Position numbers and translations under genes: made by a program
Source: a virus
Lineage: Duplodnaviria; Heunggongvirae; Uroviricota; Caudoviricetes
DNA length: 64,000 nucleotides
IMG/VR virus record: IMGVR_UViG_2788499997_000004
Strand: one strand, 5' to 3'
In this document: in pieces, positions 1-64,000 of the stretch
How positions within the stretch are numbered: position 1 is the stretch's first letter
Layout: every line of letters starts with the position of its first letter
The notes under the pieces: model-generated
Seen by the model: only the letters and a program-made list of their open reading frames with translations
The model's database searches: none
Told to the model about the DNA's origin: nothing

Positions 1-561
1 TCATCTTGACTCCTCCTTTATGATTCTTTTGAGTTCTGAAGCGAATATCCAGTCGGGAAGTTCATAGTGGACAGTATGTCCTTTCCATGTTCCCTTTGTA
101 AAGTTAATATTGTTGACAAGTTTAATTCCTGTCATGTTATGTAAAGCAACATCTTCTAGATTCTTTGTATAGTCATCAAGCAAGTATAACTCATGTGAAT
201 TATCACTTGAATTCATGTAATGGCTCTTTTGCTTGCCATAGGGAACATAGATTCTATCTTTTTTATCAATAAACGGTAGATATTTATCAACAAGCTGATT
301 CTTTTCTTCCAGAATGTAATCTCTGTCCAGACATGATGACAATATCTTGAGTTTCACATCTGGATTCTCTTTATGGAAAGTCTTAATCCCTCTAATGACA
401 TTATCGAATGGATAAAGTGATGAGAAAAAGCCTCTTTCCAGTATTTCATCCAGTGATGCATCCTTTTTAAATTCAAAACATGTTCCATCTAAATCTATAT
501 ATAATGTTTTCATATCTTCTCTCCTTTCTGTAGTGACATTATTTTCATTTATCCATGACAT
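1..561 (-). CDS. HAD-superfamily 5'(3')-deoxyribonucleotidase-like phosphatase
   Basis: The 186-aa ORF carries an N-terminal HAD motif I, LYIDLDGTCFEF (DxDGT). The TGA stop sits at positions 1-3, so the ORF is complete. Confidence 0.5.
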   Translation of the reverse strand: MSWINENNVTTERREDMKTLYIDLDGTCFEFKKDASLDEILERGFFSSLYPFDNVIRGIKTFHKENPDVKLKILSSCLDRDYILEEKNQLVDKYLPFIDKKDRIYVPYGKQKSHYMNSSDNSHELYLLDDYTKNLEDVALHNMTGIKLVNNINFTKGTWKGHTVHYELPDWIFASELKRIIKEESR

Positions 562-612
562 TTTTTTCTTTTCGTCTTGTATCTTGTGACAATATTTTCT
601 TTTGGTCTTGTA

Positions 613-2859
613 TTAGATATCATATTGCTTTAGCAGTTCAGTCAACATGGTATTTCTTTTTCTTTCCTTGTTGTCCAATGCATGTTGCATCATATCCTTT
701 TGACCAACAATAAAAAGTTCGTTTTTGTTTCTTGTCATTCCTGTGTAAACAAGACGTTTCTTTATCATGAATCGGTGTAATCCATCCATAAGCATGATAG
801 AGCACTTATATTCAGAACCTTGAGTTTTATGAATAGTCATAGCATAAGCCAAGCGCAATTCATCGAAGTCTTCTCTGAGATATGTATGCTCCATTCCATC
901 ATAATCCACAACAATTCTATCTTCATTGCTATTCTTTGTATCTGAGTAAATACAATCAATCACATTTCCAACCATACCATTGAACAGATTAAATTCTGGA
1001 TGGTTCTTCAGTTGAAGAACTCTATCCCCTACCCTAATGATTTTCTTGAATCCAACTTTCATTTCAGGCTTGTCTTCATCATAGGGATTTAATATAGCCT
1101 GTATTTCCACGTTCATGACATCACAGCCAATATCACCTTTATTCTGTGGCTCCAGCAAGCAGACATTTTCAACACCCCACTGTGTCACTTTCTTGAGATA
1201 AAGCTGTAACACTTCATCTTTAGTCGCCTGAATATCACTTTCTGGTGTTTCAATGAATGCAAAATCTTGAGCATCAGTTAAATCTGGTACTCTTTCCTGA
1301 AAGTTGAAGTCAAGAGCTCTTGGCAATGTTGTACTCCCATCAACAGCTCGATAGATTTTTTCAAGGATTGTTTTTGGAATATAGTCTACATCAATCAAAT
1401 CCTCCAAGACTTGTCCTGGGTCAACAGATGGTAACTGGTCCTTATCACCTGTCAAGATAACAACAGTATCTGAAGAGATAGCTTTCATCAGTCGTTCAAA
1501 AAGAACAATATCAACCATTGAAAACTCGTCGACAATCAGCAAATCAACCTGCAAAGGATTATGTTCATTGAATTTCCATCCCGTTTCAGGATTATATCCA
1601 AGTAATCGATGGATTGTACTTGCTTCCATTCCAGTGGCTTCTGACATTCTTGTAGCAGCCTTTCCTGCTAATGCACATAACTTAATGTCGACATGTTTCT
1701 TGCTGTTTTGGAATATATAACAGATACAATCAATCAGTGTTGTCTTTCCACTTCCTGGTGGACCAGAAATAATGGAAAACTGATTAATAGATGAGCGCTT
1801 GATTCCTTCTCTTTGCTTGTCAGCCAACTGAAAACCTTTCATTGCCTCATATTGTGCAATCATTTCATCTACTTTGCTTTCTGCAACTATTCTGTTTTTG
1901 CGGACTGCAGTCGCAACCATCTGTGCAACATTATTTTCTGCCTTGTAGATATATGGCAGATAAATGACAATATCTGTTTTCTTCAGCCTCTTATAAATCT
2001 TTCTAGAATCCAGCATCTTAATGATTGCCTCTCTGATAAGCGATTCATCTACATTTAATCCTCTCTCAGCCTGAACAATTAGTTCTTCTAAAAGCATGTA
2101 ACAGTCACCTGTATATAGTTTTGCTTTTAGCAAAGCTATGATATATGCCTCTATTCTTCTTAAATCCTCCTTTGAATAGTTATAGTATCTTAAACCAATC
2201 CCATCAACAGTCTCAAAAGAGAATCCGTCAACATTAATCAATTGATAGGGATTATCATCTATGATGCTTGATGCATTTGTTCCCCAGAGTTTTAAGAGTT
2301 TTAACGCTGAGTTTAATGAAACACCAAAACGAACAAATTTATAATAAAGAGAATCTATCGCCTGGTATTTTTTCTGTTTTTCAAGAGCTTTGTCAATGGT
2401 TTTCTGTCCAATCCCACTTACATCCTTCATATCCACTCTGAACTCCTCAATGTTTTGTTTGAAGGTGTTGATGGCATTTAGTGGGTTGCTATCATAATAG
2501 TCAATCAGTCTTTCTGCTCTTTTAGGGCCGAATAGAAATGCCAGCATTGACGTTGCTCCTACGATGTCATCATCAGCTCTGATAGCATAAGTGAAATGAA
2601 ATTCATCTTTCCCATTCTTTCCTTTCTTCCATTCTCCAATAAATTCCAGATAATCACCTACAGAATGATGATTTGTTTTACCGACAGCTTTGAACTTCTT
2701 GTTTGTCAATGGGTCTCTAACGTTTAAAACACACCATAATAGTTCATCTGCTTCTAAAAAGCCTTTGGGTACTATCACATAATCAATCCATCCTCTGATT
2801 CTTTCTAAATTCTCCTGACTCTCCATCTTCTTTTTTATAATTCTTTCTTTGAGTCCCAT
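613..2859 (-). CDS. RecD-like SF1 DNA helicase (exonuclease V alpha-like)
   Basis: The 748-aa ORF has a Walker A GPPGSGKTT, LIVDEFSMVD, ILTGDKDQLPSV, AMTIHKTQGSEY and VYTGMTR, which are typical RecD/TraA helicase motifs. Confidence 0.7.
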   Translation of the reverse strand: MGLKERIIKKKMESQENLERIRGWIDYVIVPKGFLEADELLWCVLNVRDPLTNKKFKAVGKTNHHSVGDYLEFIGEWKKGKNGKDEFHFTYAIRADDDIVGATSMLAFLFGPKRAERLIDYYDSNPLNAINTFKQNIEEFRVDMKDVSGIGQKTIDKALEKQKKYQAIDSLYYKFVRFGVSLNSALKLLKLWGTNASSIIDDNPYQLINVDGFSFETVDGIGLRYYNYSKEDLRRIEAYIIALLKAKLYTGDCYMLLEELIVQAERGLNVDESLIREAIIKMLDSRKIYKRLKKTDIVIYLPYIYKAENNVAQMVATAVRKNRIVAESKVDEMIAQYEAMKGFQLADKQREGIKRSSINQFSIISGPPGSGKTTLIDCICYIFQNSKKHVDIKLCALAGKAATRMSEATGMEASTIHRLLGYNPETGWKFNEHNPLQVDLLIVDEFSMVDIVLFERLMKAISSDTVVILTGDKDQLPSVDPGQVLEDLIDVDYIPKTILEKIYRAVDGSTTLPRALDFNFQERVPDLTDAQDFAFIETPESDIQATKDEVLQLYLKKVTQWGVENVCLLEPQNKGDIGCDVMNVEIQAILNPYDEDKPEMKVGFKKIIRVGDRVLQLKNHPEFNLFNGMVGNVIDCIYSDTKNSNEDRIVVDYDGMEHTYLREDFDELRLAYAMTIHKTQGSEYKCSIMLMDGLHRFMIKKRLVYTGMTRNKNELFIVGQKDMMQHALDNKERKRNTMLTELLKQYDI

Positions 2860-2899
2860 TATAATCCTCCTTTTAAAGAAAGAGGCCTAATAGCCTCTT

Positions 2900-3532
2900 C
2901 TAATGATTCTTGATATATGCAAGATAAATGAATTCTAACATGGCTACGAGTCTTTCTGTTCTGACAGGGACAGATACTCTAGCTGTTTTCCCATCTCTTG
3001 TTTCTGAAACACCAATCATCCAGTTTCCTTCACGATTTCCTGGAGTGACTGTAAATGTTCTTTGGAATGCCTTCCCTTCAAATTCGGGTTGTTTAAATTC
3101 ACTAAAGACTGCTGAAGCGAATTTTTTCTTTCCATCTCTCATGGCTTCTCTTTCTGTTGCTTCTAAATCAAAGATATAGCCTGACGTAAAGGCCCATCTT
3201 AAGTATAGTAAATTCTTAAAATCCAAATAGTAAGGGATGAACGCCTTTTGTTTGTTGGATTCATCTAATTCGACGAAGTTCATATGAACCTTACAGTCCA
3301 TACCTGCATCATCATCAACCAAATTAAATCCATCCTGTAAAACTTCTAGGAATACATCTCCTCCTGTTTTTCTTTGAGCATATACTTTATCAATTTTCTT
3401 AGCATATTCTTTCTTATCTTCCTTTTCTTTGACTTCAGTTTTAACTTCTGAACTCATAGTTTTAGGAGTATATGTTTTCATTTCTACTCCCTTGTTTTCT
3501 TTGTTTGCTTTTGCTTTGTCTTTTAATCCCAT
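2900..3532 (-). CDS. hypothetical protein
   Basis: A 210-aa ORF with an RBS ggagg and the start ATGGGATTAAAAGA shared with three other genes here. No recognisable motif. Confidence 0.4.
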   Translation of the reverse strand: MGLKDKAKANKENKGVEMKTYTPKTMSSEVKTEVKEKEDKKEYAKKIDKVYAQRKTGGDVFLEVLQDGFNLVDDDAGMDCKVHMNFVELDESNKQKAFIPYYLDFKNLLYLRWAFTSGYIFDLEATEREAMRDGKKKFASAVFSEFKQPEFEGKAFQRTFTVTPGNREGNWMIGVSETRDGKTARVSVPVRTERLVAMLEFIYLAYIKNH

Positions 3533-3650
3533 AGTTTTCCTCCTTTAAACAAAAAAGACACACCTCATGTGCGTCTTTTCTTTCGTATATGATTTACATA
3601 TATATTTTATCATAAATCATTATTTCATTGTAAAGATAAATAATAATAAT

Positions 3651-3668
3651 TTGGTCACTAGTGACCAA
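3651..3668. repeat. perfect palindrome TTGGTCACTAGTGACCAA, copy 1 of 5, downstream of parB
   Basis: Exact inverted repeat with the 14-bp core GGTCACTAGTGACC. Confidence 0.8.
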
Positions 3669-3675
3669 ATTTCAG

Positions 3676-4686
3676 TTAGTCAGCAATTTTGGATTTTAGA
3701 GTATTTAAAACTGTTTCGATTTCCTGAATACTATCTAGAATTTCCTTTCTCTCATTTTCATCCACTGTTATTTTTATTCCATCCATTTGTTGTACCTGTT
3801 TTTTTATCTTATCAATGTTCTTGATTGCTTCAAATCCTTTCATTCGAGAAACCTTTTTTGGTTTTGATTCTTTGAAAGTCTTCAGATAAGCCTTGAATTC
3901 CTTGTCTGTCATTTTATTAGATTTTTCTAAAACATTTTTCTGCATCTCAAGAGGCATATCAGACACTATAAGTGCCTCACTTTTTGAAATATATTCTTTT
4001 TCATAATATTGTCTCAACATTGGATGTCCGTTGTAGATTTTGTAATATTGTTTAATTGCTGTTCGCCCGAAACTATACCCCATATCCTTAAAGGCGTATT
4101 GTATCTGTTCAATTTTTTCTTTTTTAGGATTGAAAGATACATAATTTCCTTCATCATCTTTTTCAAATATAATATCAAAGCAACTAAACAACTCATCTAG
4201 TTCAATTTTTCTGTTGTATGCATTGGTTTCAACAATAACTTCTTGAATTTCCTGCTCAGTTGTTCCTAAAGGTAAAACTGTACACCATACCTGAGAAAAA
4301 CGCTCTGCGACTTTTTCGTTTCCTTCATCAATTGCAGAATTATGAATATTTGTAATAGCTTTAAAACGTCTTGAACCAGCTTTGATTTCATATTTCCCAG
4401 AAGGTTTACCATCCTCATTTTGTAGCGTCAGAATAATGATGGGTTGTAACTGTCCTAGTTTTTTTATTGATTTTTCTAGATAATAAGTCCCTTTCACTTT
4501 AAATGGATTAGCTGTGTTATCGACCAATTTATCTAATGTAATATATCTCGCATTTAATCTGGTTGTTTCAGCTAATGTTTTTTCTATATTATCGGCGTCT
4601 ATTGCCATTCTTTGTTGAGGTGAAAACAAACTTGTGCTATGTTGGCTTTTACCCATTGAATTTATCGACTTTCTCTGCTTAGCCAT
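3676..4686 (-). CDS. parB: ParB-like partition protein
   Basis: ParB N-terminal box GQLQPIII...YEIKAGSRRFKA (GxRRxRA-like). An ATG at 4686 overlaps the parA stop (ATGGCTAA coupling); the track ORF extends to 4725. Confidence 0.6.
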   Translation of the reverse strand: MAKQRKSINSMGKSQHSTSLFSPQQRMAIDADNIEKTLAETTRLNARYITLDKLVDNTANPFKVKGTYYLEKSIKKLGQLQPIIILTLQNEDGKPSGKYEIKAGSRRFKAITNIHNSAIDEGNEKVAERFSQVWCTVLPLGTTEQEIQEVIVETNAYNRKIELDELFSCFDIIFEKDDEGNYVSFNPKKEKIEQIQYAFKDMGYSFGRTAIKQYYKIYNGHPMLRQYYEKEYISKSEALIVSDMPLEMQKNVLEKSNKMTDKEFKAYLKTFKESKPKKVSRMKGFEAIKNIDKIKKQVQQMDGIKITVDENERKEILDSIQEIETVLNTLKSKIAD

Positions 4687-5641
4687 TGCTTTCATCTCCT
4701 TTCTCGTTTTCTTCATCTTGTTCAATGATTTCTTTTGCTAAAGAATATATGGCTTGTCTATATGATTGCCAAGCTTTGCCATTTTGTTGAACAGCAATCT
4801 CACCTGTTCCTGATAACTCTTTTAGCTTCAAGTTTCTTGGTATGATTGTTTTAAACATGTGAAGATTATTGTTACTAGCATAATCTGAAACCTCATCATA
4901 GGTTCTCTTGTCAAAATTCGTTTTTGCGAATTCATTGAAAAGCACCCCTCTTATTTTGAACATAGGAAGCACCTGACCTAAATCCTGTAAATTATCAAGA
5001 ACCATATCAATTCCTAATGTACTTAATTGGTCTGTAATTGTTGGGATAATAATAGAGTCACATGCTAATAATGTACTAGTTACCAAGTATCCTAAATTTG
5101 GTGGACAGTCAATAAAGATATAATCATAATCATACATCTTCTTGATTCTATTCACAATCATAGCTAATACTGCAGTTCCATATTGTCTATTTTCAGGCTG
5201 TATAATAAAGGCGTCAGGTGGAGCTGCTGAATATATAAGTTCTGCTAATGATAAATCCTTACCAACGCTTGGAATTAAATCAAAGTAGAATTCCGTTTCT
5301 TTATCTTCCCATTGAATAGTTCCTTCTTTTCTTTGACTTTTTAGATATGTTGGGCGTATGATAGTTTCTTCAAAATCTTCATACTCAGGCAATTCCCCGA
5401 ACCATTGATATTTTTGTTCTAAATACCCTAACGTGCTGACTCCATCATCAACCTCAACTCTTCCGTTTTCCTTAATTGACATATTTGCCAAAAAGCTTAA
5501 TGAACATTGGACATCGTTATCAATAACCAACACCTTCTTATTAAAATCTCTACCTAACGTCTCCGCTAGATTTATGGTTAATGTGGTTTTCCCGACACCA
5601 CCCTTTGAATTATACATAGTAATAACTTTTGTATCGCTCAT
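4679..5641 (-). CDS. parA: ParA/Soj-family partition ATPase
   Basis: Deviant Walker A NSKGGVGKTT near the N-terminus; 320 aa; lies directly upstream of parB. Confidence 0.8.
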   Translation of the reverse strand: MSDTKVITMYNSKGGVGKTTLTINLAETLGRDFNKKVLVIDNDVQCSLSFLANMSIKENGRVEVDDGVSTLGYLEQKYQWFGELPEYEDFEETIIRPTYLKSQRKEGTIQWEDKETEFYFDLIPSVGKDLSLAELIYSAAPPDAFIIQPENRQYGTAVLAMIVNRIKKMYDYDYIFIDCPPNLGYLVTSTLLACDSIIIPTITDQLSTLGIDMVLDNLQDLGQVLPMFKIRGVLFNEFAKTNFDKRTYDEVSDYASNNNLHMFKTIIPRNLKLKELSGTGEIAVQQNGKAWQSYRQAIYSLAKEIIEQDEENEKGDESNG

Positions 5642-5840
5642 TTCTTATCTACCCTTTCTATTCATTAAATAATTATAGCGAAATTAAATTATATAATCAA
5701 ACCTTTTTATATAATATAGACTGATTAAAAAAGTGACTTTTAGAATTTTTTTAGATATTTGCGATTTTACAAGGAAACACATAGAAATCTTCACTTAGCG
5801 TATTCCTTACTATAACCTATCCAAACTCCATATATTAAAA

Positions 5841-5858
5841 ATGGTCACTAGTGACCAT
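5841..5858. repeat. palindrome ATGGTCACTAGTGACCAT, copy 2
   Basis: Same 14-bp core GGTCACTAGTGACC; lies 200 bp upstream of the parA start. Confidence 0.8.
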
Positions 5859-5952
5859 TTTTGTTTATTATTTATTTATTGCTAATATTGATATTATCCT
5901 TGCTATCTTCTTTAATATCTTTTTAATGTATTTGATTTGTACTTATTGGATT

Positions 5953-5968
5953 TGGTCACTAGTGACCA
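5953..5968. repeat. palindrome TGGTCACTAGTGACCA, copy 3
   Basis: Same core; about 112 bp from copy 2. Confidence 0.8.
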
Positions 5969-6072
5969 TTTTTGAAAACATCATTTTCGCGCCCTCTGTC
6001 ATTTATGACAGTTTCTATCTATACCCTATATAACTTCATATTTCATATCGCATACTTGTATAATATTGTTTC

Positions 6073-6090
6073 TTGGTCACTAGTGACCAA
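6073..6090. repeat. palindrome TTGGTCACTAGTGACCAA, copy 4
   Basis: Same core; about 120 bp from copy 3. Confidence 0.8.
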
Positions 6091-6099
6091 ATTGAATTT

Positions 6100-8100
6100 A
6101 TGAAGAATAAAGCATTGACTTTTAAAGGACTTCTTCCTTATGTCATATAAATTATAACTTTATATTCTAGGACGATTTTTTATTGTTTTATAAGGTTTTT
6201 CGATAGGTTTTTTTTAGTATTTTTCTCTTCTCTATATTTCTTTGGTTTTTTATACGTTTTATTCCATTTTTCTTTAGTTTCTATAATCATCTATCAATAA
6301 TACCCCCCTATTCTCGTCCCATTCAAACCCTACTCATCTCCCATTAATTCAAATGTATTTAGATAGAATTTGAATAGCTTATTCATTTAGACTCATTATG
6401 TATTCAACCCCTATTTATCTTCTATCCAACCTCCTTCATCCTCACAATTCATATTCTCACCATATCTGTCGATATCTTTTTCTCTATCCTTTATCTTATC
6501 ATATCCATACCACATCATATATGACGAGGATTGAGATAGAGTTTTATTAGGATTGTATATAAACACTCGTCTCTACTTCTTCACAAAAGAAAAGAGATGA
6601 AATCCTATCATTCCCCTATCTATTCCCTACAAGCTCAAGCTATACTTTAGTTGATATCCAGTAACGTTGTAGAGTGATGATAGAATATGGATAGAAAGAA
6701 GTCGCTTCTGTGCTAATTATTACCCTATACAAAAAGAATCCACACCTATTCATATCCTATCCAATTCCCCATAAATAAAGTAATGCTTTATAAAAGGATA
6801 TTGATAGAATTGAAATAGTATATCTATAAAAAAACTAATCATAGACTTTACAATTGTACATAATCAATCCTATTTATAATCTATCAAATATCCTATACGT
6901 ATAAAGTATGATGAATTGAATATAGCAAGGTTTTAAATAGATGCTGTGATATTTCTTTACAAAAGTCGTGATTAAAAACCTTTCATAATCTTTTACAATT
7001 CCTTCAGAACGAATCAGGAGTTGAAGGAATAGAAAAGAATTATAAAAGAATCTATCTTCTTCCCTCATTCTAAAATGACTCTTTTCATATCCAAATATCT
7101 ACACCTTGTACCAATCTAAACCCTATCCAAACTCATTCAAGAACTCATTACATTATGAAAAGTTAAATTTAGATTTTGGGAAGGATAATATCCAGCTAAA
7201 TTATTGCTAAAGTATAACTTGAGTCATAGAAGAATTCTATCAATAATCTTTCAAGCTTCTTTCAGAGCTTTTATATAAGATAGGGTTAGTAGAGATAATG
7301 GATTTTGATAGATGATGGATAGTATTTAGCTATGACATATAAAAATTATTATTTTATCAAAAAAGAAAATCCTATCAACACTCTATCATAATCCCTTCAA
7401 TCTCAATTCATATAAAGTATAGCTTTTGTTATAAAAAGAACAACCCCTCATAAATTCCATTCATCTCCCATTCTGAATATAAAAATCTTATCGCATAGAA
7501 ATAGTTTTAATAGAAGATAAAAAGAATATGAGGAGATTAAATGTACTTGGTATAAAATTATCAAATACCAATGTAACACCATCTAAACTCTTTTCAAAAC
7601 AAAAAGATAACGATATCAGTTGAATAAGATAATGATAGAAGTAGGAGGGATGTGCAAAGAATCTTAATACACCATCAAAACTCTATCAAAAGCCTAATGA
7701 TATTGAATTGTAAAAGTTTGGATGATGATAGACTTTAGATGGGGTTGAAAGGGTTAAATTGATGGAAGGGTTTGGAAAGAATGTGGAAGGGTTCATATGA
7801 GCCTAAGAATAGGATAATGAGGGATATAGATAGACTCGTATTGGAAAAACAGTAAAAAAATACGATAAATCGCATATTTATCAAGAAAATAGTATTTTTA
7901 AGGAAAAAGAGGGAAAACCAATTAAAAACTATCAAAAAACCAATAAGAAATAGGATAAAACTTAAAGTTATTATTCTTATTGTATAAGGAAGAAGTCCTC
8001 TTAAAGTCACTTTCATCAAACACCTAATTTATCCATCACAAAGAAGAATATGATACAATAGATACGTAATCTAATACGAATGGAGACATGTCATCGGCAT
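6100..8100. repeat. AT-rich non-coding region with iterated TCTATCAA-type motifs (candidate iteron/origin region)
   Basis: No ORF of 100 aa or more over about 2 kb. The motif (A/T)TCTATCAA(T/A)A or a close variant recurs at about 6289, 6875, 7234, 7373 and 7681, with many CTATC cores. Confidence 0.35.
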
Positions 8101-8134
8101 GTCTCTTTTTTTGTAAAATTAAAGGAGGAATACA

Positions 8135-8791
8135 ATGAAGAAAAAGAAATGTCCAGTCTGCGGTGCATTACTAGACGAGGACAATGAATTAAGATGCAGT
8201 CGCTTTCCCATCTGCACCTTTCAAGAATCTACAAACACAAATCTAGAAAGATATATCATGTATGACCTTGAAACATCAGGATTTAAGGATAGTGACCATA
8301 TCATAGAAATTGGAGCTATTTATGTAGAGGATGGAAAGGTTGTGGATGGGTTTGATAAATTATGCAACCCTGGAATTTTCATCAATCAGAGAATCACTCA
8401 AGTAACAAACATTACAAATGATATGTTAAAGGACAAGGAGTCTGAAGAAAGTGTACTGAAGGAGTTTATCGAATGGGTCCACTCAAAGAATACAGACGTC
8501 TGTGTCGGTCATAACATTGACGCGTTCGATAACAGAATGTTAAACGCAGCATGCAAAAAATACAGACAGCAAATGCCATTCCATAGAACACTAGACACCC
8601 TCAAAATGGCAAGGAATCTAAAATTAAAGGAAAGGGGGGTAGTCCAAGATTATAAACAGGAAACATTGGCAAATGAATATTGTCATTTTACATATTCAGC
8701 CCATAGAGCAATCCAAGACGTAGAAGCATTATTTAGAATTTTTGAAGTTTTAAGAAAGGAATATCAACAACTTCCAATTATCAATATCTGA
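8135..8791 (+). CDS. DnaQ-like DEDDh 3'-5' exonuclease with N-terminal zinc ribbon
   Basis: CPVCG...C..C precedes Exo I YIMYDLETSG, Exo II VGHNIDAFDNRML and Exo III YSAHRAIQDVEAL. RBS aaaggagg. Confidence 0.7.
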   Translation: MKKKKCPVCGALLDEDNELRCSRFPICTFQESTNTNLERYIMYDLETSGFKDSDHIIEIGAIYVEDGKVVDGFDKLCNPGIFINQRITQVTNITNDMLKDKESEESVLKEFIEWVHSKNTDVCVGHNIDAFDNRMLNAACKKYRQQMPFHRTLDTLKMARNLKLKERGVVQDYKQETLANEYCHFTYSAHRAIQDVEALFRIFEVLRKEYQQLPIINI

Positions 8792-8794
8792 TAA

Positions 8795-9505
8795 ATGGGA
8801 TTAAAACAGAAGTGTCTAAATAATGCAAAGAAATCTAACTATCTTGGAGATAAATGTTTTGAAGAAACATCTATGCACTATCTAGAGAACACTCAGATAT
8901 TCAAGGACATGAATATTAGAGAAATCGTTCATGATAGAGCAAGACAATTAAAAGGTATTGATGCTATAGGAAGCATAGGTAATGATAGTATCAATGTCGA
9001 TGTCAAGGCTATCGCATCTCAATTAAATACATTTTGCTTTGAAATAAGTGGTAATGTATCAACAAATCAGGTGGGATGGCTGATTAATCCAAAACTAGAA
9101 ACAACACATTATCTGATTGTCTATCACACAGTGAAAGGAGCTGAAAGAAATTACAGATTAGGAAAAAGAATTATGACAGTCAATAACGTGATAGAAACAG
9201 AAGCGTTGTTAATAGAAAAAGAAAAACTGAAGTCATTCATTCAAAAAGAGTTAGGACAGAATCTTGATAGTGTTGTCAAGGAAATCAGAAAACAGGATTT
9301 AGAGGGTAGGGGAGTTGTAAGATTCAATAAAGAAATGAACGTAGTTAAAGGTACAGTGAATCAAAAAGCTTATCCTACAATTTCTCTAGGTTTAAAAGAA
9401 CAGCCTATCAATGTGGTTGTCAGAAAAGAAAGCTTAAAAGAATTAGCTGACAAGCATTGGATTATAGAAGATGAAAAGAATTTGGTCACTAGTGACCAAA
9501 TCTAA
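8795..9505 (+). CDS. hypothetical protein
   Basis: A 236-aa ORF starting MGLKQK. Its 3' end contains palindrome copy 5. Confidence 0.4.
   Translation: MGLKQKCLNNAKKSNYLGDKCFEETSMHYLENTQIFKDMNIREIVHDRARQLKGIDAIGSIGNDSINVDVKAIASQLNTFCFEISGNVSTNQVGWLINPKLETTHYLIVYHTVKGAERNYRLGKRIMTVNNVIETEALLIEKEKLKSFIQKELGQNLDSVVKEIRKQDLEGRGVVRFNKEMNVVKGTVNQKAYPTISLGLKEQPINVVVRKESLKELADKHWIIEDEKNLVTSDQI
9481..9500. repeat. palindrome TTTGGTCACTAGTGACCAAA, copy 5 (20 bp perfect)
   Basis: Exact inverted repeat at the 3' end of ORF 8795-9505. Confidence 0.8.
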
Positions 9506-9649
9506 AATTCACTTATTATCTTGCTAAATAAACATGATTAACTTTCGCACATTAAAGAAAATATATGATATACTTTATGTGTAAATATTATACGAGAAGA
9601 GATTCATGTAGCTGTGAATCTCTTTTTTATTTGAAGGAGGAAAATTTAA

Positions 9650-10275
9650 TGCCAAGTTTAAGAGGTAGAGCAAAAGCTAAAACAGAATCACAAGAAACAA
9701 AAGGAACTAAAACAGTAGATGTAAGAATGAGAAAAGTAGAATTTGAAAAGAATCCATCACTTAAAGCATTCTTTAATGCAACAGTATCAGGTTATCCTGT
9801 ATCTACAAAAGTAACATTTACTGAAAAAGAAGATGGTGACGATTCTATTTATGGAATTCTATTCCAATCTCAAAAAGGTAAAGATGGTAAATATTATGAC
9901 CATATTCACCCTATTGACAAAGAAACAAGAACCATCATTGTCAATAACTTGTTATCAGCTTTTACAAAGTTTTTTGAAGGAGACGAAGATGTCACTATTG
10001 ATGAAAATGATGTAAAGGTATCACAAGTTGTAGAAAAAGGCAACTTTAAAGGTCAGCTTGGAGACGCTATTATTGAAACATCAAGACCTATGGCGCTTCA
10101 AAACTTAGAATTACATCAAAGTAAAGATGGTAATTACTATTTAGCATATCCAGGTCGTAATTATAAAGATTCTAATGGTGAGTGGCAAAAAATGCCATAT
10201 TATTGGCCACAAAAAGATAGTGATACGACACAAGCTATCTTAGAAGCTGCAGTCAAAGAATATGAAAAAGCTTAG
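9650..10275 (+). CDS. SpoVG-like protein with tandem SpoVG-type domains
   Basis: Domain 1 VDVRMRKV...GYPVSTKV...YYDHIHPIDKETR resembles the SpoVG DVRLR...IAHPI...R pattern. A second copy follows (YYLAYPGRNY...). The ATG at 9650 follows gaaggagg; the track ORF starts further upstream at 9565. Confidence 0.45.
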
Positions 10276-10296
10276 AGCTAAATAAACGATAGAAAA

Positions 10297-10324
10297 GGGA
10301 TGCTCTGGCATCTCTTTTTTATTT
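10297..10324 (+). terminator. rho-independent terminator-like hairpin
   Basis: GGGATGCtctgGCATCTC followed by a run of six T. Confidence 0.45.
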
Positions 10325-10332
10325 AATCGGAG

Positions 10333-10905
10333 GTGTTTCGTATTAGCCTAAAAAAAGTTTCACGTGAAACGAAATCCATCAAAAAACTCCCATCAATCCA
10401 ACTTTTTTTAGACGTCTCCTCTACAAACACAGGAGTTGCTATCTTGTTGGAAGATGGAAGGGTGATGATGGACTCAATCAACCTCAAAAGATTCCAAAGA
10501 CCACCCTGTATGTCTTTGACAGATTATGAAAAGGTCAAGATAGGAGTCATCAAGGAATATCTAGATAAGCTTGAAGAGAAATACAGGATTGATTTGGTGT
10601 GTGTTGAGGGTATATTCATTCGCCCTGGATATAATCAATCTTCTCAAATTCTTCTCAAACTCCACGGATTTTTGATGGGATATTTTCTGGATACACCATT
10701 CATATCAATACCACCATCAAACATTAAAAAAGCTATAGCAGACAAGGGTAATGCAAAAAAGGAAGAAGTGAGAGGAAGATTAGAAGAGGTATATCAATAT
10801 CATTTTCGAAGTGATGATGAAAGTGATGCAATGGCTCTGCTTGTCACTTACAAGGGCCATAGTCAATATCAAATAGAACAGAAGGAGGATACTTATGGAA
10901 TATGA
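10333..10905 (+). CDS. RuvC-like Holliday junction resolvase
   Basis: N-terminal LFLDVSSTNTGVAIL resembles the RuvC GIDPGxxxxGxAV motif, and C-terminal DESDAMALLVT resembles the RuvC DAADALAIA motif. The track start is GTG. Confidence 0.5.
   Translation: MFRISLKKVSRETKSIKKLPSIQLFLDVSSTNTGVAILLEDGRVMMDSINLKRFQRPPCMSLTDYEKVKIGVIKEYLDKLEEKYRIDLVCVEGIFIRPGYNQSSQILLKLHGFLMGYFLDTPFISIPPSNIKKAIADKGNAKKEEVRGRLEEVYQYHFRSDDESDAMALLVTYKGHSQYQIEQKEDTYGI
10357..10370. promoter_or_regulatory. parS-like site GTTTCACGTGAAAC, matching the central 14 bp of the Firmicute chromosomal parS tGTTNCACGTGAAACa
   Basis: Perfect 14-bp palindrome identical to the Spo0J/ParB parS core; located inside the 5' end of the RuvC-like gene. 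Confidence 0.45.
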
Positions 10906-11482
10906 TAAATTATATAAAGAAGTGCTAGGTAGACTGGATGCTTATAAGGACAATGAAAAGAAGATAAAAGACACAGATGTCAATAAAAAAGCTTTTAATA
11001 AGATGTTATATAAGTACGAGGTTAATAATCAGACAGAAGAATTATCTGATGAGTTCAAGGAAAGTATTCAGTTGTTAAAGGATTCTGGATTAAGCTTGAA
11101 TGATATCTTAACTGTACTTACTGTTTCAAGCAAAGAGATGAAACCATTTTTAACCGAGGCTAAAAATGAGTTAAAAACTCTGGCAGAAACGAATGAAGAA
11201 TTATATCAGGAAATTGGAAAGGTAATGCTTGAAGATGAGAAAATGAGTGAAAGAAGTATGCATTTTCCACATATTGGAACTGTCAAAGTTGTGAGAGAAA
11301 AGGAAGTTAACATCACAGATGAAGACAAACTGATTGTTGAATTAGCAAAGAATAAAGACTGGCGAAATAAATATTTAAAGATTTCAAAGACTGTCACAAA
11401 ATTACCAGAGGCAAAAGATGGATTAATTGATGGAATCTCAATTGAAGAGAAATTTAAAGTCACAGTGAAGGCAGATAAATAA
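10895..11482 (+). CDS. hypothetical coiled-coil protein
   Basis: 195 aa, K/E-rich; overlaps the upstream gene by 11 nt. Confidence 0.4.
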   Translation: MEYDKLYKEVLGRLDAYKDNEKKIKDTDVNKKAFNKMLYKYEVNNQTEELSDEFKESIQLLKDSGLSLNDILTVLTVSSKEMKPFLTEAKNELKTLAETNEELYQEIGKVMLEDEKMSERSMHFPHIGTVKVVREKEVNITDEDKLIVELAKNKDWRNKYLKISKTVTKLPEAKDGLIDGISIEEKFKVTVKADK

Positions 11483-11838
11483 TGGGATTAAAAGAACGAG
11501 TCCAAAAGCAAAGACAAAAGACTGAACAGACTCCATCAAAAACCCAACAAAACTCCCCAATAGGAAATGAACTTGCTGGATATGTGCAATCATATCTTGC
11601 CTGGTTAAAGGTTCAAAATCCTAACTTTGCCGAAACCCTAACAACAGAAGAATTAGCCAATTATTTTTATGGTAAGGTCAAATTACCAGAGGAAATAATG
11701 ATATACATGGAAAGCCATCCTCTCCAGACTCTTTCTAAAGTCTATGAATATATAGACCGTTACAAGGATAAGACTGATATGTTTGCAATCAATAAAAAAA
11801 TAGAGCCCAAAGATAAAGGAAACTACAAGGAGGTATAA
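11482..11838 (+). CDS. hypothetical protein
   Basis: 118 aa; starts MGLKER with the same ATGGGATTAAAAGA start context. Confidence 0.4.
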   Translation: MGLKERVQKQRQKTEQTPSKTQQNSPIGNELAGYVQSYLAWLKVQNPNFAETLTTEELANYFYGKVKLPEEIMIYMESHPLQTLSKVYEYIDRYKDKTDMFAINKKIEPKDKGNYKEV

Positions 11839-12825
11839 ATGTATAAAAAGAAAGATTTCAACTTCCTAGAGAAATATGAAAAGATATCCTTTAAGACAGG
11901 AATTATCCTTTGTACAGGTGAGTGGATTCACATCATCATCAACAGCTTTCAAGAATCTCACAAGATACAAACAGAATGTAGCCAGGATGTCTATTTCGAC
12001 CTCAGAGATTTCCTAGGTAAGTATAAAAAGATTCATGGAAGCAGACATGTGTTTACAATTGGGAATGATGGATTGCATATTCAAACAAAAAAGACAGGAG
12101 AAGAAGAAATCATTGGAGTAGAGAAGGGAATAAAAGTATCTCCTCTGGTTCCAAAAGAAAAAGGATGTCATCTCAATAATTGTAACTTTAAACAGTTTGA
12201 TATTCTTAGCTCCATTAACATGGATTTGAGTTATATCAGTTTTTTAAAGGATTCCTCGTTGGTAATAGAAGAAGATAATTCTTATATCTGGAAAACAAAT
12301 GGAATTACTGACATCTATATACAGTTACCTTCATTGTCTAAACCAATGGGATATATTCCTCATAGCTTGATGACTTTATTTGCCAATTGGCAAGGTGAAG
12401 AAGCGTATATCAGCATTGAAAAGAATGTACCAGGTATTGGTGTGGATAATCTTGTGTTATATGATGATGAAAACATCTTAGCTGTAGCAATGAATAGAAA
12501 TGAGGAGTACAACACCTATGAACTTCCATCATCTTCTCAACAATACGTCTTAACCAATGAAGAGCTGAAAAACCTTCAAAGCATCAAGTTTAAGAAGTTA
12601 TTAGCTCAGATAAAGAAGGAAAAGAATCTGAAAACAAGTTATGAAGTATATGTTGAGATTGTTGATGGGATTTGGTATATGAATGAAGAGAAATTCTTTG
12701 AAACAGAAGGGAAGATAACAACACGACGCTATGAAGGCTATAAACTTGCCACATTCATTAACAATGCTAAACACTTAACAGTTCATGATACTTATCTACA
12801 AGATGGAAATATTTATTTCATATAA
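11839..12825 (+). CDS. hypothetical protein
   Basis: 328 aa with no recognisable motif. Confidence 0.4.
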   Translation: MYKKKDFNFLEKYEKISFKTGIILCTGEWIHIIINSFQESHKIQTECSQDVYFDLRDFLGKYKKIHGSRHVFTIGNDGLHIQTKKTGEEEIIGVEKGIKVSPLVPKEKGCHLNNCNFKQFDILSSINMDLSYISFLKDSSLVIEEDNSYIWKTNGITDIYIQLPSLSKPMGYIPHSLMTLFANWQGEEAYISIEKNVPGIGVDNLVLYDDENILAVAMNRNEEYNTYELPSSSQQYVLTNEELKNLQSIKFKKLLAQIKKEKNLKTSYEVYVEIVDGIWYMNEEKFFETEGKITTRRYEGYKLATFINNAKHLTVHDTYLQDGNIYFI

Positions 12826-12829
12826 ACGA

Positions 12830-12860
12830 AAAAGTCCCCTTATTGGGGACCTCTTTTTTT
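12830..12860. terminator. bidirectional rho-independent terminator between convergent genes
   Basis: GTCCCCttattGGGGAC with a T-run on one side and an A-run on the other. Confidence 0.55.
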
Positions 12861-13331
12861 TTATTTACTGAAAGTTTTGACTGTTCCTTGTAATACCTCT
12901 AGCATCTTTCCAGAATCTGTATCTTTGGCGGCCGAAATAGAGGTTAGTTTGCTATTGCTAACTAATTCATTTCTTTCTTCAAGATATACTTCTGAATATG
13001 CCTGCATTGTTGCCACATAATCCATATACTTATCAGAAAAGGCATCTAATATTTCTAAATCTAGGTTAACTCGATTTGATGCAATCTGATAAACATCATC
13101 CAAATACTTAACAGTCACAACCTGTTTTTGAGTATTCGTATCTGCTTTTTTCATATTTGTTTCATAAATATCTTCTGCTTTTTGAATCAATTCATAATCG
13201 CTTTGAACATTACTTAATTCGACTTCACTATAATCCATTGTTTTGCTGGAATCTATACTTTGCTTACATCCTAGAAGAGAAAAACAGAGAAGTAAGCAAA
13301 TCACAGCCTTGAATAATCTTGATATTTTCAT
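12861..13331 (-). CDS. lipoprotein
   Basis: Signal peptide with the lipobox LLGC at residues about 19-22. Confidence 0.5.
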   Translation of the reverse strand: MKISRLFKAVICLLLCFSLLGCKQSIDSSKTMDYSEVELSNVQSDYELIQKAEDIYETNMKKADTNTQKQVVTVKYLDDVYQIASNRVNLDLEILDAFSDKYMDYVATMQAYSEVYLEERNELVSNSKLTSISAAKDTDSGKMLEVLQGTVKTFSK

Positions 13332-13333
13332 AA

Positions 13334-14326
13334 CTATTTCACTGACTTAATAATATTCTTGACTTTATTCTGATAGCTTTTAGATGTGCTAGCTGAATTA
13401 CCAGCGGAACTAATAGCTTTCTGTGCTGAAATTATCTGTTTTCTTAATGTATTATAGTTCTTTTGAATTGTTGTATTTTGTTTCGCTGCAGCAGAGCCAA
13501 AGGCAGAATTATTTTGTTTGCTATTAGCAATATTATTGTTATTTTGTGCTGTTGATGAATTTTTATCATTCTTCATCTCATTATTCTTTTTATCTATTGC
13601 TTGTTGATTCGCTTGTTGCTTTGAAGCTGTATCGGATGCATTGTTTTGTGCATTTTCCTCACTTTTGGATAGACTCCCTCCAAATTCTTTTGATTGACTT
13701 TCCTTATCTGTTAATGATTGTTGTTTCTGTTGGTCTTTGATGGCATTATAATCATCTTTACTGGCTAAGCTTTCATCACCAAAAGCCTCAGCAAATGTCT
13801 CATTACCATCCTCGATTTTCAGTATGCTGTCTTCTTCCTCTTTTTGACTAGCTTCCTGTTGTTCTAGTTCTTTAGCTTTTTCTTCATCACTGACTCCTCC
13901 AACTGCATCAGCAAGACTATTCATAGTACTCGTATTTGCGTTAACTGTATAATAGCCTTGAGCTATCTGATTGATTTCATTTTGTAAAGCCTGATTTTCT
14001 TTATCTGCCTGAATACTTTTCAAATACGCTTGAAATCCTTTGCCTGCATTTGTTTCTTCATCTAAAGACCCGTATTGTGCCTGAAGATTTTGAAAATTCT
14101 GTTTAGCTTCTCCAAATAGAGAATAAGCTTCTTCTTGTATATCAAAAGGTTGTTCCTTTCTTGCCTCATTGCTATTATCTTCTGACTTGAATCTTTCCTC
14201 GGCAGATTGTGTTGCATTTGTCTGCGAACTTTCTAGGTGGTTTGTAGCAAAGACAGGGGTAGGGGCTATCATGAATAGAGATAAAGCACCTGCAAAAAAC
14301 TTTTTATTCACCTGTATCACCTCCAC
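13334..14326 (-). CDS. secreted Q/N/S-rich low-complexity protein
   Basis: N-terminal signal peptide; long acidic and Q/N-rich coiled-coil-like sequence. Confidence 0.45.
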   Translation of the reverse strand: MEVIQVNKKFFAGALSLFMIAPTPVFATNHLESSQTNATQSAEERFKSEDNSNEARKEQPFDIQEEAYSLFGEAKQNFQNLQAQYGSLDEETNAGKGFQAYLKSIQADKENQALQNEINQIAQGYYTVNANTSTMNSLADAVGGVSDEEKAKELEQQEASQKEEEDSILKIEDGNETFAEAFGDESLASKDDYNAIKDQQKQQSLTDKESQSKEFGGSLSKSEENAQNNASDTASKQQANQQAIDKKNNEMKNDKNSSTAQNNNNIANSKQNNSAFGSAAAKQNTTIQKNYNTLRKQIISAQKAISSAGNSASTSKSYQNKVKNIIKSVK

Positions 14327-14467
14327 ACTTTATTTTATCATACATAGGCTTCAATTCGATTTTCCTCAGATTGATGAATAGTTGATACAATAGTGTAAGG
14401 ATAAAAACTTGAGAAAGTCATGGAAATGAGTTTTTGTCACTACACCAATAACAAAAGAGGTGATGAA

Positions 14468-15220
14468 ATGAAACAGATTTATTTTTATGGAAATACAGCA
14501 CAATGCCAATGTGATAAACAGGAAGATGCTATCTTTATGAGTGAATTAGAAGATTATTACATACTGATGATTGCTGATGGTAATGGAGGACAGGCAGGGG
14601 ACATCAATACTGGTCAGCTTGCCATAAACATCATGTTCAACTATCTACAAAAAATCATTACACCTTATTCCTCTTTACAGGATATTAGAGATTCGATGGA
14701 TTTTGGCATGTTTATAGTATCGCAGTCATTTCTGTCAATTAATGCTATCTCTGAAAAATATAGAAACATCTATGCATCATTGGCAGTTGTTATCATTTCT
14801 AAGACAACACAAAAAATGATGTTTGCCAGTACAGGGAATACTGAATTGCAATTGATACGCAATGGTAAACTTCAAAGAATCAACAGAATCTATTCAGATG
14901 CCTATGAAGCTCTGCAAAGAGGAGAGATAGAAGAAAGGGATTTCTATATTCATCCTGGCAGAAGTATGTTAACAAGTGCAATAGGAGTCTTTCCAGATGT
15001 CTCAGCTGATATCATGCTGTTTGGAGAATTACAGGAAAAAGATATCTTTATTTTAAGTACAGACGGTGTCTATCGTTATCTAAATCCTGATGAAGTCATT
15101 TCTATCCTTGGAGAAGCATCCAATATTCAGGAAGGAGTGAATCAAATCTTAACAGAAATAAATGATAAAGGTGGCGAAGACAATGCCTCTTTAATAGTGG
15201 GACATCTGTTCAATCAGTAA
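14468..15220 (+). CDS. PP2C-family Ser/Thr protein phosphatase
   Basis: MIADGNGGQAGD (DGxGG), FASTGNTE (a GDSR-like region), LSTDGVY and GGEDNASL (DN motif). ATG at 14468 after gaggtga; the track ORF starts at 14420. Confidence 0.55.
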   Translation: MKQIYFYGNTAQCQCDKQEDAIFMSELEDYYILMIADGNGGQAGDINTGQLAINIMFNYLQKIITPYSSLQDIRDSMDFGMFIVSQSFLSINAISEKYRNIYASLAVVIISKTTQKMMFASTGNTELQLIRNGKLQRINRIYSDAYEALQRGEIEERDFYIHPGRSMLTSAIGVFPDVSADIMLFGELQEKDIFILSTDGVYRYLNPDEVISILGEASNIQEGVNQILTEINDKGGEDNASLIVGHLFNQ

Positions 15221-15341
15221 AAATACGATTTTACACAACTTGAAAATGAAATGATATAATGATTGAGATGTCAGATTTGTTTTAGGCAAATACAGATACA
15301 TCAAAATTATTTATGTAGCAAAGGCTACGGAGGATTTACAA

Positions 15342-15629
15342 ATGAATAAAATTATGAAGATTGGAAGTGGTATTGAAAGAGTAGACGGAGAAGCAAGAGA
15401 AGTGACAGCTTATGTAAGTAAATGTAGCACTTCATTAACAAGATTGTTAGAAGGAAACGACCCGGTAACAATCAAAGCTATGGGAAATAGAGCCATTGCT
15501 AACACAATGAAAGTTATTGCTAGAGTTCACAAAACTGTCCCTTTAAAATTAGATGCTCCAGTGTTCTTAGATGAACAGGTTGGCGAATCTGAATTAGCAG
15601 TATTCAACATCACAGTAGAAAAAGCATAG
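15342..15629 (+). CDS. SpoVS-like protein
   Basis: 95 aa; IKAMGNRAIANTMKVIARV resembles the SpoVS IQAIGAGALNQAVKAVAIAR segment. Confidence 0.5.
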   Translation: MNKIMKIGSGIERVDGEAREVTAYVSKCSTSLTRLLEGNDPVTIKAMGNRAIANTMKVIARVHKTVPLKLDAPVFLDEQVGESELAVFNITVEKA

Positions 15630-15633
15630 TTCA

Positions 15634-16011
15634 ATGGATAATGGACAGTTAGAAGACTGGGGACAAATCATTCTTATTTGCCCTTGTCATATAAAAGAAG
15701 CGAAGGAATGTGAAGATATTAGAAAAATGAAAGATATGACCATGAAGATGGTCAATGGATATAGAAATGTCAATTTTCAATGTCCTTACTGCACAAACAG
15801 CTTTGATTATGAAGTGAAAATTAAACTCTTTGAACTTCTTAACAAATACTTTCAAAACAACCAGACATATGTGGGATTTAACAAGTATGTAAGTAGGAAA
15901 GGGGAAAGGATTCGTTTAAGATATATCAAAGAAATGAAAACTAACACAGGAAAAGCAATCATTATCGAAGCGGCTAATCTCACACAACATCCTAGCTTTA
16001 AAAATTCTTAG
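15634..16011 (+). CDS. zinc-ribbon (CPCH...CPYC) protein
   Basis: 125 aa with two CxxC-type pairs. Confidence 0.4.
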   Translation: MDNGQLEDWGQIILICPCHIKEAKECEDIRKMKDMTMKMVNGYRNVNFQCPYCTNSFDYEVKIKLFELLNKYFQNNQTYVGFNKYVSRKGERIRLRYIKEMKTNTGKAIIIEAANLTQHPSFKNS

Positions 16012-16034
16012 GACTCTAATGAGTCCTTTTTTTG
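16010..16034 (+). terminator. rho-independent terminator
   Basis: AGGACTCtaatGAGTCCT followed by TTTTTTTG. Confidence 0.55.
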
Positions 16035-16126
16035 TTGAAAAATGAAAAGAAGTCGTTTATAATAGTTATTGGGTAAATAAAAAACAAAACACAGCAAAAT
16101 TTTCAATGAAAACAAGCTAAAACATC

Positions 16127-16155
16127 TTGATTTTTACATATCAAAGATGTATTAT
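16127..16155 (+). promoter_or_regulatory. sigma-70-like promoter TTGATT-N17-TATTAT upstream of the repA_N gene
   Basis: -35 at 16127-16132 and -10 at 16150-16155; overlaps a near-palindrome CATCTTGAT...ATCAAAGATG. Confidence 0.4.
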
Positions 16156-16202
16156 AGTTATGCATTGATAATGCTTTTGCGTACAAATTAAAAATTATGA
16201 AA

Positions 16203-16296
16203 AGTGCATGTATGAAGGCATGACCATTATTCAATGGTGATGCTGTGTATCGCCTTATTTACCCAACAAATAGGTCGTGACTTCGTACATGCATTT
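16203..16296. repeat. long imperfect inverted repeat (TGCATGTATGAAGGCATGAC / GTCGTGACTTCGTACATGCA) in the repA leader
   Basis: 17 of 20 positions are complementary between 16203-16222 and 16277-16296, enclosing about 55 bp. Confidence 0.45.
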
Positions 16297-16330
16297 TTAT
16301 TTTAAAAAAAAGAAAGGAGGATAAATATTT

Positions 16331-17953
16331 ATGGACAAATATTATAAATATGAAGACAAAATAGTCAATTCCTTTCTTTTTGTACCAAAGTTCTTGTTTT
16401 CTGACGAACGCTTTATGAAGTTAAGTGTCACAGAGAAACTGATTTATTCCTTATATCTACACAGATATACAATAAGCCAATATCATGACGAGATAGGACG
16501 ATATATCATTTTTACTGATGATGATGTTGTTGACAAACTTTACATCACTTCAAGGACTTGTATCAGAGCTAGAAAAAAACTCGAAGAAGCAAATCTCATC
16601 AAAATCCAAAAAACTCTAACATATAACAAAATCTATCTTGTGAATGTACTGAAAGCTTCTGAAAGTGAACATTTCTTTAACGAAAATGATTTAGAGGGAT
16701 TAAAATTTTATCAGTTCCCAAGAGAATTCTTTGAAGATACTTATAAAAACTTAACACTGAATGCCAAGATGGTCTATACAGTTTTTCTAGATACTTTAAC
16801 TCTTAGTCAAATGAATTACTTTGTAGATTCTAACAAAAGGATTTATTTTCAGGAGAACATGGACATACAGATAAAAAAACTAAATCTAACAAAGCCGACA
16901 ATACGTGAGGCAAGATACCTCTTGATGGTATGTGGATTGTTGTTAGAGTATAAAACTTTCACTGAAGATATCAGATATTATCCATTAAAGCTGTCTCATT
17001 ATACAGATAGAACTGCTGAATATAAGAAATGTAAGACAGCGAAAGAGAAAAAAGCATTTATAGAGAAGACAACAAAACAAGACAAAGATGAGTTAATACT
17101 GAATCCATTAAAAATAGGTGTAAAACTTCACGACTATAGAAAAGACGCAGGACTTACACAGACAAGACTAATCTCTTTATTAAGAGAAAGAAATGTAGAT
17201 ATTACTCAGCAGACTTATTCTGCGTATGAAAATGGAAAGTTACATATCAAAAAAGAACTATATGATATCTGTTTAGAGTGCATACAAGACGAAAAGAAAA
17301 AAATGTCTGAGTATACAATACCAAAAGAAAATATTGTCATAAATGACAACCCTAAAGAAAAAAATTGTCATGACATACAAGATAAAAACAAAGAAATGTC
17401 AGTAGAGGAAGAAAAATTAGTCACGAATGAAAAGAAAGAATTGACATCTCCTGAAAGAAAAGAAAGTCATATAAATTATACTTATACAAACAAAACAGAA
17501 AATAATTATAATGAAAAATTAATAGAATTAATTAATTATATTAATAACATTATAAATACTTCACATATTCTTTTAGAAGAAAAAGATTACTTAACTGCAT
17601 GCTTTGATAAACTTCGTATATATAAACGATTCTATCTCAATACTTCACAAGAACTATTCACAACAGAAAGGTTATATGAAATCTTACAGAAGATGAATGA
17701 AAAAAATAAAGTTGAAGAAGTGTGTTTGAAGATTTTAGATAGAATTGAAACTAGCCATTATCAATTTAAAACCCCTGATTCAGCCATCAATTGTTTTATT
17801 ACTTTCTTGCTTAATGAACTAAAAGTAGAGGAAAAACAAGCTGATGATGTCCCAGAATGGTTTTCTAAAAAGAAATTTCAGTTTAATAGATTACCTGAAC
17901 GAAAAATAGAAGTGTCAGATGAAATAAAAGACTATAAATGGTGGGAGGAATAA
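16331..17953 (+). CDS. RepA_N-family plasmid/phage replication initiator with C-terminal XRE-like HTH
   Basis: N-terminal FLFVPKFLFSDERFMKLSVTEKLIYSLYLHRY and a second FYQFPREFFEDTYKNLTLNAKMVYTVFLD (RepA_N signature), plus LHDYRKDAGLTQTRLISLL as an HTH. Confidence 0.6.
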   Translation: MDKYYKYEDKIVNSFLFVPKFLFSDERFMKLSVTEKLIYSLYLHRYTISQYHDEIGRYIIFTDDDVVDKLYITSRTCIRARKKLEEANLIKIQKTLTYNKIYLVNVLKASESEHFFNENDLEGLKFYQFPREFFEDTYKNLTLNAKMVYTVFLDTLTLSQMNYFVDSNKRIYFQENMDIQIKKLNLTKPTIREARYLLMVCGLLLEYKTFTEDIRYYPLKLSHYTDRTAEYKKCKTAKEKKAFIEKTTKQDKDELILNPLKIGVKLHDYRKDAGLTQTRLISLLRERNVDITQQTYSAYENGKLHIKKELYDICLECIQDEKKKMSEYTIPKENIVINDNPKEKNCHDIQDKNKEMSVEEEKLVTNEKKELTSPERKESHINYTYTNKTENNYNEKLIELINYINNIINTSHILLEEKDYLTACFDKLRIYKRFYLNTSQELFTTERLYEILQKMNEKNKVEEVCLKILDRIETSHYQFKTPDSAINCFITFLLNELKVEEKQADDVPEWFSKKKFQFNRLPERKIEVSDEIKDYKWWEE

Positions 17954-18110
17954 ACCCACCTTTTCTTATATTCCTAAATTTAGGATTTTACTAAATGCAC
18001 TTAGTTTATGTTATAATACATTTGTATAGATAAACGATTTCCGGAGATTACATTGAAGTAATCTCTTTTTTCTTTTTGGAGGGAAAAGGAAAACGTGGAA
18101 AGGAGAAAAG

Positions 18111-18314
18111 ATGAAAACATTAAAAAAAATCAAATGGAATCATGTTGCTTTGACTTTCATGACTCCAATGTTCATTGGAGTAAACTTCTATTGTATCTGG
18201 AAATTAATGTTAGCTTTTTTAACAGCTAACGTAAACACTGGATATAGTGCTTCTTGTTTTCTATTGATTGAAGCAATTATTCTATTTCTTATTATTACAA
18301 TTAGATTTAAATAA
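18111..18314 (+). CDS. small membrane protein
   Basis: 67 aa with two hydrophobic segments; RBS ggag. Confidence 0.3.
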   Translation: MKTLKKIKWNHVALTFMTPMFIGVNFYCIWKLMLAFLTANVNTGYSASCFLLIEAIILFLIITIRFK

Positions 18315-18341
18315 TGACCTATCTTGAAAGGAGGGATTGAG

Positions 18342-18698
18342 ATGATGGTCATAAAGAAAAACCGTGTTTTTGTGGATTTGAGTAGCATATCATACTCAAT
18401 CCACTCACAGGAAAAAGGTAGAGAGAAAAGAATGTCTTATGTTGGAGACATTGCTTCCATGCATGTTCTCAAATCATTTAGTGTTGACAGAGGTCATTTT
18501 GACGGACCAGAAATTCATCTCATTACAACAGATGGATATATCATCATTGTCAATGCATGGACATTTAAGTTATGTACGGTCTTGATAGCAAGACCAGGAC
18601 AGATTGATAGATATTATAAAGCTATCAATCAAAAAGCACCAGTCTGGTTGCTTGATAAGGCTTTTTACAATCAAAAAAGAAAATTAAACAAACTCTAG
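18342..18698 (+). CDS. hypothetical protein
   Basis: ATG follows aaggaggg; 118 aa. Confidence 0.35.
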   Translation: MMVIKKNRVFVDLSSISYSIHSQEKGREKRMSYVGDIASMHVLKSFSVDRGHFDGPEIHLITTDGYIIIVNAWTFKLCTVLIARPGQIDRYYKAINQKAPVWLLDKAFYNQKRKLNKL

Positions 18699-18733
18699 TC
18701 TGGCCAACTGGAGCAAGAAAGGAAGAAAGAATT

Positions 18734-18958
18734 ATGAGTTATATTGGTGAATCAAAATTAATGAGAGCAATTAGAAAAAAATTAGAAAGATATGGATATG
18801 GTGATATGGAAACGGCTTGTGCTGCTGAGCATATCATCGATGACAGATATGCGATTGAAGCTATCATTGCTGATGTCTTGGATGAAGATATGACCATCAA
18901 TGAAGCTGTAAAGAAAGCAGTGAATGCGGAAGTTGAAAGAATGGAGTGTATGGAATAG
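18734..18958 (+). CDS. hypothetical small acidic protein
   Basis: 74 aa. Confidence 0.35.
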   Translation: MSYIGESKLMRAIRKKLERYGYGDMETACAAEHIIDDRYAIEAIIADVLDEDMTINEAVKKAVNAEVERMECME

Positions 18959-18985
18959 AGTGATAAGAATCACTCTATTTTATCT
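18956..18985 (+). terminator. terminator hairpin
   Basis: AGAGTGATaagaATCACTCT followed by ATTTTAT. Confidence 0.45.
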
Positions 18986-19010
18986 TAAAACAAATATTAT
19001 GATATAATTA

Positions 19011-19039
19011 TTGACACAATATCATTTATATGATATAAT
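19011..19039 (+). promoter_or_regulatory. consensus sigma-70 promoter TTGACA-N17-TATAAT heading the tRNA array
   Basis: Exact -35 and -10 hexamers with a 17-bp spacer. Confidence 0.55.
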
Positions 19040-19149
19040 GTGTGTACAGTGATGAAAGGAGAGAACATATTAAGACGATTTGTGATAGACTTTTCAATAT
19101 TTCTTAATTTGTTGCTTCTTGGTCACAAGAAGTTTTTATTTTGAAAAAC

Positions 19150-19232
19150 GTCCTCGTGATGGAACAGGTAGACATGCATGGCTTAGACCCATGTGCTTAT
19201 GCGTAAGGGTTCGAATCCCTTCGAGGACACCA
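19150..19232 (+). tRNA. tRNA-Leu (UAG), long variable arm
   Basis: Acceptor GTCCTCG/CGAGGAC, anticodon loop CTTAGAC, T-arm GGGTTCGAATCCC; CCA encoded. Confidence 0.6.
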
Positions 19233-19276
19233 ATATCACTCCAATGCTTGTAAAGAGTGAATATATGAAATTATAT

Positions 19277-19349
19277 GAACATCTAGCATAATGGAAATGC
19301 GTAGGGTTCAGCGCCCTTCATGATACTGGTTCAAGTCCAGTGGTGTTCA
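19277..19349 (+). tRNA. atypical tRNA-like gene (anticodon CAG if read canonically), no encoded CCA
   Basis: Cloverleaf with D arm GCATaatggaaATGC and T arm ACTGGttcaagtCCAGT. Anticodon loop TTCAGCG has a pyrimidine at position 37 and a 27-43 mismatch. Paralogous to 19725-19797. Confidence 0.35.
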
Positions 19350-19399
19350 AATGCCATATTAGAAATAAAGCTAAAACAGGGATAATCATATCCCTACAT

Positions 19400-19537
19400 G
19401 GTCCTTTAGCTCAGTAGGTAGAGTAGATGACTGTTATACATCACTACATCAAATAAAGAAAGTTAAGTACGTGATGTATGTCAACACTTTGTGTTGATAA
19501 ATCATGGTTACAGGTTCGAATCCTGTAGGGACCACCA
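19400..19537 (+). tRNA. tRNA-Asn (GUU)-like gene interrupted by a 64-nt insert (19437-19500) between positions 37 and 38
   Basis: Acceptor GGTCCTT/AGGGACC+ACCA, D arm TAGCTCAGTAGGTAGAGT, anticodon half GATGA-CTGTTA | insert | A-TCATG, T arm ACAGGTTCGAATCCTGT. The insert folds into two hairpins (ATACATCAC/GTGATGTAT and TCAACAC/GTGTTGA). Confidence 0.45.
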
Positions 19538-19565
19538 AATATACATTTTTTGTGACAAACAATAT

Positions 19566-19642
19566 TGGTGAGTAGCGTAGTTGGTTAGCGCAATCGGCTG
19601 TTAACCGATGGGTCGTGGGTTCAAGTCCCACCTCGCCAGCCA
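19566..19642 (+). tRNA. tRNA-Asn (GUU)
   Basis: Anticodon arm ATCGG-CTGTTAA-CCGAT, T arm GTGGGTTCAAGTCCCAC; CCA encoded. Confidence 0.65.
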
Positions 19643-19643
19643 T

Positions 19644-19719
19644 GGCCTGTTCGTCTAAAGGTTAGGACACAACCCTTTCACGGTTGCAATGTTGAGTTCA
19701 AGTCTCACACAGGTCACCA
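19644..19719 (+). tRNA. tRNA-Glu (UUC)
   Basis: Closely resembles Firmicute tRNA-Glu; anticodon arm CAACC-CTTTCAC-GGTTG; CCA encoded. Confidence 0.65.
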
Positions 19720-19724
19720 AAAAT

Positions 19725-19797
19725 GGACATCTAGCATAATGGTAATGCAAAGGGCTAATTACCCTTTATGATATCGGTTCAAGTCCGATGATGTTCA
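19725..19797 (+). tRNA. atypical tRNA-like gene (loop CTAATTA), no encoded CCA
   Basis: Same architecture as 19277-19349: D arm GCATaatggtaATGC, anticodon stem AAGGG/CCCTT, pyrimidine at position 37, a 6-nt variable region, and the T arm ATCGGttcaagtCCGAT. Confidence 0.35.
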
Positions 19798-19857
19798 GAA
19801 TCTAATAATTATATAGACTATGTATTATGTATTGTTATTAGGGCTTAGCCCTAAAGT

Positions 19858-19934
19858 GGACATTTAGCTCAGGTGGTTAGAGCCATCGCCTCATAAGCGA
19901 TTGGTCGGAGGTTCAAGTCCTTCAATGTCCACCA
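19858..19934 (+). tRNA. tRNA-Met or Ile2 (CAU)
   Basis: Anticodon arm ATCGC-CTCATAA-GCGAT; D arm TAGCTCAGGTGGTTAGAGC; CCA encoded. Confidence 0.6.
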
Positions 19935-19944
19935 TATAAAGATG

Positions 19945-20018
19945 GTGAGGTTAGCTTAATGGTAAAGCGCTGGACTGTGGCCCCAGTTATGCGAGTTCGA
20001 TTCTCGTACTTCACACCA
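19945..20018 (+). tRNA. tRNA-His (GUG)
   Basis: Anticodon loop CTGTGGC; an extra G precedes the acceptor stem at 19944 (possible G-1); CCA encoded. Confidence 0.5.
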
Positions 20019-20023
20019 TATAT

Positions 20024-20100
20024 TGGAAAGTAGCTCAGTTTGGTAGGGCGCACGCTTTGGGAGCGTGAGGGCATGGGTTCAAATCCCATCTTTCCAGCCA
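20024..20100 (+). tRNA. tRNA-Pro (UGG)
   Basis: Anticodon arm CACGC-TTTGGGA-GCGTG; acceptor TGGAAAG/CTTTCCA; CCA encoded. Confidence 0.6.
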
Positions 20101-20106
20101 TATATG

Positions 20107-20182
20107 CCACCATAGCACAACTGGCAGTGCAACTGACTTGTAATCAGGAGGTTGGAGGTTCGATTCCTTCTGGTGGCACCAT
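20107..20182 (+). tRNA. tRNA-Thr (UGU)
   Basis: Anticodon loop CTTGTAA; acceptor GCCACCA/TGGTGGC; CCA encoded. Confidence 0.55.
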
Positions 20183-20187
20183 ATACG

Positions 20188-20274
20188 GGGAGGTATGCCT
20201 AGTGGCGATGGCACCTGACTGTAAATCAGGCACGTTAGAAACACCGGTGGTTCGAATCCGCCCCTCCCCACCAT
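20188..20274 (+). tRNA. tRNA-Tyr (GUA), long variable arm
   Basis: Anticodon arm CCTGA-CTGTAAA-TCAGG; acceptor GGGGAGG/CCTCCCC; CCA encoded. Confidence 0.6.
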
Positions 20275-20281
20275 TTCAAAT

Positions 20282-20370
20282 GCCCAAATGGTGAAATCAG
20301 GTAGACACACTGGACTTAAAATCCAGAGGAAAATAATTCCGTGCCAGTTCGAGTCTGGCTTTGGGTACCA
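20282..20370 (+). tRNA. tRNA-Leu (UAA), long variable arm
   Basis: Anticodon arm CTGGA-CTTAAAA-TCCAG; CCA encoded. Confidence 0.6.
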
Positions 20371-20376
20371 TATTTT

Positions 20377-20451
20377 GCGGGTGTGATTCAACGGCTAGAA
20401 TGTCAGCCTTCCAAGCTGAATACGTGGGTTCGATTCCCATCACCCGCTCCA
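20377..20451 (+). tRNA. tRNA-Gly (UCC)
   Basis: Anticodon arm TCAGC-CTTCCAA-GCTGA; acceptor GCGGGTG/CACCCGC; CCA encoded. Confidence 0.6.
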
Positions 20452-20456
20452 TAAAT

Positions 20457-20546
20457 GGAAAGTAAATCCAAGAGGTTTTGGAACACGCCTGCTAAGCGTT
20501 GTGTGGGTATGACACCCATGAGTTTCGATTACTCTGCTTTCCGCCA
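20457..20546 (+). tRNA. tRNA-Ser (GCU), long variable arm
   Basis: Anticodon loop CTGCTAA; long extra arm GTGGGTatgaCACCCA; CCA encoded. Confidence 0.5.
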
Positions 20547-20549
20547 TAT

Positions 20550-20625
20550 ACGTCCTTAGCTCAGAGGAAAGAGCACGCGCCTTCTAAGCGTGATGTCAAA
20601 GGTTCGACTCCTTTAGGGCGTACCA
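20550..20625 (+). tRNA. tRNA-Arg (UCU)
   Basis: Anticodon arm CGCGC-CTTCTAA-GCGTG; CCA encoded. Confidence 0.6.
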
Positions 20626-20634
20626 ATTCAATAT

Positions 20635-20711
20635 CGCGGGGTAGAGCAGTTTGGTAGCTCGTCGGGCTCATTCCCCGAAGGTCGCAAGTTCAAATCTTGC
20701 CCCTGCAACCA
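20635..20711 (+). tRNA. initiator tRNA-fMet (CAU)
   Basis: Near-identical in outline to E. coli tRNA-fMet (CGCGGGGT.GAGCAG..TGGTAGCTCGTCGGGCTCAT...CCCGAAGGTCG...GTTCAAATC...). Has the C1-A72 mismatch and three G-C pairs in the anticodon stem. Position 37 is T. Confidence 0.65.
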
Positions 20712-20713
20712 AT

Positions 20714-20788
20714 GGTGCATTCGTATAATGGTTAGTATGCTTGACTGTCTATCATGAGATAGGGGTTCGATTCCCCTATGCACCGCCA
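20714..20788 (+). tRNA. tRNA-Asp (GUC)
   Basis: Anticodon loop CTGTCTA; acceptor GGTGCAT/ATGCACC; CCA encoded. Confidence 0.5.
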
Positions 20789-20794
20789 AAAAAC

Positions 20795-20879
20795 GCCGAA
20801 TGTCCGGGTGGTGAGGAAGGAGTCTTGAAAACTCTGGGCGGGCAACCGCTTGCAGGTTCGAATCCTGTGTTCGGCGCCA
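20795..20879 (+). tRNA. tRNA-Ser (UGA), long variable arm
   Basis: Anticodon arm GGAGT-CTTGAAA-ACTCT; CCA encoded. Confidence 0.5.
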
Positions 20880-20880
20880 C

Positions 20881-20956
20881 GGTTTCGTAGCTCAATAGGT
20901 AGAGCGCGTGGCCGAAGACCACGGCAGTATTGGTTCAATTCCAGTCGAAACCACCA
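20881..20956 (+). tRNA. tRNA-Phe (GAA)
   Basis: D arm TAGCTCAATAGGTAGAGC; anticodon arm CGTGG-CCGAAGA-CCACG, with C at position 33; CCA encoded. Confidence 0.55.
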
Positions 20957-20961
20957 TAAAT

Positions 20962-21040
20962 GGGAAATGGGACTGCTTGGAGTGGTCATCTGTTTTGCAC
21001 ACAGAACATCAGATGGGTTCGAATCCCATATTTTCCACCA
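20962..21040 (+). tRNA. tRNA-Ala (UGC)
   Basis: G3-U70 wobble in the acceptor stem (GGGAAAT/ATTTTCC); anticodon arm TCTGT-TTTGCAC-ACAGA; CCA encoded. Confidence 0.6.
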
Positions 21041-21047
21041 AAAATCT

Positions 21048-21122
21048 AGGAGCGTAGCACAAAGGTGAGTGTACACGACCGATAATCGTGCGATGTAAGT
21101 TCGAGTCTTGCCGTTCCTACCA
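21048..21122 (+). tRNA. tRNA-Ile (GAU)
   Basis: Anticodon arm CACGA-CCGATAA-TCGTG, with C at position 33; CCA encoded. Confidence 0.5.
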
Positions 21123-21129
21123 TTTATAT

Positions 21130-21201
21130 CATCTGTAGCTTATATGGTAAAGACACAGCCGTTAGTGCTGGGGAAGTTTGGTTCGACTCCAGACCGGATG
21201 C
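21130..21201 (+). tRNA. degenerate or atypical tRNA-like gene (anticodon loop CGTTAGT; would be UUA if read canonically)
   Basis: Good T arm TTTGGttcgactCCAGA and a 6-of-7 acceptor pairing, but the D arm is poorly paired, position 33 is G, and no CCA follows. Confidence 0.3.
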
Positions 21202-21613
21202 CAGAGTTAAGGATTCTCTGAGAAAAATCTATATTGGAAAGGACCACGGTGAGGAACTGTAAGCTTTTTTGCGACACTATTCCAAAACCGAAAGCATCTA
21301 GCTAATGCCTTGTTGGTCTGAGTTTCAAGTGCGAGGTTTGGGGCAGCTTGAACAAGAAATCGTATGGGAATAAAAAATCTGACGACAGCCGGATTGACAA
21401 TATATTTCCGTCCTGTATAGGTAAAAGTGGTTTGATGTGAACCGTCAAAAGAAAAAACATCGCTGTCAAATACCGAACAAAGGATAAGAGTAGGTAAAAG
21501 ACAAACCAGAATTCTTGAGGCTATTAACCTCTATTTGAATATCATTGAATAAGTTAATGGTCAACAGTCCATTGGGTAACTCCATAGGAGCGCTGTTAGG
21601 TCTTTTCTTTTAT

Positions 21614-21690
21614 AGCAGAATGGCGAAATTGGTAGACGCACAGGACTTTGACTCCTGCATTTGAAGGTTCGAACCCTTCTTCTGCTGCCA
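21614..21690 (+). tRNA. tRNA-Gln (UUG)
   Basis: Acceptor AGCAGAA/TTCTGCT; anticodon arm CAGGA-CTTTGAC-TCCTG; T arm GAAGGttcgaacCCTTC; CCA encoded. Confidence 0.6.
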
Positions 21691-21714
21691 AAATACTCAA
21701 ATGGGGTGATAGAT

Positions 21715-22299
21715 TTGTCAACTTATTATGATTATTATGTTTTTATTAAAAAGGATAATAAGTATAAGTATGCTGGATACTATGATATCTCTGGCAAACC
21801 CCTTCCCATATATTATCATACCCGTAGCTTCTCATACGGTTTCTTAGATTATGGACAATACGTTAATGACCTAGATAAATATGGTATCCATTTACCAAAC
21901 GAAGGTGATGAGGAAGATGAAGCCAGATTTGGTTACCTTTTCCAATTACCAGACATAGATTCCATTCCAGACAGAAGCCATAAAGAAGCTTATATATATC
22001 AAACTCTACAAAGAGATATGGAAATTAATCATTTCGAATATGACATAGAAGAATATTTGGAAAATGATGAAGAATCTGTCGATGGGCATCCACTTGTTAT
22101 CTGCAAGAGCGAATTTGATAGATTGTCATTAGATAAACAAAGGGAATATTTTTACTATCACTGGACTGATTATGAAGATATGTCCTACCATAGAAATATT
22201 CTATGTACCATCATCAATAACTGGATTAATATAAGACAATTCAAGGAATTCAGTGATGTAGATAGAAAAGACATTTATATTGTTGCCTTTGGAGGGTAG
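21715..22299 (+). CDS. hypothetical Tyr/Asp/Glu-rich protein
   Basis: The track ORF starts at 21661, inside the tRNA-Gln T arm. The real start is more likely TTG 21715 or GTG 21706, after GGGGTGA. Confidence 0.4.
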   Translation: MSTYYDYYVFIKKDNKYKYAGYYDISGKPLPIYYHTRSFSYGFLDYGQYVNDLDKYGIHLPNEGDEEDEARFGYLFQLPDIDSIPDRSHKEAYIYQTLQRDMEINHFEYDIEEYLENDEESVDGHPLVICKSEFDRLSLDKQREYFYYHWTDYEDMSYHRNILCTIINNWINIRQFKEFSDVDRKDIYIVAFGG

Positions 22300-22312
22300 G
22301 GGGGTGATGTAA

Positions 22313-23041
22313 GTGCAATGTAAAATATATAAACGCACTTGGTCGTTGAAAAGGAAGTATCAATCAGAAGCGAGTTGTTATTATCTTTTTGATATTGATT
22401 ATCCTTTTCCTTATAAACCATCCTATTTAAAAGCTCACAATTATCCTCGATTTTGGTGGACAACAGAATGGAATCTTATCTGTGATGAATTCAATCCTGA
22501 AAAGTATGAAGATATGGAATGGTTTAGGAAGAATGTTGCAGGATGCTTTGTGTCTCCTAAAGCGCTTAAATATATTCCATTTGCCAAATCAGATGATGAT
22601 TTCCCTGTCCATGAAATATATGAAATAGAAGTTGTACAATATAAGGTAGTCAATGAAATGGGCTATCCTATAGATATGAATAACTATATCAGTGATTATA
22701 TTGAGGAAAATATTAGAAGGCGTAAGGAAACAGCACAACATTTCGATATTGGTCGTTATTATCCATCTCTACGCTACTATTGGCGAAATCCTCAAACAAC
22801 AAATGAAAAAAGACAGCAGTTATCTAAAGAGGAGAAAAGATACTATCAGGAAAACGGATGGCCTATCCAAGAACGTTCTAAAAGAAATGCAAGGAATTTG
22901 CCAGACCTGTTTGACGATAAATTCATCCATGTTGATAAATGCTGGAAATCTCAGACTCGTCAGTCTCGACAATATTTTAGAAATAAAAGAGCCAAAAGAA
23001 AAAGAATTCATGGAGAGGAATATAGGAATTTTGTGGGGTGA
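22313..23041 (+). CDS. hypothetical protein with basic C-terminus
   Basis: 242 aa; C-terminal RNKRAKRKRIH. Confidence 0.4.
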   Translation: MQCKIYKRTWSLKRKYQSEASCYYLFDIDYPFPYKPSYLKAHNYPRFWWTTEWNLICDEFNPEKYEDMEWFRKNVAGCFVSPKALKYIPFAKSDDDFPVHEIYEIEVVQYKVVNEMGYPIDMNNYISDYIEENIRRRKETAQHFDIGRYYPSLRYYWRNPQTTNEKRQQLSKEEKRYYQENGWPIQERSKRNARNLPDLFDDKFIHVDKCWKSQTRQSRQYFRNKRAKRKRIHGEEYRNFVG

Positions 23042-23340
23042 TATTCTTGTCATATACTCAAAAACGTCATTCAAAAGAAGATATTCGACATGAAGCATGT
23101 GTTCATATCAAAAGAAAAGAAAAAATATTAAAGAATGTTTATGATGCGGGCAATGGTGAATGTAAAAACAATGAAAAACTTGGCTCTTACTACGGATACA
23201 CGAAAGGAAAGTCGCACCGTCTTTCAAAAGGCAAAATTCATTGCTCCTGTCCAATGTGTAGAGAAAAGACGAAGGAAAGAGGATGGAAACACGCTGATGA
23301 AGTCAATATGATGAAAGGACTTGAAGATGAGAGAGAATAG
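23038..23340 (+). CDS. small basic Cys-containing protein (paralog of 25187-25444)
   Basis: SHRLSKGKIHCSCPMCREKTKERGWKHADE aligns with THRLSDAKIHKSCPLLQRKTNKLGYSYSDKK in the downstream paralog. Confidence 0.4.
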   Translation: MIFLSYTQKRHSKEDIRHEACVHIKRKEKILKNVYDAGNGECKNNEKLGSYYGYTKGKSHRLSKGKIHCSCPMCREKTKERGWKHADEVNMMKGLEDERE

Positions 23341-23469
23341 CCAATGTGAATGATGGATAATTCTAGAAAAAATCCGTCAAGACTCTACTCCTATTGAGGA
23401 TGGGAAAAACTCAAGCTGAAAGATGCACCAATAACCAAGTATAAGAGAAAGGCTATCATATATATTTAT

Positions 23470-23544
23470 CTGTCTGTAGTCCAATGGATAGGACGCAGAG
23501 CTACGAACTCTGAGATGGTGGTTCGATTCCATTCAGGCAGACCA
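23470..23544 (+). tRNA. tRNA-Arg (ACG)
   Basis: Acceptor CTGTCTG/CAGGCAG; D arm GTCCaatggataGGAC; anticodon arm CAGAG-CTACGAA-CTCTG; CCA encoded. Confidence 0.6.
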
Positions 23545-23557
23545 GTGAGGTATTAAG

Positions 23558-24169
23558 ATGATAAGAGATTTTGTTTATCAGAGACTTGAATCTATGATAA
23601 ACACTGTACCAACAGAACATTCTCAATCTCTTAATCAATATGCGAAAGATTTTATAAAAGGAATACAAGAGAAGTGTGATGTCACAATGTCACATGTGTT
23701 TATCGAGAACTTCCCTATGATTGTTGCTGTTCATGATATAGGGAAAAAACATATTCCAGATTATATTTTAGAAAAAACAACTCAGTTGACGGATGATGAA
23801 TATGAATGTGTGAAACGTCATTGCATTTTAGGATATGAAGACTTGCAAAAAGCTTTCAACAACACATCTTTGAATAAAGAAGAAAGGGAGTTGATAGAAT
23901 TATGCAAGGAATCATGTTTATATCATCATGAAAGACTTGATGGGAGCGGATATCCTTATGGTTATAAGCAAATCCCTCTTATCGCTCAAATGGTAGGAAT
24001 TCTTGATAGTTTTGACGCTATGACTGTAAACAGATGCTATAAGAAAGCCATGAGCAAAGAAGAAGCTATCAAAAATCTTATTCAATCAGACAAATATAAT
24101 GAGGAATTTATTTATGTATTATCGGAGGTGATAGAAGATGAAAATGAAACTAGAAATTCAGACAAATGA
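23558..24169 (+). CDS. HD-GYP-domain phosphohydrolase
   Basis: VAVHDIGK (HD) and HHERLDGSGYPYGY (HD-GYP signature). Confidence 0.6.
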   Translation: MIRDFVYQRLESMINTVPTEHSQSLNQYAKDFIKGIQEKCDVTMSHVFIENFPMIVAVHDIGKKHIPDYILEKTTQLTDDEYECVKRHCILGYEDLQKAFNNTSLNKEERELIELCKESCLYHHERLDGSGYPYGYKQIPLIAQMVGILDSFDAMTVNRCYKKAMSKEEAIKNLIQSDKYNEEFIYVLSEVIEDENETRNSDK

Positions 24170-24344
24170 ATTGAATGTAACATATGAAGAATTAGTCAAT
24201 CATGTTAAAGACTCTTTAAAAATGAAGAATGTCCCTTTAACAAAAGTGAAAGATGTAAAAGCATATTATGTTCCTAACACAAAAGTTTTGTATTACACAG
24301 CCATGTATAATGGTGAAGAAATCAAAGGAGAAAAATACTTGTAG
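24138..24344 (+). CDS. hypothetical small protein
   Basis: 68 aa; overlaps the upstream gene. Confidence 0.3.
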   Translation: MKMKLEIQTNELNVTYEELVNHVKDSLKMKNVPLTKVKDVKAYYVPNTKVLYYTAMYNGEEIKGEKYL

Positions 24345-24790
24345 TTTTATACTTACAGTTTTCTCTTTATGCCAGCATTGTGATGAAACCTCCTCGTGGT
24401 TGCTGGTGGGTCGCGCTAATATCATCACAAGAAACAGACATATGGCTGAAAATCCTTTCAACGGGATAAGGCACACTTGCTTCATGGTGGGTGGAATTCC
24501 CATTATAGAAACTCGATTGAGATATAACATAAAGTGGTTCCAAGATGAACAATGCCGTTTGTAAATTGGCTGTGCGGACAAGGCTTTCCTATCCGGGTAA
24601 CAAGGAAAGGGAAATCCTTCTGGTGATGCAAATGTCGAGGCACAGGCTCCATGGTAGAAAAATCCAGAGAAGAAAAACATATGGTGATATATTCTGTAGT
24701 TGATGCCATGGTTGGAGGTCACAGAGTCCTTCTTTTATGCAATGAAAGCAAACGAGGAGCAGCTTGTTGAGGTATGTACGTCTGTTTTAT

Positions 24791-24865
24791 ATCGGGATAG
24801 CATAATGGTAATGCGCATGGCTCTGAACCATGTCAGTGGAGGTTCGAATCCTTCTCCCGATGCCA
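24791..24865 (+). tRNA. tRNA-Gln (CUG)
   Basis: D arm GCATaatggtaATGC as in the atypical pair, but a canonical loop: arm CATGG-CTCTGAA-CCATG. CCA encoded. Confidence 0.55.
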
Positions 24866-25014
24866 AAAAAATTTCAAAATTAGCAATTCATGATAAAATG
24901 ATAGTGGTAATCCTAATATCAGGAGCCACTATAATAGAAGATGGTAGCAGGGAACTATCATCTTCACTATACTATGACATTATTGATGATAGAAAACCAG
25001 TATCATCTTCAAAT

Positions 25015-25089
25015 ATCTCCATAGTTTAGTTGGTAGAACGTCGGTCTCCAAAACCGAAAGCAGATGTTCGAGTCGTCTTGGAGGTGCCA
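25015..25089 (+). tRNA. tRNA-Trp (CCA)
   Basis: Anticodon arm TCGGT-CTCCAAA-ACCGA; acceptor ATCTCCA/TGGAGGT; CCA encoded. Confidence 0.6.
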
Positions 25090-25090
25090 T

Positions 25091-25164
25091 GGTTTCTTGG
25101 CAGATTGGTTATGCGCAGGACTGCAACTCCTGTCAAGCTGGTTCGATTCCAGCAGAAATCTCCA
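25091..25164 (+). tRNA. tRNA-Cys (GCA)
   Basis: Anticodon arm CAGGA-CTGCAAC-TCCTG; CCA encoded. Confidence 0.6.
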
Positions 25165-25186
25165 TAAATTCTATTGAGGTGATTTT

Positions 25187-25444
25187 ATGTCTTATATGAG
25201 AAAAAGACACGACAGAGCTACAAAGCTTCGTAATGATTACAAGCACATGGCTCGCAAGAAAGAAATCATCCGTAATACATATACGGATAGCTTTTGGAGG
25301 GATGAAAGAGCAAAGAAAAGACTCTTTACGCATCGTCTAAGCGATGCCAAGATACACAAAAGCTGTCCTTTGCTTCAAAGGAAAACAAATAAACTTGGAT
25401 ATTCATATTCAGACAAGAAAAGAATGAAGCCTATTGAAGCGTAA
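25187..25444 (+). CDS. small basic Cys-containing protein (paralog of 23038-23340)
   Basis: 85 aa; see the paralog alignment above. Confidence 0.4.
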   Translation: MSYMRKRHDRATKLRNDYKHMARKKEIIRNTYTDSFWRDERAKKRLFTHRLSDAKIHKSCPLLQRKTNKLGYSYSDKKRMKPIEA

Positions 25445-25677
25445 AGAAAATTTCAAGCGTGAAGGGTATCTCTTGCAGATAGCATCCTTTTAAAAAGTAA
25501 GTCATATTATAAAGTATATAAGGATACTCTTTTACTCGCTATCAGATAGCTTGAAATTTGTGAACGTACTTTTCTGTTGTGTGCTTTCCTTGGAAAGCAT
25601 TTGATGTAGCATCCTTTTAATTCTAAAAAACGGAAGATTGGGGAAGCAGAAAAGCTTATTGCTACAAGATAGTTCGC

Positions 25678-25703
25678 ATGGGGCTTTATGCCCCTTTTCT
25701 TTG
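25678..25703 (+). terminator. terminator-like hairpin immediately before the RBS of the next gene
   Basis: GGGGCtttatGCCCC followed by TTTTCTTTG. Confidence 0.4.
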
Positions 25704-25723
25704 TATATAAGGAGGTATAAAAC

Positions 25724-27685
25724 ATGGAATTAAAGAACAATTATCAGTATTTATTACTTTCACAATATAGAATGGCTGTTTATGATGATACAGAATTGCC
25801 ATTAACTCATGAAAATCTCATTAAAGCCATCACATTGAATGAGAATCTATTATCTCTCGGTTATACTTTAACAGCTAAGGATATCATTACATTAGCAACT
25901 TCTCCATCATTAGACACCTTTTACTCCTCAATCAAATCCATCATCCCAAATATCAAAGCTAAGCCAATGTATCCAAACTTTCCTCAACAGGTCATGAAGA
26001 TGGATGAGGCAACATATCGCTTCCATCAAATGGTTCACTATTTTTCGACATATGGACTTGAATCTATGTTGCCAATTGAGATTTGTAAAGGATGGTTGCC
26101 TAGCGTTGAAGACACAGAAAAGATTAAAGAGGATGATACGTTATTAGAAGCCAAGGTACTAAGACTTTTACCTTGTAAACTCCAATATCAAACTCCTTAC
26201 ACATTATCTGTATCAAAGACTGAAAGAATGACTGCCATGGAAAGAGAAATTGTCAGACATGCGTGTACAGAAATTCCTTTAAAAATCCTTCAGCAAACAC
26301 CTATCCCATTTAAGGAGAATTTATTGGAATTATCATGGATTCTTTTCAATACATTAGAAAAACAATCATTTCAGGATACACTTTCAAAAATCTGCAAACA
26401 TACCGGAGATGTGTTAAGAGTCATCGCATACATCTATAAAAGAAATCATTACCATTTCAAGACAAGTCAGAAAAGAATGTTTGTGCAGGTTCTGGAAAGA
26501 TATTCCCCTGCAGACCTTGAAATAAACCTGATGCTTTCTTGGAAGAAAAGAGAGGGAAATATCAAGGTTTTACAGGGGATTGATTATCAGAACTACTCTC
26601 GCTCATTACCTCATATGAATGCTGTCAAAAAGCTAAGAAACAAGGAGTTGCGTTCATGGAATGGACAGGTTGATGCTATGCTTAAGATAAAGGATGAAAA
26701 GGCCGTCTCTTACATTGGTCAAAGACCAGGAATGCTACTGAGAATGATGGCATGGTTGATGAGACTAGGATATGATAAAGAATCAATCAAGAAGGAACTG
26801 ATGTATCATCGTGAAGACTTATCTATGCCAACTCTTATAACAGTCTTGACGTATTTCGGGGGACATGAGGAAAGAGAAGAGGCTGAAGGAATTTATGAAG
26901 TTTTAAGTGAGGTTCTTTTTGAAAAGATGAAATATCTCAAAACACCTCTACAGAACAAGAAAGTCTATGTGGATGAAGGAAACTTCTCCATGATAGATTC
27001 CATTGTTGAGTGTTCATCAAAATCTGATGAGGGAGGATACATCAGAAGTGGACTTGCCATCAAGATTCCAGAGAATGTAAAGAGATTACGTTTCTTTGTC
27101 TACTGGAATGACAAGAAGAGAGTGGATATTGACCTCCACGCTGATGCCTTTGATAAGGAAGGAAATGCATTTCATGTTGGATGGTATGGAGAATATCATA
27201 AAAATGGTATTGTGACATCAGGAGATATCACACATAGCAACGCTGCAGAATATATTGATATTGATATGACAAAGAATGTAGCTCGTGTCGATGCTCAAAT
27301 TGATATCTACGATGGAAAGAGAAGTTTCAAGGAAATAGAAGAGTGTTTTGTTGGAATGATGGCTGTCAATCAATTAGGAGAAGACGTGAAGCTATATAAT
27401 CCAAAGAACTGCTTCTTCTCACATTATCTAAGAAGTCAGCTGGACTATATGAACTATGGATTTATTGCTGTAGACAAAAGACTTCTAATCTTTGGAGGAA
27501 AGAATAGACTAGAAGACTTGTACTCATCAAAGTTCAATCTTAAAGTCTATGTGGATTTGCTTTGCTTGGCACAAGGGGCAACAATGGTTTCCAATAGAGA
27601 GGAAGCTGAAATCATCTTAAGTGTAGATAAGAGAGAAGAAGAGAATAGTGTATCTCTGATAGATAATAACTTTTTTGTTGAATAG
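25724..27685 (+). CDS. hypothetical large protein
   Basis: 653 aa; RBS aaggagg; no recognisable motif. Confidence 0.45.
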   Translation: MELKNNYQYLLLSQYRMAVYDDTELPLTHENLIKAITLNENLLSLGYTLTAKDIITLATSPSLDTFYSSIKSIIPNIKAKPMYPNFPQQVMKMDEATYRFHQMVHYFSTYGLESMLPIEICKGWLPSVEDTEKIKEDDTLLEAKVLRLLPCKLQYQTPYTLSVSKTERMTAMEREIVRHACTEIPLKILQQTPIPFKENLLELSWILFNTLEKQSFQDTLSKICKHTGDVLRVIAYIYKRNHYHFKTSQKRMFVQVLERYSPADLEINLMLSWKKREGNIKVLQGIDYQNYSRSLPHMNAVKKLRNKELRSWNGQVDAMLKIKDEKAVSYIGQRPGMLLRMMAWLMRLGYDKESIKKELMYHREDLSMPTLITVLTYFGGHEEREEAEGIYEVLSEVLFEKMKYLKTPLQNKKVYVDEGNFSMIDSIVECSSKSDEGGYIRSGLAIKIPENVKRLRFFVYWNDKKRVDIDLHADAFDKEGNAFHVGWYGEYHKNGIVTSGDITHSNAAEYIDIDMTKNVARVDAQIDIYDGKRSFKEIEECFVGMMAVNQLGEDVKLYNPKNCFFSHYLRSQLDYMNYGFIAVDKRLLIFGGKNRLEDLYSSKFNLKVYVDLLCLAQGATMVSNREEAEIILSVDKREEENSVSLIDNNFFVE

Positions 27686-27834
27686 ACTGCTCATATAGGG
27701 TAGTCTATTTTTTATAAAGAAACGGATATGTTAATAATAGGAAAATCATAAAATTATTTAGAAAAATAACAAATATTTATAAAAATATGTTATTATAGAG
27801 AAGTCAAAAATAGTAAAGAAAGGAGGTTGGATGA

Positions 27835-29298
27835 ATGTTAAATACTATTTTATCGCCAGGAATTATTATAGGAGCCATCGTTATTATCATTATTGTTTTG
27901 ATTGTGTTGACTGGTTATGTCAAGGCATCACCAGATACGGCGTATATTATATCTGGATTGAGAAAAGAACCAAAAGTTTTGATTGGTAAAGCAGGAATTA
28001 AAATACCTTTCCTAGAAAAGAAAGATGAATTGAATTTACAATTAATTCCTATTGATGTACAAACTTCTAACGCTGTACCAACAGCCGATTATATCAATAT
28101 TAATGTCGATGCTACAGTGAATGTAAAAATCAGTGACAAAACAGAATTATTGAATTTAGCTGCACAAAACTTTTTAAATAAATCGACAGAATATATTGCA
28201 AGAGTAGCACGAGAAGTCCTTGAGGGAAACGTTCGTGAAATTGTCGGCCGAATGAATTTGGAAGAAATGGTTTCTGATAGACAAAAATTTGCTGAATTGG
28301 TTAAGGAAAATGCAGAACCAGATTTGGCAAAAATGGGACTAGATATCGTTTCTTTTAATGTTCAGAATTTCATGGATGACCAACAAGTTATTGAAAACCT
28401 TGGTGTTGATAATATTGTAAAAATTCAAAAGAATGCAGCCATTTCTAGAGCAGTGAGCGAACGAGACATTGCAGAAGCCCAATCAAAAGCTTCACAAGAA
28501 GCCAATGATGCTAGAATTGAAGCGGAAACAAAAATTGCAGAAAGAAATAATGAATTAGCCATTAAACAGGCAGAATTAAAGAAGGTTTCTGATGCAAAGA
28601 AAGCAGAAGCAGATGCTGCTTATAAGATTCAAGAAGAACAATCTCGTAAGTCTATTGAAATTGCCACTGCAGATGCCAACATTATGCGCCAAGAAAAGGA
28701 AATTGAATTAAGAAGAAAAGATGTAGAAGTCACTGAACAAGAATTAGAAGCCAAAATCAAAAAACAGGCAGAAGCTGAAAAATTTGCTGCTCAACAAAAA
28801 GCTGATGCTGAATTGTATAAGCGTCAAAAAGAAGCTGAAGCAAGATTCTTTGAGACTCAAAAAGAAGCCGAAGCTCAAAAGGCTAAAGCAGAAGCTATCA
28901 AATATCAAATGGAACAGGAAGCTGCTGGTATTGCAGCCAAAGGTGAGGCTGAAGCCAAAGCCATTGAAGCAAAAGGTATTGCTGAAGCTCAAGCTCTTGA
29001 TAGAAAAGCAGAAGCTATGAAAAAATATGGAGAAGCTGCCATTGCTGAAATGTATTTCAATGCTTGGCCAAAAGCTGTTGAAGCAGCTGCAAAACCTCTT
29101 GAAAAGGTTGGTAATATTACTATGTATGGTGAAGGAAACAGTGCAAAGCTTATTGAGGACGTTATGAAAAGTACAACTCAAGTCAATTCAGGTTTAGAAG
29201 GAAGTATCGGCATGGGATTAAATCCAATGTTATCTAGTTTGCTTGGAATCAAAGCAATGTCAACTTTATCTGATAATCAGACTAATGAAGGAGAGTAA
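27835..29298 (+). CDS. flotillin / SPFH (band-7) family membrane protein
   Basis: N-terminal TM segment, an SPFH-like region, and a long Ala/Glu/Lys coiled coil with EA repeats (AEAQKAKAEAIKYQ...), as in YuaG/FloT. Confidence 0.6.
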   Translation: MLNTILSPGIIIGAIVIIIIVLIVLTGYVKASPDTAYIISGLRKEPKVLIGKAGIKIPFLEKKDELNLQLIPIDVQTSNAVPTADYININVDATVNVKISDKTELLNLAAQNFLNKSTEYIARVAREVLEGNVREIVGRMNLEEMVSDRQKFAELVKENAEPDLAKMGLDIVSFNVQNFMDDQQVIENLGVDNIVKIQKNAAISRAVSERDIAEAQSKASQEANDARIEAETKIAERNNELAIKQAELKKVSDAKKAEADAAYKIQEEQSRKSIEIATADANIMRQEKEIELRRKDVEVTEQELEAKIKKQAEAEKFAAQQKADAELYKRQKEAEARFFETQKEAEAQKAKAEAIKYQMEQEAAGIAAKGEAEAKAIEAKGIAEAQALDRKAEAMKKYGEAAIAEMYFNAWPKAVEAAAKPLEKVGNITMYGEGNSAKLIEDVMKSTTQVNSGLEGSIGMGLNPMLSSLLGIKAMSTLSDNQTNEGE

Positions 29299-29445
29299 TC
29301 CCCTTCATTTTTTTTCTGTATTTTTCGCACAAAGCAACATTTATATGATAAAATATAGACAATTTGAAATAGGTGTAGACACCTGGAGGGCAGAGAAGAT
29401 ACGTATTCATTTATGTGTTTTCTCTGTCTTTTTATGGAGGTAGAA

Positions 29446-29745
29446 ATGATAAGAGTTAATTACGATTTTACTATCAAATCTTATTCACAGGGATATAAGG
29501 TTTATCGTGAGTTACATAAGATTGATAAAAAGGGAAACCCATTATATGATTTTTTAGGATATGCTACTGATATTCCACATGCTCTGGGAATGATTCAAAA
29601 ACGCATGGAAAGAGAAAAGGTAGATGAAGGTGATTGGACATTAAAAGAAGCAATTGAACAATTCAAGGCAATTCATGATGATTTATATAAGGATTTTTTA
29701 AGTATTGAACAAACTATCAAAAACCATGAAAACACTCACTCATAA
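29446..29745 (+). CDS. hypothetical protein
   Basis: ATG follows tatggaggtagaa; 99 aa. Confidence 0.35.
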   Translation: MIRVNYDFTIKSYSQGYKVYRELHKIDKKGNPLYDFLGYATDIPHALGMIQKRMEREKVDEGDWTLKEAIEQFKAIHDDLYKDFLSIEQTIKNHENTHS

Positions 29746-29965
29746 TTGGATAAGATTTTGGATTGGCTACATAGCCCTGTTTATGATTTTATGCATGGCT
29801 GATGTAAAAACTGGATTGTTCTTTTATGGCCCCATCGGGATTATGCATGGAATGTTGATAGGATATATCATATATCCAAATATGAATGATAAGAAGTTTT
29901 ATATTCCATACTATTTGTATTATATTTGGACATTTGTTAACTGTTTATTGTTTATATACTTGTAA
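29705..29965 (+). CDS. small membrane protein
   Basis: 86 aa with two to three hydrophobic segments. Confidence 0.3.
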   Translation: MNKLSKTMKTLTHNWIRFWIGYIALFMILCMADVKTGLFFYGPIGIMHGMLIGYIIYPNMNDKKFYIPYYLYYIWTFVNCLLFIYL

Positions 29966-30060
29966 AATAAAAACAACAAAAAGTAGATAATAGCATATCT
30001 ATATTGACTTAAAACAGTTAATATGATATAATATGTATACATTTGAAGGAGGTATGATAG

Positions 30061-30954
30061 ATGGCTAATAAAAGTTTTATTATTAATAAATTAAAAGAAA
30101 GATTAGCATGGATGAAGGAAAATACTGACTATAATGTGGCATTTATCTGTCTTCAGGGAAGCCAAAATTATGCTATGGATACAAAAAAAAGTGATGTTGA
30201 CGTTAAGTGCTTTATAGTTCCTACGCTAAAGGACATGGTAAGCAATAAACAACCAGTCAGCAAAATTTATACTATGGATGATAACAGCATCATTGATGTT
30301 AAAGATATAAGACTGTTACCTTCATTGCTACATAAATGCAATCCATCTTATCTTGAACTTTTGTATTCTGATTATTTTTTAACAAACAATTCTTATCATC
30401 GCGTACCAACTTTAAGATTGAAAAAACAATTAAAGAAAGTTCGTCATGATATTTGCAATAGAGATGTTATGCGTTTTATGAAATGCTTAAAAGGCAATGT
30501 ACATGATAGACGTAAACATATGGAAAAAGAAACAGAAACGACTGCTAAGGACATTGAAATCTATGGATATGTTCCTAAGGACTTTCATCATTTATTGAGA
30601 TATACTTACATGATTGAAGAAATCAATAGACTTGGTAAAATCAAGTTTGAGTCATTAATGTCTCTTGATTTTTTAACAAGACCGAAATTCAATGAATTAA
30701 AGCTCTACAAGACAAATCCTGTTTCAAAAGTGGAAGCCATGAGATTAGCAGATATGTATGTCAATAAAGCGGATAGAATTGTAGAAGAATTTGAAGCAAA
30801 CTATAGTGGCAATATTAATGATGAAATTGATGAAAAAGTGAAACATTATGTCAATGAGTATGTAGAGTTCTGTATTGAACGTGATGTGATTACAGAATTC
30901 GTTGACAAGGTTCAACAAAAGAAATTAAAAGAAGTAGAAAGAGAAAGGAGCTAA
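30061..30954 (+). CDS. RlaP-like predicted nucleotidyltransferase (Pol-beta NTase superfamily)
   Basis: LQGSQNYAMDTKKSDVDVKCFIVPT matches the GS-x(9-13)-DxD NTase motif as arranged in RlaP-type (PF10127-like) proteins. Confidence 0.45.
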   Translation: MANKSFIINKLKERLAWMKENTDYNVAFICLQGSQNYAMDTKKSDVDVKCFIVPTLKDMVSNKQPVSKIYTMDDNSIIDVKDIRLLPSLLHKCNPSYLELLYSDYFLTNNSYHRVPTLRLKKQLKKVRHDICNRDVMRFMKCLKGNVHDRRKHMEKETETTAKDIEIYGYVPKDFHHLLRYTYMIEEINRLGKIKFESLMSLDFLTRPKFNELKLYKTNPVSKVEAMRLADMYVNKADRIVEEFEANYSGNINDEIDEKVKHYVNEYVEFCIERDVITEFVDKVQQKKLKEVERERS

Positions 30955-31023
30955 GTTATAATTTTATAGAATCTGAAAAGCTACCTTTTATGGTGGCTTT
31001 TTTTTCTTAGGAGGGATACAAGC

Positions 31024-31524
31024 ATGACTTTAGAAGAATTAAAAAATATTAGTAATGAAATCAAGATAAGAAATAGTACAGGTACTCATATGATAAAGCA
31101 TGTTTTTATTTATAAACCTTCAAAGAAAACATTTAAGACCTTTCAAAAATTAAATTTACCTTATATAAGTGACTTAATTCTTTCAATAGATGAGGACAAA
31201 AAATCATGCTTTCAGTTCTACTATGAGTCTCATCTAGAGAATGAGTTTCACGGTGTTATAGATATAGAATGCAATGAAAATGGTTTTTGTTCCTATGTCT
31301 GTTTTAAAACAAGATACTTGAGAAAGAAATCTCCTAATAAGTATAGAGATTTAGGCAATTTTGAAATATATGGCGTCATAAGGGGTGGGAAGTTATTTCA
31401 ATATCAGGTTTATACATCGATAGCTTTTTATAAAGATGCTGATATTTGTCCGGGTTGTGGAAATATTAATTATTTAAGCTATCAAGAAGCGTTAAAAAAA
31501 AGAAATAGCTATTTACATGAATAA
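31024..31524 (+). CDS. hypothetical protein, tandem paralog A
   Basis: MTLEELKNISNEIKIRN... is paralogous to the next gene (IDIECNENGFCSYVCFKT versus IDIQCNEEGFVAYTCFFAT). Confidence 0.4.
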   Translation: MTLEELKNISNEIKIRNSTGTHMIKHVFIYKPSKKTFKTFQKLNLPYISDLILSIDEDKKSCFQFYYESHLENEFHGVIDIECNENGFCSYVCFKTRYLRKKSPNKYRDLGNFEIYGVIRGGKLFQYQVYTSIAFYKDADICPGCGNINYLSYQEALKKRNSYLHE

Positions 31525-31570
31525 CCCAGATTTTGGGCTAAGAAGAATGTATACACTGAAATAAAAGGAG

Positions 31571-32059
31571 TTGAAAAATATGACTTTAGAAGAATTCAAA
31601 AGCATCAGCAATGAAATTAAATTAAGAAATATGACATCTCAAAATATGATTCGACATTGCTTTATTTATAATCCAACAGAGGAAGATATTCAAAATCTTG
31701 TTAAGATGAAACTCATATATCATGAGCATAAGGATTCAGATTTCTTTACATTTGGAAAGTGGAAGCGTCCAAACAATGAAATGATTTCCTTTTTGAATGT
31801 AAAGATAGATATTCAATGCAATGAAGAAGGATTTGTAGCTTATACATGCTTCTTTGCTACTGAAGGAGGAAATAATAATAATCGAGGATATCTGAATTTA
31901 AAAGAAAACGAAATCATAGGAGTTATTCATAATCATCAATTTGGTTATTCAAAGTATGAGTCACTTAATTTTTATTTAGATATGTTATGTAGAGATAGAG
32001 AAACAAGACCTGATTTTTCTATATATCAAGAAATTCAAAAGGCGACAGCTTTATGTTAG
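31571..32059 (+). CDS. hypothetical protein, tandem paralog B
   Basis: See paralog A. Confidence 0.4.
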   Translation: MKNMTLEEFKSISNEIKLRNMTSQNMIRHCFIYNPTEEDIQNLVKMKLIYHEHKDSDFFTFGKWKRPNNEMISFLNVKIDIQCNEEGFVAYTCFFATEGGNNNNRGYLNLKENEIIGVIHNHQFGYSKYESLNFYLDMLCRDRETRPDFSIYQEIQKATALC

Positions 32060-32095
32060 AAATTTTATTGGGATTTTACCCAGGAGTGAAAGGAG

Positions 32096-32590
32096 TTGGA
32101 ATTAAGAAATCTATTCCCTAATGAAGCTTTGGATTTTACACCATGGCTAGCAAAAAACAATTTAATACCAGATATCATTCATACCCTCAACCTCTTTGAT
32201 AATCCTATCCATCTCTATAAGACTGAAGTTTCAGTAGGAGACTATCGTTTAGATATGATTTACAAAGAATCTGGAGGGAAGGGGAGTCTGATAGTAGAAA
32301 ATCAATATGGCAACAGTGACTCCCGACATCTCGGACAAATCATCGTTTATTCCAAGCTGACTCATATACCTAAAATACTGTGGATATGTGATAAGGTGTG
32401 CTTGGAGCATCGAAGAATATCCGAGAGTTTGAATGGTATCGAGATAATCCCAGTGTCTATGGAGATTGTTCCTAGAGCAGAGAGAAGATACTTCCTTAAA
32501 TCTCACATATATGGCAACTATAACCGAGTTATCACTTATCGACTTGGGGAAGATTGTGAGGTTTTGGGAAGGATTATAAATGGAGTGTAG
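32096..32590 (+). CDS. hypothetical protein (possible PD-(D/E)xK-like fold, weak)
   Basis: GDYRLDMIYK...LIVENQYG is reminiscent of restriction-endonuclease-like cores; not verified. Confidence 0.3.
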   Translation: MELRNLFPNEALDFTPWLAKNNLIPDIIHTLNLFDNPIHLYKTEVSVGDYRLDMIYKESGGKGSLIVENQYGNSDSRHLGQIIVYSKLTHIPKILWICDKVCLEHRRISESLNGIEIIPVSMEIVPRAERRYFLKSHIYGNYNRVITYRLGEDCEVLGRIINGV

Positions 32591-32629
32591 ATATAATTTC
32601 TTTTGAAAAAAGCATGAGGAGGTAGGAGA

Positions 32630-33070
32630 ATGGAAATCACAATAAACTCAAATATATTAATTGGAAGTATTATTGCAATTATAGTCATTGTTTTTAGTCT
32701 AATAGGACTATTTTGTGATGAAGATGAAAAACTTCTGACTCATATGGGATATTTTGCTTGTTTCTTTTTTGGAACATCAGCGTTAGCGTTAGTCCTTTTT
32801 GGAAACAGTGTATTATATTCTGAAAATACGGTATTTCTAACAGAAATTCCTAATACTCATGAATATTATATTTATCATCAAGGAGATGAACAAAGTTCAT
32901 TGCAGTATATGGAAGGAAATAAATTGATAACTGACAAAGTCAATGATTTAGAGATTATCTATGATGCCAAAGATGAACCTTATATGGAAATAGAGGAAGG
33001 GAAAAGCATCATCAATCAGACAATAGAAAAAAATGTAACTATTCATATGACTATTGAGGGAAATGAATAG
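32630..33070 (+). CDS. membrane-anchored paralog 1 of 4
   Basis: N-terminal TM helix or helices; C-terminal motif Y(M/L)(E/D)GxxL...PYMEIEEGK shared with the next three genes. Confidence 0.45.
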   Translation: MEITINSNILIGSIIAIIVIVFSLIGLFCDEDEKLLTHMGYFACFFFGTSALALVLFGNSVLYSENTVFLTEIPNTHEYYIYHQGDEQSSLQYMEGNKLITDKVNDLEIIYDAKDEPYMEIEEGKSIINQTIEKNVTIHMTIEGNE

Positions 33071-33115
33071 ACTTGAGATGCCAAAATGGCATTTCAAGAT
33101 GTGAGGAGGTAATAG

Positions 33116-33577
33116 ATGGCAAATGTAATTATTATACTCGGAATAATTTTTTTAATCATTGGATGCGTTTATGCTATATATTGTTTCATAAATGAAATGG
33201 ACTTATATATGACGATATTCTTTTCTGTGTTTTGTTTGGTCATAGGTGGGATACTCATAAAAGATGGAATAGATAGGAAGAACGCTAAAGAACAAGAACA
33301 AATGAGAAACGAGATTGTTGATATTGATGAAAGAACTGTTGTTCTCAAAGAATTACCAGAGCAATCATCGTATTATGATGTTCAGAATTTGTCTGGTGGT
33401 ACAAAGATAAAATATTTGGATGGCAAAGAATTAGTGACCTTAAATATTGATAATTATAGAGAATTTTATGATGCCGAGAATCAACCATATATTGAAATCA
33501 AAGAGAGCAAAAATACATACGGTGACGTGCTAGAAACAAATGTTGTTATTCATTTGAAGGTGCTAGAAGATGACTAA
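33116..33577 (+). CDS. membrane-anchored paralog 2 of 4
   Basis: IKYLDGKELVTL...QPYIEIKESKNTYGDVLETNVVIHL. Confidence 0.45.
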   Translation: MANVIIILGIIFLIIGCVYAIYCFINEMDLYMTIFFSVFCLVIGGILIKDGIDRKNAKEQEQMRNEIVDIDERTVVLKELPEQSSYYDVQNLSGGTKIKYLDGKELVTLNIDNYREFYDAENQPYIEIKESKNTYGDVLETNVVIHLKVLEDD

Positions 33578-34010
33578 TAATGAGCTTTTCCTTTATATAG
33601 GATTCGCATGTTTCTTCTTTGCGTTTATAGCTTTCTTGCAATTTCTTTGGGATGATTACGATGTTGTTATGAAGGAGTTTAGAGAAAGAGTATCCTTTTT
33701 TGCCATTTCCATAATCGTAGGATTCTTATGTTTTATTCCTGTGACGACATCTACTCAGGAAAACACTATCAAACTCAAGCCTATACCTGAACAAGGAACT
33801 TATTACACGTATCAAGAGAGTGATAAAACAATACGATATTTAGATGGAAGTGAATTAAAGAGCATGAAAGCAAATAGCTGTAAGGTTCTTTTTGATATTA
33901 ATGATGATAAGCAGCCATATATGGTGAAAACTGATAATTACAATGTTTATGGCAATAAAATTCAGACAGAAGTAGTTGTACATTTGAATAGTTTAGAAAC
34001 CCAAGAGTAA
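33570..34010 (+). CDS. membrane-anchored paralog 3 of 4
   Basis: IRYLDGSELKSM...QPYMVKTDNYNVYGNKIQTEVVVHL. Confidence 0.45.
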   Translation: MTNNELFLYIGFACFFFAFIAFLQFLWDDYDVVMKEFRERVSFFAISIIVGFLCFIPVTTSTQENTIKLKPIPEQGTYYTYQESDKTIRYLDGSELKSMKANSCKVLFDINDDKQPYMVKTDNYNVYGNKIQTEVVVHLNSLETQE

Positions 34011-34021
34011 CGGAGGTATAT

Positions 34022-34447
34022 ATGATAATAGCATTTAGTCTTATATTGATAGGAATATTATTATTTTGCTTAGGTTTATATTTGATGGAAGATTTTCATC
34101 CTGCTTTATCATTATTATGCGTTATTTTATGTTCAATTTCTGTGGCAGTAGGAATTTTCTTTCCAATTGATAAGATAACAACAAAATATTATATTGCTGA
34201 AGAAATGAAAAATAACGAGACTATTGCCTTGCTAAAGAGCAACTGTGATGAATATACAATGAAGTATATAGAAGATAATGAATTGAAGACATTAGATAAA
34301 GACAAGTCTGATACCAAAATTTACTTTGATGCTGAAAAGCCGTTTATCGAGGTGGAAAGAATACAAACTCTATTCTTTAGTGGGACGTCTATGAGCTTGC
34401 ATTTTCAAACACAAAAACAGATGGAAAAATTGATAGAAAATGAATAA
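34022..34447 (+). CDS. membrane-anchored paralog 4 of 4 (more divergent)
   Basis: MKYIEDNELKTL...KPFIEVERIQ. Confidence 0.4.
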   Translation: MIIAFSLILIGILLFCLGLYLMEDFHPALSLLCVILCSISVAVGIFFPIDKITTKYYIAEEMKNNETIALLKSNCDEYTMKYIEDNELKTLDKDKSDTKIYFDAEKPFIEVERIQTLFFSGTSMSLHFQTQKQMEKLIENE

Positions 34448-34474
34448 CCTTATCCTAAATAGGAGGAGTAATAT

Positions 34475-35203
34475 ATGGATAAAACAAATCAAAGTATCGA
34501 ACAGATATTTACAGACCCAAAAAATCTTGATAACTTCTTAGAAAATCCCAAGGAGTTAGAATATATATTATACGAACTTCTGACTCAAGGTGATAATATA
34601 CGTTTCATTCAAATACTGACATTATTAAAAAGAAGGTTAAATCAAATAACTAGAACGTCTGAAGATAATAATGAAAAAGTATATAAAATTGGATATGCTG
34701 AAGGAATGTTAAATCTCTGCATGAAAATTTCCACTTTTAAATCCGAAATCGAAATGAAAGAAATGAATTCCTCTGAGAATTTAGTAGAGAATATAGAAAA
34801 TAATTGCTGGCATAGCACTCTAAAACATAAAAAGAATTATAAAATCAAAACGGATGAAGATTATAACATATATATATTAGCTACAACAAATGACATAGAT
34901 GAGCTAATTAAAATGAAAAATGGGCTCTTGTCTAATCCACGTGGATATTCTAAAAAGGAGTTATCTAAGGCAATAGAACTTTATAATAAAGAGGAATTTA
35001 TAAATATAAGAGAAGAACTTTTGAAAGATAATATTGTGGCATCCTATGAAGTAACACTTATTATTGATGATTTTGGTAAAGAATTTTATTCGATTTATGA
35101 TGAACCAGAGATAGATGAGTATTTAAAAGGATTTTCAAATGAAAGATTTCGTATAAAGGATATAAAACATTTAAAGGCTTTGAAAAGATATAAAAATTAC
35201 TAA
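34475..35203 (+). CDS. hypothetical protein
   Basis: 242 aa. Confidence 0.4.
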   Translation: MDKTNQSIEQIFTDPKNLDNFLENPKELEYILYELLTQGDNIRFIQILTLLKRRLNQITRTSEDNNEKVYKIGYAEGMLNLCMKISTFKSEIEMKEMNSSENLVENIENNCWHSTLKHKKNYKIKTDEDYNIYILATTNDIDELIKMKNGLLSNPRGYSKKELSKAIELYNKEEFINIREELLKDNIVASYEVTLIIDDFGKEFYSIYDEPEIDEYLKGFSNERFRIKDIKHLKALKRYKNY

Positions 35204-35265
35204 TTGGTTTCAATCAAAAATAAGTATTAACAAAAACAAAAAAACAAAATATCAGAGGTGATACA

Positions 35266-35418
35266 ATGACTATAGGAGATATAATACCTTTATTTCTTAA
35301 GCTATTTGCTCAATCGTGGGGACTCTGCTTTTTGGCTGTTTTTGCATGTATGAGCCTAAGTTTGTTGTTTTTGATTTTGATGGAACCAGTATTTCGAAAG
35401 TTAGATAAGAATACCTAA
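35266..35418 (+). CDS. small hydrophobic peptide (50 aa), not in the ORF track
   Basis: ATGACTATAGGAGAT...AATACCTAA with RBS agaggtga; largely hydrophobic. Confidence 0.3.
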   Translation: MTIGDIIPLFLKLFAQSWGLCFLAVFACMSLSLLFLILMEPVFRKLDKNT

Positions 35419-35451
35419 CCAAAAGTAGATAGAATTTTTGAAAGGTGATGA

Positions 35452-35596
35452 AATGAATTATGTTTTGATGATGATAGTTTGTGGAATGGTTGTTAATGGG
35501 TTTAGATTGACCATCAATAAAAAAATGGCTAAGGGCATGATAATGTACGCCTTAGCTATTGTTCTAACTGTATATAGTATTTCATGGCTTGGATAA
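35452..35596 (+). CDS. small hydrophobic peptide (47 aa), not in the ORF track
   Basis: ATGAATTATGTTTTG...GGATAA after aaaggtgatgaa. Confidence 0.3.
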
Positions 35597-35612
35597 AAAA
35601 AGAGATGGCAAG

Positions 35613-36104
35613 CTATTTGCCATCTTCTTCACCTGTAAAGAAACCATCTAATAAACTATCAATTTCTTTATCAAGTTTAGCATCGTCTTCAACTATAGGA
35701 GTATAGTTAGAAGTTGATACTTTTTGCTGAGTGTCTTTATTGACATCATTCAACATTGCCAAAAGCTCCTCTTTAGAGAAGTTTGACATGAGTGCTCTAA
35801 GTAATGGAGCATTTTGTTGGTCAGCAGCCTTAATATGTGCTTCCAACATATCTGCATTTGCAGAAATTTTGGCTTGTTCAACTTTAGCTCTTTCAACCTT
35901 AACTTTTTCTCTGTGAGCAAGTAAGTTAAGAACTGCACTTCCAATAATAGCAAAGATAGCCATTATGAATAAGATAATTAGTGCAATTTGTACCAAGTTA
36001 AACATTCCTTCAACATTGTTCATGGCAGCAGTATTTTCTGCGTATGCCTGTTCGTACTGTGATGCTAAATCTGCATATGAAGATAAAGTTATAAAGTTTG
36101 CCAT
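35613..36104 (-). CDS. membrane protein with coiled-coil region
   Basis: 163 aa; central TM segment LVQIALIILFIMAIFAIIGSAVL. Confidence 0.4.
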   Translation of the reverse strand: MANFITLSSYADLASQYEQAYAENTAAMNNVEGMFNLVQIALIILFIMAIFAIIGSAVLNLLAHREKVKVERAKVEQAKISANADMLEAHIKAADQQNAPLLRALMSNFSKEELLAMLNDVNKDTQQKVSTSNYTPIVEDDAKLDKEIDSLLDGFFTGEEDGK

Positions 36105-36442
36105 AATATTCTCCCTTCCGATACATTCAAATGAATATACCTCACCCTGGCAAAGAATATATATTTTATAGTTTATATATTCAGGTGGCCTAAATTTATT
36201 AGGACTTGAAATGAATAGTTGATATTTAATCCATAAATGATGTGAAGTGAAGAAAGATAAATATCAGACTCCCAAAACACAAAAAAGAGACTTTGAAATA
36301 AAGTCTCAAGTCGGAATAAATATACATATATATTATAGCATCAACATTGCTATTTGTAATAAAACGAAATATTTTAAATATATATTTAGAAAATAACTAA
36401 AGTCATGCTTGATATGATAAAATAAAGATGTGGAGGTGGAAC

Positions 36443-37093
36443 ATGACAGTAAATAAAATCATAAAAAAAATCATTATTTATACTTTCTTCTTCTCTTTAA
36501 TCTTTTCAACTGTTTATTTCATTAAAGACAATGTAGAAAAACAAAAAGAAATTAAGGAAACGATAGCCTTTTTGTTCGACAACTGGCACAGTCAGAACAT
36601 GGAGGGTATCTATGATATTTCAAAGACAAAGGCAGAGGACAATATATTCCAATATAAGACTGGATTCGAAGAGAACGAAGTCATTAGTGATATTATTAAT
36701 AAACATATATATGAAGGACCTGAGTATGACTTAGATAGAGATATTGTTATAGATGGTATAGGAAAAAAAGATGCAAAGGCTTCTGTCACAATAAGTCTGC
36801 GTACATATAATAATCTTGAAGTTATAGATACTGTTATAGAAACGTTACTCAATGATAATAGTAAAATTACAAAAGATTATCAACATGACAAATTTGTCGA
36901 AAGCAACGAAGACAGTATTTTGAAAGCTACACAAGAGGTAGAAAAGACATCGCAGAAGAAAATGATTATTTATATGGAGTGTGAAGATAATAAATGGACA
37001 ATTCCTTATCAAAATAATAAAAATTTCTATGATGCTATGAGTGGTGGAATGATAACATTCAGTGAATCAGTTAATACTGAGGTTGATATATAA
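36443..37093 (+). CDS. N-terminally anchored or secreted protein
   Basis: ATG follows gtggaggtggaac; N-terminal hydrophobic segment. Confidence 0.4.
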   Translation: MTVNKIIKKIIIYTFFFSLIFSTVYFIKDNVEKQKEIKETIAFLFDNWHSQNMEGIYDISKTKAEDNIFQYKTGFEENEVISDIINKHIYEGPEYDLDRDIVIDGIGKKDAKASVTISLRTYNNLEVIDTVIETLLNDNSKITKDYQHDKFVESNEDSILKATQEVEKTSQKKMIIYMECEDNKWTIPYQNNKNFYDAMSGGMITFSESVNTEVDI

Positions 37094-37384
37094 AAAAGGC
37101 CTCCCATCTGGGAGACCTGTTCGTATGAGATAGATTTTCATAACATGATAAGATGAAATTCCTATCTCTAAAATCAAATATCAACTATATTCATTTTTTA
37201 CTGAAATAATAAGGGAGAAAAAAATTTCAGCAGTCTTATTTTTTATCCTGACAGAAAAAATGGAGGGAGGTGGTCTGCATACAATGCAATCTGCCAAGAC
37301 ATTATTATATTATCGGTTAATTAAGACAATATTATTGTAGCATATAAATTGGATTTTGTAGGAAATCATAAGAGGTGGTTATAT

Positions 37385-37630
37385 ATGGGAAAAAAAAGAC
37401 ATCCATTAACAGTTTTAAAGTCCATTAGGGAACAAAGGGGCATCACTCAAGCCGAATTAGCTAAAGAATTGCTTGTCACTCCACAGTATTACAGTGCTCT
37501 GGAAAGAGGATTGAATGAACTGACATATTATGATGCCTATTTGATAGCAAGAAAATTAGGAATGCCTCCAGATGCATTGTTTATGGAAGATGCTATTGAT
37601 AGATTGAGAGGAGAAGGGGGAAGAAGGTAG
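37385..37630 (+). CDS. XRE-family HTH transcriptional regulator
   Basis: LKSIREQRGITQAELAKELLVTPQYYSALERG is a classic HTH_3 pattern. Confidence 0.6.
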   Translation: MGKKRHPLTVLKSIREQRGITQAELAKELLVTPQYYSALERGLNELTYYDAYLIARKLGMPPDALFMEDAIDRLRGEGGRR

Positions 37631-37710
37631 CAAAAATTAATTAGATATAATAATTTGGTTAGAATGGATTATCATTATTGAATATGATATGATATAGCAA
37701 AAGAAAAGAG

Positions 37711-38667
37711 TTGAGAAAAATGTTTAAAATGAATTACAATGGAGGACTATTAGGGGTAATCATAGATGAAAACATAAACTTTAATTCTAGATTTTTAAAA
37801 GAAGTATCTAGGATTTTCCCTATAGTTGATAAGAATGATGAAATAACGCAAATAGTAATTACACAGTTAGGGTCTATATATATTGATAATATATCATTGA
37901 CATATTTATATAATATTTGTGCCTATTTCTACAAAAAGAAAGGAATAAAATGTATGGTACAAAAAATTTTATATAACAGAATCGATAATACTATTAAATC
38001 TTATGATGCTGATAAATATAATTTTATTGAAATGAATGAAATATATGTTGGAAAAATAAATTATTATACATTGTATGGAGAAAATGAATTTACTCATGTT
38101 GTAAAAGGAATAACGGATTATATTTTAAGTAAAAGTATTGTACATAAGAAAAATAAAATTGAAGAATTTCTAAAAACAACAATTGGAGAAATATTTTCAA
38201 ATGCAAGTTATCATAATCAGATAAAAGAATATTATTTTTTTCAGGACTCGAGTTTAATCGAAGGAGAAATATATCTTACGGTTAATGTTATAGATTATGG
38301 GAATACTATAATTGCAAATGTAAACAAGTATTTTAAAGAAAATAATATAGTTGAAAAAACCAGAGAAAAAAGAATAGACTGGGCTATTAAGCAAGGAAAT
38401 ACAACTCGCATAGGTAGTGGAGGATATGGGTTGAGTACATTAATTCAATATTTAAAAAATGTAAATGGTAAACTAATAATTCTTTCTGGCAATGAAATAT
38501 ATGAATTGTCACCAAAAAGTGCTAATACCACAAACCTAGAAAATGCTTCATTTCCCGGCACAATTGTGTCGTTTACAGTACATCTTTATGATTTGGATAA
38601 TTACTTGGAATATGATACTGATAGAAACACAATTCAAACTAGAAGTATTAATTTAAATGATATATAA
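37711..38667 (+). CDS. GHKL (histidine-kinase-like) ATPase-domain protein
   Basis: N-box-like EIFSNASYHNQ, G1-like VIDYGNT and G2-like IGSGGYGLSTL. Confidence 0.45.
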   Translation: MRKMFKMNYNGGLLGVIIDENINFNSRFLKEVSRIFPIVDKNDEITQIVITQLGSIYIDNISLTYLYNICAYFYKKKGIKCMVQKILYNRIDNTIKSYDADKYNFIEMNEIYVGKINYYTLYGENEFTHVVKGITDYILSKSIVHKKNKIEEFLKTTIGEIFSNASYHNQIKEYYFFQDSSLIEGEIYLTVNVIDYGNTIIANVNKYFKENNIVEKTREKRIDWAIKQGNTTRIGSGGYGLSTLIQYLKNVNGKLIILSGNEIYELSPKSANTTNLENASFPGTIVSFTVHLYDLDNYLEYDTDRNTIQTRSINLNDI

Positions 38668-38691
38668 TATAAATGATAATGGGGTGAGAAG

Positions 38692-38994
38692 ATGATTATA
38701 AAGATTAAAGATTTTGCACAAGGAGATACAGCTGTCTCTTATGAAGAAGGAAGAAAATGTTATGATTTAATGAAGGAAGGCTTAAATAGAGGCGAAAAAA
38801 TAGTTTTAGATTTTAATGATGTCAAGTATGTTATAACAGCTTTTTTGAATCCAGTTATCGGCGATGCAATATTAAATTATGATAAAAACATTATGAATAA
38901 AATAGATATAAATAATGCTTCTACAGATATTATAGAGAAAATAAAACTTGTAAAAGAAGGTGCTTTAATTAAAAGAGAGGATTTAGATGAGTAA
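38692..38994 (+). CDS. STAS-like small protein (DUF4325-like), partner of the GHKL ATPase
   Basis: 100 aa; EKIVLDFNDVKYVITAFLNPVIG pattern. Gene order ATPase then STAS-like is recurrent for this pairing (from memory). Confidence 0.35.
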   Translation: MIIKIKDFAQGDTAVSYEEGRKCYDLMKEGLNRGEKIVLDFNDVKYVITAFLNPVIGDAILNYDKNIMNKIDINNASTDIIEKIKLVKEGALIKREDLDE

Positions 38995-39499
38995 AGTATT
39001 TTTAGATACATGTGTATGGTTTGAGTTAGTAGCTGGAGCAAATCCAACTTCTGCTCATCAGATATTACAAACTCAAAAAGCAACAGATTTATTAAATAAT
39101 ATATTAAGTAGTAATGATGAAATAATTACATTAGATATTCAATTAATCGAATTAACTCAAACTATAATTAAAGCAAAATTAAAAGAATGTAATAGAGATT
39201 TAAAACAAAATGGGCAATCAGGAATTGGAAATATAAAACAATTTAGAAATGACCCTACATGCCATCAATATTATTCTAATGCAATAAATGTGTGTTCACA
39301 TGCAATCAATGATATTAGAGCATTTTCTAAAAAAATTGAAATATATCATAGTGATATTGATAAAATATTATGTAATTTAATTAAAGCGGATATAAATGAC
39401 TATATATATTATGAATTTTGTCAAAAAAATGATATAAGACTATACACATTTGACCAAGATTTTAATGACTTTGAATATCAATACTTAAATATACTTTAG
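38987..39499 (+). CDS. hypothetical protein, possible PIN-like fold
   Basis: N-terminal VFLDTCVWFEL resembles a PIN N-terminal Asp motif; weak. Confidence 0.3.
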   Translation: MSKVFLDTCVWFELVAGANPTSAHQILQTQKATDLLNNILSSNDEIITLDIQLIELTQTIIKAKLKECNRDLKQNGQSGIGNIKQFRNDPTCHQYYSNAINVCSHAINDIRAFSKKIEIYHSDIDKILCNLIKADINDYIYYEFCQKNDIRLYTFDQDFNDFEYQYLNIL

Positions 39500-39673
39500 A
39501 AAGCTTATTTTAGTTTCTACGCAGAAAAAATAATATGAGCAAGTTTATGGTAAAATATAAATGTAAATATAAACGAAACAGGACATGTCAACAGATATGT
39601 CTTTTTTTATTGCTCATATTTACGAAAATAATGGAAAGGAGCTCTTCAATAAGCAAGAGAAAGTGACAAAAAA

Positions 39674-41059
39674 ATGAAAAAAGAACAATTCAAATCAGTG
39701 GAGATAGGACAATCTCGAAATAAAGCAATGATTATAGGATATCTGCCAGAATTTGATAAGATTTCAATTTATAACCATGTACAGGAAATTAAATTAAAAG
39801 CAACAGATGTTGAATATCAGTTTAATTTTAATCCTAGATATGTTCATATGAAAGAAAGTATCTATAGTGGGAGTGAAGAAGAACAAATCTGCAAAAAATC
39901 CAACAATAATCTCAAAAGATTATCTCAAATCATTAATAATACTAATAAAGACTTTAAAACGAATCATCAATTTATAGTCTTTCATTACTCATTAATTGAT
40001 TCTATTAATAAATGGTTAGACGATTTATGGGAATCAACCAAATATATGAAATATGGAAATTTGAAGAATGATGTTGGGTTATTGCATGACGTTTTTCATA
40101 ATACTGAAAAAGAATGGGTTGTGATTGATGGTAATAGTTACTTTTCATCAATTCATCAAAGTTATTTAGCAAGGAAACAATTAAAGAATGTCCCAGATGA
40201 AATTAAGGAATGGTCAAAGTATTATAATGTCAGAAAATCATTAGGAAAAGCTTATACAAAAGATATGCTGTCAACGCAAAGTGATGAATATGACATACAG
40301 ATGATTCAATTGATTGCTTTGGTTATGGAAAAGAATATGAGTTCATGGAATCAAAGTGATAAAATAGATTTTATGAAGATTTTGTATAGATTATTATTTG
40401 CCATTACTTATAGAAATAAGGATAAATGGATAAATGCTAATGATATGTTTGTTTATATACAAGCAATAAGATATCTTACATTGCCATTTGATAAGACAAC
40501 AACATTTAAACAGACAAATAGAATGAATTATATTCTTTTGACTGCATTATATGAAAAGGATAAGAATCTAGAAAAAACAACTTTTAATATCAAGATGTTT
40601 AGAAACCTTATTGAGGGATTAATTTCAAAGAATGAACGAAAAGAGAAATTAGATTATGTCTTAGATGGTTTAAATGAAGTGTATAATGCGATGATTTACT
40701 ATCAGAACGAATCTCTTCATATTTTAAAGGATATTGACGGACAATCTGCACGAGACAGATTGACAAAGATTGATTCTTTATGTGCAAATGGAGTTATGAA
40801 ATATACTTCAAAGTGTAGAGACAAGATTATTAATGATGATATTGATATTGTTCAGATGCGTAAGAAATTAAAACAAATGGCTGATAATATGATAAAAGTT
40901 TATCAAAATTATCTTAATAATAATGTAACAAAATTATTGCACAATAATCCCAAATTAGCGAGCAACATTTCAAATATTTATAAGCTTGGACACTTTGAAG
41001 ACAACCTAACAGAAAGAGATTTTTTCTTATTGGTTATGGATGCTTTGAAATGTTCTTGA
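39674..41059 (+). CDS. hypothetical protein
   Basis: 461 aa. Confidence 0.4.
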   Translation: MKKEQFKSVEIGQSRNKAMIIGYLPEFDKISIYNHVQEIKLKATDVEYQFNFNPRYVHMKESIYSGSEEEQICKKSNNNLKRLSQIINNTNKDFKTNHQFIVFHYSLIDSINKWLDDLWESTKYMKYGNLKNDVGLLHDVFHNTEKEWVVIDGNSYFSSIHQSYLARKQLKNVPDEIKEWSKYYNVRKSLGKAYTKDMLSTQSDEYDIQMIQLIALVMEKNMSSWNQSDKIDFMKILYRLLFAITYRNKDKWINANDMFVYIQAIRYLTLPFDKTTTFKQTNRMNYILLTALYEKDKNLEKTTFNIKMFRNLIEGLISKNERKEKLDYVLDGLNEVYNAMIYYQNESLHILKDIDGQSARDRLTKIDSLCANGVMKYTSKCRDKIINDDIDIVQMRKKLKQMADNMIKVYQNYLNNNVTKLLHNNPKLASNISNIYKLGHFEDNLTERDFFLLVMDALKCS

Positions 41060-41073
41060 AAGGAAGTGATTAT

Positions 41074-41631
41074 ATGAATTTAAGAAAGAAAATAGAGGAA
41101 ACGAAGAATTGTATTGAAAAAGATAATTATGCAAATAGAAATTATGAGATTTGCTGCAGTTATCTAGAATCTATAAAACTCAGAATTCAAGATAAAGAAA
41201 GAGGTGAAGATAACCATTACACTGTTATGATGTGCCCACCTAAAACCCCAAACATTGATTCATACCTTATATGTTCCAAACAACATAATGATTATGCTAT
41301 TCAGATAAAGCAAGGAAAGAATAAGGATAAGGAATCAAAAAATAGAATGTGGCATAACAAATACAAAAATATTATGAATACTGATAATTATCTCTATCTT
41401 ACATATGAAAAAGAATCAGATAGAATAAGCTATAATAGCCAATGGCATGTTCAAGAAGATAATACAGTAGAAACAATTCAATATATCGAAAAAAGAAAGC
41501 AAGATAATCCAAAAGAATATAAGTTTCTGAAAAAGATGATGGAAAATCTTGCTTTTTCTAATGCAAATGAAGATGAGATGGATTGGATATTATTAAATAG
41601 ATTCTATGCATATCTATTTCAAAATAACTAA
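41074..41631 (+). CDS. hypothetical protein
   Basis: ATG follows ggaagtgattat; overlaps the upstream gene. Confidence 0.35.
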   Translation: MNLRKKIEETKNCIEKDNYANRNYEICCSYLESIKLRIQDKERGEDNHYTVMMCPPKTPNIDSYLICSKQHNDYAIQIKQGKNKDKESKNRMWHNKYKNIMNTDNYLYLTYEKESDRISYNSQWHVQEDNTVETIQYIEKRKQDNPKEYKFLKKMMENLAFSNANEDEMDWILLNRFYAYLFQNN

Positions 41632-41693
41632 TCCTCTTTATCCATTATCTATTTAAATATGATATACTATTAATGTAATCTTAATACGAATAA

Positions 41694-41722
41694 AAGACAC
41701 GTCATTTCGATGTGTCTTTTTT
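41694..41722 (+). terminator. rho-independent terminator
   Basis: AGACACgtcatttcgatGTGTCT followed by TTTTTTG. Confidence 0.55.
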
Positions 41723-41765
41723 GTTTAGGAGAAAAAATTAAAACAAGAAAGGATGAAACAAAATT

Positions 41766-43583
41766 ATGGCAAAAACATTAAAAAAACCAAAGTATGATGC
41801 ATTAACATTTGCATATTCAAAAAAAGAAGCAGGGAAAATGATTCCTAATACAACTTTTACAGCAGGAGGAGAAGATGAAAGATTCTATAGTATTAAAAAC
41901 AAGACAATCTTGCCATCTACTGGAAAAGTAGCATCTATATTATCTGATAAGATTGCAAAAGCAATTTTAGAATCTCAGTTAACAAATGATGAAACGATGA
42001 TAGGATGGGGTAAAAATGGAACTGAGCAATTTATTTATGGAGAATTGCCTGGTGGTTCTGCAAGTGATATAGAAAAATTCATTATTAACTTAGATGAAAA
42101 GAAAATCTATGCAACGAATATCTATTCACATCTTTTATATAAAGTTATCCTAGCATATGACTTATTGCAATTTGTCTTAGCTGGTGAAAAAGCAACAGAT
42201 GAACAAAGAGAGGCTTATGAGATTTTAGCAGGTATTAACTATTTACCTACTGAACCTTTTGATGAAACATCTATTTTAGTAGATTCGGCTGAAAAAGAAA
42301 GTTTTGTCACTTTATGTGATAGTATTTTACAAACAGCATCAATGTTTAATGGTTATGAGTTTGATACTGAAATACCTAATAAAGATAAGGACTTTGATAT
42401 CTATGCTAATAAGATTAAATATAATCTTTTGCCATTAGTTGCTATGCATAATAAGGTTGATGATATGTCTATTGATACTGGAGAAGAAGATGAAGATGGA
42501 AATCCTATCTATATTCCGGAAATCAAACCTCTCAAAGTCAAAAGAAAGAAAAAAGGAGCGAAATCTAAAGCAAACTCATCTATTCCGTATAAAGATAGAG
42601 ATTATACGTTAATGACTGATGAAGAAGCTGAAGATTTACCTGAAGAATTAAAGATTCAAAGAGATGCATGTATTGAACTTTATGAAAGAAATAAAGAGTT
42701 TATGGATGATAATGATGAGCTTTGGGAATGTATCTTAAGCTTCTATCATGGAAACATCTGGAAAATGGGATTCTTTGGACCATCTGCTTCTGGGAAAACA
42801 ACGTTTGTCAGAATGATGGCAGGAGCATTAAAATTACCTTTCGCACTGGTAACAGGTAATAGAGATACAGAAACAGCACAGTTGTTTGGACATATGACAA
42901 TCAAAGATGGAGATATGGTCTTCGTTGATGGCCCATTGACTCAAATTGCGAGATACGGTGGTATCTTCTTATTTGATGAAAGAAATATGGTCAACGCTGG
43001 TGTCGTGTCAGCGACAAACAACTTGCTTGATGATACTCGTATGTGTACAATTCCTCAAACTGGAGAAACTATCAGAGCTCATAAAAACTTCAGATATTGT
43101 GAAGCTTTCAATATTGGATATGAAGGGACAAAAGAAGACAACTTGTCACATATTTCACGTATTGATGAATTCCATAAATTGGCACATACAGATGAAACAG
43201 AAGCTAAAATCGTCGTTGCGAATTCTGGAATTGAATTAGGAGTAGCCAAAACGATGATTCAAGTCAAAAACAATATCACAAAAGAAATCATAGAAGACGG
43301 GGATGAAACTACTCAAAGAGTAGATTTACGTTCTTGTATTTCATGGGCTAAAAAGACAATGGATTTGGAAGGTAATGCATTAAGAGCAGCACTTTCTACA
43401 ATCTTAACACCTCTATCAAAAGAAGTTGATACAGTTTTAAGCAGTAATAATATCAAGAACTTCTCTGCTACAGGGGACCCTGTCGTAGATTATGCTTCTA
43501 ATGAGATTAGAAAATATTTCGATGAAAGTGTTAAAAAGAAAGTCATCAAGAAAGAATATGAATTTGAAAAATATGAACTTTAA
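41766..43583 (+). CDS. MoxR/CobS-like AAA+ ATPase (AAA_5 type)
   Basis: Walker A FFGPSASGKTT and Walker B IFLFDERN, in the C-terminal half of a 605-aa protein. Confidence 0.6.
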   Translation: MAKTLKKPKYDALTFAYSKKEAGKMIPNTTFTAGGEDERFYSIKNKTILPSTGKVASILSDKIAKAILESQLTNDETMIGWGKNGTEQFIYGELPGGSASDIEKFIINLDEKKIYATNIYSHLLYKVILAYDLLQFVLAGEKATDEQREAYEILAGINYLPTEPFDETSILVDSAEKESFVTLCDSILQTASMFNGYEFDTEIPNKDKDFDIYANKIKYNLLPLVAMHNKVDDMSIDTGEEDEDGNPIYIPEIKPLKVKRKKKGAKSKANSSIPYKDRDYTLMTDEEAEDLPEELKIQRDACIELYERNKEFMDDNDELWECILSFYHGNIWKMGFFGPSASGKTTFVRMMAGALKLPFALVTGNRDTETAQLFGHMTIKDGDMVFVDGPLTQIARYGGIFLFDERNMVNAGVVSATNNLLDDTRMCTIPQTGETIRAHKNFRYCEAFNIGYEGTKEDNLSHISRIDEFHKLAHTDETEAKIVVANSGIELGVAKTMIQVKNNITKEIIEDGDETTQRVDLRSCISWAKKTMDLEGNALRAALSTILTPLSKEVDTVLSSNNIKNFSATGDPVVDYASNEIRKYFDESVKKKVIKKEYEFEKYEL

Positions 43584-43593
43584 GAATTGAAAA

Positions 43594-43620
43594 GGCTGGT
43601 ATTTCAGCCTTTTTATTTTA
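43594..43620 (+). terminator. terminator hairpin
   Basis: AGGCTGgtatttCAGCCT followed by TTTTATTTT. Confidence 0.5.
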
Positions 43621-43635
43621 AGGAAGGAGTAAATT

Positions 43636-45903
43636 ATGAAAAGAAAAACAGGAAAATTAATGAAAAAGAAGGTTAAGAAGATTTTAACTGGCATTGAGTT
43701 GCTTACAAGTAAAGGTTATAGAGCCAGCTATAAAAGTATGGCTGAAACTTATTGTAAACAGCCTCTTCAATTTAAAATGCTTTTAAATGCAGGAAGTTTT
43801 ACAAGTGTTAATGATAAAGGTCAGACATTGATGAATATTGACTTGAATATGTTTAGAGATGATAAGTTTTCAACATCTCACTATCATCTGTTTGCTAAAG
43901 GCGTGATTTTACATGAATCCGGTCATGTTTTATATAGTGATTTTGATGTGATTAGAAAAAACGCAGATAATGTGAATCAGTTAAGAAATCAAATCAAGGC
44001 AATCGGAGAGGCATACTATCAAGAATCTGACCCTATTCTCAAACAGGACTGTGAAACAAAATTGTATGATGCCATTTTAGAATTTACTAAGGCAAGTAAT
44101 CTACCAGATGTCCTAAACTCTTTTGAAGATGCTGCAGTAGAGAGAGTCATGTCAGAAATGGGTAAAGATGAAAATGGAAGCATTGCTTTTACAAGAAATT
44201 ATATTGTAGAAAAAGATACACAACATAAATTAGATGGCATCAATAACGATGCGATTCCATTGGATTCAGACAACTGGAATCAAGCCACTTTGGATGGAAT
44301 TATCACTGAAGCCAGATTAATGGCTACAGCAGGATATAGAATGGCTATTGATATGACTATCATATCGCATACTTTTGAGCCTGCAGAAATCAATCAGATT
44401 AAGGATATCTGTCAATATGTGAGATTTATGTCCAATACAACAGAAGATAGAAATATTTCCAGTGAAGTCTTCTTGGATATGTGTCAACCAATTATCGAGA
44501 AGATAGCGCAAGACTTAACAAACGCTTATATCAGAGATATTGATTATGCTGAAGACCAGTTGAACAACATGCAACAAAACGCAAATGCATCTACTCAATC
44601 AACAGGTGGTCCAGGAAGCCAGCCAACTCAAGCAGGAGGAAATGGATTGCCTGGGCAAAAAGGAGGAAGTCAACCTCAGCCTACATCAAATAAGAATAGT
44701 TTACCTCTGCCTGATAGCCTAAAGAAACAATTACAAAACAAAGCCAATCAAACAGGGCAGCTATTAAGTGTTGGTGGACAGGGTTCAAACCAAGGAGACG
44801 CTTCACATGATGGACAGGGAGCAGATGGCGCAGGCACAGGAAATGAAAATAATAATGCTACATCAGGAGGAGGTTCAGGTGATGGGCCAAATGGAACATC
44901 AATCCCTAATGCGACAAAAACAAGTGAAGAGTTAAGTGATGAAAGTGTTACTGATATGACAGAGGCATTAAATAATGCAAAAAAGACTTTTCAGCGAAAT
45001 GAAGATATGGTTCAAGATTCATTAATTAAAAGCGACCATAATATCAGAGCAGCCGAAGGACGCTGTCATAAAGGTATTGGAATCAGCATAACAGACATCA
45101 ATGATGTTTTGGATTTATCAGATTCTCGTGAAGGAAAAGAAGCCCAAAAAACAATTCAAAAAGATAATTTGAACATCTATGTTAATGAATTATCTAAAAA
45201 AATTAAAAAAGTTCTTATGAGAAAAGGCATGGATGATACATCAAGAGGACGTTATGAAGGAGATATTGATTTCTCAAATCTTCATAGAATCAAAACAGAC
45301 TGCCAGTTATTTAAAAAGGATATCGAAGGTAAGACAAACAAAATAAGATTTGCTATTCTTGTAGACGAATCTGGAAGCATGTATGGTACAGAACTGTATA
45401 ATGCCATATTAGGATGTTGGATGATTGCAAAAGCTGCACAAAAACTCAAAATCCCATTTGCTGTTTATGGCCATGATGAAGATGATGAGTTTGAACTCAG
45501 AAAGTACATCTCATATGAAAAATGTAAGAAAAATACAGCATTGAACTCATTATTTAAAATGAGTTCTAGAGGATGCAACAGAGATGGCCTGGCAATTTTC
45601 CATGTTTGTAGAGAATTAATTAAACATGCACAAGATGACGAGGATTTGTATTTTATCATCTTGAGTGATGGACAACCAAATGGACACAATTATGGTGGAC
45701 AACCGGCAATCGATGACATGAGAGAAGTTATCAATACTTTCAAAAAGCATTACAACGTCCATTCAATTGGAATTGGGATTGGAGATTTTAATTTTGAAAA
45801 TATTGGCGTCATCTATGATAATCATGTCTGCGTAAAAGACGTGAAAGAATTGCCTAATGAGATGTTCAAGATTTTTAAACAGATTTTAAAAGTAGAAAGA
45901 TAG
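43636..45903 (+). CDS. CobT-like protein with C-terminal von Willebrand factor A domain
   Basis: MIDAS motif FAILVDESGSM (DxSxS), DGLAI and ILSDGQP; central G/Q/S/N-rich low-complexity linker. Confidence 0.6.
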   Translation: MKRKTGKLMKKKVKKILTGIELLTSKGYRASYKSMAETYCKQPLQFKMLLNAGSFTSVNDKGQTLMNIDLNMFRDDKFSTSHYHLFAKGVILHESGHVLYSDFDVIRKNADNVNQLRNQIKAIGEAYYQESDPILKQDCETKLYDAILEFTKASNLPDVLNSFEDAAVERVMSEMGKDENGSIAFTRNYIVEKDTQHKLDGINNDAIPLDSDNWNQATLDGIITEARLMATAGYRMAIDMTIISHTFEPAEINQIKDICQYVRFMSNTTEDRNISSEVFLDMCQPIIEKIAQDLTNAYIRDIDYAEDQLNNMQQNANASTQSTGGPGSQPTQAGGNGLPGQKGGSQPQPTSNKNSLPLPDSLKKQLQNKANQTGQLLSVGGQGSNQGDASHDGQGADGAGTGNENNNATSGGGSGDGPNGTSIPNATKTSEELSDESVTDMTEALNNAKKTFQRNEDMVQDSLIKSDHNIRAAEGRCHKGIGISITDINDVLDLSDSREGKEAQKTIQKDNLNIYVNELSKKIKKVLMRKGMDDTSRGRYEGDIDFSNLHRIKTDCQLFKKDIEGKTNKIRFAILVDESGSMYGTELYNAILGCWMIAKAAQKLKIPFAVYGHDEDDEFELRKYISYEKCKKNTALNSLFKMSSRGCNRDGLAIFHVCRELIKHAQDDEDLYFIILSDGQPNGHNYGGQPAIDDMREVINTFKKHYNVHSIGIGIGDFNFENIGVIYDNHVCVKDVKELPNEMFKIFKQILKVER

Positions 45904-46036
45904 TATAGGCTGGGACGAATCATTATTTATTATTCGTTCCGACCTTTTCTTTTTTAAATATGTTATACTATACATGTAGAAATAAACGATGAATGTATCT
46001 CACTGATACATTTTTTTTATAAAGGAGGGTGAAAGA

Positions 46037-46570
46037 ATGTCAGACAGATTAGATGGACAATATATCGTATTGGACATTGAATTTACGAAATCTAAAGAAA
46101 GGACAGAAATTATTGAAATTGGAGCTCAAAGGCTTTTATCATACAACTATGGAACTCGGGTAAAAGAAAGCGACTCTTTCAATAAACTTGTCAAACCCCT
46201 TCATTTACCAAAACAATCTCTTTTGGATTTGCTAGGAATGAAGAAGGAAGACTTACAAGAAGCACAAAACTTTGCTAATGTCTTTCAAGAATTCTTAGAA
46301 TGGGTAGGCGATGAAAATACTTTTTATGTTGTATGGGGAACAAGAGACCCTAAGATTATAGAAAAGGAGTGCAAAAATTATCATTTAGTTAAAGAATTTC
46401 AAAGTATGGATTTCATCGATATTCAATCATATACGATGTTACAGGACAAAATAAAAAACTTGCCATCATTAGCAAGCATGGTTAAGAAGTATGGAGAATT
46501 TGAAGGGAAACAACATAACGCATTAAACGACGCTGTCAATACAAGTAAAATTCTAAAGAATATTATTTAA
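46037..46570 (+). CDS. DEDDh 3'-5' exonuclease (DnaQ/oligoribonuclease-like)
   Basis: Exo I YIVLDIEFT, Exo III HNALNDAVNT. Confidence 0.55.
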   Translation: MSDRLDGQYIVLDIEFTKSKERTEIIEIGAQRLLSYNYGTRVKESDSFNKLVKPLHLPKQSLLDLLGMKKEDLQEAQNFANVFQEFLEWVGDENTFYVVWGTRDPKIIEKECKNYHLVKEFQSMDFIDIQSYTMLQDKIKNLPSLASMVKKYGEFEGKQHNALNDAVNTSKILKNII

Positions 46571-46727
46571 TTGCATGAAAAAGGAGGGTGGGAAGATAAC
46601 GAATATGAATATTTTTAACTCTAGCAAAGCGTTCCACCCACTTTTTCATTTCTATATTGATATAATTTAGGAATAGGAATATAATTATATTAGATATAGA
46701 TAACAAACGATAGAAAGGAGAATAATT

Positions 46728-46847
46728 ATGAATGGAAAACGTGTATTAAAATCTGTAAAGAAAAGAGTTTCAATTGCTGAGAAAAATTCCAAAATTTCTA
46801 GAAATATGCAGTATACAAATGGAGCATGGAATGATTCTCATAGATAG
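46728..46847 (+). CDS. candidate RiPP precursor peptide (39 aa), not in the ORF track
   Basis: aaaggag lies 8 nt before the ATG. Peptide: MNGKRVLKSVKKRVSIAEKNSKISRNMQYTNGAWNDSHR. Sits immediately upstream of an arginase-fold / rSAM-SPASM gene pair. Confidence 0.3.
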   Translation: MNGKRVLKSVKKRVSIAEKNSKISRNMQYTNGAWNDSHR

Positions 46848-46896
46848 AATTTAAAGAGCTGTAACGATTATTACGTTACAGCCTCTTTTCACATAT

Positions 46897-47619
46897 ATGA
46901 ATTATATTTTTTTATTACCATTTGCTTTTGGTGGAAATCCTGCATGTGAATCAGGCCCTAGAGCTGCATATAATATAATAAAGGATAACTTCTCTACTCA
47001 GAAATACTCTGTTTTTATTATTGAACAAAAAATCAATGAAAGTCCGGAAAATTATTTATTAAAAGTAGAAGATATTATTGATAAAGAGGTTATAGATAAT
47101 TCAAAATGTTGTGTAATTGGTGGAAATCATCTTTCTATATTACCTGTTTATAAACATATAATTAAATCTAACTTGTTATCTAATTTTTTAATATTAGATG
47201 CTCATCGAGATTTTTATCCTCAAAACGATTTATCCCATTCTACTTTTTTAAAATACATATCTCATGATAATAATTTTTTGTTGGTGGGTTGTAGAGATAA
47301 AAATAGACATCATTCATTTATTAGAAATACAAAAGTGATTTTTAAAGAAGATTATAAAGAGTTATTACAAATAGATATGAATAAAATAAATATGATAGAT
47401 ATAGATTTAGATGTAATAGATGAAAGTGAATTTGCCAGTTATTCAGATTATATCCCAAATGGGCTTTCGCTAAATCAAATTCGTGAAATAATTTCATTAT
47501 CTAAAAACAGGGAGGCACAGTTTTTATCAATTTCAGAATATAATCCTATTTTTGATTATGGACAAAAGGATTTACTAAAAATAATTGATTTAATTAATCT
47601 ATTTTTTGATGATTATTAA
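46897..47619 (+). CDS. ureohydrolase (arginase/agmatinase)-fold protein, possibly a peptide-arginase-like enzyme
   Basis: IGGNHLS (compare the GGDHS motif), LDAHRDF (DAHxD) and DIDLDVIDESE (SxDxDxxDP-like). Confidence 0.45.
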   Translation: MNYIFLLPFAFGGNPACESGPRAAYNIIKDNFSTQKYSVFIIEQKINESPENYLLKVEDIIDKEVIDNSKCCVIGGNHLSILPVYKHIIKSNLLSNFLILDAHRDFYPQNDLSHSTFLKYISHDNNFLLVGCRDKNRHHSFIRNTKVIFKEDYKELLQIDMNKINMIDIDLDVIDESEFASYSDYIPNGLSLNQIREIISLSKNREAQFLSISEYNPIFDYGQKDLLKIIDLINLFFDDY

Positions 47620-47638
47620 TAATAGGAGGTAAAATGAT

Positions 47639-48709
47639 ATGTTAATGCAGAGTTTTATCATACCCATAATTAAAGTAACTGATTCATGTAACTTTAATTG
47701 TGAATTTTGTTATTATTCACAAAAAAAATTACATTCAGAATTAATGACACTCGAATTATGTAAGAAAATAATAAAAGAAACATTTGAATATAATGCTAAG
47801 ATGGGAAATAAAAGAATGAGAATAATTTTTCATGGTGGAGAGCCTTTACTTCAACCCATAACCTTTTATAAAGAGTTATATAATTTTGAAAATGAGTTAA
47901 AACATAACTATCAAATGGATATTTTACATTCAATTCAAACGAATGGTTACAATATTAATAATCAATGGATTGAATTATTTCAAATAATGAATATGGATGT
48001 TGGAATTAGTATTGATGGCCCTGATTTTCTTAATTTCCATTATAATGAATTAGGTCAGAAAAAGTGCACTGATAAAGTTTTAGAGAATATACAATTATTA
48101 AATCAGAATAACATCTCTTATGGAATAATTAGTGTAATTACAAATTCTCATCTTAATTATGCAAAAGAAATGTATGATTTCTGTATTAAAAATGATATAC
48201 ATAATCTAAGTCTTAATTATTGTTATAATGATGACTCAGATGATAGTGTTGATACGAAAGAATTAGTTTTTTTCCTAAAAGAACTTTTTGATTTATATTT
48301 TAATGGTGATTATGAGTTAAATATTAGAGAATTTAATGAGTCTATTGCAAAAATACTAGGGTATTGTAGTGATACATGTGCAACATGTAGTAGGGAAAAT
48401 TGTGGGCAGTATATGTCTTTTGATTCCTATGGAAATGTATTCTTTTGTGATAATGCATATGATAAAAATAATGCAATTGGAAATTTATATAATTCTTCAT
48501 TATATGATATTATTGACTCCTCAAGATATTTAACAGAAATAATTAAATCAAGACGAAATTATGAAGAAAACTGTAAAAATTGCTCACTATCTTTTGTGTG
48601 TGGAAGTGGATGTTATAGATATGATAACAACCTTGGAGTTAATTATTTTTGTCCAACCATGAAAGCGATTAACAATTATATTATAAATAAAATAAATAAT
48701 AATGATTAA
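47639..48709 (+). CDS. radical SAM enzyme with C-terminal SPASM/twitch-type Cys cluster
   Basis: DSCNFNCEFC (CxxxCxxC) near the N-terminus; C-terminal CSDTCATCSRENCGQ...FCDNAY...CKNCSLSFVCGSGC. Confidence 0.65.
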   Translation: MLMQSFIIPIIKVTDSCNFNCEFCYYSQKKLHSELMTLELCKKIIKETFEYNAKMGNKRMRIIFHGGEPLLQPITFYKELYNFENELKHNYQMDILHSIQTNGYNINNQWIELFQIMNMDVGISIDGPDFLNFHYNELGQKKCTDKVLENIQLLNQNNISYGIISVITNSHLNYAKEMYDFCIKNDIHNLSLNYCYNDDSDDSVDTKELVFFLKELFDLYFNGDYELNIREFNESIAKILGYCSDTCATCSRENCGQYMSFDSYGNVFFCDNAYDKNNAIGNLYNSSLYDIIDSSRYLTEIIKSRRNYEENCKNCSLSFVCGSGCYRYDNNLGVNYFCPTMKAINNYIINKINNND

Positions 48710-48711
48710 AA

Positions 48712-48740
48712 AAAGTTGAAAAAAAATCAACTTTTTTTAA
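48712..48740. terminator. bidirectional terminator between convergent genes
   Basis: AAGTTGAaaaaaaaTCAACTT flanked by A-runs and T-runs. Confidence 0.5.
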
Positions 48741-49207
48741 TGAGTAATTACTAACAGTATCATTAGAAATATAATATATCCAATCAACATCATCAAAGCC
48801 AGAGGAATCATAATGCTCTGTTTTTCTTTTAAGCTTCCACCATGATTCTTTCTTTTTTGCATAAATTTATATAAGCAATAGAACCATGAAACAACAAATG
48901 TGATAAGAAAGAGTAGGAGGCTGTTTTCCATACCTAATAGAGAACCTACTGCTAACATCAGTTTGGCATCTCCGCCTCCTATTTGGTGGAGTTTAAAAAG
49001 GATGAAACATATAATAAATAATGGAATCAACCATATCTGATTTTTCAATCCTTCCAACCATCCATATAAAAACATGCTATTGATAATACCTATAGGAATA
49101 AATGGTAATGTCATATAATTGGGTATGATTCGTTTCCTTGCATCGCTGTAGGCTGTTAATACCAGTAAGATAAAAGTCAATATAATATCTAAATAAAGCA
49201 TATACAC
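48737..49207 (-). CDS. A24-family (prepilin peptidase / CpaA-like) membrane aspartyl protease
   Basis: AYSDARKRIIPN and IGGGDAKLM motifs in a polytopic 156-aa membrane protein. Confidence 0.5.
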   Translation of the reverse strand: MYMLYLDIILTFILLVLTAYSDARKRIIPNYMTLPFIPIGIINSMFLYGWLEGLKNQIWLIPLFIICFILFKLHQIGGGDAKLMLAVGSLLGMENSLLLFLITFVVSWFYCLYKFMQKRKNHGGSLKEKQSIMIPLALMMLIGYIIFLMILLVITH

Positions 49208-49226
49208 CTCCTAAAAAGAGACTGTC

Positions 49227-50867
49227 TTAGGCAGCCTCTTTTACATTTATATATAATTTTTCGATATCCTGTGCTAATAAGGTTTCTTTTTCTAGAAGAC
49301 TTTTAGCAATGGTATCTAAAAGTGATTGATTTTCCTTGATAATATGAGTTGCTTCTTCATGGCATTGTTTTAAAAGGGTATTCACTTCCTCATCAAGTTT
49401 CTTTTGAGTTTCTTGAGAGGCTTGGTTATCAACTTTCATCAATCCCATTTTCCCCATCCCAAAAGAGCCAACATATCTTCTGGCAAGATTCGTAGCTTTT
49501 TCAATGTCATTGGATGCACCAGCCGTTATATCATCGAAGAAAAGTTCCTCTGCGACACGACCTGATAATAACCCAACGATTTCATCATGAATAGAGCCTT
49601 TTGTAGGGAAAAATGTTTCTTCTTTTGGCATCATGAGGTTGTATCCTCCAGCTTCTCCACGAGGAATGATTGTGACTTTTTCTACCTTCTTTGCATTTTC
49701 CAGGACAAGACCAGCAACGGCATGACCTGCTTCATGATAAGCGACAATTTTTCTTTCTTTATCAGTATACTGATGTGTTGTTTTTGATGGTCCCATCAAG
49801 ACTCTATCCACAGCTTCATCAATAAGGGAATCATTGATAGCATTTTGATGGAATCTGACAGCTAAAAGTGCCGCTTCATTCATAAGTGCAGCTAATTCAG
49901 CATTAGAAAATCCCTGTGTTTTCTTAGCAATACTTTCAAAATCCAAATTATCAATCTTTTTATTCTTTGCGTGCAACTTAAGGACATCAATGCGTTCTTC
50001 ATATGTTGGTAAACCGACATAAATTTGTCTATCGAATCGTCCAGGACGAAGCAATGCAGAATCTAACATATCCTTACGATTTGTGGCAGCAATGACAATG
50101 TAGTTATTATCTTTGGTAAATCCATCCATCTCAACCAATAACTGATTAAGCGTATGTTCACTTTCTTTGTTATAACCGTTACTGCTTCTTTTTCCTCCCA
50201 TTGCATCAATCTCATCAATGAAGATAATGCATGGTTCCTTGCTTTCTCTTGCAGAGTCAAATAGCTTTCTCACTCTTTCAGCTCCAACTCCAACAAACTT
50301 TTCAACGAATTCAGAACCTGAAGTATATAAAAACTTCACACCTGCTTCACCAGCTACAGCTCTGGCAAGTAATGTTTTCCCTGTGCCTGGAGGGCCTTCA
50401 AATAGGATTCCATGAGGAATTGTTGCTCCCATACTATGATATTTTGAGGGCTGCTTTAAAAAGTCGATGATTTCGTATAATTCATCCTTTACTTCTTTAA
50501 ATCCGGCGATGTCGTTTAAAGTGATATCGCTATGAGAAGGAGTAAATTCATTGCCAACATTTTTTTCAGTCATCTTTTCATTAATCATATCTTTAATTTT
50601 ATTACTGTCAGCAGAAGAATTGACTGCTGTTTTCTTAGTTTCCTGTAAATAAGCAGTTGCAATCAGTTTGGCTTTATCCTTATATTCATTTCTTTCAATC
50701 TCAATAGTCTTCATTTTATAATAATATAAGCCTATGATGACAAAACTGGCAATGCCAATTAATGTCATCATAATAAAACCAATCATAGAAATAGATGTAA
50801 AAAAATATATAAATAACAGTGCTAGAATATAAATGACACCGTAAATTTTAATGTATGTGTTTTTCAT
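49227..50867 (-). CDS. ftsH: FtsH-like ATP-dependent zinc metalloprotease
   Basis: N-terminal TM helices, Walker [28 protein letters not shown], zinc site HEAGHAV. The ATG at 50867 follows GAGG; the track ORF extends to 50897. Confidence 0.75.
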
Positions 50868-50996
50868 ATCATAACCTCTTTTCCTTGCTAATAGCATTTG
50901 TCTTTAGCTTTTTCACAAGTCTATTTTACCATAAATCCTAAAAAATATCAAGAAAAATTTAGGGAAATAACAAAAAAGAGAATTTTTCATTCTCTT

Positions 50997-51503
50997 TTAC
51001 TTTTTATATAGCTTATGAAATAGAGAGGATATGAAATCATTTTCGTATACGACTTTGGCATAAACGTCCTCTACATTAATTTCACCAATAATTCTAGAAT
51101 CAATAGAATTATTTCTATTATCACCCATGACAAATACGCAGTCTTGAGAAACAGTCACTTCTTCCATGTCAGAATACATCTGTTCACTGATATAGGATTC
51201 TTCTTGTTTTTCTCCATTGATATAAAGATATCCATCCATAATAGCGACTGTATCGCCAGCAACAGCAATGACTCTTTTAATGATATATTCTGCTCCTATG
51301 TTGTATTGGGAACAGTCAACAATAACGACATCCTGACGGGCATAGTTTCTATCTATTTTAACGCCTAGAACGACATCCCTGTCTTCGTAAGTGGGATGCA
51401 TTGATTCTCCTGATACTATGGCAGTAGCAAATGTCACTTGTACACCAAAAAAAACAGCTAAACATAAAAGAACAAATCCAATTTTTTCAATTATCTTTTT
51501 CAT
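50997..51503 (-). CDS. lepB: signal peptidase I
   Basis: GESMHPT (Ser box), IKRVIAVAGD (Lys box) and GDNRNNSIDSR. Confidence 0.75.
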   Translation of the reverse strand: MKKIIEKIGFVLLCLAVFFGVQVTFATAIVSGESMHPTYEDRDVVLGVKIDRNYARQDVVIVDCSQYNIGAEYIIKRVIAVAGDTVAIMDGYLYINGEKQEESYISEQMYSDMEEVTVSQDCVFVMGDNRNNSIDSRIIGEINVEDVYAKVVYENDFISSLFHKLYKK

Positions 51504-51506
51504 GTT

Positions 51507-51989
51507 TTATCCCTCCAGTCGTGTTGCTGAGAATTCTTCGTTGGTGTTGAGATTGACTATGCTTAAGCTATTGATACCATTCATCTGAAAAGCAAATTCA
51601 CTGCTTTGCTTAGATAATGAAGAAGAATAGTTTTCACCATTCAAAATAAAGGTATCATAATTCATTTTATAATAATAGATATGTTTTTCTAATAGACTTG
51701 CTTTATTGGATTCTGGTGCTTGAATGGCTTCTAATGCATCTTCTTGTGTTAAAACAGTAGGGGAAGTGGCATGATAATAACTCTCTTTTGTGTTGTCCTG
51801 ATACCAGTAAAATTCATCTTCAGATATCACCATGACACTTCCATTGTTCAATATCCATTCTCCTTCAATCCCTGGTACATGTTGGGTACAGCCTATTAGC
51901 AAAAGGCTTAGTAAAAAGAAGAGACTAATCCTTTTGAAGTACCCAATGTTCAATTTCTTTAGCGAGTTCATTATTTTTCTCATATACAC
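51507..51989 (-). CDS. lipoprotein
   Basis: Signal peptide with lipobox LLIGC. Confidence 0.45.
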   Translation of the reverse strand: MYMRKIMNSLKKLNIGYFKRISLFFLLSLLLIGCTQHVPGIEGEWILNNGSVMVISEDEFYWYQDNTKESYYHATSPTVLTQEDALEAIQAPESNKASLLEKHIYYYKMNYDTFILNGENYSSSLSKQSSEFAFQMNGINSLSIVNLNTNEEFSATRLEG

Positions 51990-52344
51990 GATAAAATTTA
52001 TAAGATTTTCCTTCTGCAGTGATTTTGAAGTATCTTGGAGCTATGTGTATTTTATCAATGGAATGAAACGTATATTCTTTATCATTAACATGGAATGTAA
52101 TAGCATCATCTATCACAACACTATCATTATGCCTTTTCATAATGTCTGAAATAGGGTGAGTGTAGATAGTATGTCCTATGATTATCAAGATGACTGCTAG
52201 GAAGATGAGAATCAAACCTTGCCAAATGGCCATATACCTTAAGACTGTGATACTGAATAAAAGTAATGTAAATAATGTGGCGAATGATATTTTTTTTAAT
52301 CCCATAGCCTGTTTTTCATCATATAAATATGTCACTCCCTTCAC
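51925..52344 (-). CDS. small membrane protein
   Basis: Two TM segments. Confidence 0.35.
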   Translation of the reverse strand: MKGVTYLYDEKQAMGLKKISFATLFTLLLFSITVLRYMAIWQGLILIFLAVILIIIGHTIYTHPISDIMKRHNDSVVIDDAITFHVNDKEYTFHSIDKIHIAPRYFKITAEGKSYKFYRVYEKNNELAKEIEHWVLQKD

Positions 52345-52346
52345 CT

Positions 52347-54425
52347 CTAGAATTTGAATTCTACTTTATGTGTACCTTTATTGATATGTAAAACGGCATC
52401 AAATTTCTTTCCATTACGTGAAGTAAAACCTTTTAACTTACTTGTCTGTCCTTTATTTAATAGTGTTCTGACAGTTGTTTTGGAAATCTTTTTACCGGCG
52501 ATTTCTTTCCATATTGAGAAATTGCACCCATCTTTGTACCCTGGGCAGTAATAAGACTTGCTGTTTTCTTTCATTTCTCTACCACAGAATGGACAAATTC
52601 CTATACTATCTAATGACTTTTGGCTACTTTGACTTTTTATTGGTGCTACAGAGTCGATTGTTTTCCCACTGTTGTCTTTTGCAGAATTAACCAGTTCATC
52701 AACCTGTTCATTGACACTTCCCATAAACTCCTTAAAACTCATCTTCCCTTTTTCAACCATAGATAACTTTGTTTCCAGCTGTGCAGTCATCATAGGAGAT
52801 GTAAGAGGAGAATTTGGAAGGATGTCGACAAGTGCCATCGTTTTATCGGTAGGATAGATGACTTTTCCTTTCTTCACAAGAAAACCAGTCTTATAAAGTT
52901 TTTTGAGGATGTCAGAGCGAGTCGCCTCTGTTCCAATACCTTTCACTTCTTTCAAAATGCTTTTTGCTTTCTTATCTTCAACAAATCTTCCTGCATTTTC
53001 CATGGCTTTTAATAAACTTGCTTCAGTGTATCTTGCAGGTGGTTTTGTTGTTTTCTTTTCTACCTTATGATTGACATAATGATAATCCTTACCATCAGTG
53101 ATATGAGGTAGAATATTATCCTTTGGAATGCCATTAATCTTCATCCAATTAGCCTCAACAATGATTTTTCCTGTGCATGAGAACTTGACTCCATTTGCAT
53201 CTGTCGATACTTTTGTTTCCTCAACCTTAGCAGGTGGATAGAATCCCTGTAAAAATCTTTTCACAACCATCAAATATACAGCTTTTTCTTCTGATGATAA
53301 TTGACCAATAATCTTTGATGGTTCACCATCATATGTTGGCGTGATGGCTTCATGGGGCATTTCTCCAGCTGAGAAGTTGATAAGATGCTTTTGGAATGTA
53401 CGATGATTCTCTTTAATATCATCAATAATTTCATCAACTAATCCAATTCCATCCAAACTATCAACAATCTTCATGACTTCTTTGCTAGAAGATACAGAAA
53501 TCTGTTGAATATCTGTTCTTGGGTATGTTGTTAAACCATAGTCCTGATAGAGTTTTTGAAGAATGTTGGTCGTTTTTTCAGCCGATAATCCTAAAGCATT
53601 AATGGCTTCCATATTAACATCATTGGTTTTGTAAAGCATTGGACAGCGCACTTCCTTCAAATTGACTTCCTTGTGCATTGTATATGGTAAGGAATGAAGT
53701 TGAGCCTCTAAAGATGATGCTTCTTTATGAGATAAACGACCAGACTGTAATGACAAATGTTCACTGTCATCACTTGTTGTTGTCAATGTTATAGTCCAGT
53801 AATCTTCTGGCTTGAAGTTTTGAATTTCTTTTTCAAGTTTAGCCACAAGAAAACGAGTAGGGGACTGAACACGACCTTCATTAATGACGTTCTTATATCC
53901 ACCAAAGGCCTTTGTATTGACTCTTGTTCCGTTCATCCCAATGAAGTAGTCTGCCTGCATACGACATAATCCAGCTGTTTCAAGGTTTTTATAATAAGTA
54001 TTATCTTTTCTATCTTTGAAGGCCTTAGATAAACCAGCTTTTGTCCATTCATGAATCCAGACTCTTGTAACAGGAGCAGACATTTTGAGATTCTTAGCAA
54101 TTAATGCCCAAATGAGTTGTCCTTCACGGTCTGGGTCAGTACAGACAACAATTTCATCAATATCGTTTCTTTTAACAAGCTCTTTCAAGCAGTTGAAATA
54201 GGCTTTTGAAGAAGAAATAGCTTTGAGTGGTAAGATATCAGGCAATTGAAGTTTCTCAATTTTCCATTGCTTGTTGTTTGCATCAATTTCTTCTGGCATC
54301 TTGGCTTGAAAAAGATGTCCACATGCTGAGGCAAAAATATATTGAGTACCCTCATAAAAGTAGGTGTATTTTGCATATTTATGACTTTTTGCTGATGGTT
54401 CTAATGCATTGATGAATTTCTTCAT
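52347..54425 (-). CDS. type IA DNA topoisomerase (topoisomerase III-like)
   Basis: TOPRIM-like N-terminus, active-site region GLTTYPRTD, and C-terminal zinc ribbons CPFCG...CPGYKDGC. Confidence 0.7.
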   Translation of the reverse strand: MKKFINALEPSAKSHKYAKYTYFYEGTQYIFASACGHLFQAKMPEEIDANNKQWKIEKLQLPDILPLKAISSSKAYFNCLKELVKRNDIDEIVVCTDPDREGQLIWALIAKNLKMSAPVTRVWIHEWTKAGLSKAFKDRKDNTYYKNLETAGLCRMQADYFIGMNGTRVNTKAFGGYKNVINEGRVQSPTRFLVAKLEKEIQNFKPEDYWTITLTTTSDDSEHLSLQSGRLSHKEASSLEAQLHSLPYTMHKEVNLKEVRCPMLYKTNDVNMEAINALGLSAEKTTNILQKLYQDYGLTTYPRTDIQQISVSSSKEVMKIVDSLDGIGLVDEIIDDIKENHRTFQKHLINFSAGEMPHEAITPTYDGEPSKIIGQLSSEEKAVYLMVVKRFLQGFYPPAKVEETKVSTDANGVKFSCTGKIIVEANWMKINGIPKDNILPHITDGKDYHYVNHKVEKKTTKPPARYTEASLLKAMENAGRFVEDKKAKSILKEVKGIGTEATRSDILKKLYKTGFLVKKGKVIYPTDKTMALVDILPNSPLTSPMMTAQLETKLSMVEKGKMSFKEFMGSVNEQVDELVNSAKDNSGKTIDSVAPIKSQSSQKSLDSIGICPFCGREMKENSKSYYCPGYKDGCNFSIWKEIAGKKISKTTVRTLLNKGQTSKLKGFTSRNGKKFDAVLHINKGTHKVEFKF

Positions 54426-54633
54426 GACATCAGGTTTTTCAGCGATAATAAGTTTTTTTATAATAATTCCTCCAAAGAGGAGCTAATCTAGACGATTGCT
54501 TCCAGCTCTAGCATATTATATCATTAATTTAGGAAAATAACAAGTAAAATTAGGAATAATACAAATATTATTGAGGCTCATATGATAAATAAATCAAAAA
54601 AAAGACTTCAACCAGAGGCTGAAGTCTATTCGT

Positions 54634-56082
54634 TTATGCCAGAAATGGAATCTTATTCTGGATAAGATATTCAGTTGTCTTCATATAGTCAACATAAAAG
54701 TCTTCCTTATGAACGGAAAGATTCTTTGAATCTACACTGATGACTTCAGATAATCCATTCTTTTGAGCAATGTCTGTTTTAATTTGAGAAAGAGTATCCT
54801 TATAAATATAGATTCTCAGCTTTCTATCCAATGCTTTTTTCATGGCATTGACTATAAGAGTGGTTGAAATTTCACCATTGTCTTCTTTCTTTTGAATACG
54901 TCCACTGACAATGACAATTTCCTCTTCATTGATGAGATGTTCAATACCCTCGTAGGTCTTAGGGAAAACAACACCTTCAATCGCATCGAATTCATCACCT
55001 AATGTCAAGAAACACATATCATCGCCTTTCTTTGTCGTAATCTTTTGAATATCATCTATCTGACAGAGAATCTGCACATCTGTTCCATCATCCATATCCA
55101 TTAAATCATGAATAGTATCTTGATAGACTTTGAGCACAGGTCGAATCTGTTCTAATGGATGACCATTGAGACAGATGTGGATAGCCTTTCTTTCTAGATT
55201 CATTTTTTCCTGTAATCCATATTCAATCCCTTCATAACTGTCTTCTCCGATGATATCATCTAATATCGTCCTTCCATAAATGGATGAGATTTTGTGATGA
55301 TATTTGACAGTTTCTAAAATGGATGGAACAATCTCATTCATTTCCTTACGGACTCCCCATTTATCAAAGACACCACCATTGATAAGGTTGCTTAACTGGT
55401 TAGTACGAATTGTTGGGAACTTATCTATGAATTCGTAAAGAGATGGGGAATGTTTAAGGGATGTGATGAGTTTTGCCACATCTTCCCCAATTCCTTCAAT
55501 CCCATTGAGTCCATAACGAATGGCATAACGCCCCTCATGCTTCTCGATAGAGAATTGAGAGAGGGAGTCTTGAAGGGTTGGTGGAAGGATTTCTATACCA
55601 AGATTTCTGATTTCTCCAAGACATGGAATTAACTTATCCTTATCATCGGCATTGATAGTACAGTTGGCCGCCATAAAACATTCAGGATAGTGTGCCTTTA
55701 AATAAGCTGTCTGATATGAAATCATAGCATAGGCTGCACTATGTGATTTGTTGAATCCGTATTCTGCGAACTTTTTAATCATAGCGTACACTTCTTTTGC
55801 TGTTTTTTCAGGAACACCATTGTCCTGACAGCGTTTGGAAAACTCTTCTTCCATCATATCAATATATTGCTTATCTTTCTTTCCTATTCCACGTCTTAAT
55901 ATGTCAGCTTCTCCTAAAGAGAAACCTGCCATATCCTGTACCACCTGCATAATCTGCTCCTGGTAGACGAGGATACCATATGTTTCCTTTGAAGAGTTTT
56001 CGTATAATGGATGAGGATAATGGACTTTTGAAGGGTTTTTCATACCTTCAAGATAGTTATCAATAAACTGCATTGGACCCGG
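54634..56082 (-). CDS. dnaE: DNA polymerase III alpha (DnaE) exon 3
   Basis: Begins PGPMQFIDNY (compare RPGPLQSGMVDNFIDR); contains YQEQIMQ, GKKDKQ and FNKSHSAAYA. Confidence 0.6.
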   Translation of the reverse strand, partial: PGPMQFIDNYLEGMKNPSKVHYPHPLYENSSKETYGILVYQEQIMQVVQDMAGFSLGEADILRRGIGKKDKQYIDMMEEEFSKRCQDNGVPEKTAKEVYAMIKKFAEYGFNKSHSAAYAMISYQTAYLKAHYPECFMAANCTINADDKDKLIPCLGEIRNLGIEILPPTLQDSLSQFSIEKHEGRYAIRYGLNGIEGIGEDVAKLITSLKHSPSLYEFIDKFPTIRTNQLSNLINGGVFDKWGVRKEMNEIVPSILETVKYHHKISSIYGRTILDDIIGEDSYEGIEYGLQEKMNLERKAIHICLNGHPLEQIRPVLKVYQDTIHDLMDMDDGTDVQILCQIDDIQKITTKKGDDMCFLTLGDEFDAIEGVVFPKTYEGIEHLINEEEIVIVSGRIQKKEDNGEISTTLIVNAMKKALDRKLRIYIYKDTLSQIKTDIAQKNGLSEVISVDSKNLSVHKEDFYVDYMKTTEYLIQNKIPFLA

Positions 56083-57248
56083 CAACTTCAACGTGAGCTT
56101 TCACCCACCAGTAATATATACTGTGAAGCTGGACTATACAATCATCCACGTGGGATGCCTCTAGGTAGTCTCTGGGAGGCTTACAAATAATTAAACATTG
56201 TTTTTTGGAATTCTTCTGATTTGGATATTTCTACCCATGAACATTCTTGAATTGTGCCTCATATGTGCACGTATTGCACCTGTAACTGATGATGGTTTCT
56301 TGTCACATATGTTATGCTCTATACACCAATTTGCACAATCTAAAGTTTTGTTAAATATGTATGTTTTACCATCCATTGTTAATTGGAGTAAAGAATTATA
56401 AGCTAATTCTCTTTGAGCAAGATTTTTATTTCTATATTCTTCATCTTTCCAGTTATTAGCTACAGATTTAATTGCTTTATTTTTGTTTTCTTCATTAGAC
56501 CAATAAGCTCTTTTATTTAACGATTTAATTTTTCTTATATTATCTTGTGCTTGTTGACTGGCTAATTGTTTATAGTAGGTATCATCCTTTGCAATTTTCT
56601 TTTTCATAGCTATTGAATAAACTTCAGCGAGATTTGTGTTTGCATATAATTCTTTTCTCGTTTGGGATATTTTTTGTTTACTCTCATCTCTAAGGTAATA
56701 ATGACTATCACCACCTGAAGTAGCATTATACCCTTTATTTCTATCTACTGTCTGATAATAATTTATCCAATACTTTTCTCTAATGTTTAATTCATCTTTC
56801 GTACATTCTTCAAGAACACTAAAATCGAAATTTTCTATGCCATATTTTTTTAAAGCATTATATAAATGATTATTCCTAATATTTGTATGAGACATTTTTA
56901 TATGGTCTTTCCATCTTTTTTCAATATTAATACTTTGTCCAATATACTTTTTGCTATTTATTCTATTTTTTATCATATATATTCCAATAGTCAATATATC
57001 ACTCCGGCATTAGATGCCATATTTTAAAATGTTATGTTTATTTGTAAGTTTCTCTGCTGATTATCCATTGTTTATAACACTTAGGACCTCAATTGAGGCT
57101 TTTATTTCACCATATGTCATCTCATTTTCTTGTTTCTATCTTTCGATACCCATCTTACTTATATAAGAGGGGAAATGAGCTTTAGGAGTTTCCAGCATAT
57201 AAAGAGGTTTTTCGCACTATGTTGCCATAATACGTCGCCTGTATGTTC
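56083..57248 (-). mobile_element. group I intron in dnaE carrying a GIY-YIG homing endonuclease ORF
   Basis: The upstream exon ends in U and the intron ends in G. A free-standing endonuclease ORF with its own RBS sits inside. Flanking ORF read-throughs hit stop codons. Confidence 0.5.
56191..56994 (-). CDS. GIY-YIG homing endonuclease
   Basis: IGIYMIKN...KKYIGQS (GIY...YIG) near the N-terminus; TTG start after GGAGTG. Confidence 0.65.
   Translation of the reverse strand: MTIGIYMIKNRINSKKYIGQSINIEKRWKDHIKMSHTNIRNNHLYNALKKYGIENFDFSVLEECTKDELNIREKYWINYYQTVDRNKGYNATSGGDSHYYLRDESKQKISQTRKELYANTNLAEVYSIAMKKKIAKDDTYYKQLASQQAQDNIRKIKSLNKRAYWSNEENKNKAIKSVANNWKDEEYRNKNLAQRELAYNSLLQLTMDGKTYIFNKTLDCANWCIEHNICDKKPSSVTGAIRAHMRHNSRMFMGRNIQIRRIPKNNV

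Positions 57249-64000: not shown

Follow-up and report, generated by a model that had tools for sequence, protein, structure and literature searches.

Five palindromes around parAB as probable parS-type partition sites in a 64-kb viral DNA window

Background

The canonical chromosomal parS is a 16-bp sequence, TGTTNCACGTGAAACA, which is bound by Spo0J/ParB, a CTP-dependent sliding clamp. Among extrachromosomal systems, N15 has several dispersed Sop centromere palindromes, and pB171 has a second centromere downstream of parB and a centromere-binding protein that autoregulates the operon. The sopC repeats contain a 16-bp inverted repeat bound by SopB (PMC3177203), and the specificity of the F and N15 SopB proteins lies in the HTH and one base per half-site (PMC2910045). 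KorB of RK2 combines partition with transcriptional control from OB sites near and far from promoters (PMC11790492); the title of reference 20 in that paper gives 12 OB sites across the whole plasmid.

The locus described here lies in a 64-kb window, that is, the whole stretch of DNA that was analysed. It shares with chromosomal ParABS a Walker-type ParA without HTH, a 16-bp palindromic site, several sites within a few kb of parAB and a putative origin zone, and a ParB with a ParB/Srx N-domain carrying GxxRxxA and ExN..R motifs, a predicted HTH domain and a predicted C-terminal helical region, whose best structural matches are 7bnr, 7bm8 and 6sdk. In a direct comparison with canonical parS, with the consensus taken from established knowledge, the outer bases TG.T....A.CA coincide, whereas the inner 8-10 bp do not, and all five sites are more than three mismatches away. 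An earlier note on this DNA had rightly set the sites apart from canonical chromosomal parS. The ParB also differs from its chromosomal counterparts in its marginal similarity (E = 0.002 to Noc), its length of about 336 aa and its two long predicted C-terminal helices, and the system here, carried by an extrachromosomal element, is swapped as a cassette.

As in F SopABC, N15 Sop and P1 ParABS, where the centromere includes a palindrome directly downstream of parB, a ParB-family protein with a predicted HTH is combined here with a palindrome in this place, and the lineage-specific site variants parallel the specificity of F and N15 SopB. Unlike type Ia ParAs (P1 ParA, F SopA), which have about 390-400 aa and an N-terminal autoregulatory HTH, the ParA here lacks this domain, and single palindromes lie on both sides of the operon instead of a tandem 43-bp array or a box A/box B-IHF site. 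No sequence relationship to F, N15 or P1 beyond the family level was detected by tblastn against phage and plasmid collections. RK2 IncC/KorB is similar in its ParB-family clamp (predicted here), in a short palindrome at multiple separated sites and in the structural match to 8qa8, but the five sites here fall within 6 kb and differ from the OB core TTTAGCGGCTAAA. The type Ib systems pB171 par2 and TP228 likewise have a ParA without HTH and centromere/operator repeats upstream of parA; they (ParF/ParG, pB171 par2) use small ribbon-helix-helix centromere-binding proteins and ParAs of about 200 aa, compared with a 320-aa ParA and a predicted HTH/CTPase-type ParB of 336 aa here. Judged from their sequences, ParA and ParB have neither the N-terminal HTH of type Ia nor the ribbon-helix-helix fold of type Ib.

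Results

The earlier note had described five copies of a perfect palindrome bracketing parAB. The 16-bp sequence TGGTCACTAGTGACCA occurs exactly five times in the window, always inside the same 5.8 kb, and its 14-bp core, GGTCACTAGTGACC, has exact matches at 3653, 5843, 5954, 6075 and 9484. No sixth match to the core was found within the 64 kb, even allowing two mismatches, and the relaxed form GGTC-N6-GACC occurs in the window at the same five places only. From 100 dinucleotide shuffles, 0.06 copies were expected and no shuffle (0/100) gave five; for five random points to fall inside 5.8 of 64 kb, p = 3e-4. This census covers 64 kb of a replicon that is likely larger than 200 kb. The uniform scatter that the note had named as counter-evidence was not seen in the window, where the sites are confined to the neighbourhood of parAB. 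All copies are perfect palindromes as described, although they range from 16 to 26 bp and not from 18 to 20 bp. Their positions were correct apart from an inconsequential shift of 1-3 nt relative to the start of the 14-bp core, and the spacing given for the upstream trio (112-120 bp) was close to the measured start-to-start distances of 111 and 121 bp. The palindrome sequence was not found in the literature searched.

Three sites lie upstream of parA, one after parB, as noted before, and one beyond a 2.5-kb ORF-free zone (Table 1). The last of these falls within the final eight codons (..N L V T S D Q I *) of the ORF at 8795-9505, with TTG GTC ACT AGT GAC CAA encoding L V T S D Q. The distance from this site to the SpoVG-like gene downstream of it is about 65 nt. 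Site 4 ends 25 nt before the conserved promoter-like element at 6115. A helical phasing of the upstream trio was rejected because the phase is inconsistent and the spacing is not conserved in the relatives L001 and L006 (56 bp). The idea of a SpeI (ACTAGT) restriction site was discarded since the centre varies among relatives.

Table 1. Coordinates of the features of the parAB locus within the 64-kb window.
Feature	Coordinates	Strand	Description
parS-like site 1	3648..3671	.	24-bp perfect palindrome AATTTGGTCACTAGTGACCAAATT; core at 3653 starts 9 nt past parB stop codon
parB	3676..4686	-	predicted divergent CTPase-type ParB, 336 aa from probable ATG 4686
parA	4679..5641	-	Walker-type partition ATPase, 320 aa; AAA_31 3e-30, CbiA 4e-19
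ORF-free zone	5642..8134	.	2.5 kb, AT-rich (28% GC), between parA and exonuclease gene
Best sigma-70-like promoter match upstream of parA	5672..5700	-	TTGATT-17-TATAAT; consensus match only
parS-like site 2	5837..5862	.	26-bp perfect palindrome; 202 nt upstream of parA start
parS-like site 3	5953..5968	.	16-bp perfect palindrome TGGTCACTAGTGACCA; 313 nt upstream of parA
parS-like site 4	6073..6090	.	18-bp perfect palindrome; 434 nt upstream of parA
Promoter-like element	6115..6162	+	conserved; TTGACTTTTAAAGGACTTCTTCC-TTATGT..ATAACTTTA; directed into ORF-free zone
Promoter-like element, inverted second copy	7963..8010	-	likewise directed into ORF-free zone
236-aa ORF	8795..9505	+	conserved; site 5 in its 3' end
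parS-like site 5	9480..9501	.	22-bp perfect palindrome in last codons of ORF 8795-9505

The previous assignments of parA and parB hold. ParA matched phrog_164 ParA (1.5e-43) and, partially, the NCBIfam model ParA_partition, and its matches to the SopA and RepA models were partial and sub-threshold only. Its deviant Walker A motif, K13-GGVGK-T19, is at the extreme N-terminus; since it begins at residue 13, there is no N-terminal HTH domain. The promoter assignment upstream of parA is tentative because the whole promoter scan was not enriched compared to shuffles.

The mechanical ORF of parB extends to a TTG at 4725, and the probable start (MAKQRKS) is preceded by an AGGAG at a distance of 9 nt. 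The two genes overlap by 8 nt at the parA stop, which suggests translational coupling. Against Pfam ParB_N the protein scored 25.1 bits, just below the cut-off of 26.3, while 13 of 15 family members matched this model; it also matched phrog_4715, 'ParB-like partition protein', with 1e-14. The arginine-rich, CTP-binding GxxRxxA motif is present as G114-S-R-R-F-K-A, which is invariant in 15 family members. The residues E163, T164, N165 and R169 of Box III (E-x-N...R) are invariant as well, and from the motif order we infer that this box is equivalent to Spo0J E111/N112/R115. Sequence similarity to solved ParBs is weak, as reflected by the E-value to Noc given above. For the AF2 model (pLDDT 76), the top Foldseek matches were ParB-CTP (7bnr, 7bm8, 6sdk), Noc (7ol9) and KorB (8qa8, E 2e-6), with alignments of about 230 columns covering the N-domain and the DNA-binding domain of ParB, Noc and KorB. 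In this model an HTH is predicted after the N-domain (helices 201-211 and 218-228, with G213 invariant in the turn), and the C-terminus is predicted as two long helices. By its motifs and predicted fold, the protein appears to be a ParB/Spo0J-type (CTPase-fold) ParB. The putative recognition helix differs between ParB groups with different palindromes.

The ORF-free zone has no ORF of at least 100 aa and contains 29 CTATC/GATAG motifs, an enrichment of about 4-6x. Gene orientation and GC skew both switch at this zone, which is a candidate origin or incompatibility region. An Rfam scan of 5600-8200 gave no match. The 236-aa ORF beyond it had no Pfam, PHROG or NCBIfam match, and its orthologues in the syntenic loci are 62-100% identical. 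Elsewhere, the window encodes an initiator-type RepA_N (16331-17953), 24 tRNAs and a split DnaE, and the contig of one relative is 231 kb long. Neither the window nor about 30 kb of the relatives' flanks yielded a recognisable structural phage gene. The replicon, probably large, low-copy and extrachromosomal, may be either a megaplasmid or a phage-plasmid. Hence, of the earlier description of the sites as plasmid-specific, the replicon-specific part is supported, whereas the label 'plasmid' is not established. A different element is represented by the 'Hodor' gut megaplasmids (PMC12934698), which have Rep_3 and sortases.

Five syntenic loci were compared, namely the window and the loci L001, L002, L004 and L006, whose ParB proteins are 58-80% identical to the one described here. 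The motif T-GGTC-N6-GACC-A is invariant in 30 of 30 sites of these loci, and its flanking T and A lay outside the search pattern. The centre of the site varies and is often non-palindromic. In all five loci a site follows 2-9 nt past the parB stop, and the stretch from parA to the exonuclease gene contains two to seven sites, which cluster upstream of parA. The sites closest to the parA start in L001 and L006 are 28-132 nt upstream of it. A counterpart of site 5 is present in the orthologous ORF of each of the four relatives, where L-V-x-x-D-Q is kept and the two central codons change. No site was found in a further 40 kb of related replicons.

Two of these loci are recombinants. Outside 3614..8120, L001 and the window share 90-95% identity, compared with at most 70% inside, and a window-type backbone surrounds a foreign block of site, parB, parA, sites and AT-rich zone. 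The sites in this block are of a GGTCG..CGACC type. The site in the 236-aa ORF of L001 is of the window type, unlike the ParB of L001; it may be a relic, or else the centre is not discriminated. L004 has the window backbone with an L002-type cassette of parA, parB and the downstream site. Both show an exchange of parAB and its adjacent sites as a cassette.

More distant ParB homologues (38-44% identical) have lineage-specific palindromes of the form GG..AY-NN-RT..CC upstream of parA and after parB, in the same places as the sites in the window. These are GGTTATCGATAACC in L008, GGTTAYCGGTAWCC in L007 and L009, GGATACTAGTATCC in L015 and GGGTTATCTAACCC in L014. Except for the syntenic L014, the backbones of these homologues have only parA and parB in common with the window. 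A site lies 11-21 nt past the parB stop in L014 and L015, and the related palindromes of L007-L009 are found in the interval from a repA_N gene to parA. No repeated palindrome was found in the distant lineage L019 or in the chromosomal orphan homologues L016 and L018.

A word-seeded search of 5.8 billion proteins found no more than 16 clusters of this ParB lineage. In the phage and plasmid collections, neither megablast of 3000-10500 nor tblastn of ParB gave a match. No ParB relative was found in IMG/VR, and scanning GTDB genomes with a ParB profile and with a two-site DNA pattern gave no match either. The exact 16-mer had four singleton matches in IMG/VR, which are regarded as chance matches because none of the four encodes a ParB relative. 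The pattern TGGTC-N6-GACCA...TGGTC-N6-GACCA had more than 120 matches per IMG/VR scan, and those inspected were collagen-like GPTGPT repeats with no ParB relative. Therefore, this relaxed two-site pattern is useless outside AT-rich non-coding DNA.

Discussion

The five palindromes are likely to be parS-type centromere sites of a type I partition system (Walker ParA, CTPase-type ParB) on a large, low-copy extrachromosomal replicon, and they probably also serve as parAB operators. Two features of type I ParABS systems are found at the locus: an adjacent Walker ParA with a deviant Walker A (KGGxxK[ST]), and repeated, palindromic cis sites near parAB that appear to co-evolve with ParB. The earlier proposal of a replicon-specific parS and/or parAB operator is supported by everything testable in silico. 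This support comes from the confinement of the sites to the parAB neighbourhood, the CTPase-type N-domain motifs and the ParB/Noc/KorB-like two-domain fold predicted for ParB, the conservation of the 16-bp frame and the site positions in relatives, the related palindromes that distant ParB homologues on unrelated backbones have at the same positions, and the swapping of the sites along with parAB in recombinants. The centromere and operator roles are not mutually exclusive, and the data do not separate them. The support is comparative and homology-based, and points against the reading are the ParB_N score just below the cut-off, the weak similarity to solved ParBs, the distant lineage L019 and the orphans L016 and L018 with no repeated palindrome found, and the L001 site whose type differs from that of its ParB. 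The site sequence and the ParB lineage are previously undescribed, whereas the kind of system is ordinary.

In the proposed mechanism, a ParB dimer would read each site via its HTH (predicted helices 201-211 and 218-228, ..FGRTAIKQYYKIY), chiefly contacting the outer TTGGTC half-sites; the candidate target duplex is TTGGTCACTAGTGACCAA. Binding to a site would be followed by CTP-dependent closure of the N-domain, so that the five sites would serve as loading points from which ParB clamps slide or spread along about 6 kb covering parAB and the AT-rich zone. The partition complex would then stimulate nucleoid-bound ParA-ATP via a basic N-terminal ParB peptide, and the sister copies would be moved apart. 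Autoregulation of parAB by ParB through the three-site cluster is also probable, given that ParA lacks a DNA-binding N-domain. Direct operator action is not evident in the clade of the window because the nearest site is 202 nt from parA and clear of the best promoter match, while the closer sites of L001 and L006 could overlap the promoter.

A more far-reaching reading, which we consider rather unlikely, extends this mechanism to the whole block. Here, 3614-8120 of the window (parS, parB, parA, three further parS and the 2.5-kb AT-rich zone) would form a self-contained cassette for maintenance and incompatibility that can be exchanged horizontally, within a phage-like episome of more than 200 kb that is common in gut metagenomes. 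ParB-CTP clamps at private sites would both segregate the element and gate the two conserved inward-facing promoters firing into the origin zone, as a KorB-style long-range replication control, and host Spo0J would perhaps be borrowed via a near-canonical parS at 10356-10371.

The sites could instead be mainly operators of a KorB-like global regulator, with ParB-CTP clamps silencing nearby promoters (parAB, the SpoVG-like operon past site 5 and the two inward-facing promoter-like elements) and partition being secondary or absent. KorB itself is one of the ParB-family CTP clamps and, besides its part in partition, exerts repression from distal OB sites (PMC11790492). The Foldseek match to 8qa8 is consistent with such a regulator, as are the locations of site 4 before a conserved promoter-like element, of site 5 upstream of the SpoVG-like gene and of the L001 and L006 sites close to parA. 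Nevertheless, this emphasis has a low probability, since the cognate ParA appears to be translationally coupled to ParB, a site directly follows parB as in classical centromeres, and the other 58 kb of the window contain no site. For a KorB-type system, operators at many promoters across the replicon and a clamp-locking partner (KorA or TrbA) are characteristic; here, two sites abut promoter-like sequences and all lie within 6 kb, in the 64 kb of the replicon that were seen. Because operator and partition roles are not exclusive, the two readings differ in emphasis only.

It is very improbable that the palindromes are bound by another protein, such as the RepA_N-type initiator (16331-17953) or the SpoVG-like protein, and act in a replication origin or its control and not in partition. 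The sites do flank and abut the AT-rich zone with its orientation and GC-skew switch, the palindromes of L007-L009 are located between repA_N and parA, and the zone was exchanged together with parAB as a single block in L001. These observations are opposed by L004, where the swapped cassette consists of parA, parB and the downstream site only, and by L015, where the palindromes flank parAB and no RepA_N or SpoVG homologue is found in 10.6 kb of its sequence. Moreover, the site after parB recurs where only parA and parB are common to the lineages.

Finally, RNA or DNA hairpins (bidirectional intrinsic terminators or recombination hairpins) as the function of the palindromes are extremely improbable: all five were picked up in a terminator scan as 4-nt-loop hairpins, with predicted RNA energies of -10.7 to -12.4 kcal/mol, sites 1 and 5 are at gene ends, and the copy after parB precedes a T-run in L008 and L015, but three copies lie upstream of parA where there is no convergent gene end, the T-tract after the parB-proximal copy is not conserved in L001, L002 and L004, and the outer TGGTC/GACCA is invariant in 30 sites while inner pairs are often non-complementary (positions 6/9 in 11 of 30, positions 5/10 in 5 of 30), the opposite of stem selection. 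A Rho-independent terminator was rejected on this substitution pattern and the unconserved T-tract.

With a parS-type centromere as the preferred reading, the analysis offers TTGGTC-N6-GACCAA as a concrete parS consensus that can be tested for this uncharacterised lineage of ParB. The GGTCAC, GGTCG, GGTTAY and GGATAC half-sites, paired with different recognition helices, form a natural specificity series, which is useful for studying the evolution of ParB-parS specificity and of partition incompatibility. The understanding of how partition systems work is unchanged by these results. They mark a probable maintenance module in a large, widespread, uncultured gut element, and this module could help to decide between plasmid and phage-plasmid and to build vectors for Erysipelotrichaceae-like hosts.

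As a separate observation, a near-canonical parS-like sequence, inseparable from coding constraint, lies at 10356-10371, 0.9 kb from the nearest of the five sites, and was the only sequence of the window within three mismatches of canonical parS.

Distribution of the palindromic sites

Exactly five copies of the 14-mer GGTCACTAGTGACC are present in the 64-kb window (3653, 5843, 5954, 6075 and 9484), against an expectation of 0.06 from dinucleotide shuffles, none of 100 of which contained five copies. In the window, allowing up to two mismatches added nothing, the relaxed pattern GGTC-N6-GACC matched at the same five places only, and isolated half-sites were not enriched elsewhere. All five cores are centred in perfect palindromes of 16-26 bp, and an 18-bp version of the site is TTGGTCACTAGTGACCAA. 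The earlier note had placed the five copies correctly to within a few bases, including their spacing. Within the 64-kb window the copies are confined to the parAB neighbourhood, all five falling inside 5.8 kb (P = 3e-4 for five random points). The own replicon of the window was covered over these 64 kb, and the comparison also drew on about 42 kb of the 231-kb contig of a relative (loci L001 and L237) and on 21 kb from a second relative (L236).

Site 1 starts 9 nt past the parB stop, while sites 2, 3 and 4 precede the parA start by 202, 313 and 434 nt, at the edge of an ORF-free zone (5642-8134). Site 5 is located across this zone from parAB, where a conserved 236-aa ORF holds it within its final eight codons; a SpoVG-like gene follows about 65 nt downstream of the site.

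Partition-related and other annotated features of the window
Feature	Coordinates	Strand	Description
parS-like site 1	3648-3671		perfect palindrome around GGTCACTAGTGACC copy
parS-like site 2	5837-5862		perfect palindrome around GGTCACTAGTGACC copy
parS-like site 3	5953-5968		perfect palindrome around GGTCACTAGTGACC copy
parS-like site 4	6073-6090		perfect palindrome around GGTCACTAGTGACC copy
parS-like site 5	9480-9501		perfect palindrome around GGTCACTAGTGACC copy
parB	4686..3676	-	divergent ParB; phrog_4715 'ParB-like partition protein' 1e-14
parA	5641..4679	-	Walker-type ParA; AAA_31 3e-30, CbiA 4e-19, phrog_164 1.5e-43
promoter-like element	6115-6162	+	TTGACTTTTAAAGGACTTCTTCC-TATNNN...ATAACTTTA, conserved
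promoter-like element, inverted copy	7963-8010	-	TTGACTTTTAAAGGACTTCTTCC-TATNNN...ATAACTTTA, conserved
RepA_N-domain protein	16331-17953	+	540 aa; RepA_N initiator domain 1.4e-16 and HTH
tRNA array	19150-25164		24 genes
SPFH/flotillin protein	27835-29298
DnaE-type DNA polymerase III alpha	54634-60611	-	three ORFs: 59205-60611, 57159-57962, 54634-56091
ORFs interrupting DnaE	58116-58844; 56191-56994		HNH/NUMOD; GIY-YIG
RecD2-like helicase, DnaQ-like exonuclease, RuvC-like nuclease			in window

Conservation and exchange of the partition module

Loci L004/L005, L002/L003, L006 and L001, all syntenic with the window, encode ParB proteins 58-80% identical to that of the window (tblastn). Including the window, the five syntenic loci contain 30 GGTC-N6-GACC sites, and all 30 are flanked by a 5' T and a 3' A, neither of which is part of the search pattern. 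One site is found 2-9 nt past the parB stop in five of five loci, two to seven per locus lie between the exonuclease gene and parA, mainly grouped upstream of parA, and one per locus falls inside the 3' end of the 236-aa orthologue. The parA start of L001 and L006 is preceded by sites at distances of 28-132 nt. Within the 236-aa ORF, TTG-GTC and GAC-CAA encode a kept L-V..D-Q, and the two central codons differ among loci. The central 6 bp vary both between and within replicons (ACTAGT, AGTAGT, ACTAGC, GGTGGC, GCCGGC, GGGCCC and others), and the site centres are often not self-complementary, with mismatches at positions 6/9 in 11 of 30 sites and at positions 5/10 in 5 of 30. Such substitutions are expected where a dimeric protein recognises the outer half-sites, and not where a hairpin is under selection.

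The divergence of parA and parB amid near-identical flanks reflects cassette exchange of the partition module, with sharp recombination breakpoints (window 3577-5669 against L004/L002, 3614-8120 against L001). On both sides of the segment from ~5669 to ~3577, L004 matches the window at 93-100% identity. The segment itself, which comprises parA, parB and the downstream site, has only 63-85% identity to the window and 86-99% to L002, and the site past parB in L004 is the ACTAGC variant of L002. Correspondingly, the proteins of L004 are 97-100% identical to those of the window in the flanks, with 76% for ParA and 80% for ParB. Outside 3614..8120, L001 shares 95% and 90% identity with the window, and inside it at most 70%; the whole block from the post-parB site through parB, parA and their upstream sites to the AT-rich zone was therefore swapped as a unit. 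Here, most flanking proteins are 91-99% identical, ParA 65% and ParB 58%, and orf210, which adjoins the breakpoint, 75%. Within the exchanged block of L001 the sites follow the GGTCG..CGACC pattern, also seen in L006, the locus with the most similar ParB, and the site in the 99%-identical 236-aa ORF of L001 retains the window sequence. Both swaps thus indicate that the parAB-adjacent sites travel with parAB and not with the backbone. Such an exchange is consistent with selection on incompatibility.

Loci with ParB homologues of 38-44% identity have only parA and parB in common with the window, except for L014, a distant syntenic relative. The RepA_N plasmid-like loci L007, L008 and L009, the primase/ArdC element L015 and L014 each carry a 12-14-bp palindrome of their own that resembles that of the window in general form, located upstream of parA, just past parB, or both. 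L008 has seven copies of a GGTTATCGATAACC-like palindrome, L007 and L009 three copies each of GGTTAYCGGTAWCC, L015 copies of GGATACTAGTATCC at 61, 2659 and 2764, where parB stops at 2638, and L014 five copies of a GGGTTATCTAACCC-like palindrome, one of them 11 nt past the parB stop. The putative recognition helix of ParB varies along with the palindrome (GRTAIKQYYKIY, SPASVKDYMAIY, SKSSVKDYLTIY, SRVSIKDYWSIY).

No repeated palindrome was found at L019, a further locus with a ParB homologue, or near the orphan homologues of L016 (8001-8984) and L018 (8825-9808). These orphans are 40% identical to the window ParB, lack parA and lie in a chromosomal origin-type neighbourhood of 28% GC (dnaN, recF, gyrB, gyrA, amidase, parB-like, serS). 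They may be domesticated or chromosomal members of the ParB family.

Partition proteins and probable function of the sites

The likely start of parB is the ATG at 4686 (MAKQRKS...), with AGGAG 9 nt upstream and an 8-nt overlap with the parA stop that is also present in the relatives. ParA has a deviant Walker A motif (K13-GGVGK-T19) at its extreme N-terminus and hence no N-terminal HTH. ParB_N scored 25.1 bits against the window ParB, with a cut-off of 26.3. An alignment of 15 family members revealed the invariants LGQLQP, Y-E-x-K-A-G-S-R-R-F (the GxxRxxA CTP motif) and E-T-N..R (box III). The AlphaFold2 model, built on a 15-sequence alignment (pLDDT 76), shows a ParB N-domain followed by an HTH (helices 201-211 and 218-228) and a pair of long C-terminal helices. 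A Foldseek search of the PDB with this model ranked ParB-CTP and ParB-CDP complexes from Myxococcus, Caulobacter and Bacillus first, followed by Noc and KorB, with alignments of about 230 columns and E-values of 3e-8 to 6e-6; by sequence alone, solved ParBs are weakly linked to the window protein (E = 0.002 to Noc). The ParB of the pair has the motifs and the predicted fold of CTP-dependent ParB clamps. The protein search yielded only 16 ParB clusters, and no relatives were found in the phage, plasmid, IMG/VR and GTDB collections searched.

The sites are real and clustered, conserved in frame and position, and co-inherited with the ParA/ParB pair. It is highly likely that the five palindromes are ParB-bound parS sites which serve partition and probably also regulation. 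Based on the behaviour of chromosomal ParB, F SopB and KorB (PMC3177203, PMC2910045, PMC11790492), ParB dimers would grip each palindrome via the HTH, close on CTP and then slide or spread across the ~6-kb region. Nucleoid-bound ParA would be stimulated by ParB, resulting in partition of the replicon copies. Since ParA has no DNA-binding domain, ParB at the upstream site cluster is the likely autoregulator of parAB. The window site nearest to parA falls beyond the best, weak promoter match at 5700-5672, and promoter assignments here are consensus matches in AT-rich DNA that are not enriched over shuffles.

A KorB-like role of the sites that is mainly regulatory is unlikely; it would be compatible with partition and finds some support in site 4, which lies 25 nt upstream of the conserved promoter-like element, and in site 5, which lies upstream of the SpoVG-like gene. 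Very unlikely is the binding of a RepA_N-type initiator or another protein to the sites as part of an origin, a reading disfavoured by both L004 and the primase/ArdC element L015. That the palindromes are hairpins or terminators is hardly credible given their substitution pattern and three copies that end no gene.

As probable ParB-bound parS sites, the palindromes belong to a system resembling chromosomal-type ParABS in its HTH/CTPase-type ParB, assigned by motifs and predicted fold, in its ParA without HTH, and in its 16-bp palindromes grouped near parAB and a putative origin. None of the five sites is a canonical chromosomal parS, as the earlier note had stated. In layout the sites recall plasmid systems: the putative centromere past parB resembles that of F and P1, and the sites upstream of parA resemble those of type Ib partition. 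The HTH of ParA that defines type Ia and the RHH protein that defines type Ib are both absent from the window system. The site sequence was not found in the literature searched. The interpretation of the sites is solid, and the kind of partition system is a known one.

ORF-free zone and replicon

The ORF-free zone is 2.5 kb long with 28% GC, and genes diverge and the GC skew changes sign across it. It contains 29 CTATC/GATAG motifs (11.6 per kb), often as TCTATCAA or CCTATCCAA; their density is the same in L004 and L002 and only 3-5 per kb in L001 and L006. Rfam gave no match in the zone, which is a candidate for an origin or an incompatibility region and which in L001 was swapped as part of the parAB block. 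The two promoter-like elements are located at both of its ends, each aimed inward, and fall in the only two blocks of the zone still alignable out to L001 and L006. By pattern search, the window, L004 and L002 have both copies, and L001 and L006 only the one on the exonuclease side. The pair could drive convergent transcription into the zone or provide binding sites for some factor. A strong terminator-like hairpin at 8082-8106 (+), with 11 pairs followed by TTTTTTT, precedes the exonuclease start codon by only about 28 nt and may be either a 5' leader/attenuator or the end of a transcript leaving the zone.

A near-canonical chromosomal parS, AGTTTCACGTGAAACG, is present at 10356-10371, 0.9 kb from site 5. 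Its 14-bp core GTTTCACGTGAAAC is perfect, and it differs from canonical parS in the two outermost positions only. With up to two mismatches, about 0.2 such sequences are expected per window, and in 5 of 100 shuffles the count was at least as high as observed. The sequence is found at the same place in L001, L002, L004 and L014 (15/16 in L014) and is broken in L006. It falls within the opening codons of the RuvC-like coding sequence (..V S R E T K S..). Since the surrounding ~95-nt block is conserved even in L014, at ~90% nucleotide identity with 57% for the protein, coding and DNA-site constraint are inseparable here. It may be a docking site for host Spo0J/ParB.

The RepA_N-domain protein, encoded about 10 kb from parAB and only ~29% identical to staphylococcal RepA proteins, is likely the plasmid-type replication initiator of the element. 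In L007-L009, a repA_N gene is directly divergent from parA. No phage structural or conjugation genes were recognised in the window, and the replicon may be a megaplasmid or a phage-plasmid. The relative on the 231-kb contig (231,374 bp, JBKUMH010000002.1, GCA_046955355.1) was binned with Massilimicrobiota timonensis, and the SSB-like protein of the window occurs on hundreds of metagenome contigs, including contigs of 0.2-1 Mb.

In L237, on the 231-kb contig, a single ORF of 761 aa carries the PHP, polymerase-core and finger domains of DnaE, uninterrupted by HNH or GIY-YIG insertions. This comparison indicates that the splits in the window are probably mobile homing-endonuclease insertions, either introns or free-standing. 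Besides the tRNA array, an additional tRNA-like gene of 135 nt at 19400-19534, recognised by Rfam and not by ARAGORN, has an insert of about 60 nt past the anticodon region. Among a run of small ORFs (141-166 aa) at 31024-34447 (+), two groups are paralogous: 31024 and 31571 share 41% identity, and 32630, 33116 and 33570 share 29-38%. Auxiliary-type genes at 41766-45903 (+) and 46897-48709 (+) encode a MoxR/CobS-like ATPase with a CobT-like protein, as well as an arginase-family and a radical-SAM protein. Genes of this kind, the SPFH/flotillin gene included, are typically found in very large phages or in megaplasmids.

Follow-up and report, generated by a model that had tools for sequence, protein, structure and literature searches.

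Introduction

Enteropeptin (kgr; Enterococcus cecorum, Streptococcus thermophilus) is a small RiPP in whose biosynthesis KgrD, a Mn-dependent arginase of family PF00491, turns one Arg near the C-terminal core into ornithine (PMC12703449, PMC13361665), and does so only once the radical SAM (rSAM) step has been completed (PMC12703449). The OspR-type peptide arginases of landornamide, the selidamides and the biphenomycin-like PbsE (PF12640) likewise convert peptidyl-Arg to ornithine and urea (PMC12703449, PMC10028609). A further point of reference is provided by the triceptides, whose rSAM enzymes (ChlB, XyeB/XncB, OscB/GrrM, YhhB, HtkB) have a SPASM domain without an N-terminal RRE and act on aromatic-X-X motifs, of which the core often has several; ChlB is a multiple three-residue cyclophane synthase (PMC11499958, PMC12912966). 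Cyclophanes joining Trp to the C-beta of Asn, as in WVN, are established chemistry. The literature that we searched documented neither a triceptide motif whose third, cross-linked residue is Asp nor a triceptide pathway with an arginase-fold partner.

Here we describe a locus in a 64,000-nucleotide stretch of DNA (hereafter, the window) that shares with enteropeptin the combination of a small peptide, an rSAM enzyme and a PF00491 arginase. Judging from sequence comparisons, we consider it quite probable that these three genes constitute a minimal RiPP pathway, in which the rSAM enzyme would act at a C-beta position and the ureohydrolase would convert Arg to ornithine. A preliminary description of this DNA had proposed a RiPP-type module of ORF, arginase-fold enzyme and rSAM/SPASM enzyme, and this much of it stands; the additional parts that it assigned to the module, its link to the landornamide family and its predicted mass read-out do not.

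Results

Organization of the locus

The preliminary description named four ORFs, and all are found where it had placed them: the ORF of 39 codons, the genes for the arginase-fold and rSAM/SPASM proteins, and the convergent A24 peptidase gene. The precursor peptide gene, recognized as an ORF with homologous peptides elsewhere, occupies 46728..46847 on the plus strand (39 codons plus stop) and encodes MNGKRVLKSVKKRVSIAEKNSKISRNMQYTNGAWNDSHR, which comprises a leader with an N-terminal MNG.RVL motif and the core NMQYTNGAWNDSHR. The codons for its C-terminal hexapeptide W-N-D-S-H-R (46827..46844, plus strand) spell the family signature W-x-D-S/T-H-R. The strong Shine-Dalgarno sequence claimed for this ORF can be read as AAAGGAG at 46714..46720 (plus strand), 7 nt 5' of the ATG. 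Upstream of the gene, the sigma-70-type promoter-like site TTGATA-17-TATAAT (46657..46685, plus strand) matches the consensus at 11 of 12 positions and, on consensus match only, is the top-scoring site in the region; it may well serve as the promoter. Precursor and enzyme genes are separated by a terminator- or attenuator-like hairpin with a T-run (46858..46889, plus strand), consisting of a 9-bp stem with five GC pairs and a CTCTTTT tail. Its predicted folding energy is -16.3 kcal/mol (z -5.8), and none of 200 shuffled sequences was equally stable. A precursor gene followed by a terminator-like hairpin occurs in 10 of 11 loci, the hairpins being equivalent but unrelated. An Rfam search for regulatory RNAs in the window returned tRNAs only.

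Beyond the hairpin lie the gene for the 240-aa ureohydrolase/arginase-fold enzyme (46897..47619, plus strand; PF00491) and that for the rSAM/SPASM maturase (47639..48709, plus strand; PF04055 and PF13186). The A24 peptidase gene (48737-49207, minus strand; PF01478, 69 bits) follows, and beyond it, as had been noted before, are genes for FtsH (49227-50897) and for signal peptidase I (50997-51503). The A24 peptidase had been counted in the module, with FtsH and signal peptidase I cited as its flanks. These three neighbors do not belong to it. They accompany the cassette only in copies of a single element (the window, L006 and L023-28) and are absent from all other loci, so that no conclusion about export can be based on them. 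A pathway in which the A24 prepilin-type peptidase cuts the leader while FtsH and signal peptidase I export or process the peptide would be in keeping with the position of the convergent A24 gene, 27 bp from the rSAM stop codon, and with the nearly invariant Gly that precedes the core in peptides of types A and B, since prepilin peptidases cut after Gly. Against this, A24 homologues are missing beside the cassette in the other ~9 locus types, the A24 gene is the last of a separate minus-strand operon that also encodes a topoisomerase, a lipoprotein, FtsH and signal peptidase I, no hydrophobic segment of the pilin kind follows the Gly in the precursor, and type C cores lack the Gly altogether. 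This extended pathway is largely refuted by the distribution of the genes, and we hold it to be very improbable.

The cassette recurs in diverse genetic contexts

The trio of peptide, arginase-fold and rSAM genes recurs in about ten independent locus types, an arrangement far beyond chance. The preliminary description had raised conservation of both the short ORF and the gene order. The ORF is kept across loci, but the order varies, with four or five arrangements represented: peptide-arginase-rSAM (the window, L004), rSAM-peptide-arginase (L001, L003, L019), rSAM-arginase-peptide (L016), arginase-rSAM-peptide (L014, L021) and, in L007, arginase-rSAM followed by the peptide gene on the opposite strand. 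Irrespective of gene order and host element, precursor, arginase-fold enzyme and rSAM/SPASM enzyme are inherited as a unit. Its carriers comprise, among others, conjugative elements, integrase islands and contigs of chromosome size, and in gut Firmicutes, whose mobile elements carry it repeatedly, the cassette moves among plasmids, conjugative elements and chromosomes. Across these loci the arginase-fold protein diverges down to 29-30% identity and the rSAM enzyme to 37%, while the peptide core remains invariant. All sampled members of the rSAM clade, down to 36-37% identity, adjoin an arginase-fold gene, and a WxDSHR peptide is encoded everywhere except in L009. A precursor is thus linked to the enzymes across divergent genomes, with both a leader element and the core conserved, as expected of a RiPP cassette.

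L009 has both enzymes and no recognizable precursor within 6 kb when searched with several patterns; an IS110 transposase lies nearby, so the precursor may have been lost or displaced. L011 lacks the rSAM gene, which is accounted for by the IS66-type and integrase-type transposases found at its position. Two candidate relatives were rejected: L015, at 20% identity and with neither rSAM nor peptide, and a Gemmataceae ureohydrolase, the only match in species-representative genomes, which is distant and also without rSAM or peptide.

We found no near-identical DNA in annotated phage and plasmid collections, no relative of the arginase-fold protein in a protein-level search of the same collections, and no match in IMG/VR. 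All-against-all BLASTP of unannotated neighbors gave nothing below E 0.02 that would represent a fourth conserved gene, and neither a conserved exporter, protease or immunity gene nor, in any sampled locus, a called Rgg/SHP regulator was found beside the cassette. For a bioactive peptide that is secreted, the lack of a conserved exporter, protease and immunity gene is unusual. Among known defense systems, PADLOC reported nothing beyond a generic match of the rSAM enzyme to the viperin core.

A family of short peptides with an invariant C-terminal signature

With an alignment of precursor variants as the query, a search of 5.8 billion proteins recovered 27 clusters of homologous peptides (E down to 1e-15), and an exhaustive search added five further clusters, each ending in WxDSHR. 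Three other matches from the exhaustive search (P0151, P0152 and P0157) are large repetitive proteins with low-complexity similarity and were set aside as spurious. The roughly 30 variants are 32-50 aa long, start with MNG..V[LI] and all end in W-x-D-S/T-H-R with zero or one extra residue; the exact peptide of the window (P0122) is present on at least 24 contigs. Five residues (N, W, D, H and R) never vary among these homologues and three more (G, V and S) hardly do; for the Ser of the signature, the only substitution is Thr, in one variant. The invariant core residues are specified by synonymous codons in different loci (TCN and AGT for Ser; AGA, CGC and CGT for Arg), which places the peptide under protein-level selection. 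The small ORF is thus conserved, contrary to the outcome that had been named as grounds for abandoning the RiPP interpretation. The description of the peptide as Arg/Lys-rich turned out to be incidental: leaders of types B and C are acidic, and since the C-terminal Arg alone is invariant, Arg-richness is irrelevant.

Some cores contain additional aromatic-x-D/E/N units in phase with the signature, namely YTN in type A and WHE and WPD in type B, whereas the type C cores, WGYD[SC]WQDSHR, fit this repeat pattern less well. Directly before the core lies a nearly invariant Gly, seen in type A peptides as NG[AS]W and in those of type B as DGW. Cores of type A, type B and most of type C have no Cys.

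The arginase-fold enzyme is a predicted peptidyl-arginine hydrolase

The arginase-fold protein matches PF00491 with E 2e-13 (50.9 bits; cutoff 22), and the reported GGNH, DAHRD and DIDLDVID motifs are present; family-wide, the motifs are GGNHLS, DAHRD, DIDLDVID and SxSEY. Alignment to Pfam and PDB ureohydrolases together with textbook arginase numbering assigns the six Mn ligands to H78, D101, H103, D105, D168 and D170, all invariant in 26 sequences. It had been proposed that the Asn of GGNH alters the metal chemistry, yet this Asn occurs throughout the family and is not a ligand, and 3lhl has Glu at the same place; the ligand being the His rather than the Asn position, nothing points to altered metal chemistry. 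The AF2 model (pLDDT 89.6, pTM 0.90) superimposes on ureohydrolases with TM ~0.8 at 13-20% identity, with no subfamily preferred.

The preliminary description had also considered that this protein might cluster with free-substrate agmatinases or formiminoglutamases. Its scores against the curated equivalogs fall far short of their cutoffs: 30 versus 174 bits for agmatinase (TIGR01230), 22 versus 229 for formiminoglutamase (TIGR01227) and 18 versus 228 for arginase (TIGR01229). The earlier comparison with landornamide leads to a different enzyme family. The OspR-type enzymes share with the window protein the ureohydrolase superfamily fold, the binuclear Mn site and the predicted reaction, but they belong to PF12640, whereas the window protein matches PF00491 alone (E up to 0.01), and OspR (8BRP) appears neither among the PDB sequence matches of the family profile nor among the best 50 fold matches listed. 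OspR is moreover promiscuous for many Arg residues, in contrast to the single invariant Arg here. We predict, from sequence, that the enzyme hydrolyzes this peptidyl-arginine to ornithine. The calculated mass change for such a conversion is -42.02 Da (loss of CH2N2), which replaces the 1-Da loss given earlier.

A different view of the locus would be that the ureohydrolase acts on free arginine or agmatine, that the rSAM enzyme is a sulfatase-type maturase and that the small ORF is either fortuitous or a cis-regulatory leader peptide. The best, albeit weak, equivalog matches are indeed to agmatinase (30 bits) and anaerobic sulfatase maturase (anSME; 187 bits), and the PDB sequence nearest to the ureohydrolase is the putative agmatinase 3lhl. 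These equivalog scores are nonetheless far under the curated cutoffs, no sulfatase is encoded near any member locus, and protein-level conservation of the peptide goes along with synonymous codon turnover, its invariant Arg fitting ureohydrolase chemistry. Moreover, several loci have the peptide gene 3' of the enzyme genes or on the other strand, which rules out a cis-regulatory leader. We consider this view extremely improbable.

The radical SAM/SPASM enzyme is related to sulfatase maturases

The rSAM enzyme scores 58 bits against PF04055 (cutoff 29.5) and 33.9 bits against PF13186 (cutoff 21.5). Its CX3CX2C motif (C17/C21/C24) begins at residue 17, and there is no N-terminal RRE domain. Absence of the SPASM cysteines on proper alignment had been listed as a possible outcome; instead, the full set is invariant across the clade (C17, C21, C24, C247, C255, C270, C315, C321, C325 and C338, with C312 at ≥90%).

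Like the enzymes of the triceptides and DynA/DarE, the window enzyme is a SPASM protein without RRE, and its NCBIfam scores against cyclophane-related models are strong though sub-threshold: 162 bits for DynA, 143 for GrrM/OscB (cutoff 310), 128 for AmcB (425) and 120 for YhhB (445). FxsB (91; cutoff 370) and XyeB (73.5; cutoff 450) score lower, and all the curated cyclophane-maturase models stay far short of their cutoffs. From these comparisons the homology to the curated 3-CyFE families is real, yet the enzyme lies outside every one of them. The invariant W-x-D of the precursor is an aromatic-X-X motif of the triceptide kind, which is a weak criterion alone. The best single-sequence PDB match is ChlB; the clade profile is nearer to anSME, scoring 196 bits against the Clostridium perfringens enzyme and 123 against ChlB. 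Among solved structures, anSME (PDB 4K36-4K39) is the nearest by profile (E 9e-57, full-length) and has the same SPASM architecture, but its partner is a sulfatase with a C/S-x-P/A-x-R motif, whereas the window enzyme is paired with a motif-free peptide of 32-50 aa. The score against the anSME equivalog TIGR03942 is 187.5 bits (cutoff 349), the nearest outgroups of the clade (P0095 and P0107) adjoin sulfatase genes, and no sulfatase gene was found near any of the member loci. The clade thus appears to descend from anaerobic sulfatase maturases, and the enzyme appears to be a sulfatase maturase that was recruited to a peptide substrate.

Because anSME is closer than ChlB and the outgroups are linked to sulfatases, a cyclophane is not the sole reading of the rSAM chemistry. 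Within the same cassette, the rSAM enzyme could instead have retained the anSME reaction of its ancestors and oxidize the invariant Ser (or Thr) to a formylglycine-type aldehyde or ketone. The arginase would then free the amine of an ornithine two residues further on, and amine and aldehyde could condense to a cyclic imine. In addition to the profile preference (196 bits against 123 for the best peptide cross-linker) and the sulfatase-linked outgroups, the invariant Y26 and C270-D271 of the clade align with Tyr24 and Cys276-Asp277 of anSME, residues for which Goldman et al. in 2013 reportedly proposed a catalytic role. Such a reaction would also account for a Ser that is nearly invariant, with Thr as sole replacement, and for the fixed spacing of Ser and Arg. 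Yet the precursor has no C/S-x-P/A-x-R sulfatase motif, the 187 bits against the anSME equivalog fall short of the 349-bit cutoff, and Ser oxidation leaves the invariant Trp and Asp and the in-phase W-x-D/E units of type B without an explanation. We know of no RiPP that contains formylglycine. On balance we judge Ser oxidation unlikely, and its specific outcome, a 12-membered cyclic imine (FGly-His-Orn) formed from formylglycine and the ornithine amine, somewhat more so. A variant in which a Trp-Asp cyclophane and Ser oxidation both occur would cover all five invariant residues. If true, these proposals would make the product the first RiPP with formylglycine, and its pathway the ribosomal counterpart of an aldehyde-amine macrocyclization so far encountered in non-ribosomal peptides.

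Discussion

The reading that we prefer, a three-gene RiPP pathway ending in a cyclophane and an ornithine, may proceed as follows. The precursor would be transcribed from its own promoter, with the hairpin downstream of it keeping its mRNA above that of the enzymes. The rSAM/SPASM enzyme would recognize the leader without an RRE domain and abstract a hydrogen from a C-beta of the core. The most likely result is a three-residue cyclophane (-2 Da) in which the ring of Trp is bonded to the C-beta of the second residue after it, Asp, and the enzyme would repeat this at in-phase aromatic-x-Asp/Asn/Glu units such as YTN in type A and WHE and WPD in type B. The ureohydrolase would act on the single invariant Arg, hydrolyzing its guanidine to leave ornithine and release urea (-42 Da), a step that probably follows the rSAM reaction, as in enteropeptin. 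The W-x-D-S/T-H-R hexapeptide is accordingly the presumed site of both modifications; we infer the two reactions and their order from the sequences. The invariant Ser and His are not accounted for by a model of cyclophane plus ornithine. Since the loci share no protease, exporter or immunity gene of their own, removal of the leader and export, if they take place, would fall to host functions. To judge by other small rSAM-RiPPs, the product is most likely a narrow-spectrum growth-modulating or signaling peptide.

The pairing of an rSAM maturase with a PF00491 arginase was otherwise found in enteropeptin alone, and the core here differs. In enteropeptin a Cys stands beside the Arg and a thiomorpholine sactionine ring is formed, whereas the window family has an invariant His before the Arg and no KGR motif; no counterpart of KgrB, the Fe-S methyltransferase for N-methylornithine, is conserved beside the trio, and the anSME descent of the rSAM enzyme is a further difference. 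KgrC and KgrD were not among the homologues found, and enteropeptin is compared here by description rather than by sequence. This second instance of the pairing suggests that installation of ornithine after radical chemistry recurs.

The peptides and their enzymes appear to form a family that is undescribed in the searchable literature, where neither its motif nor a triceptide pathway linked to an arginase could be found and where no work that we found on arginases with cyclophanes or rSAM enzymes describes it, and that is without a curated model in NCBIfam. It is defined by the precursor signature together with dedicated clades of compact PF00491 ureohydrolases and anSME-derived rSAM/SPASM enzymes. 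The cassette spans only ~2 kb and needs no accessory genes, and, being small and self-contained, it should lend itself readily to co-expression tests; peptide engineering, too, has an interest in cyclic peptides that contain ornithine. Lastly, the apparent recruitment of a sulfatase maturase to a peptide bears on the origin of cyclophane-forming and other peptide-modifying SPASM enzymes.

Results

A probable three-gene RiPP cassette

The cassette consists of three genes on the plus strand of the window: a 39-codon ORF for a precursor peptide, read from the sequence (46728-46847), with the Shine-Dalgarno sequence AAAGGAG 7 nt 5' of its ATG; a gene for a 240-aa arginase-fold protein, or ureohydrolase (46897-47619; Pfam PF00491, E 2e-13); and a gene for a 356-aa radical SAM (rSAM)/SPASM protein (47639-48709; PF04055 and PF13186, each above cutoff). 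We think it likely that together they form a RiPP cassette making a modified peptide. A convergent gene on the minus strand (48737-49207) encodes a 156-aa A24-type aspartic peptidase and is followed on that strand by genes for FtsH and then signal peptidase I. The preliminary description of this region had joined the A24 peptidase to the module, with FtsH and signal peptidase I as flanking genes. Its four ORFs and the motifs that it quoted were all confirmed in place, and its core of precursor, ureohydrolase and rSAM/SPASM enzyme was right, but the boundary at the A24 peptidase was wrong: the three additional genes are present only in copies of the window's element (the window itself and fetched loci L006 and L023-28) and at no other locus. 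The module limits are 46657-48709, with the A24 peptidase left out.

Of the promoter-like sites in the region, the best one (TTGATA-17-TATAAT) is 43 nt 5' of the precursor ATG. Between the precursor and the enzyme genes is a stable hairpin (46858-46889; -16.3 kcal/mol, z = -5.8) that carries a T-run. Hairpins of unrelated sequence follow the precursor in 10 of 11 loci (-14 to -31 kcal/mol), most of them with a T-run. A hairpin after the precursor gene is a common RiPP operon arrangement for over-producing precursor mRNA, and by analogy the hairpin in the window may well serve that function.

The precursor peptide family

A profile of the precursor retrieved 27 clusters, with E down to 1e-15, and searching 1.84 billion representatives exhaustively with an HMM added only five further genuine variants. 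All variants start with a short MNG..V[LI] motif, and all end in W-x-D-S/T-H-R plus 0 or 1 residue, the sole exception being degenerate and located on a contig of 657 bp. The core is of type A in the window (NM[QT]Y[TS]NG[AS]W[NG]DSHR), and elsewhere of type B (WHESW[PG]D[GDSA]W[RT]DSHR) or type C (WGYD[SC]WQDSHR). Synonymous codons differ between loci at invariant residues (TCN and AGT boxes for Ser; AGA, CGC and CGT for Arg), which indicates that selection acts on the peptide sequence. The small ORF proposed earlier is a real, conserved gene, with homologues recovered across loci by both six-frame scanning and profile searches; its supposed richness in Arg is not relevant, as it is a single Arg that matters.

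The most widespread version of the cassette is of type C; its peptide, P0135, is recorded on 78 contigs of up to 1.08 Mb. At one type B locus (L013; 3895-4818 and 1129-2784, both plus strand), a second, shorter radical SAM ORF (MKVRYFNITYRCNSNCLFC...) follows the cassette rSAM, and 5' of the arginase-fold domain the reading frame stays open for ~950 bp; the pathway may be present here in expanded form.

Linkage and genomic neighbourhood

The arginase-fold protein has few homologues, with 27 clusters among 5.8 billion proteins, and in every long contig examined the gene has an rSAM/SPASM gene and an ORF of 32-62 codons beside it. By six-frame scanning, a precursor was found in all fetched loci having both enzymes, bar one. 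Searching from the rSAM side gave ~65 clusters at >36% identity and then a sharp fall to ~30%, and in 3/3 sampled members of the rSAM clade the arginase and peptide were alongside. The trio occurs as peptide-arginase-rSAM, rSAM-peptide-arginase, rSAM-arginase-peptide, arginase-rSAM-peptide and, in a fifth order, as arginase-rSAM plus a peptide gene on the other strand. Such shuffling of the gene order excludes a cis-regulatory leader ORF and speaks for a functional link within the trio.

Besides the trio, no neighbour is common to different loci, and among them we found no conserved protease, transporter, immunity gene or methyltransferase. The neighbours are mostly mobile-element genes: conjugation genes at L004, ParAB and a relaxase at L007, integrases at L021, IS elements at L009 and L011. 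At L016, a ToxN-type toxin gene (4331-4915, plus strand) lies directly upstream of a type C cassette; the cassette itself matches no known defence system. The contigs that carry it also include ones between 137 kb and about 1 Mb in length. Three of the fetched loci hold degenerate copies. L009 retains both enzymes (5872-7669), with no recognisable precursor within 6 kb and an IS110 transposase nearby; L011 (1-4800) has IS66-type and integrase-type transposases at the expected rSAM position; and the element at L024, though otherwise identical, has its arginase ORF truncated (10445-10891; 148 aa called).

The ureohydrolase and its predicted substrate

The six canonical Mn-ligand positions, namely the His of GGNH, D-x-H-x-D of DAHRD and D-x-D of DIDLD, are invariant in the family alignment. 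The Asn of GGNH, previously taken as a sign of possibly altered metal chemistry, is family-invariant at a non-ligand position, where 3lhl, the closest PDB relative, has Glu. A confident AF2 model (pLDDT 89.6, pTM 0.90) matches ureohydrolases in general (TM about 0.8), and identity to the fold matches is 13-20% alike for agmatinases, arginases, formiminoglutamase, guanidino-acid hydrolases and metformin hydrolase. Curated equivalog models for agmatinase, arginase and HutG give the protein ~1/10 of their cutoff scores. With identities low and even, equivalog scores below cutoff and all ligands kept, the enzyme is, judging from its sequence, a compact and deeply divergent ureohydrolase that belongs to no free-substrate subfamily and is apparently active. 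A distant relative (26% identity; GGNHLS, DAH.D and DIDVDVLD motifs) in a Gemmataceae MAG (L010; 4989-5810, plus strand) has no rSAM or precursor nearby and may be a free-living counterpart of the cassette enzyme.

The obvious predicted substrate is the one Arg that is invariant in the precursors, located at their C-terminus or next to it. The ureohydrolase would turn this Arg into Orn with a change of -42.02 Da; the loss of 1 Da expected in the preliminary description was mistaken, since Arg to Orn is -42 Da. This predicted step is better supported than the rSAM reaction. The landornamide analogy drawn earlier was also misdirected: OspR-type "peptide arginases" belong to PF12640, whereas the cassette enzyme belongs to PF00491, as does the enteropeptin arginase KgrD, which acts only after an rSAM step (PMC12703449) and is the right comparison. 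By analogy with KgrD, the cassette rSAM would act before the ureohydrolase.

Ancestry and possible chemistry of the rSAM enzyme

The CX3CX2C motif and full SPASM cysteine set are invariant across the rSAM clade, and the window rSAM has no N-terminal RRE domain. Single-sequence searches favour cyclophane-forming maturases, the top PDB match of the window rSAM being ChlB, a multiple three-residue cyclophane synthase (PMC11499958, PMC12912966). Among NCBIfam models, the anaerobic sulfatase maturase (anSME) comes first for this protein, with the cyclophane-type maturases DynA, GrrM/OscB, AmcB and YhhB just behind and all far below their own cutoffs. With a profile of the clade, the relative of solved structure that clearly comes nearest is C. 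perfringens anSME (196 bits versus 123), and sulfatase genes adjoin both nearest outgroup sequences (29-30% identity); from these relationships the clade seems to derive from a sulfatase maturase that was recruited to act on a peptide. It also keeps anSME Tyr24 and Cys276-Asp277, which we take to be active-site residues of that enzyme.

Two rSAM reactions are plausible, each of which would start with abstraction of a C-beta hydrogen and change the mass by -2 Da. The one that we favour, at close to an even chance, would join the Trp ring to the Asp C-beta and thereby form a three-residue cyclophane on the invariant W-x-D. In-phase aromatic repeats are typical of iterative cyclophane synthases, and the cores contain in-phase aromatic-x-(D/E/N)-(S/G) units (YTNG and WNDS in type A; WHES, WPDG and WRDS in type B), which favours this reading; WVN-type cyclophanes provide a known precedent. 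The enzyme might instead oxidise the invariant Ser to an aldehyde in an anSME-like manner, as the anSME ancestry, the conserved anSME active-site residues and the fixed Ser-x-Arg spacing of the precursors would suggest, although we consider this unlikely. Other cross-links involving Trp, His or Arg take up the remaining probability. Our confidence in any specific rSAM chemistry, the W-x-D cyclophane included, is much lower than in the RiPP cassette.

The replicon carrying the cassette

GC content of the window is low, at 25-36% when the tRNA block is set aside. In that block (19150-25164, plus strand), 24 tRNA genes called by ARAGORN are densely packed and cover most amino acids. Rfam gives an extra 135-nt tRNA-like match there (19400-19534), without an ARAGORN call, which may represent a tRNA that contains an intron or is unusual in some other way. 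The window also encodes a RecD2 helicase (613-2859), a ParB-like protein (3676-4725), ParA (4679-5641), a DEDDh exonuclease (8135-8791), a SpoVG-domain protein (9565-10275), a RepA_N/DnaD-like initiator (16331-17953), an SPFH/Band-7 and flotillin-domain protein (27835-29298, plus strand), a CobS-like AAA_5 ATPase with a CobT/VWA-like protein (41766-45903) and SSB (62862-63563).

A string of minus-strand genes (48737-54425) comprises a type IA topoisomerase (52347-54425), a membrane protein of 139 aa, a lipoprotein-like protein of 160 aa whose lipobox reads LIGC (51507-51989), signal peptidase I, an FtsH complete with AAA+ and M41 domains, and the A24 peptidase, which is short and A24/TadV-like and for which no pilin-like substrate was identified. 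Such a membrane-protein processing and quality-control set of its own is unusual on a mobile element. PolIII-alpha, likewise on the minus strand, is split into PHP/NTPase (59205-60611), NTPase/finger (57159-57962) and finger/HhH/OB (54634-56091) fragments by HNH/NUMOD (58116-58844) and GIY-YIG (56191-56994) endonuclease ORFs. An Rfam scan of this region (54634-60611) gave neither group I nor group II introns, and the differing ORF calls across it on related contigs suggest that the insertions are polymorphic.

No virion genes were found in the 64-kb window. Annotated collections hold only distant relatives, namely uncultured faecal phages and CobT-bearing phage-plasmids; the element itself is found again on many metagenomic contigs, the longest of 257 kb, and in the NCBI assembly GCA_900624845.1 (UYXN01000004.1). 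The replicon may fairly be described as a candidate large plasmid or phage-plasmid.

Discussion

Enteropeptin is the nearest functional analogue of the cassette, as its pathway likewise pairs an rSAM with a PF00491 arginase on one Arg, but the cassette family has no Cys-Arg thiomorpholine substrate, KGR motif or methyltransferase. Triceptide pathways resemble it in maturase type and core pattern, although the cassette rSAM falls outside every curated cyclophane-maturase model and we found no triceptide pathway with an arginase partner reported in the searchable literature. Neither the precursor motif nor the combination of precursor, arginase and rSAM was found there, and no NCBIfam model covers the peptide. 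Species-representative genomes, IMG/VR and the annotated sets of phages and plasmids contain virtually no members of the family. We classify the cassette as an undescribed RiPP family made of known enzyme types.
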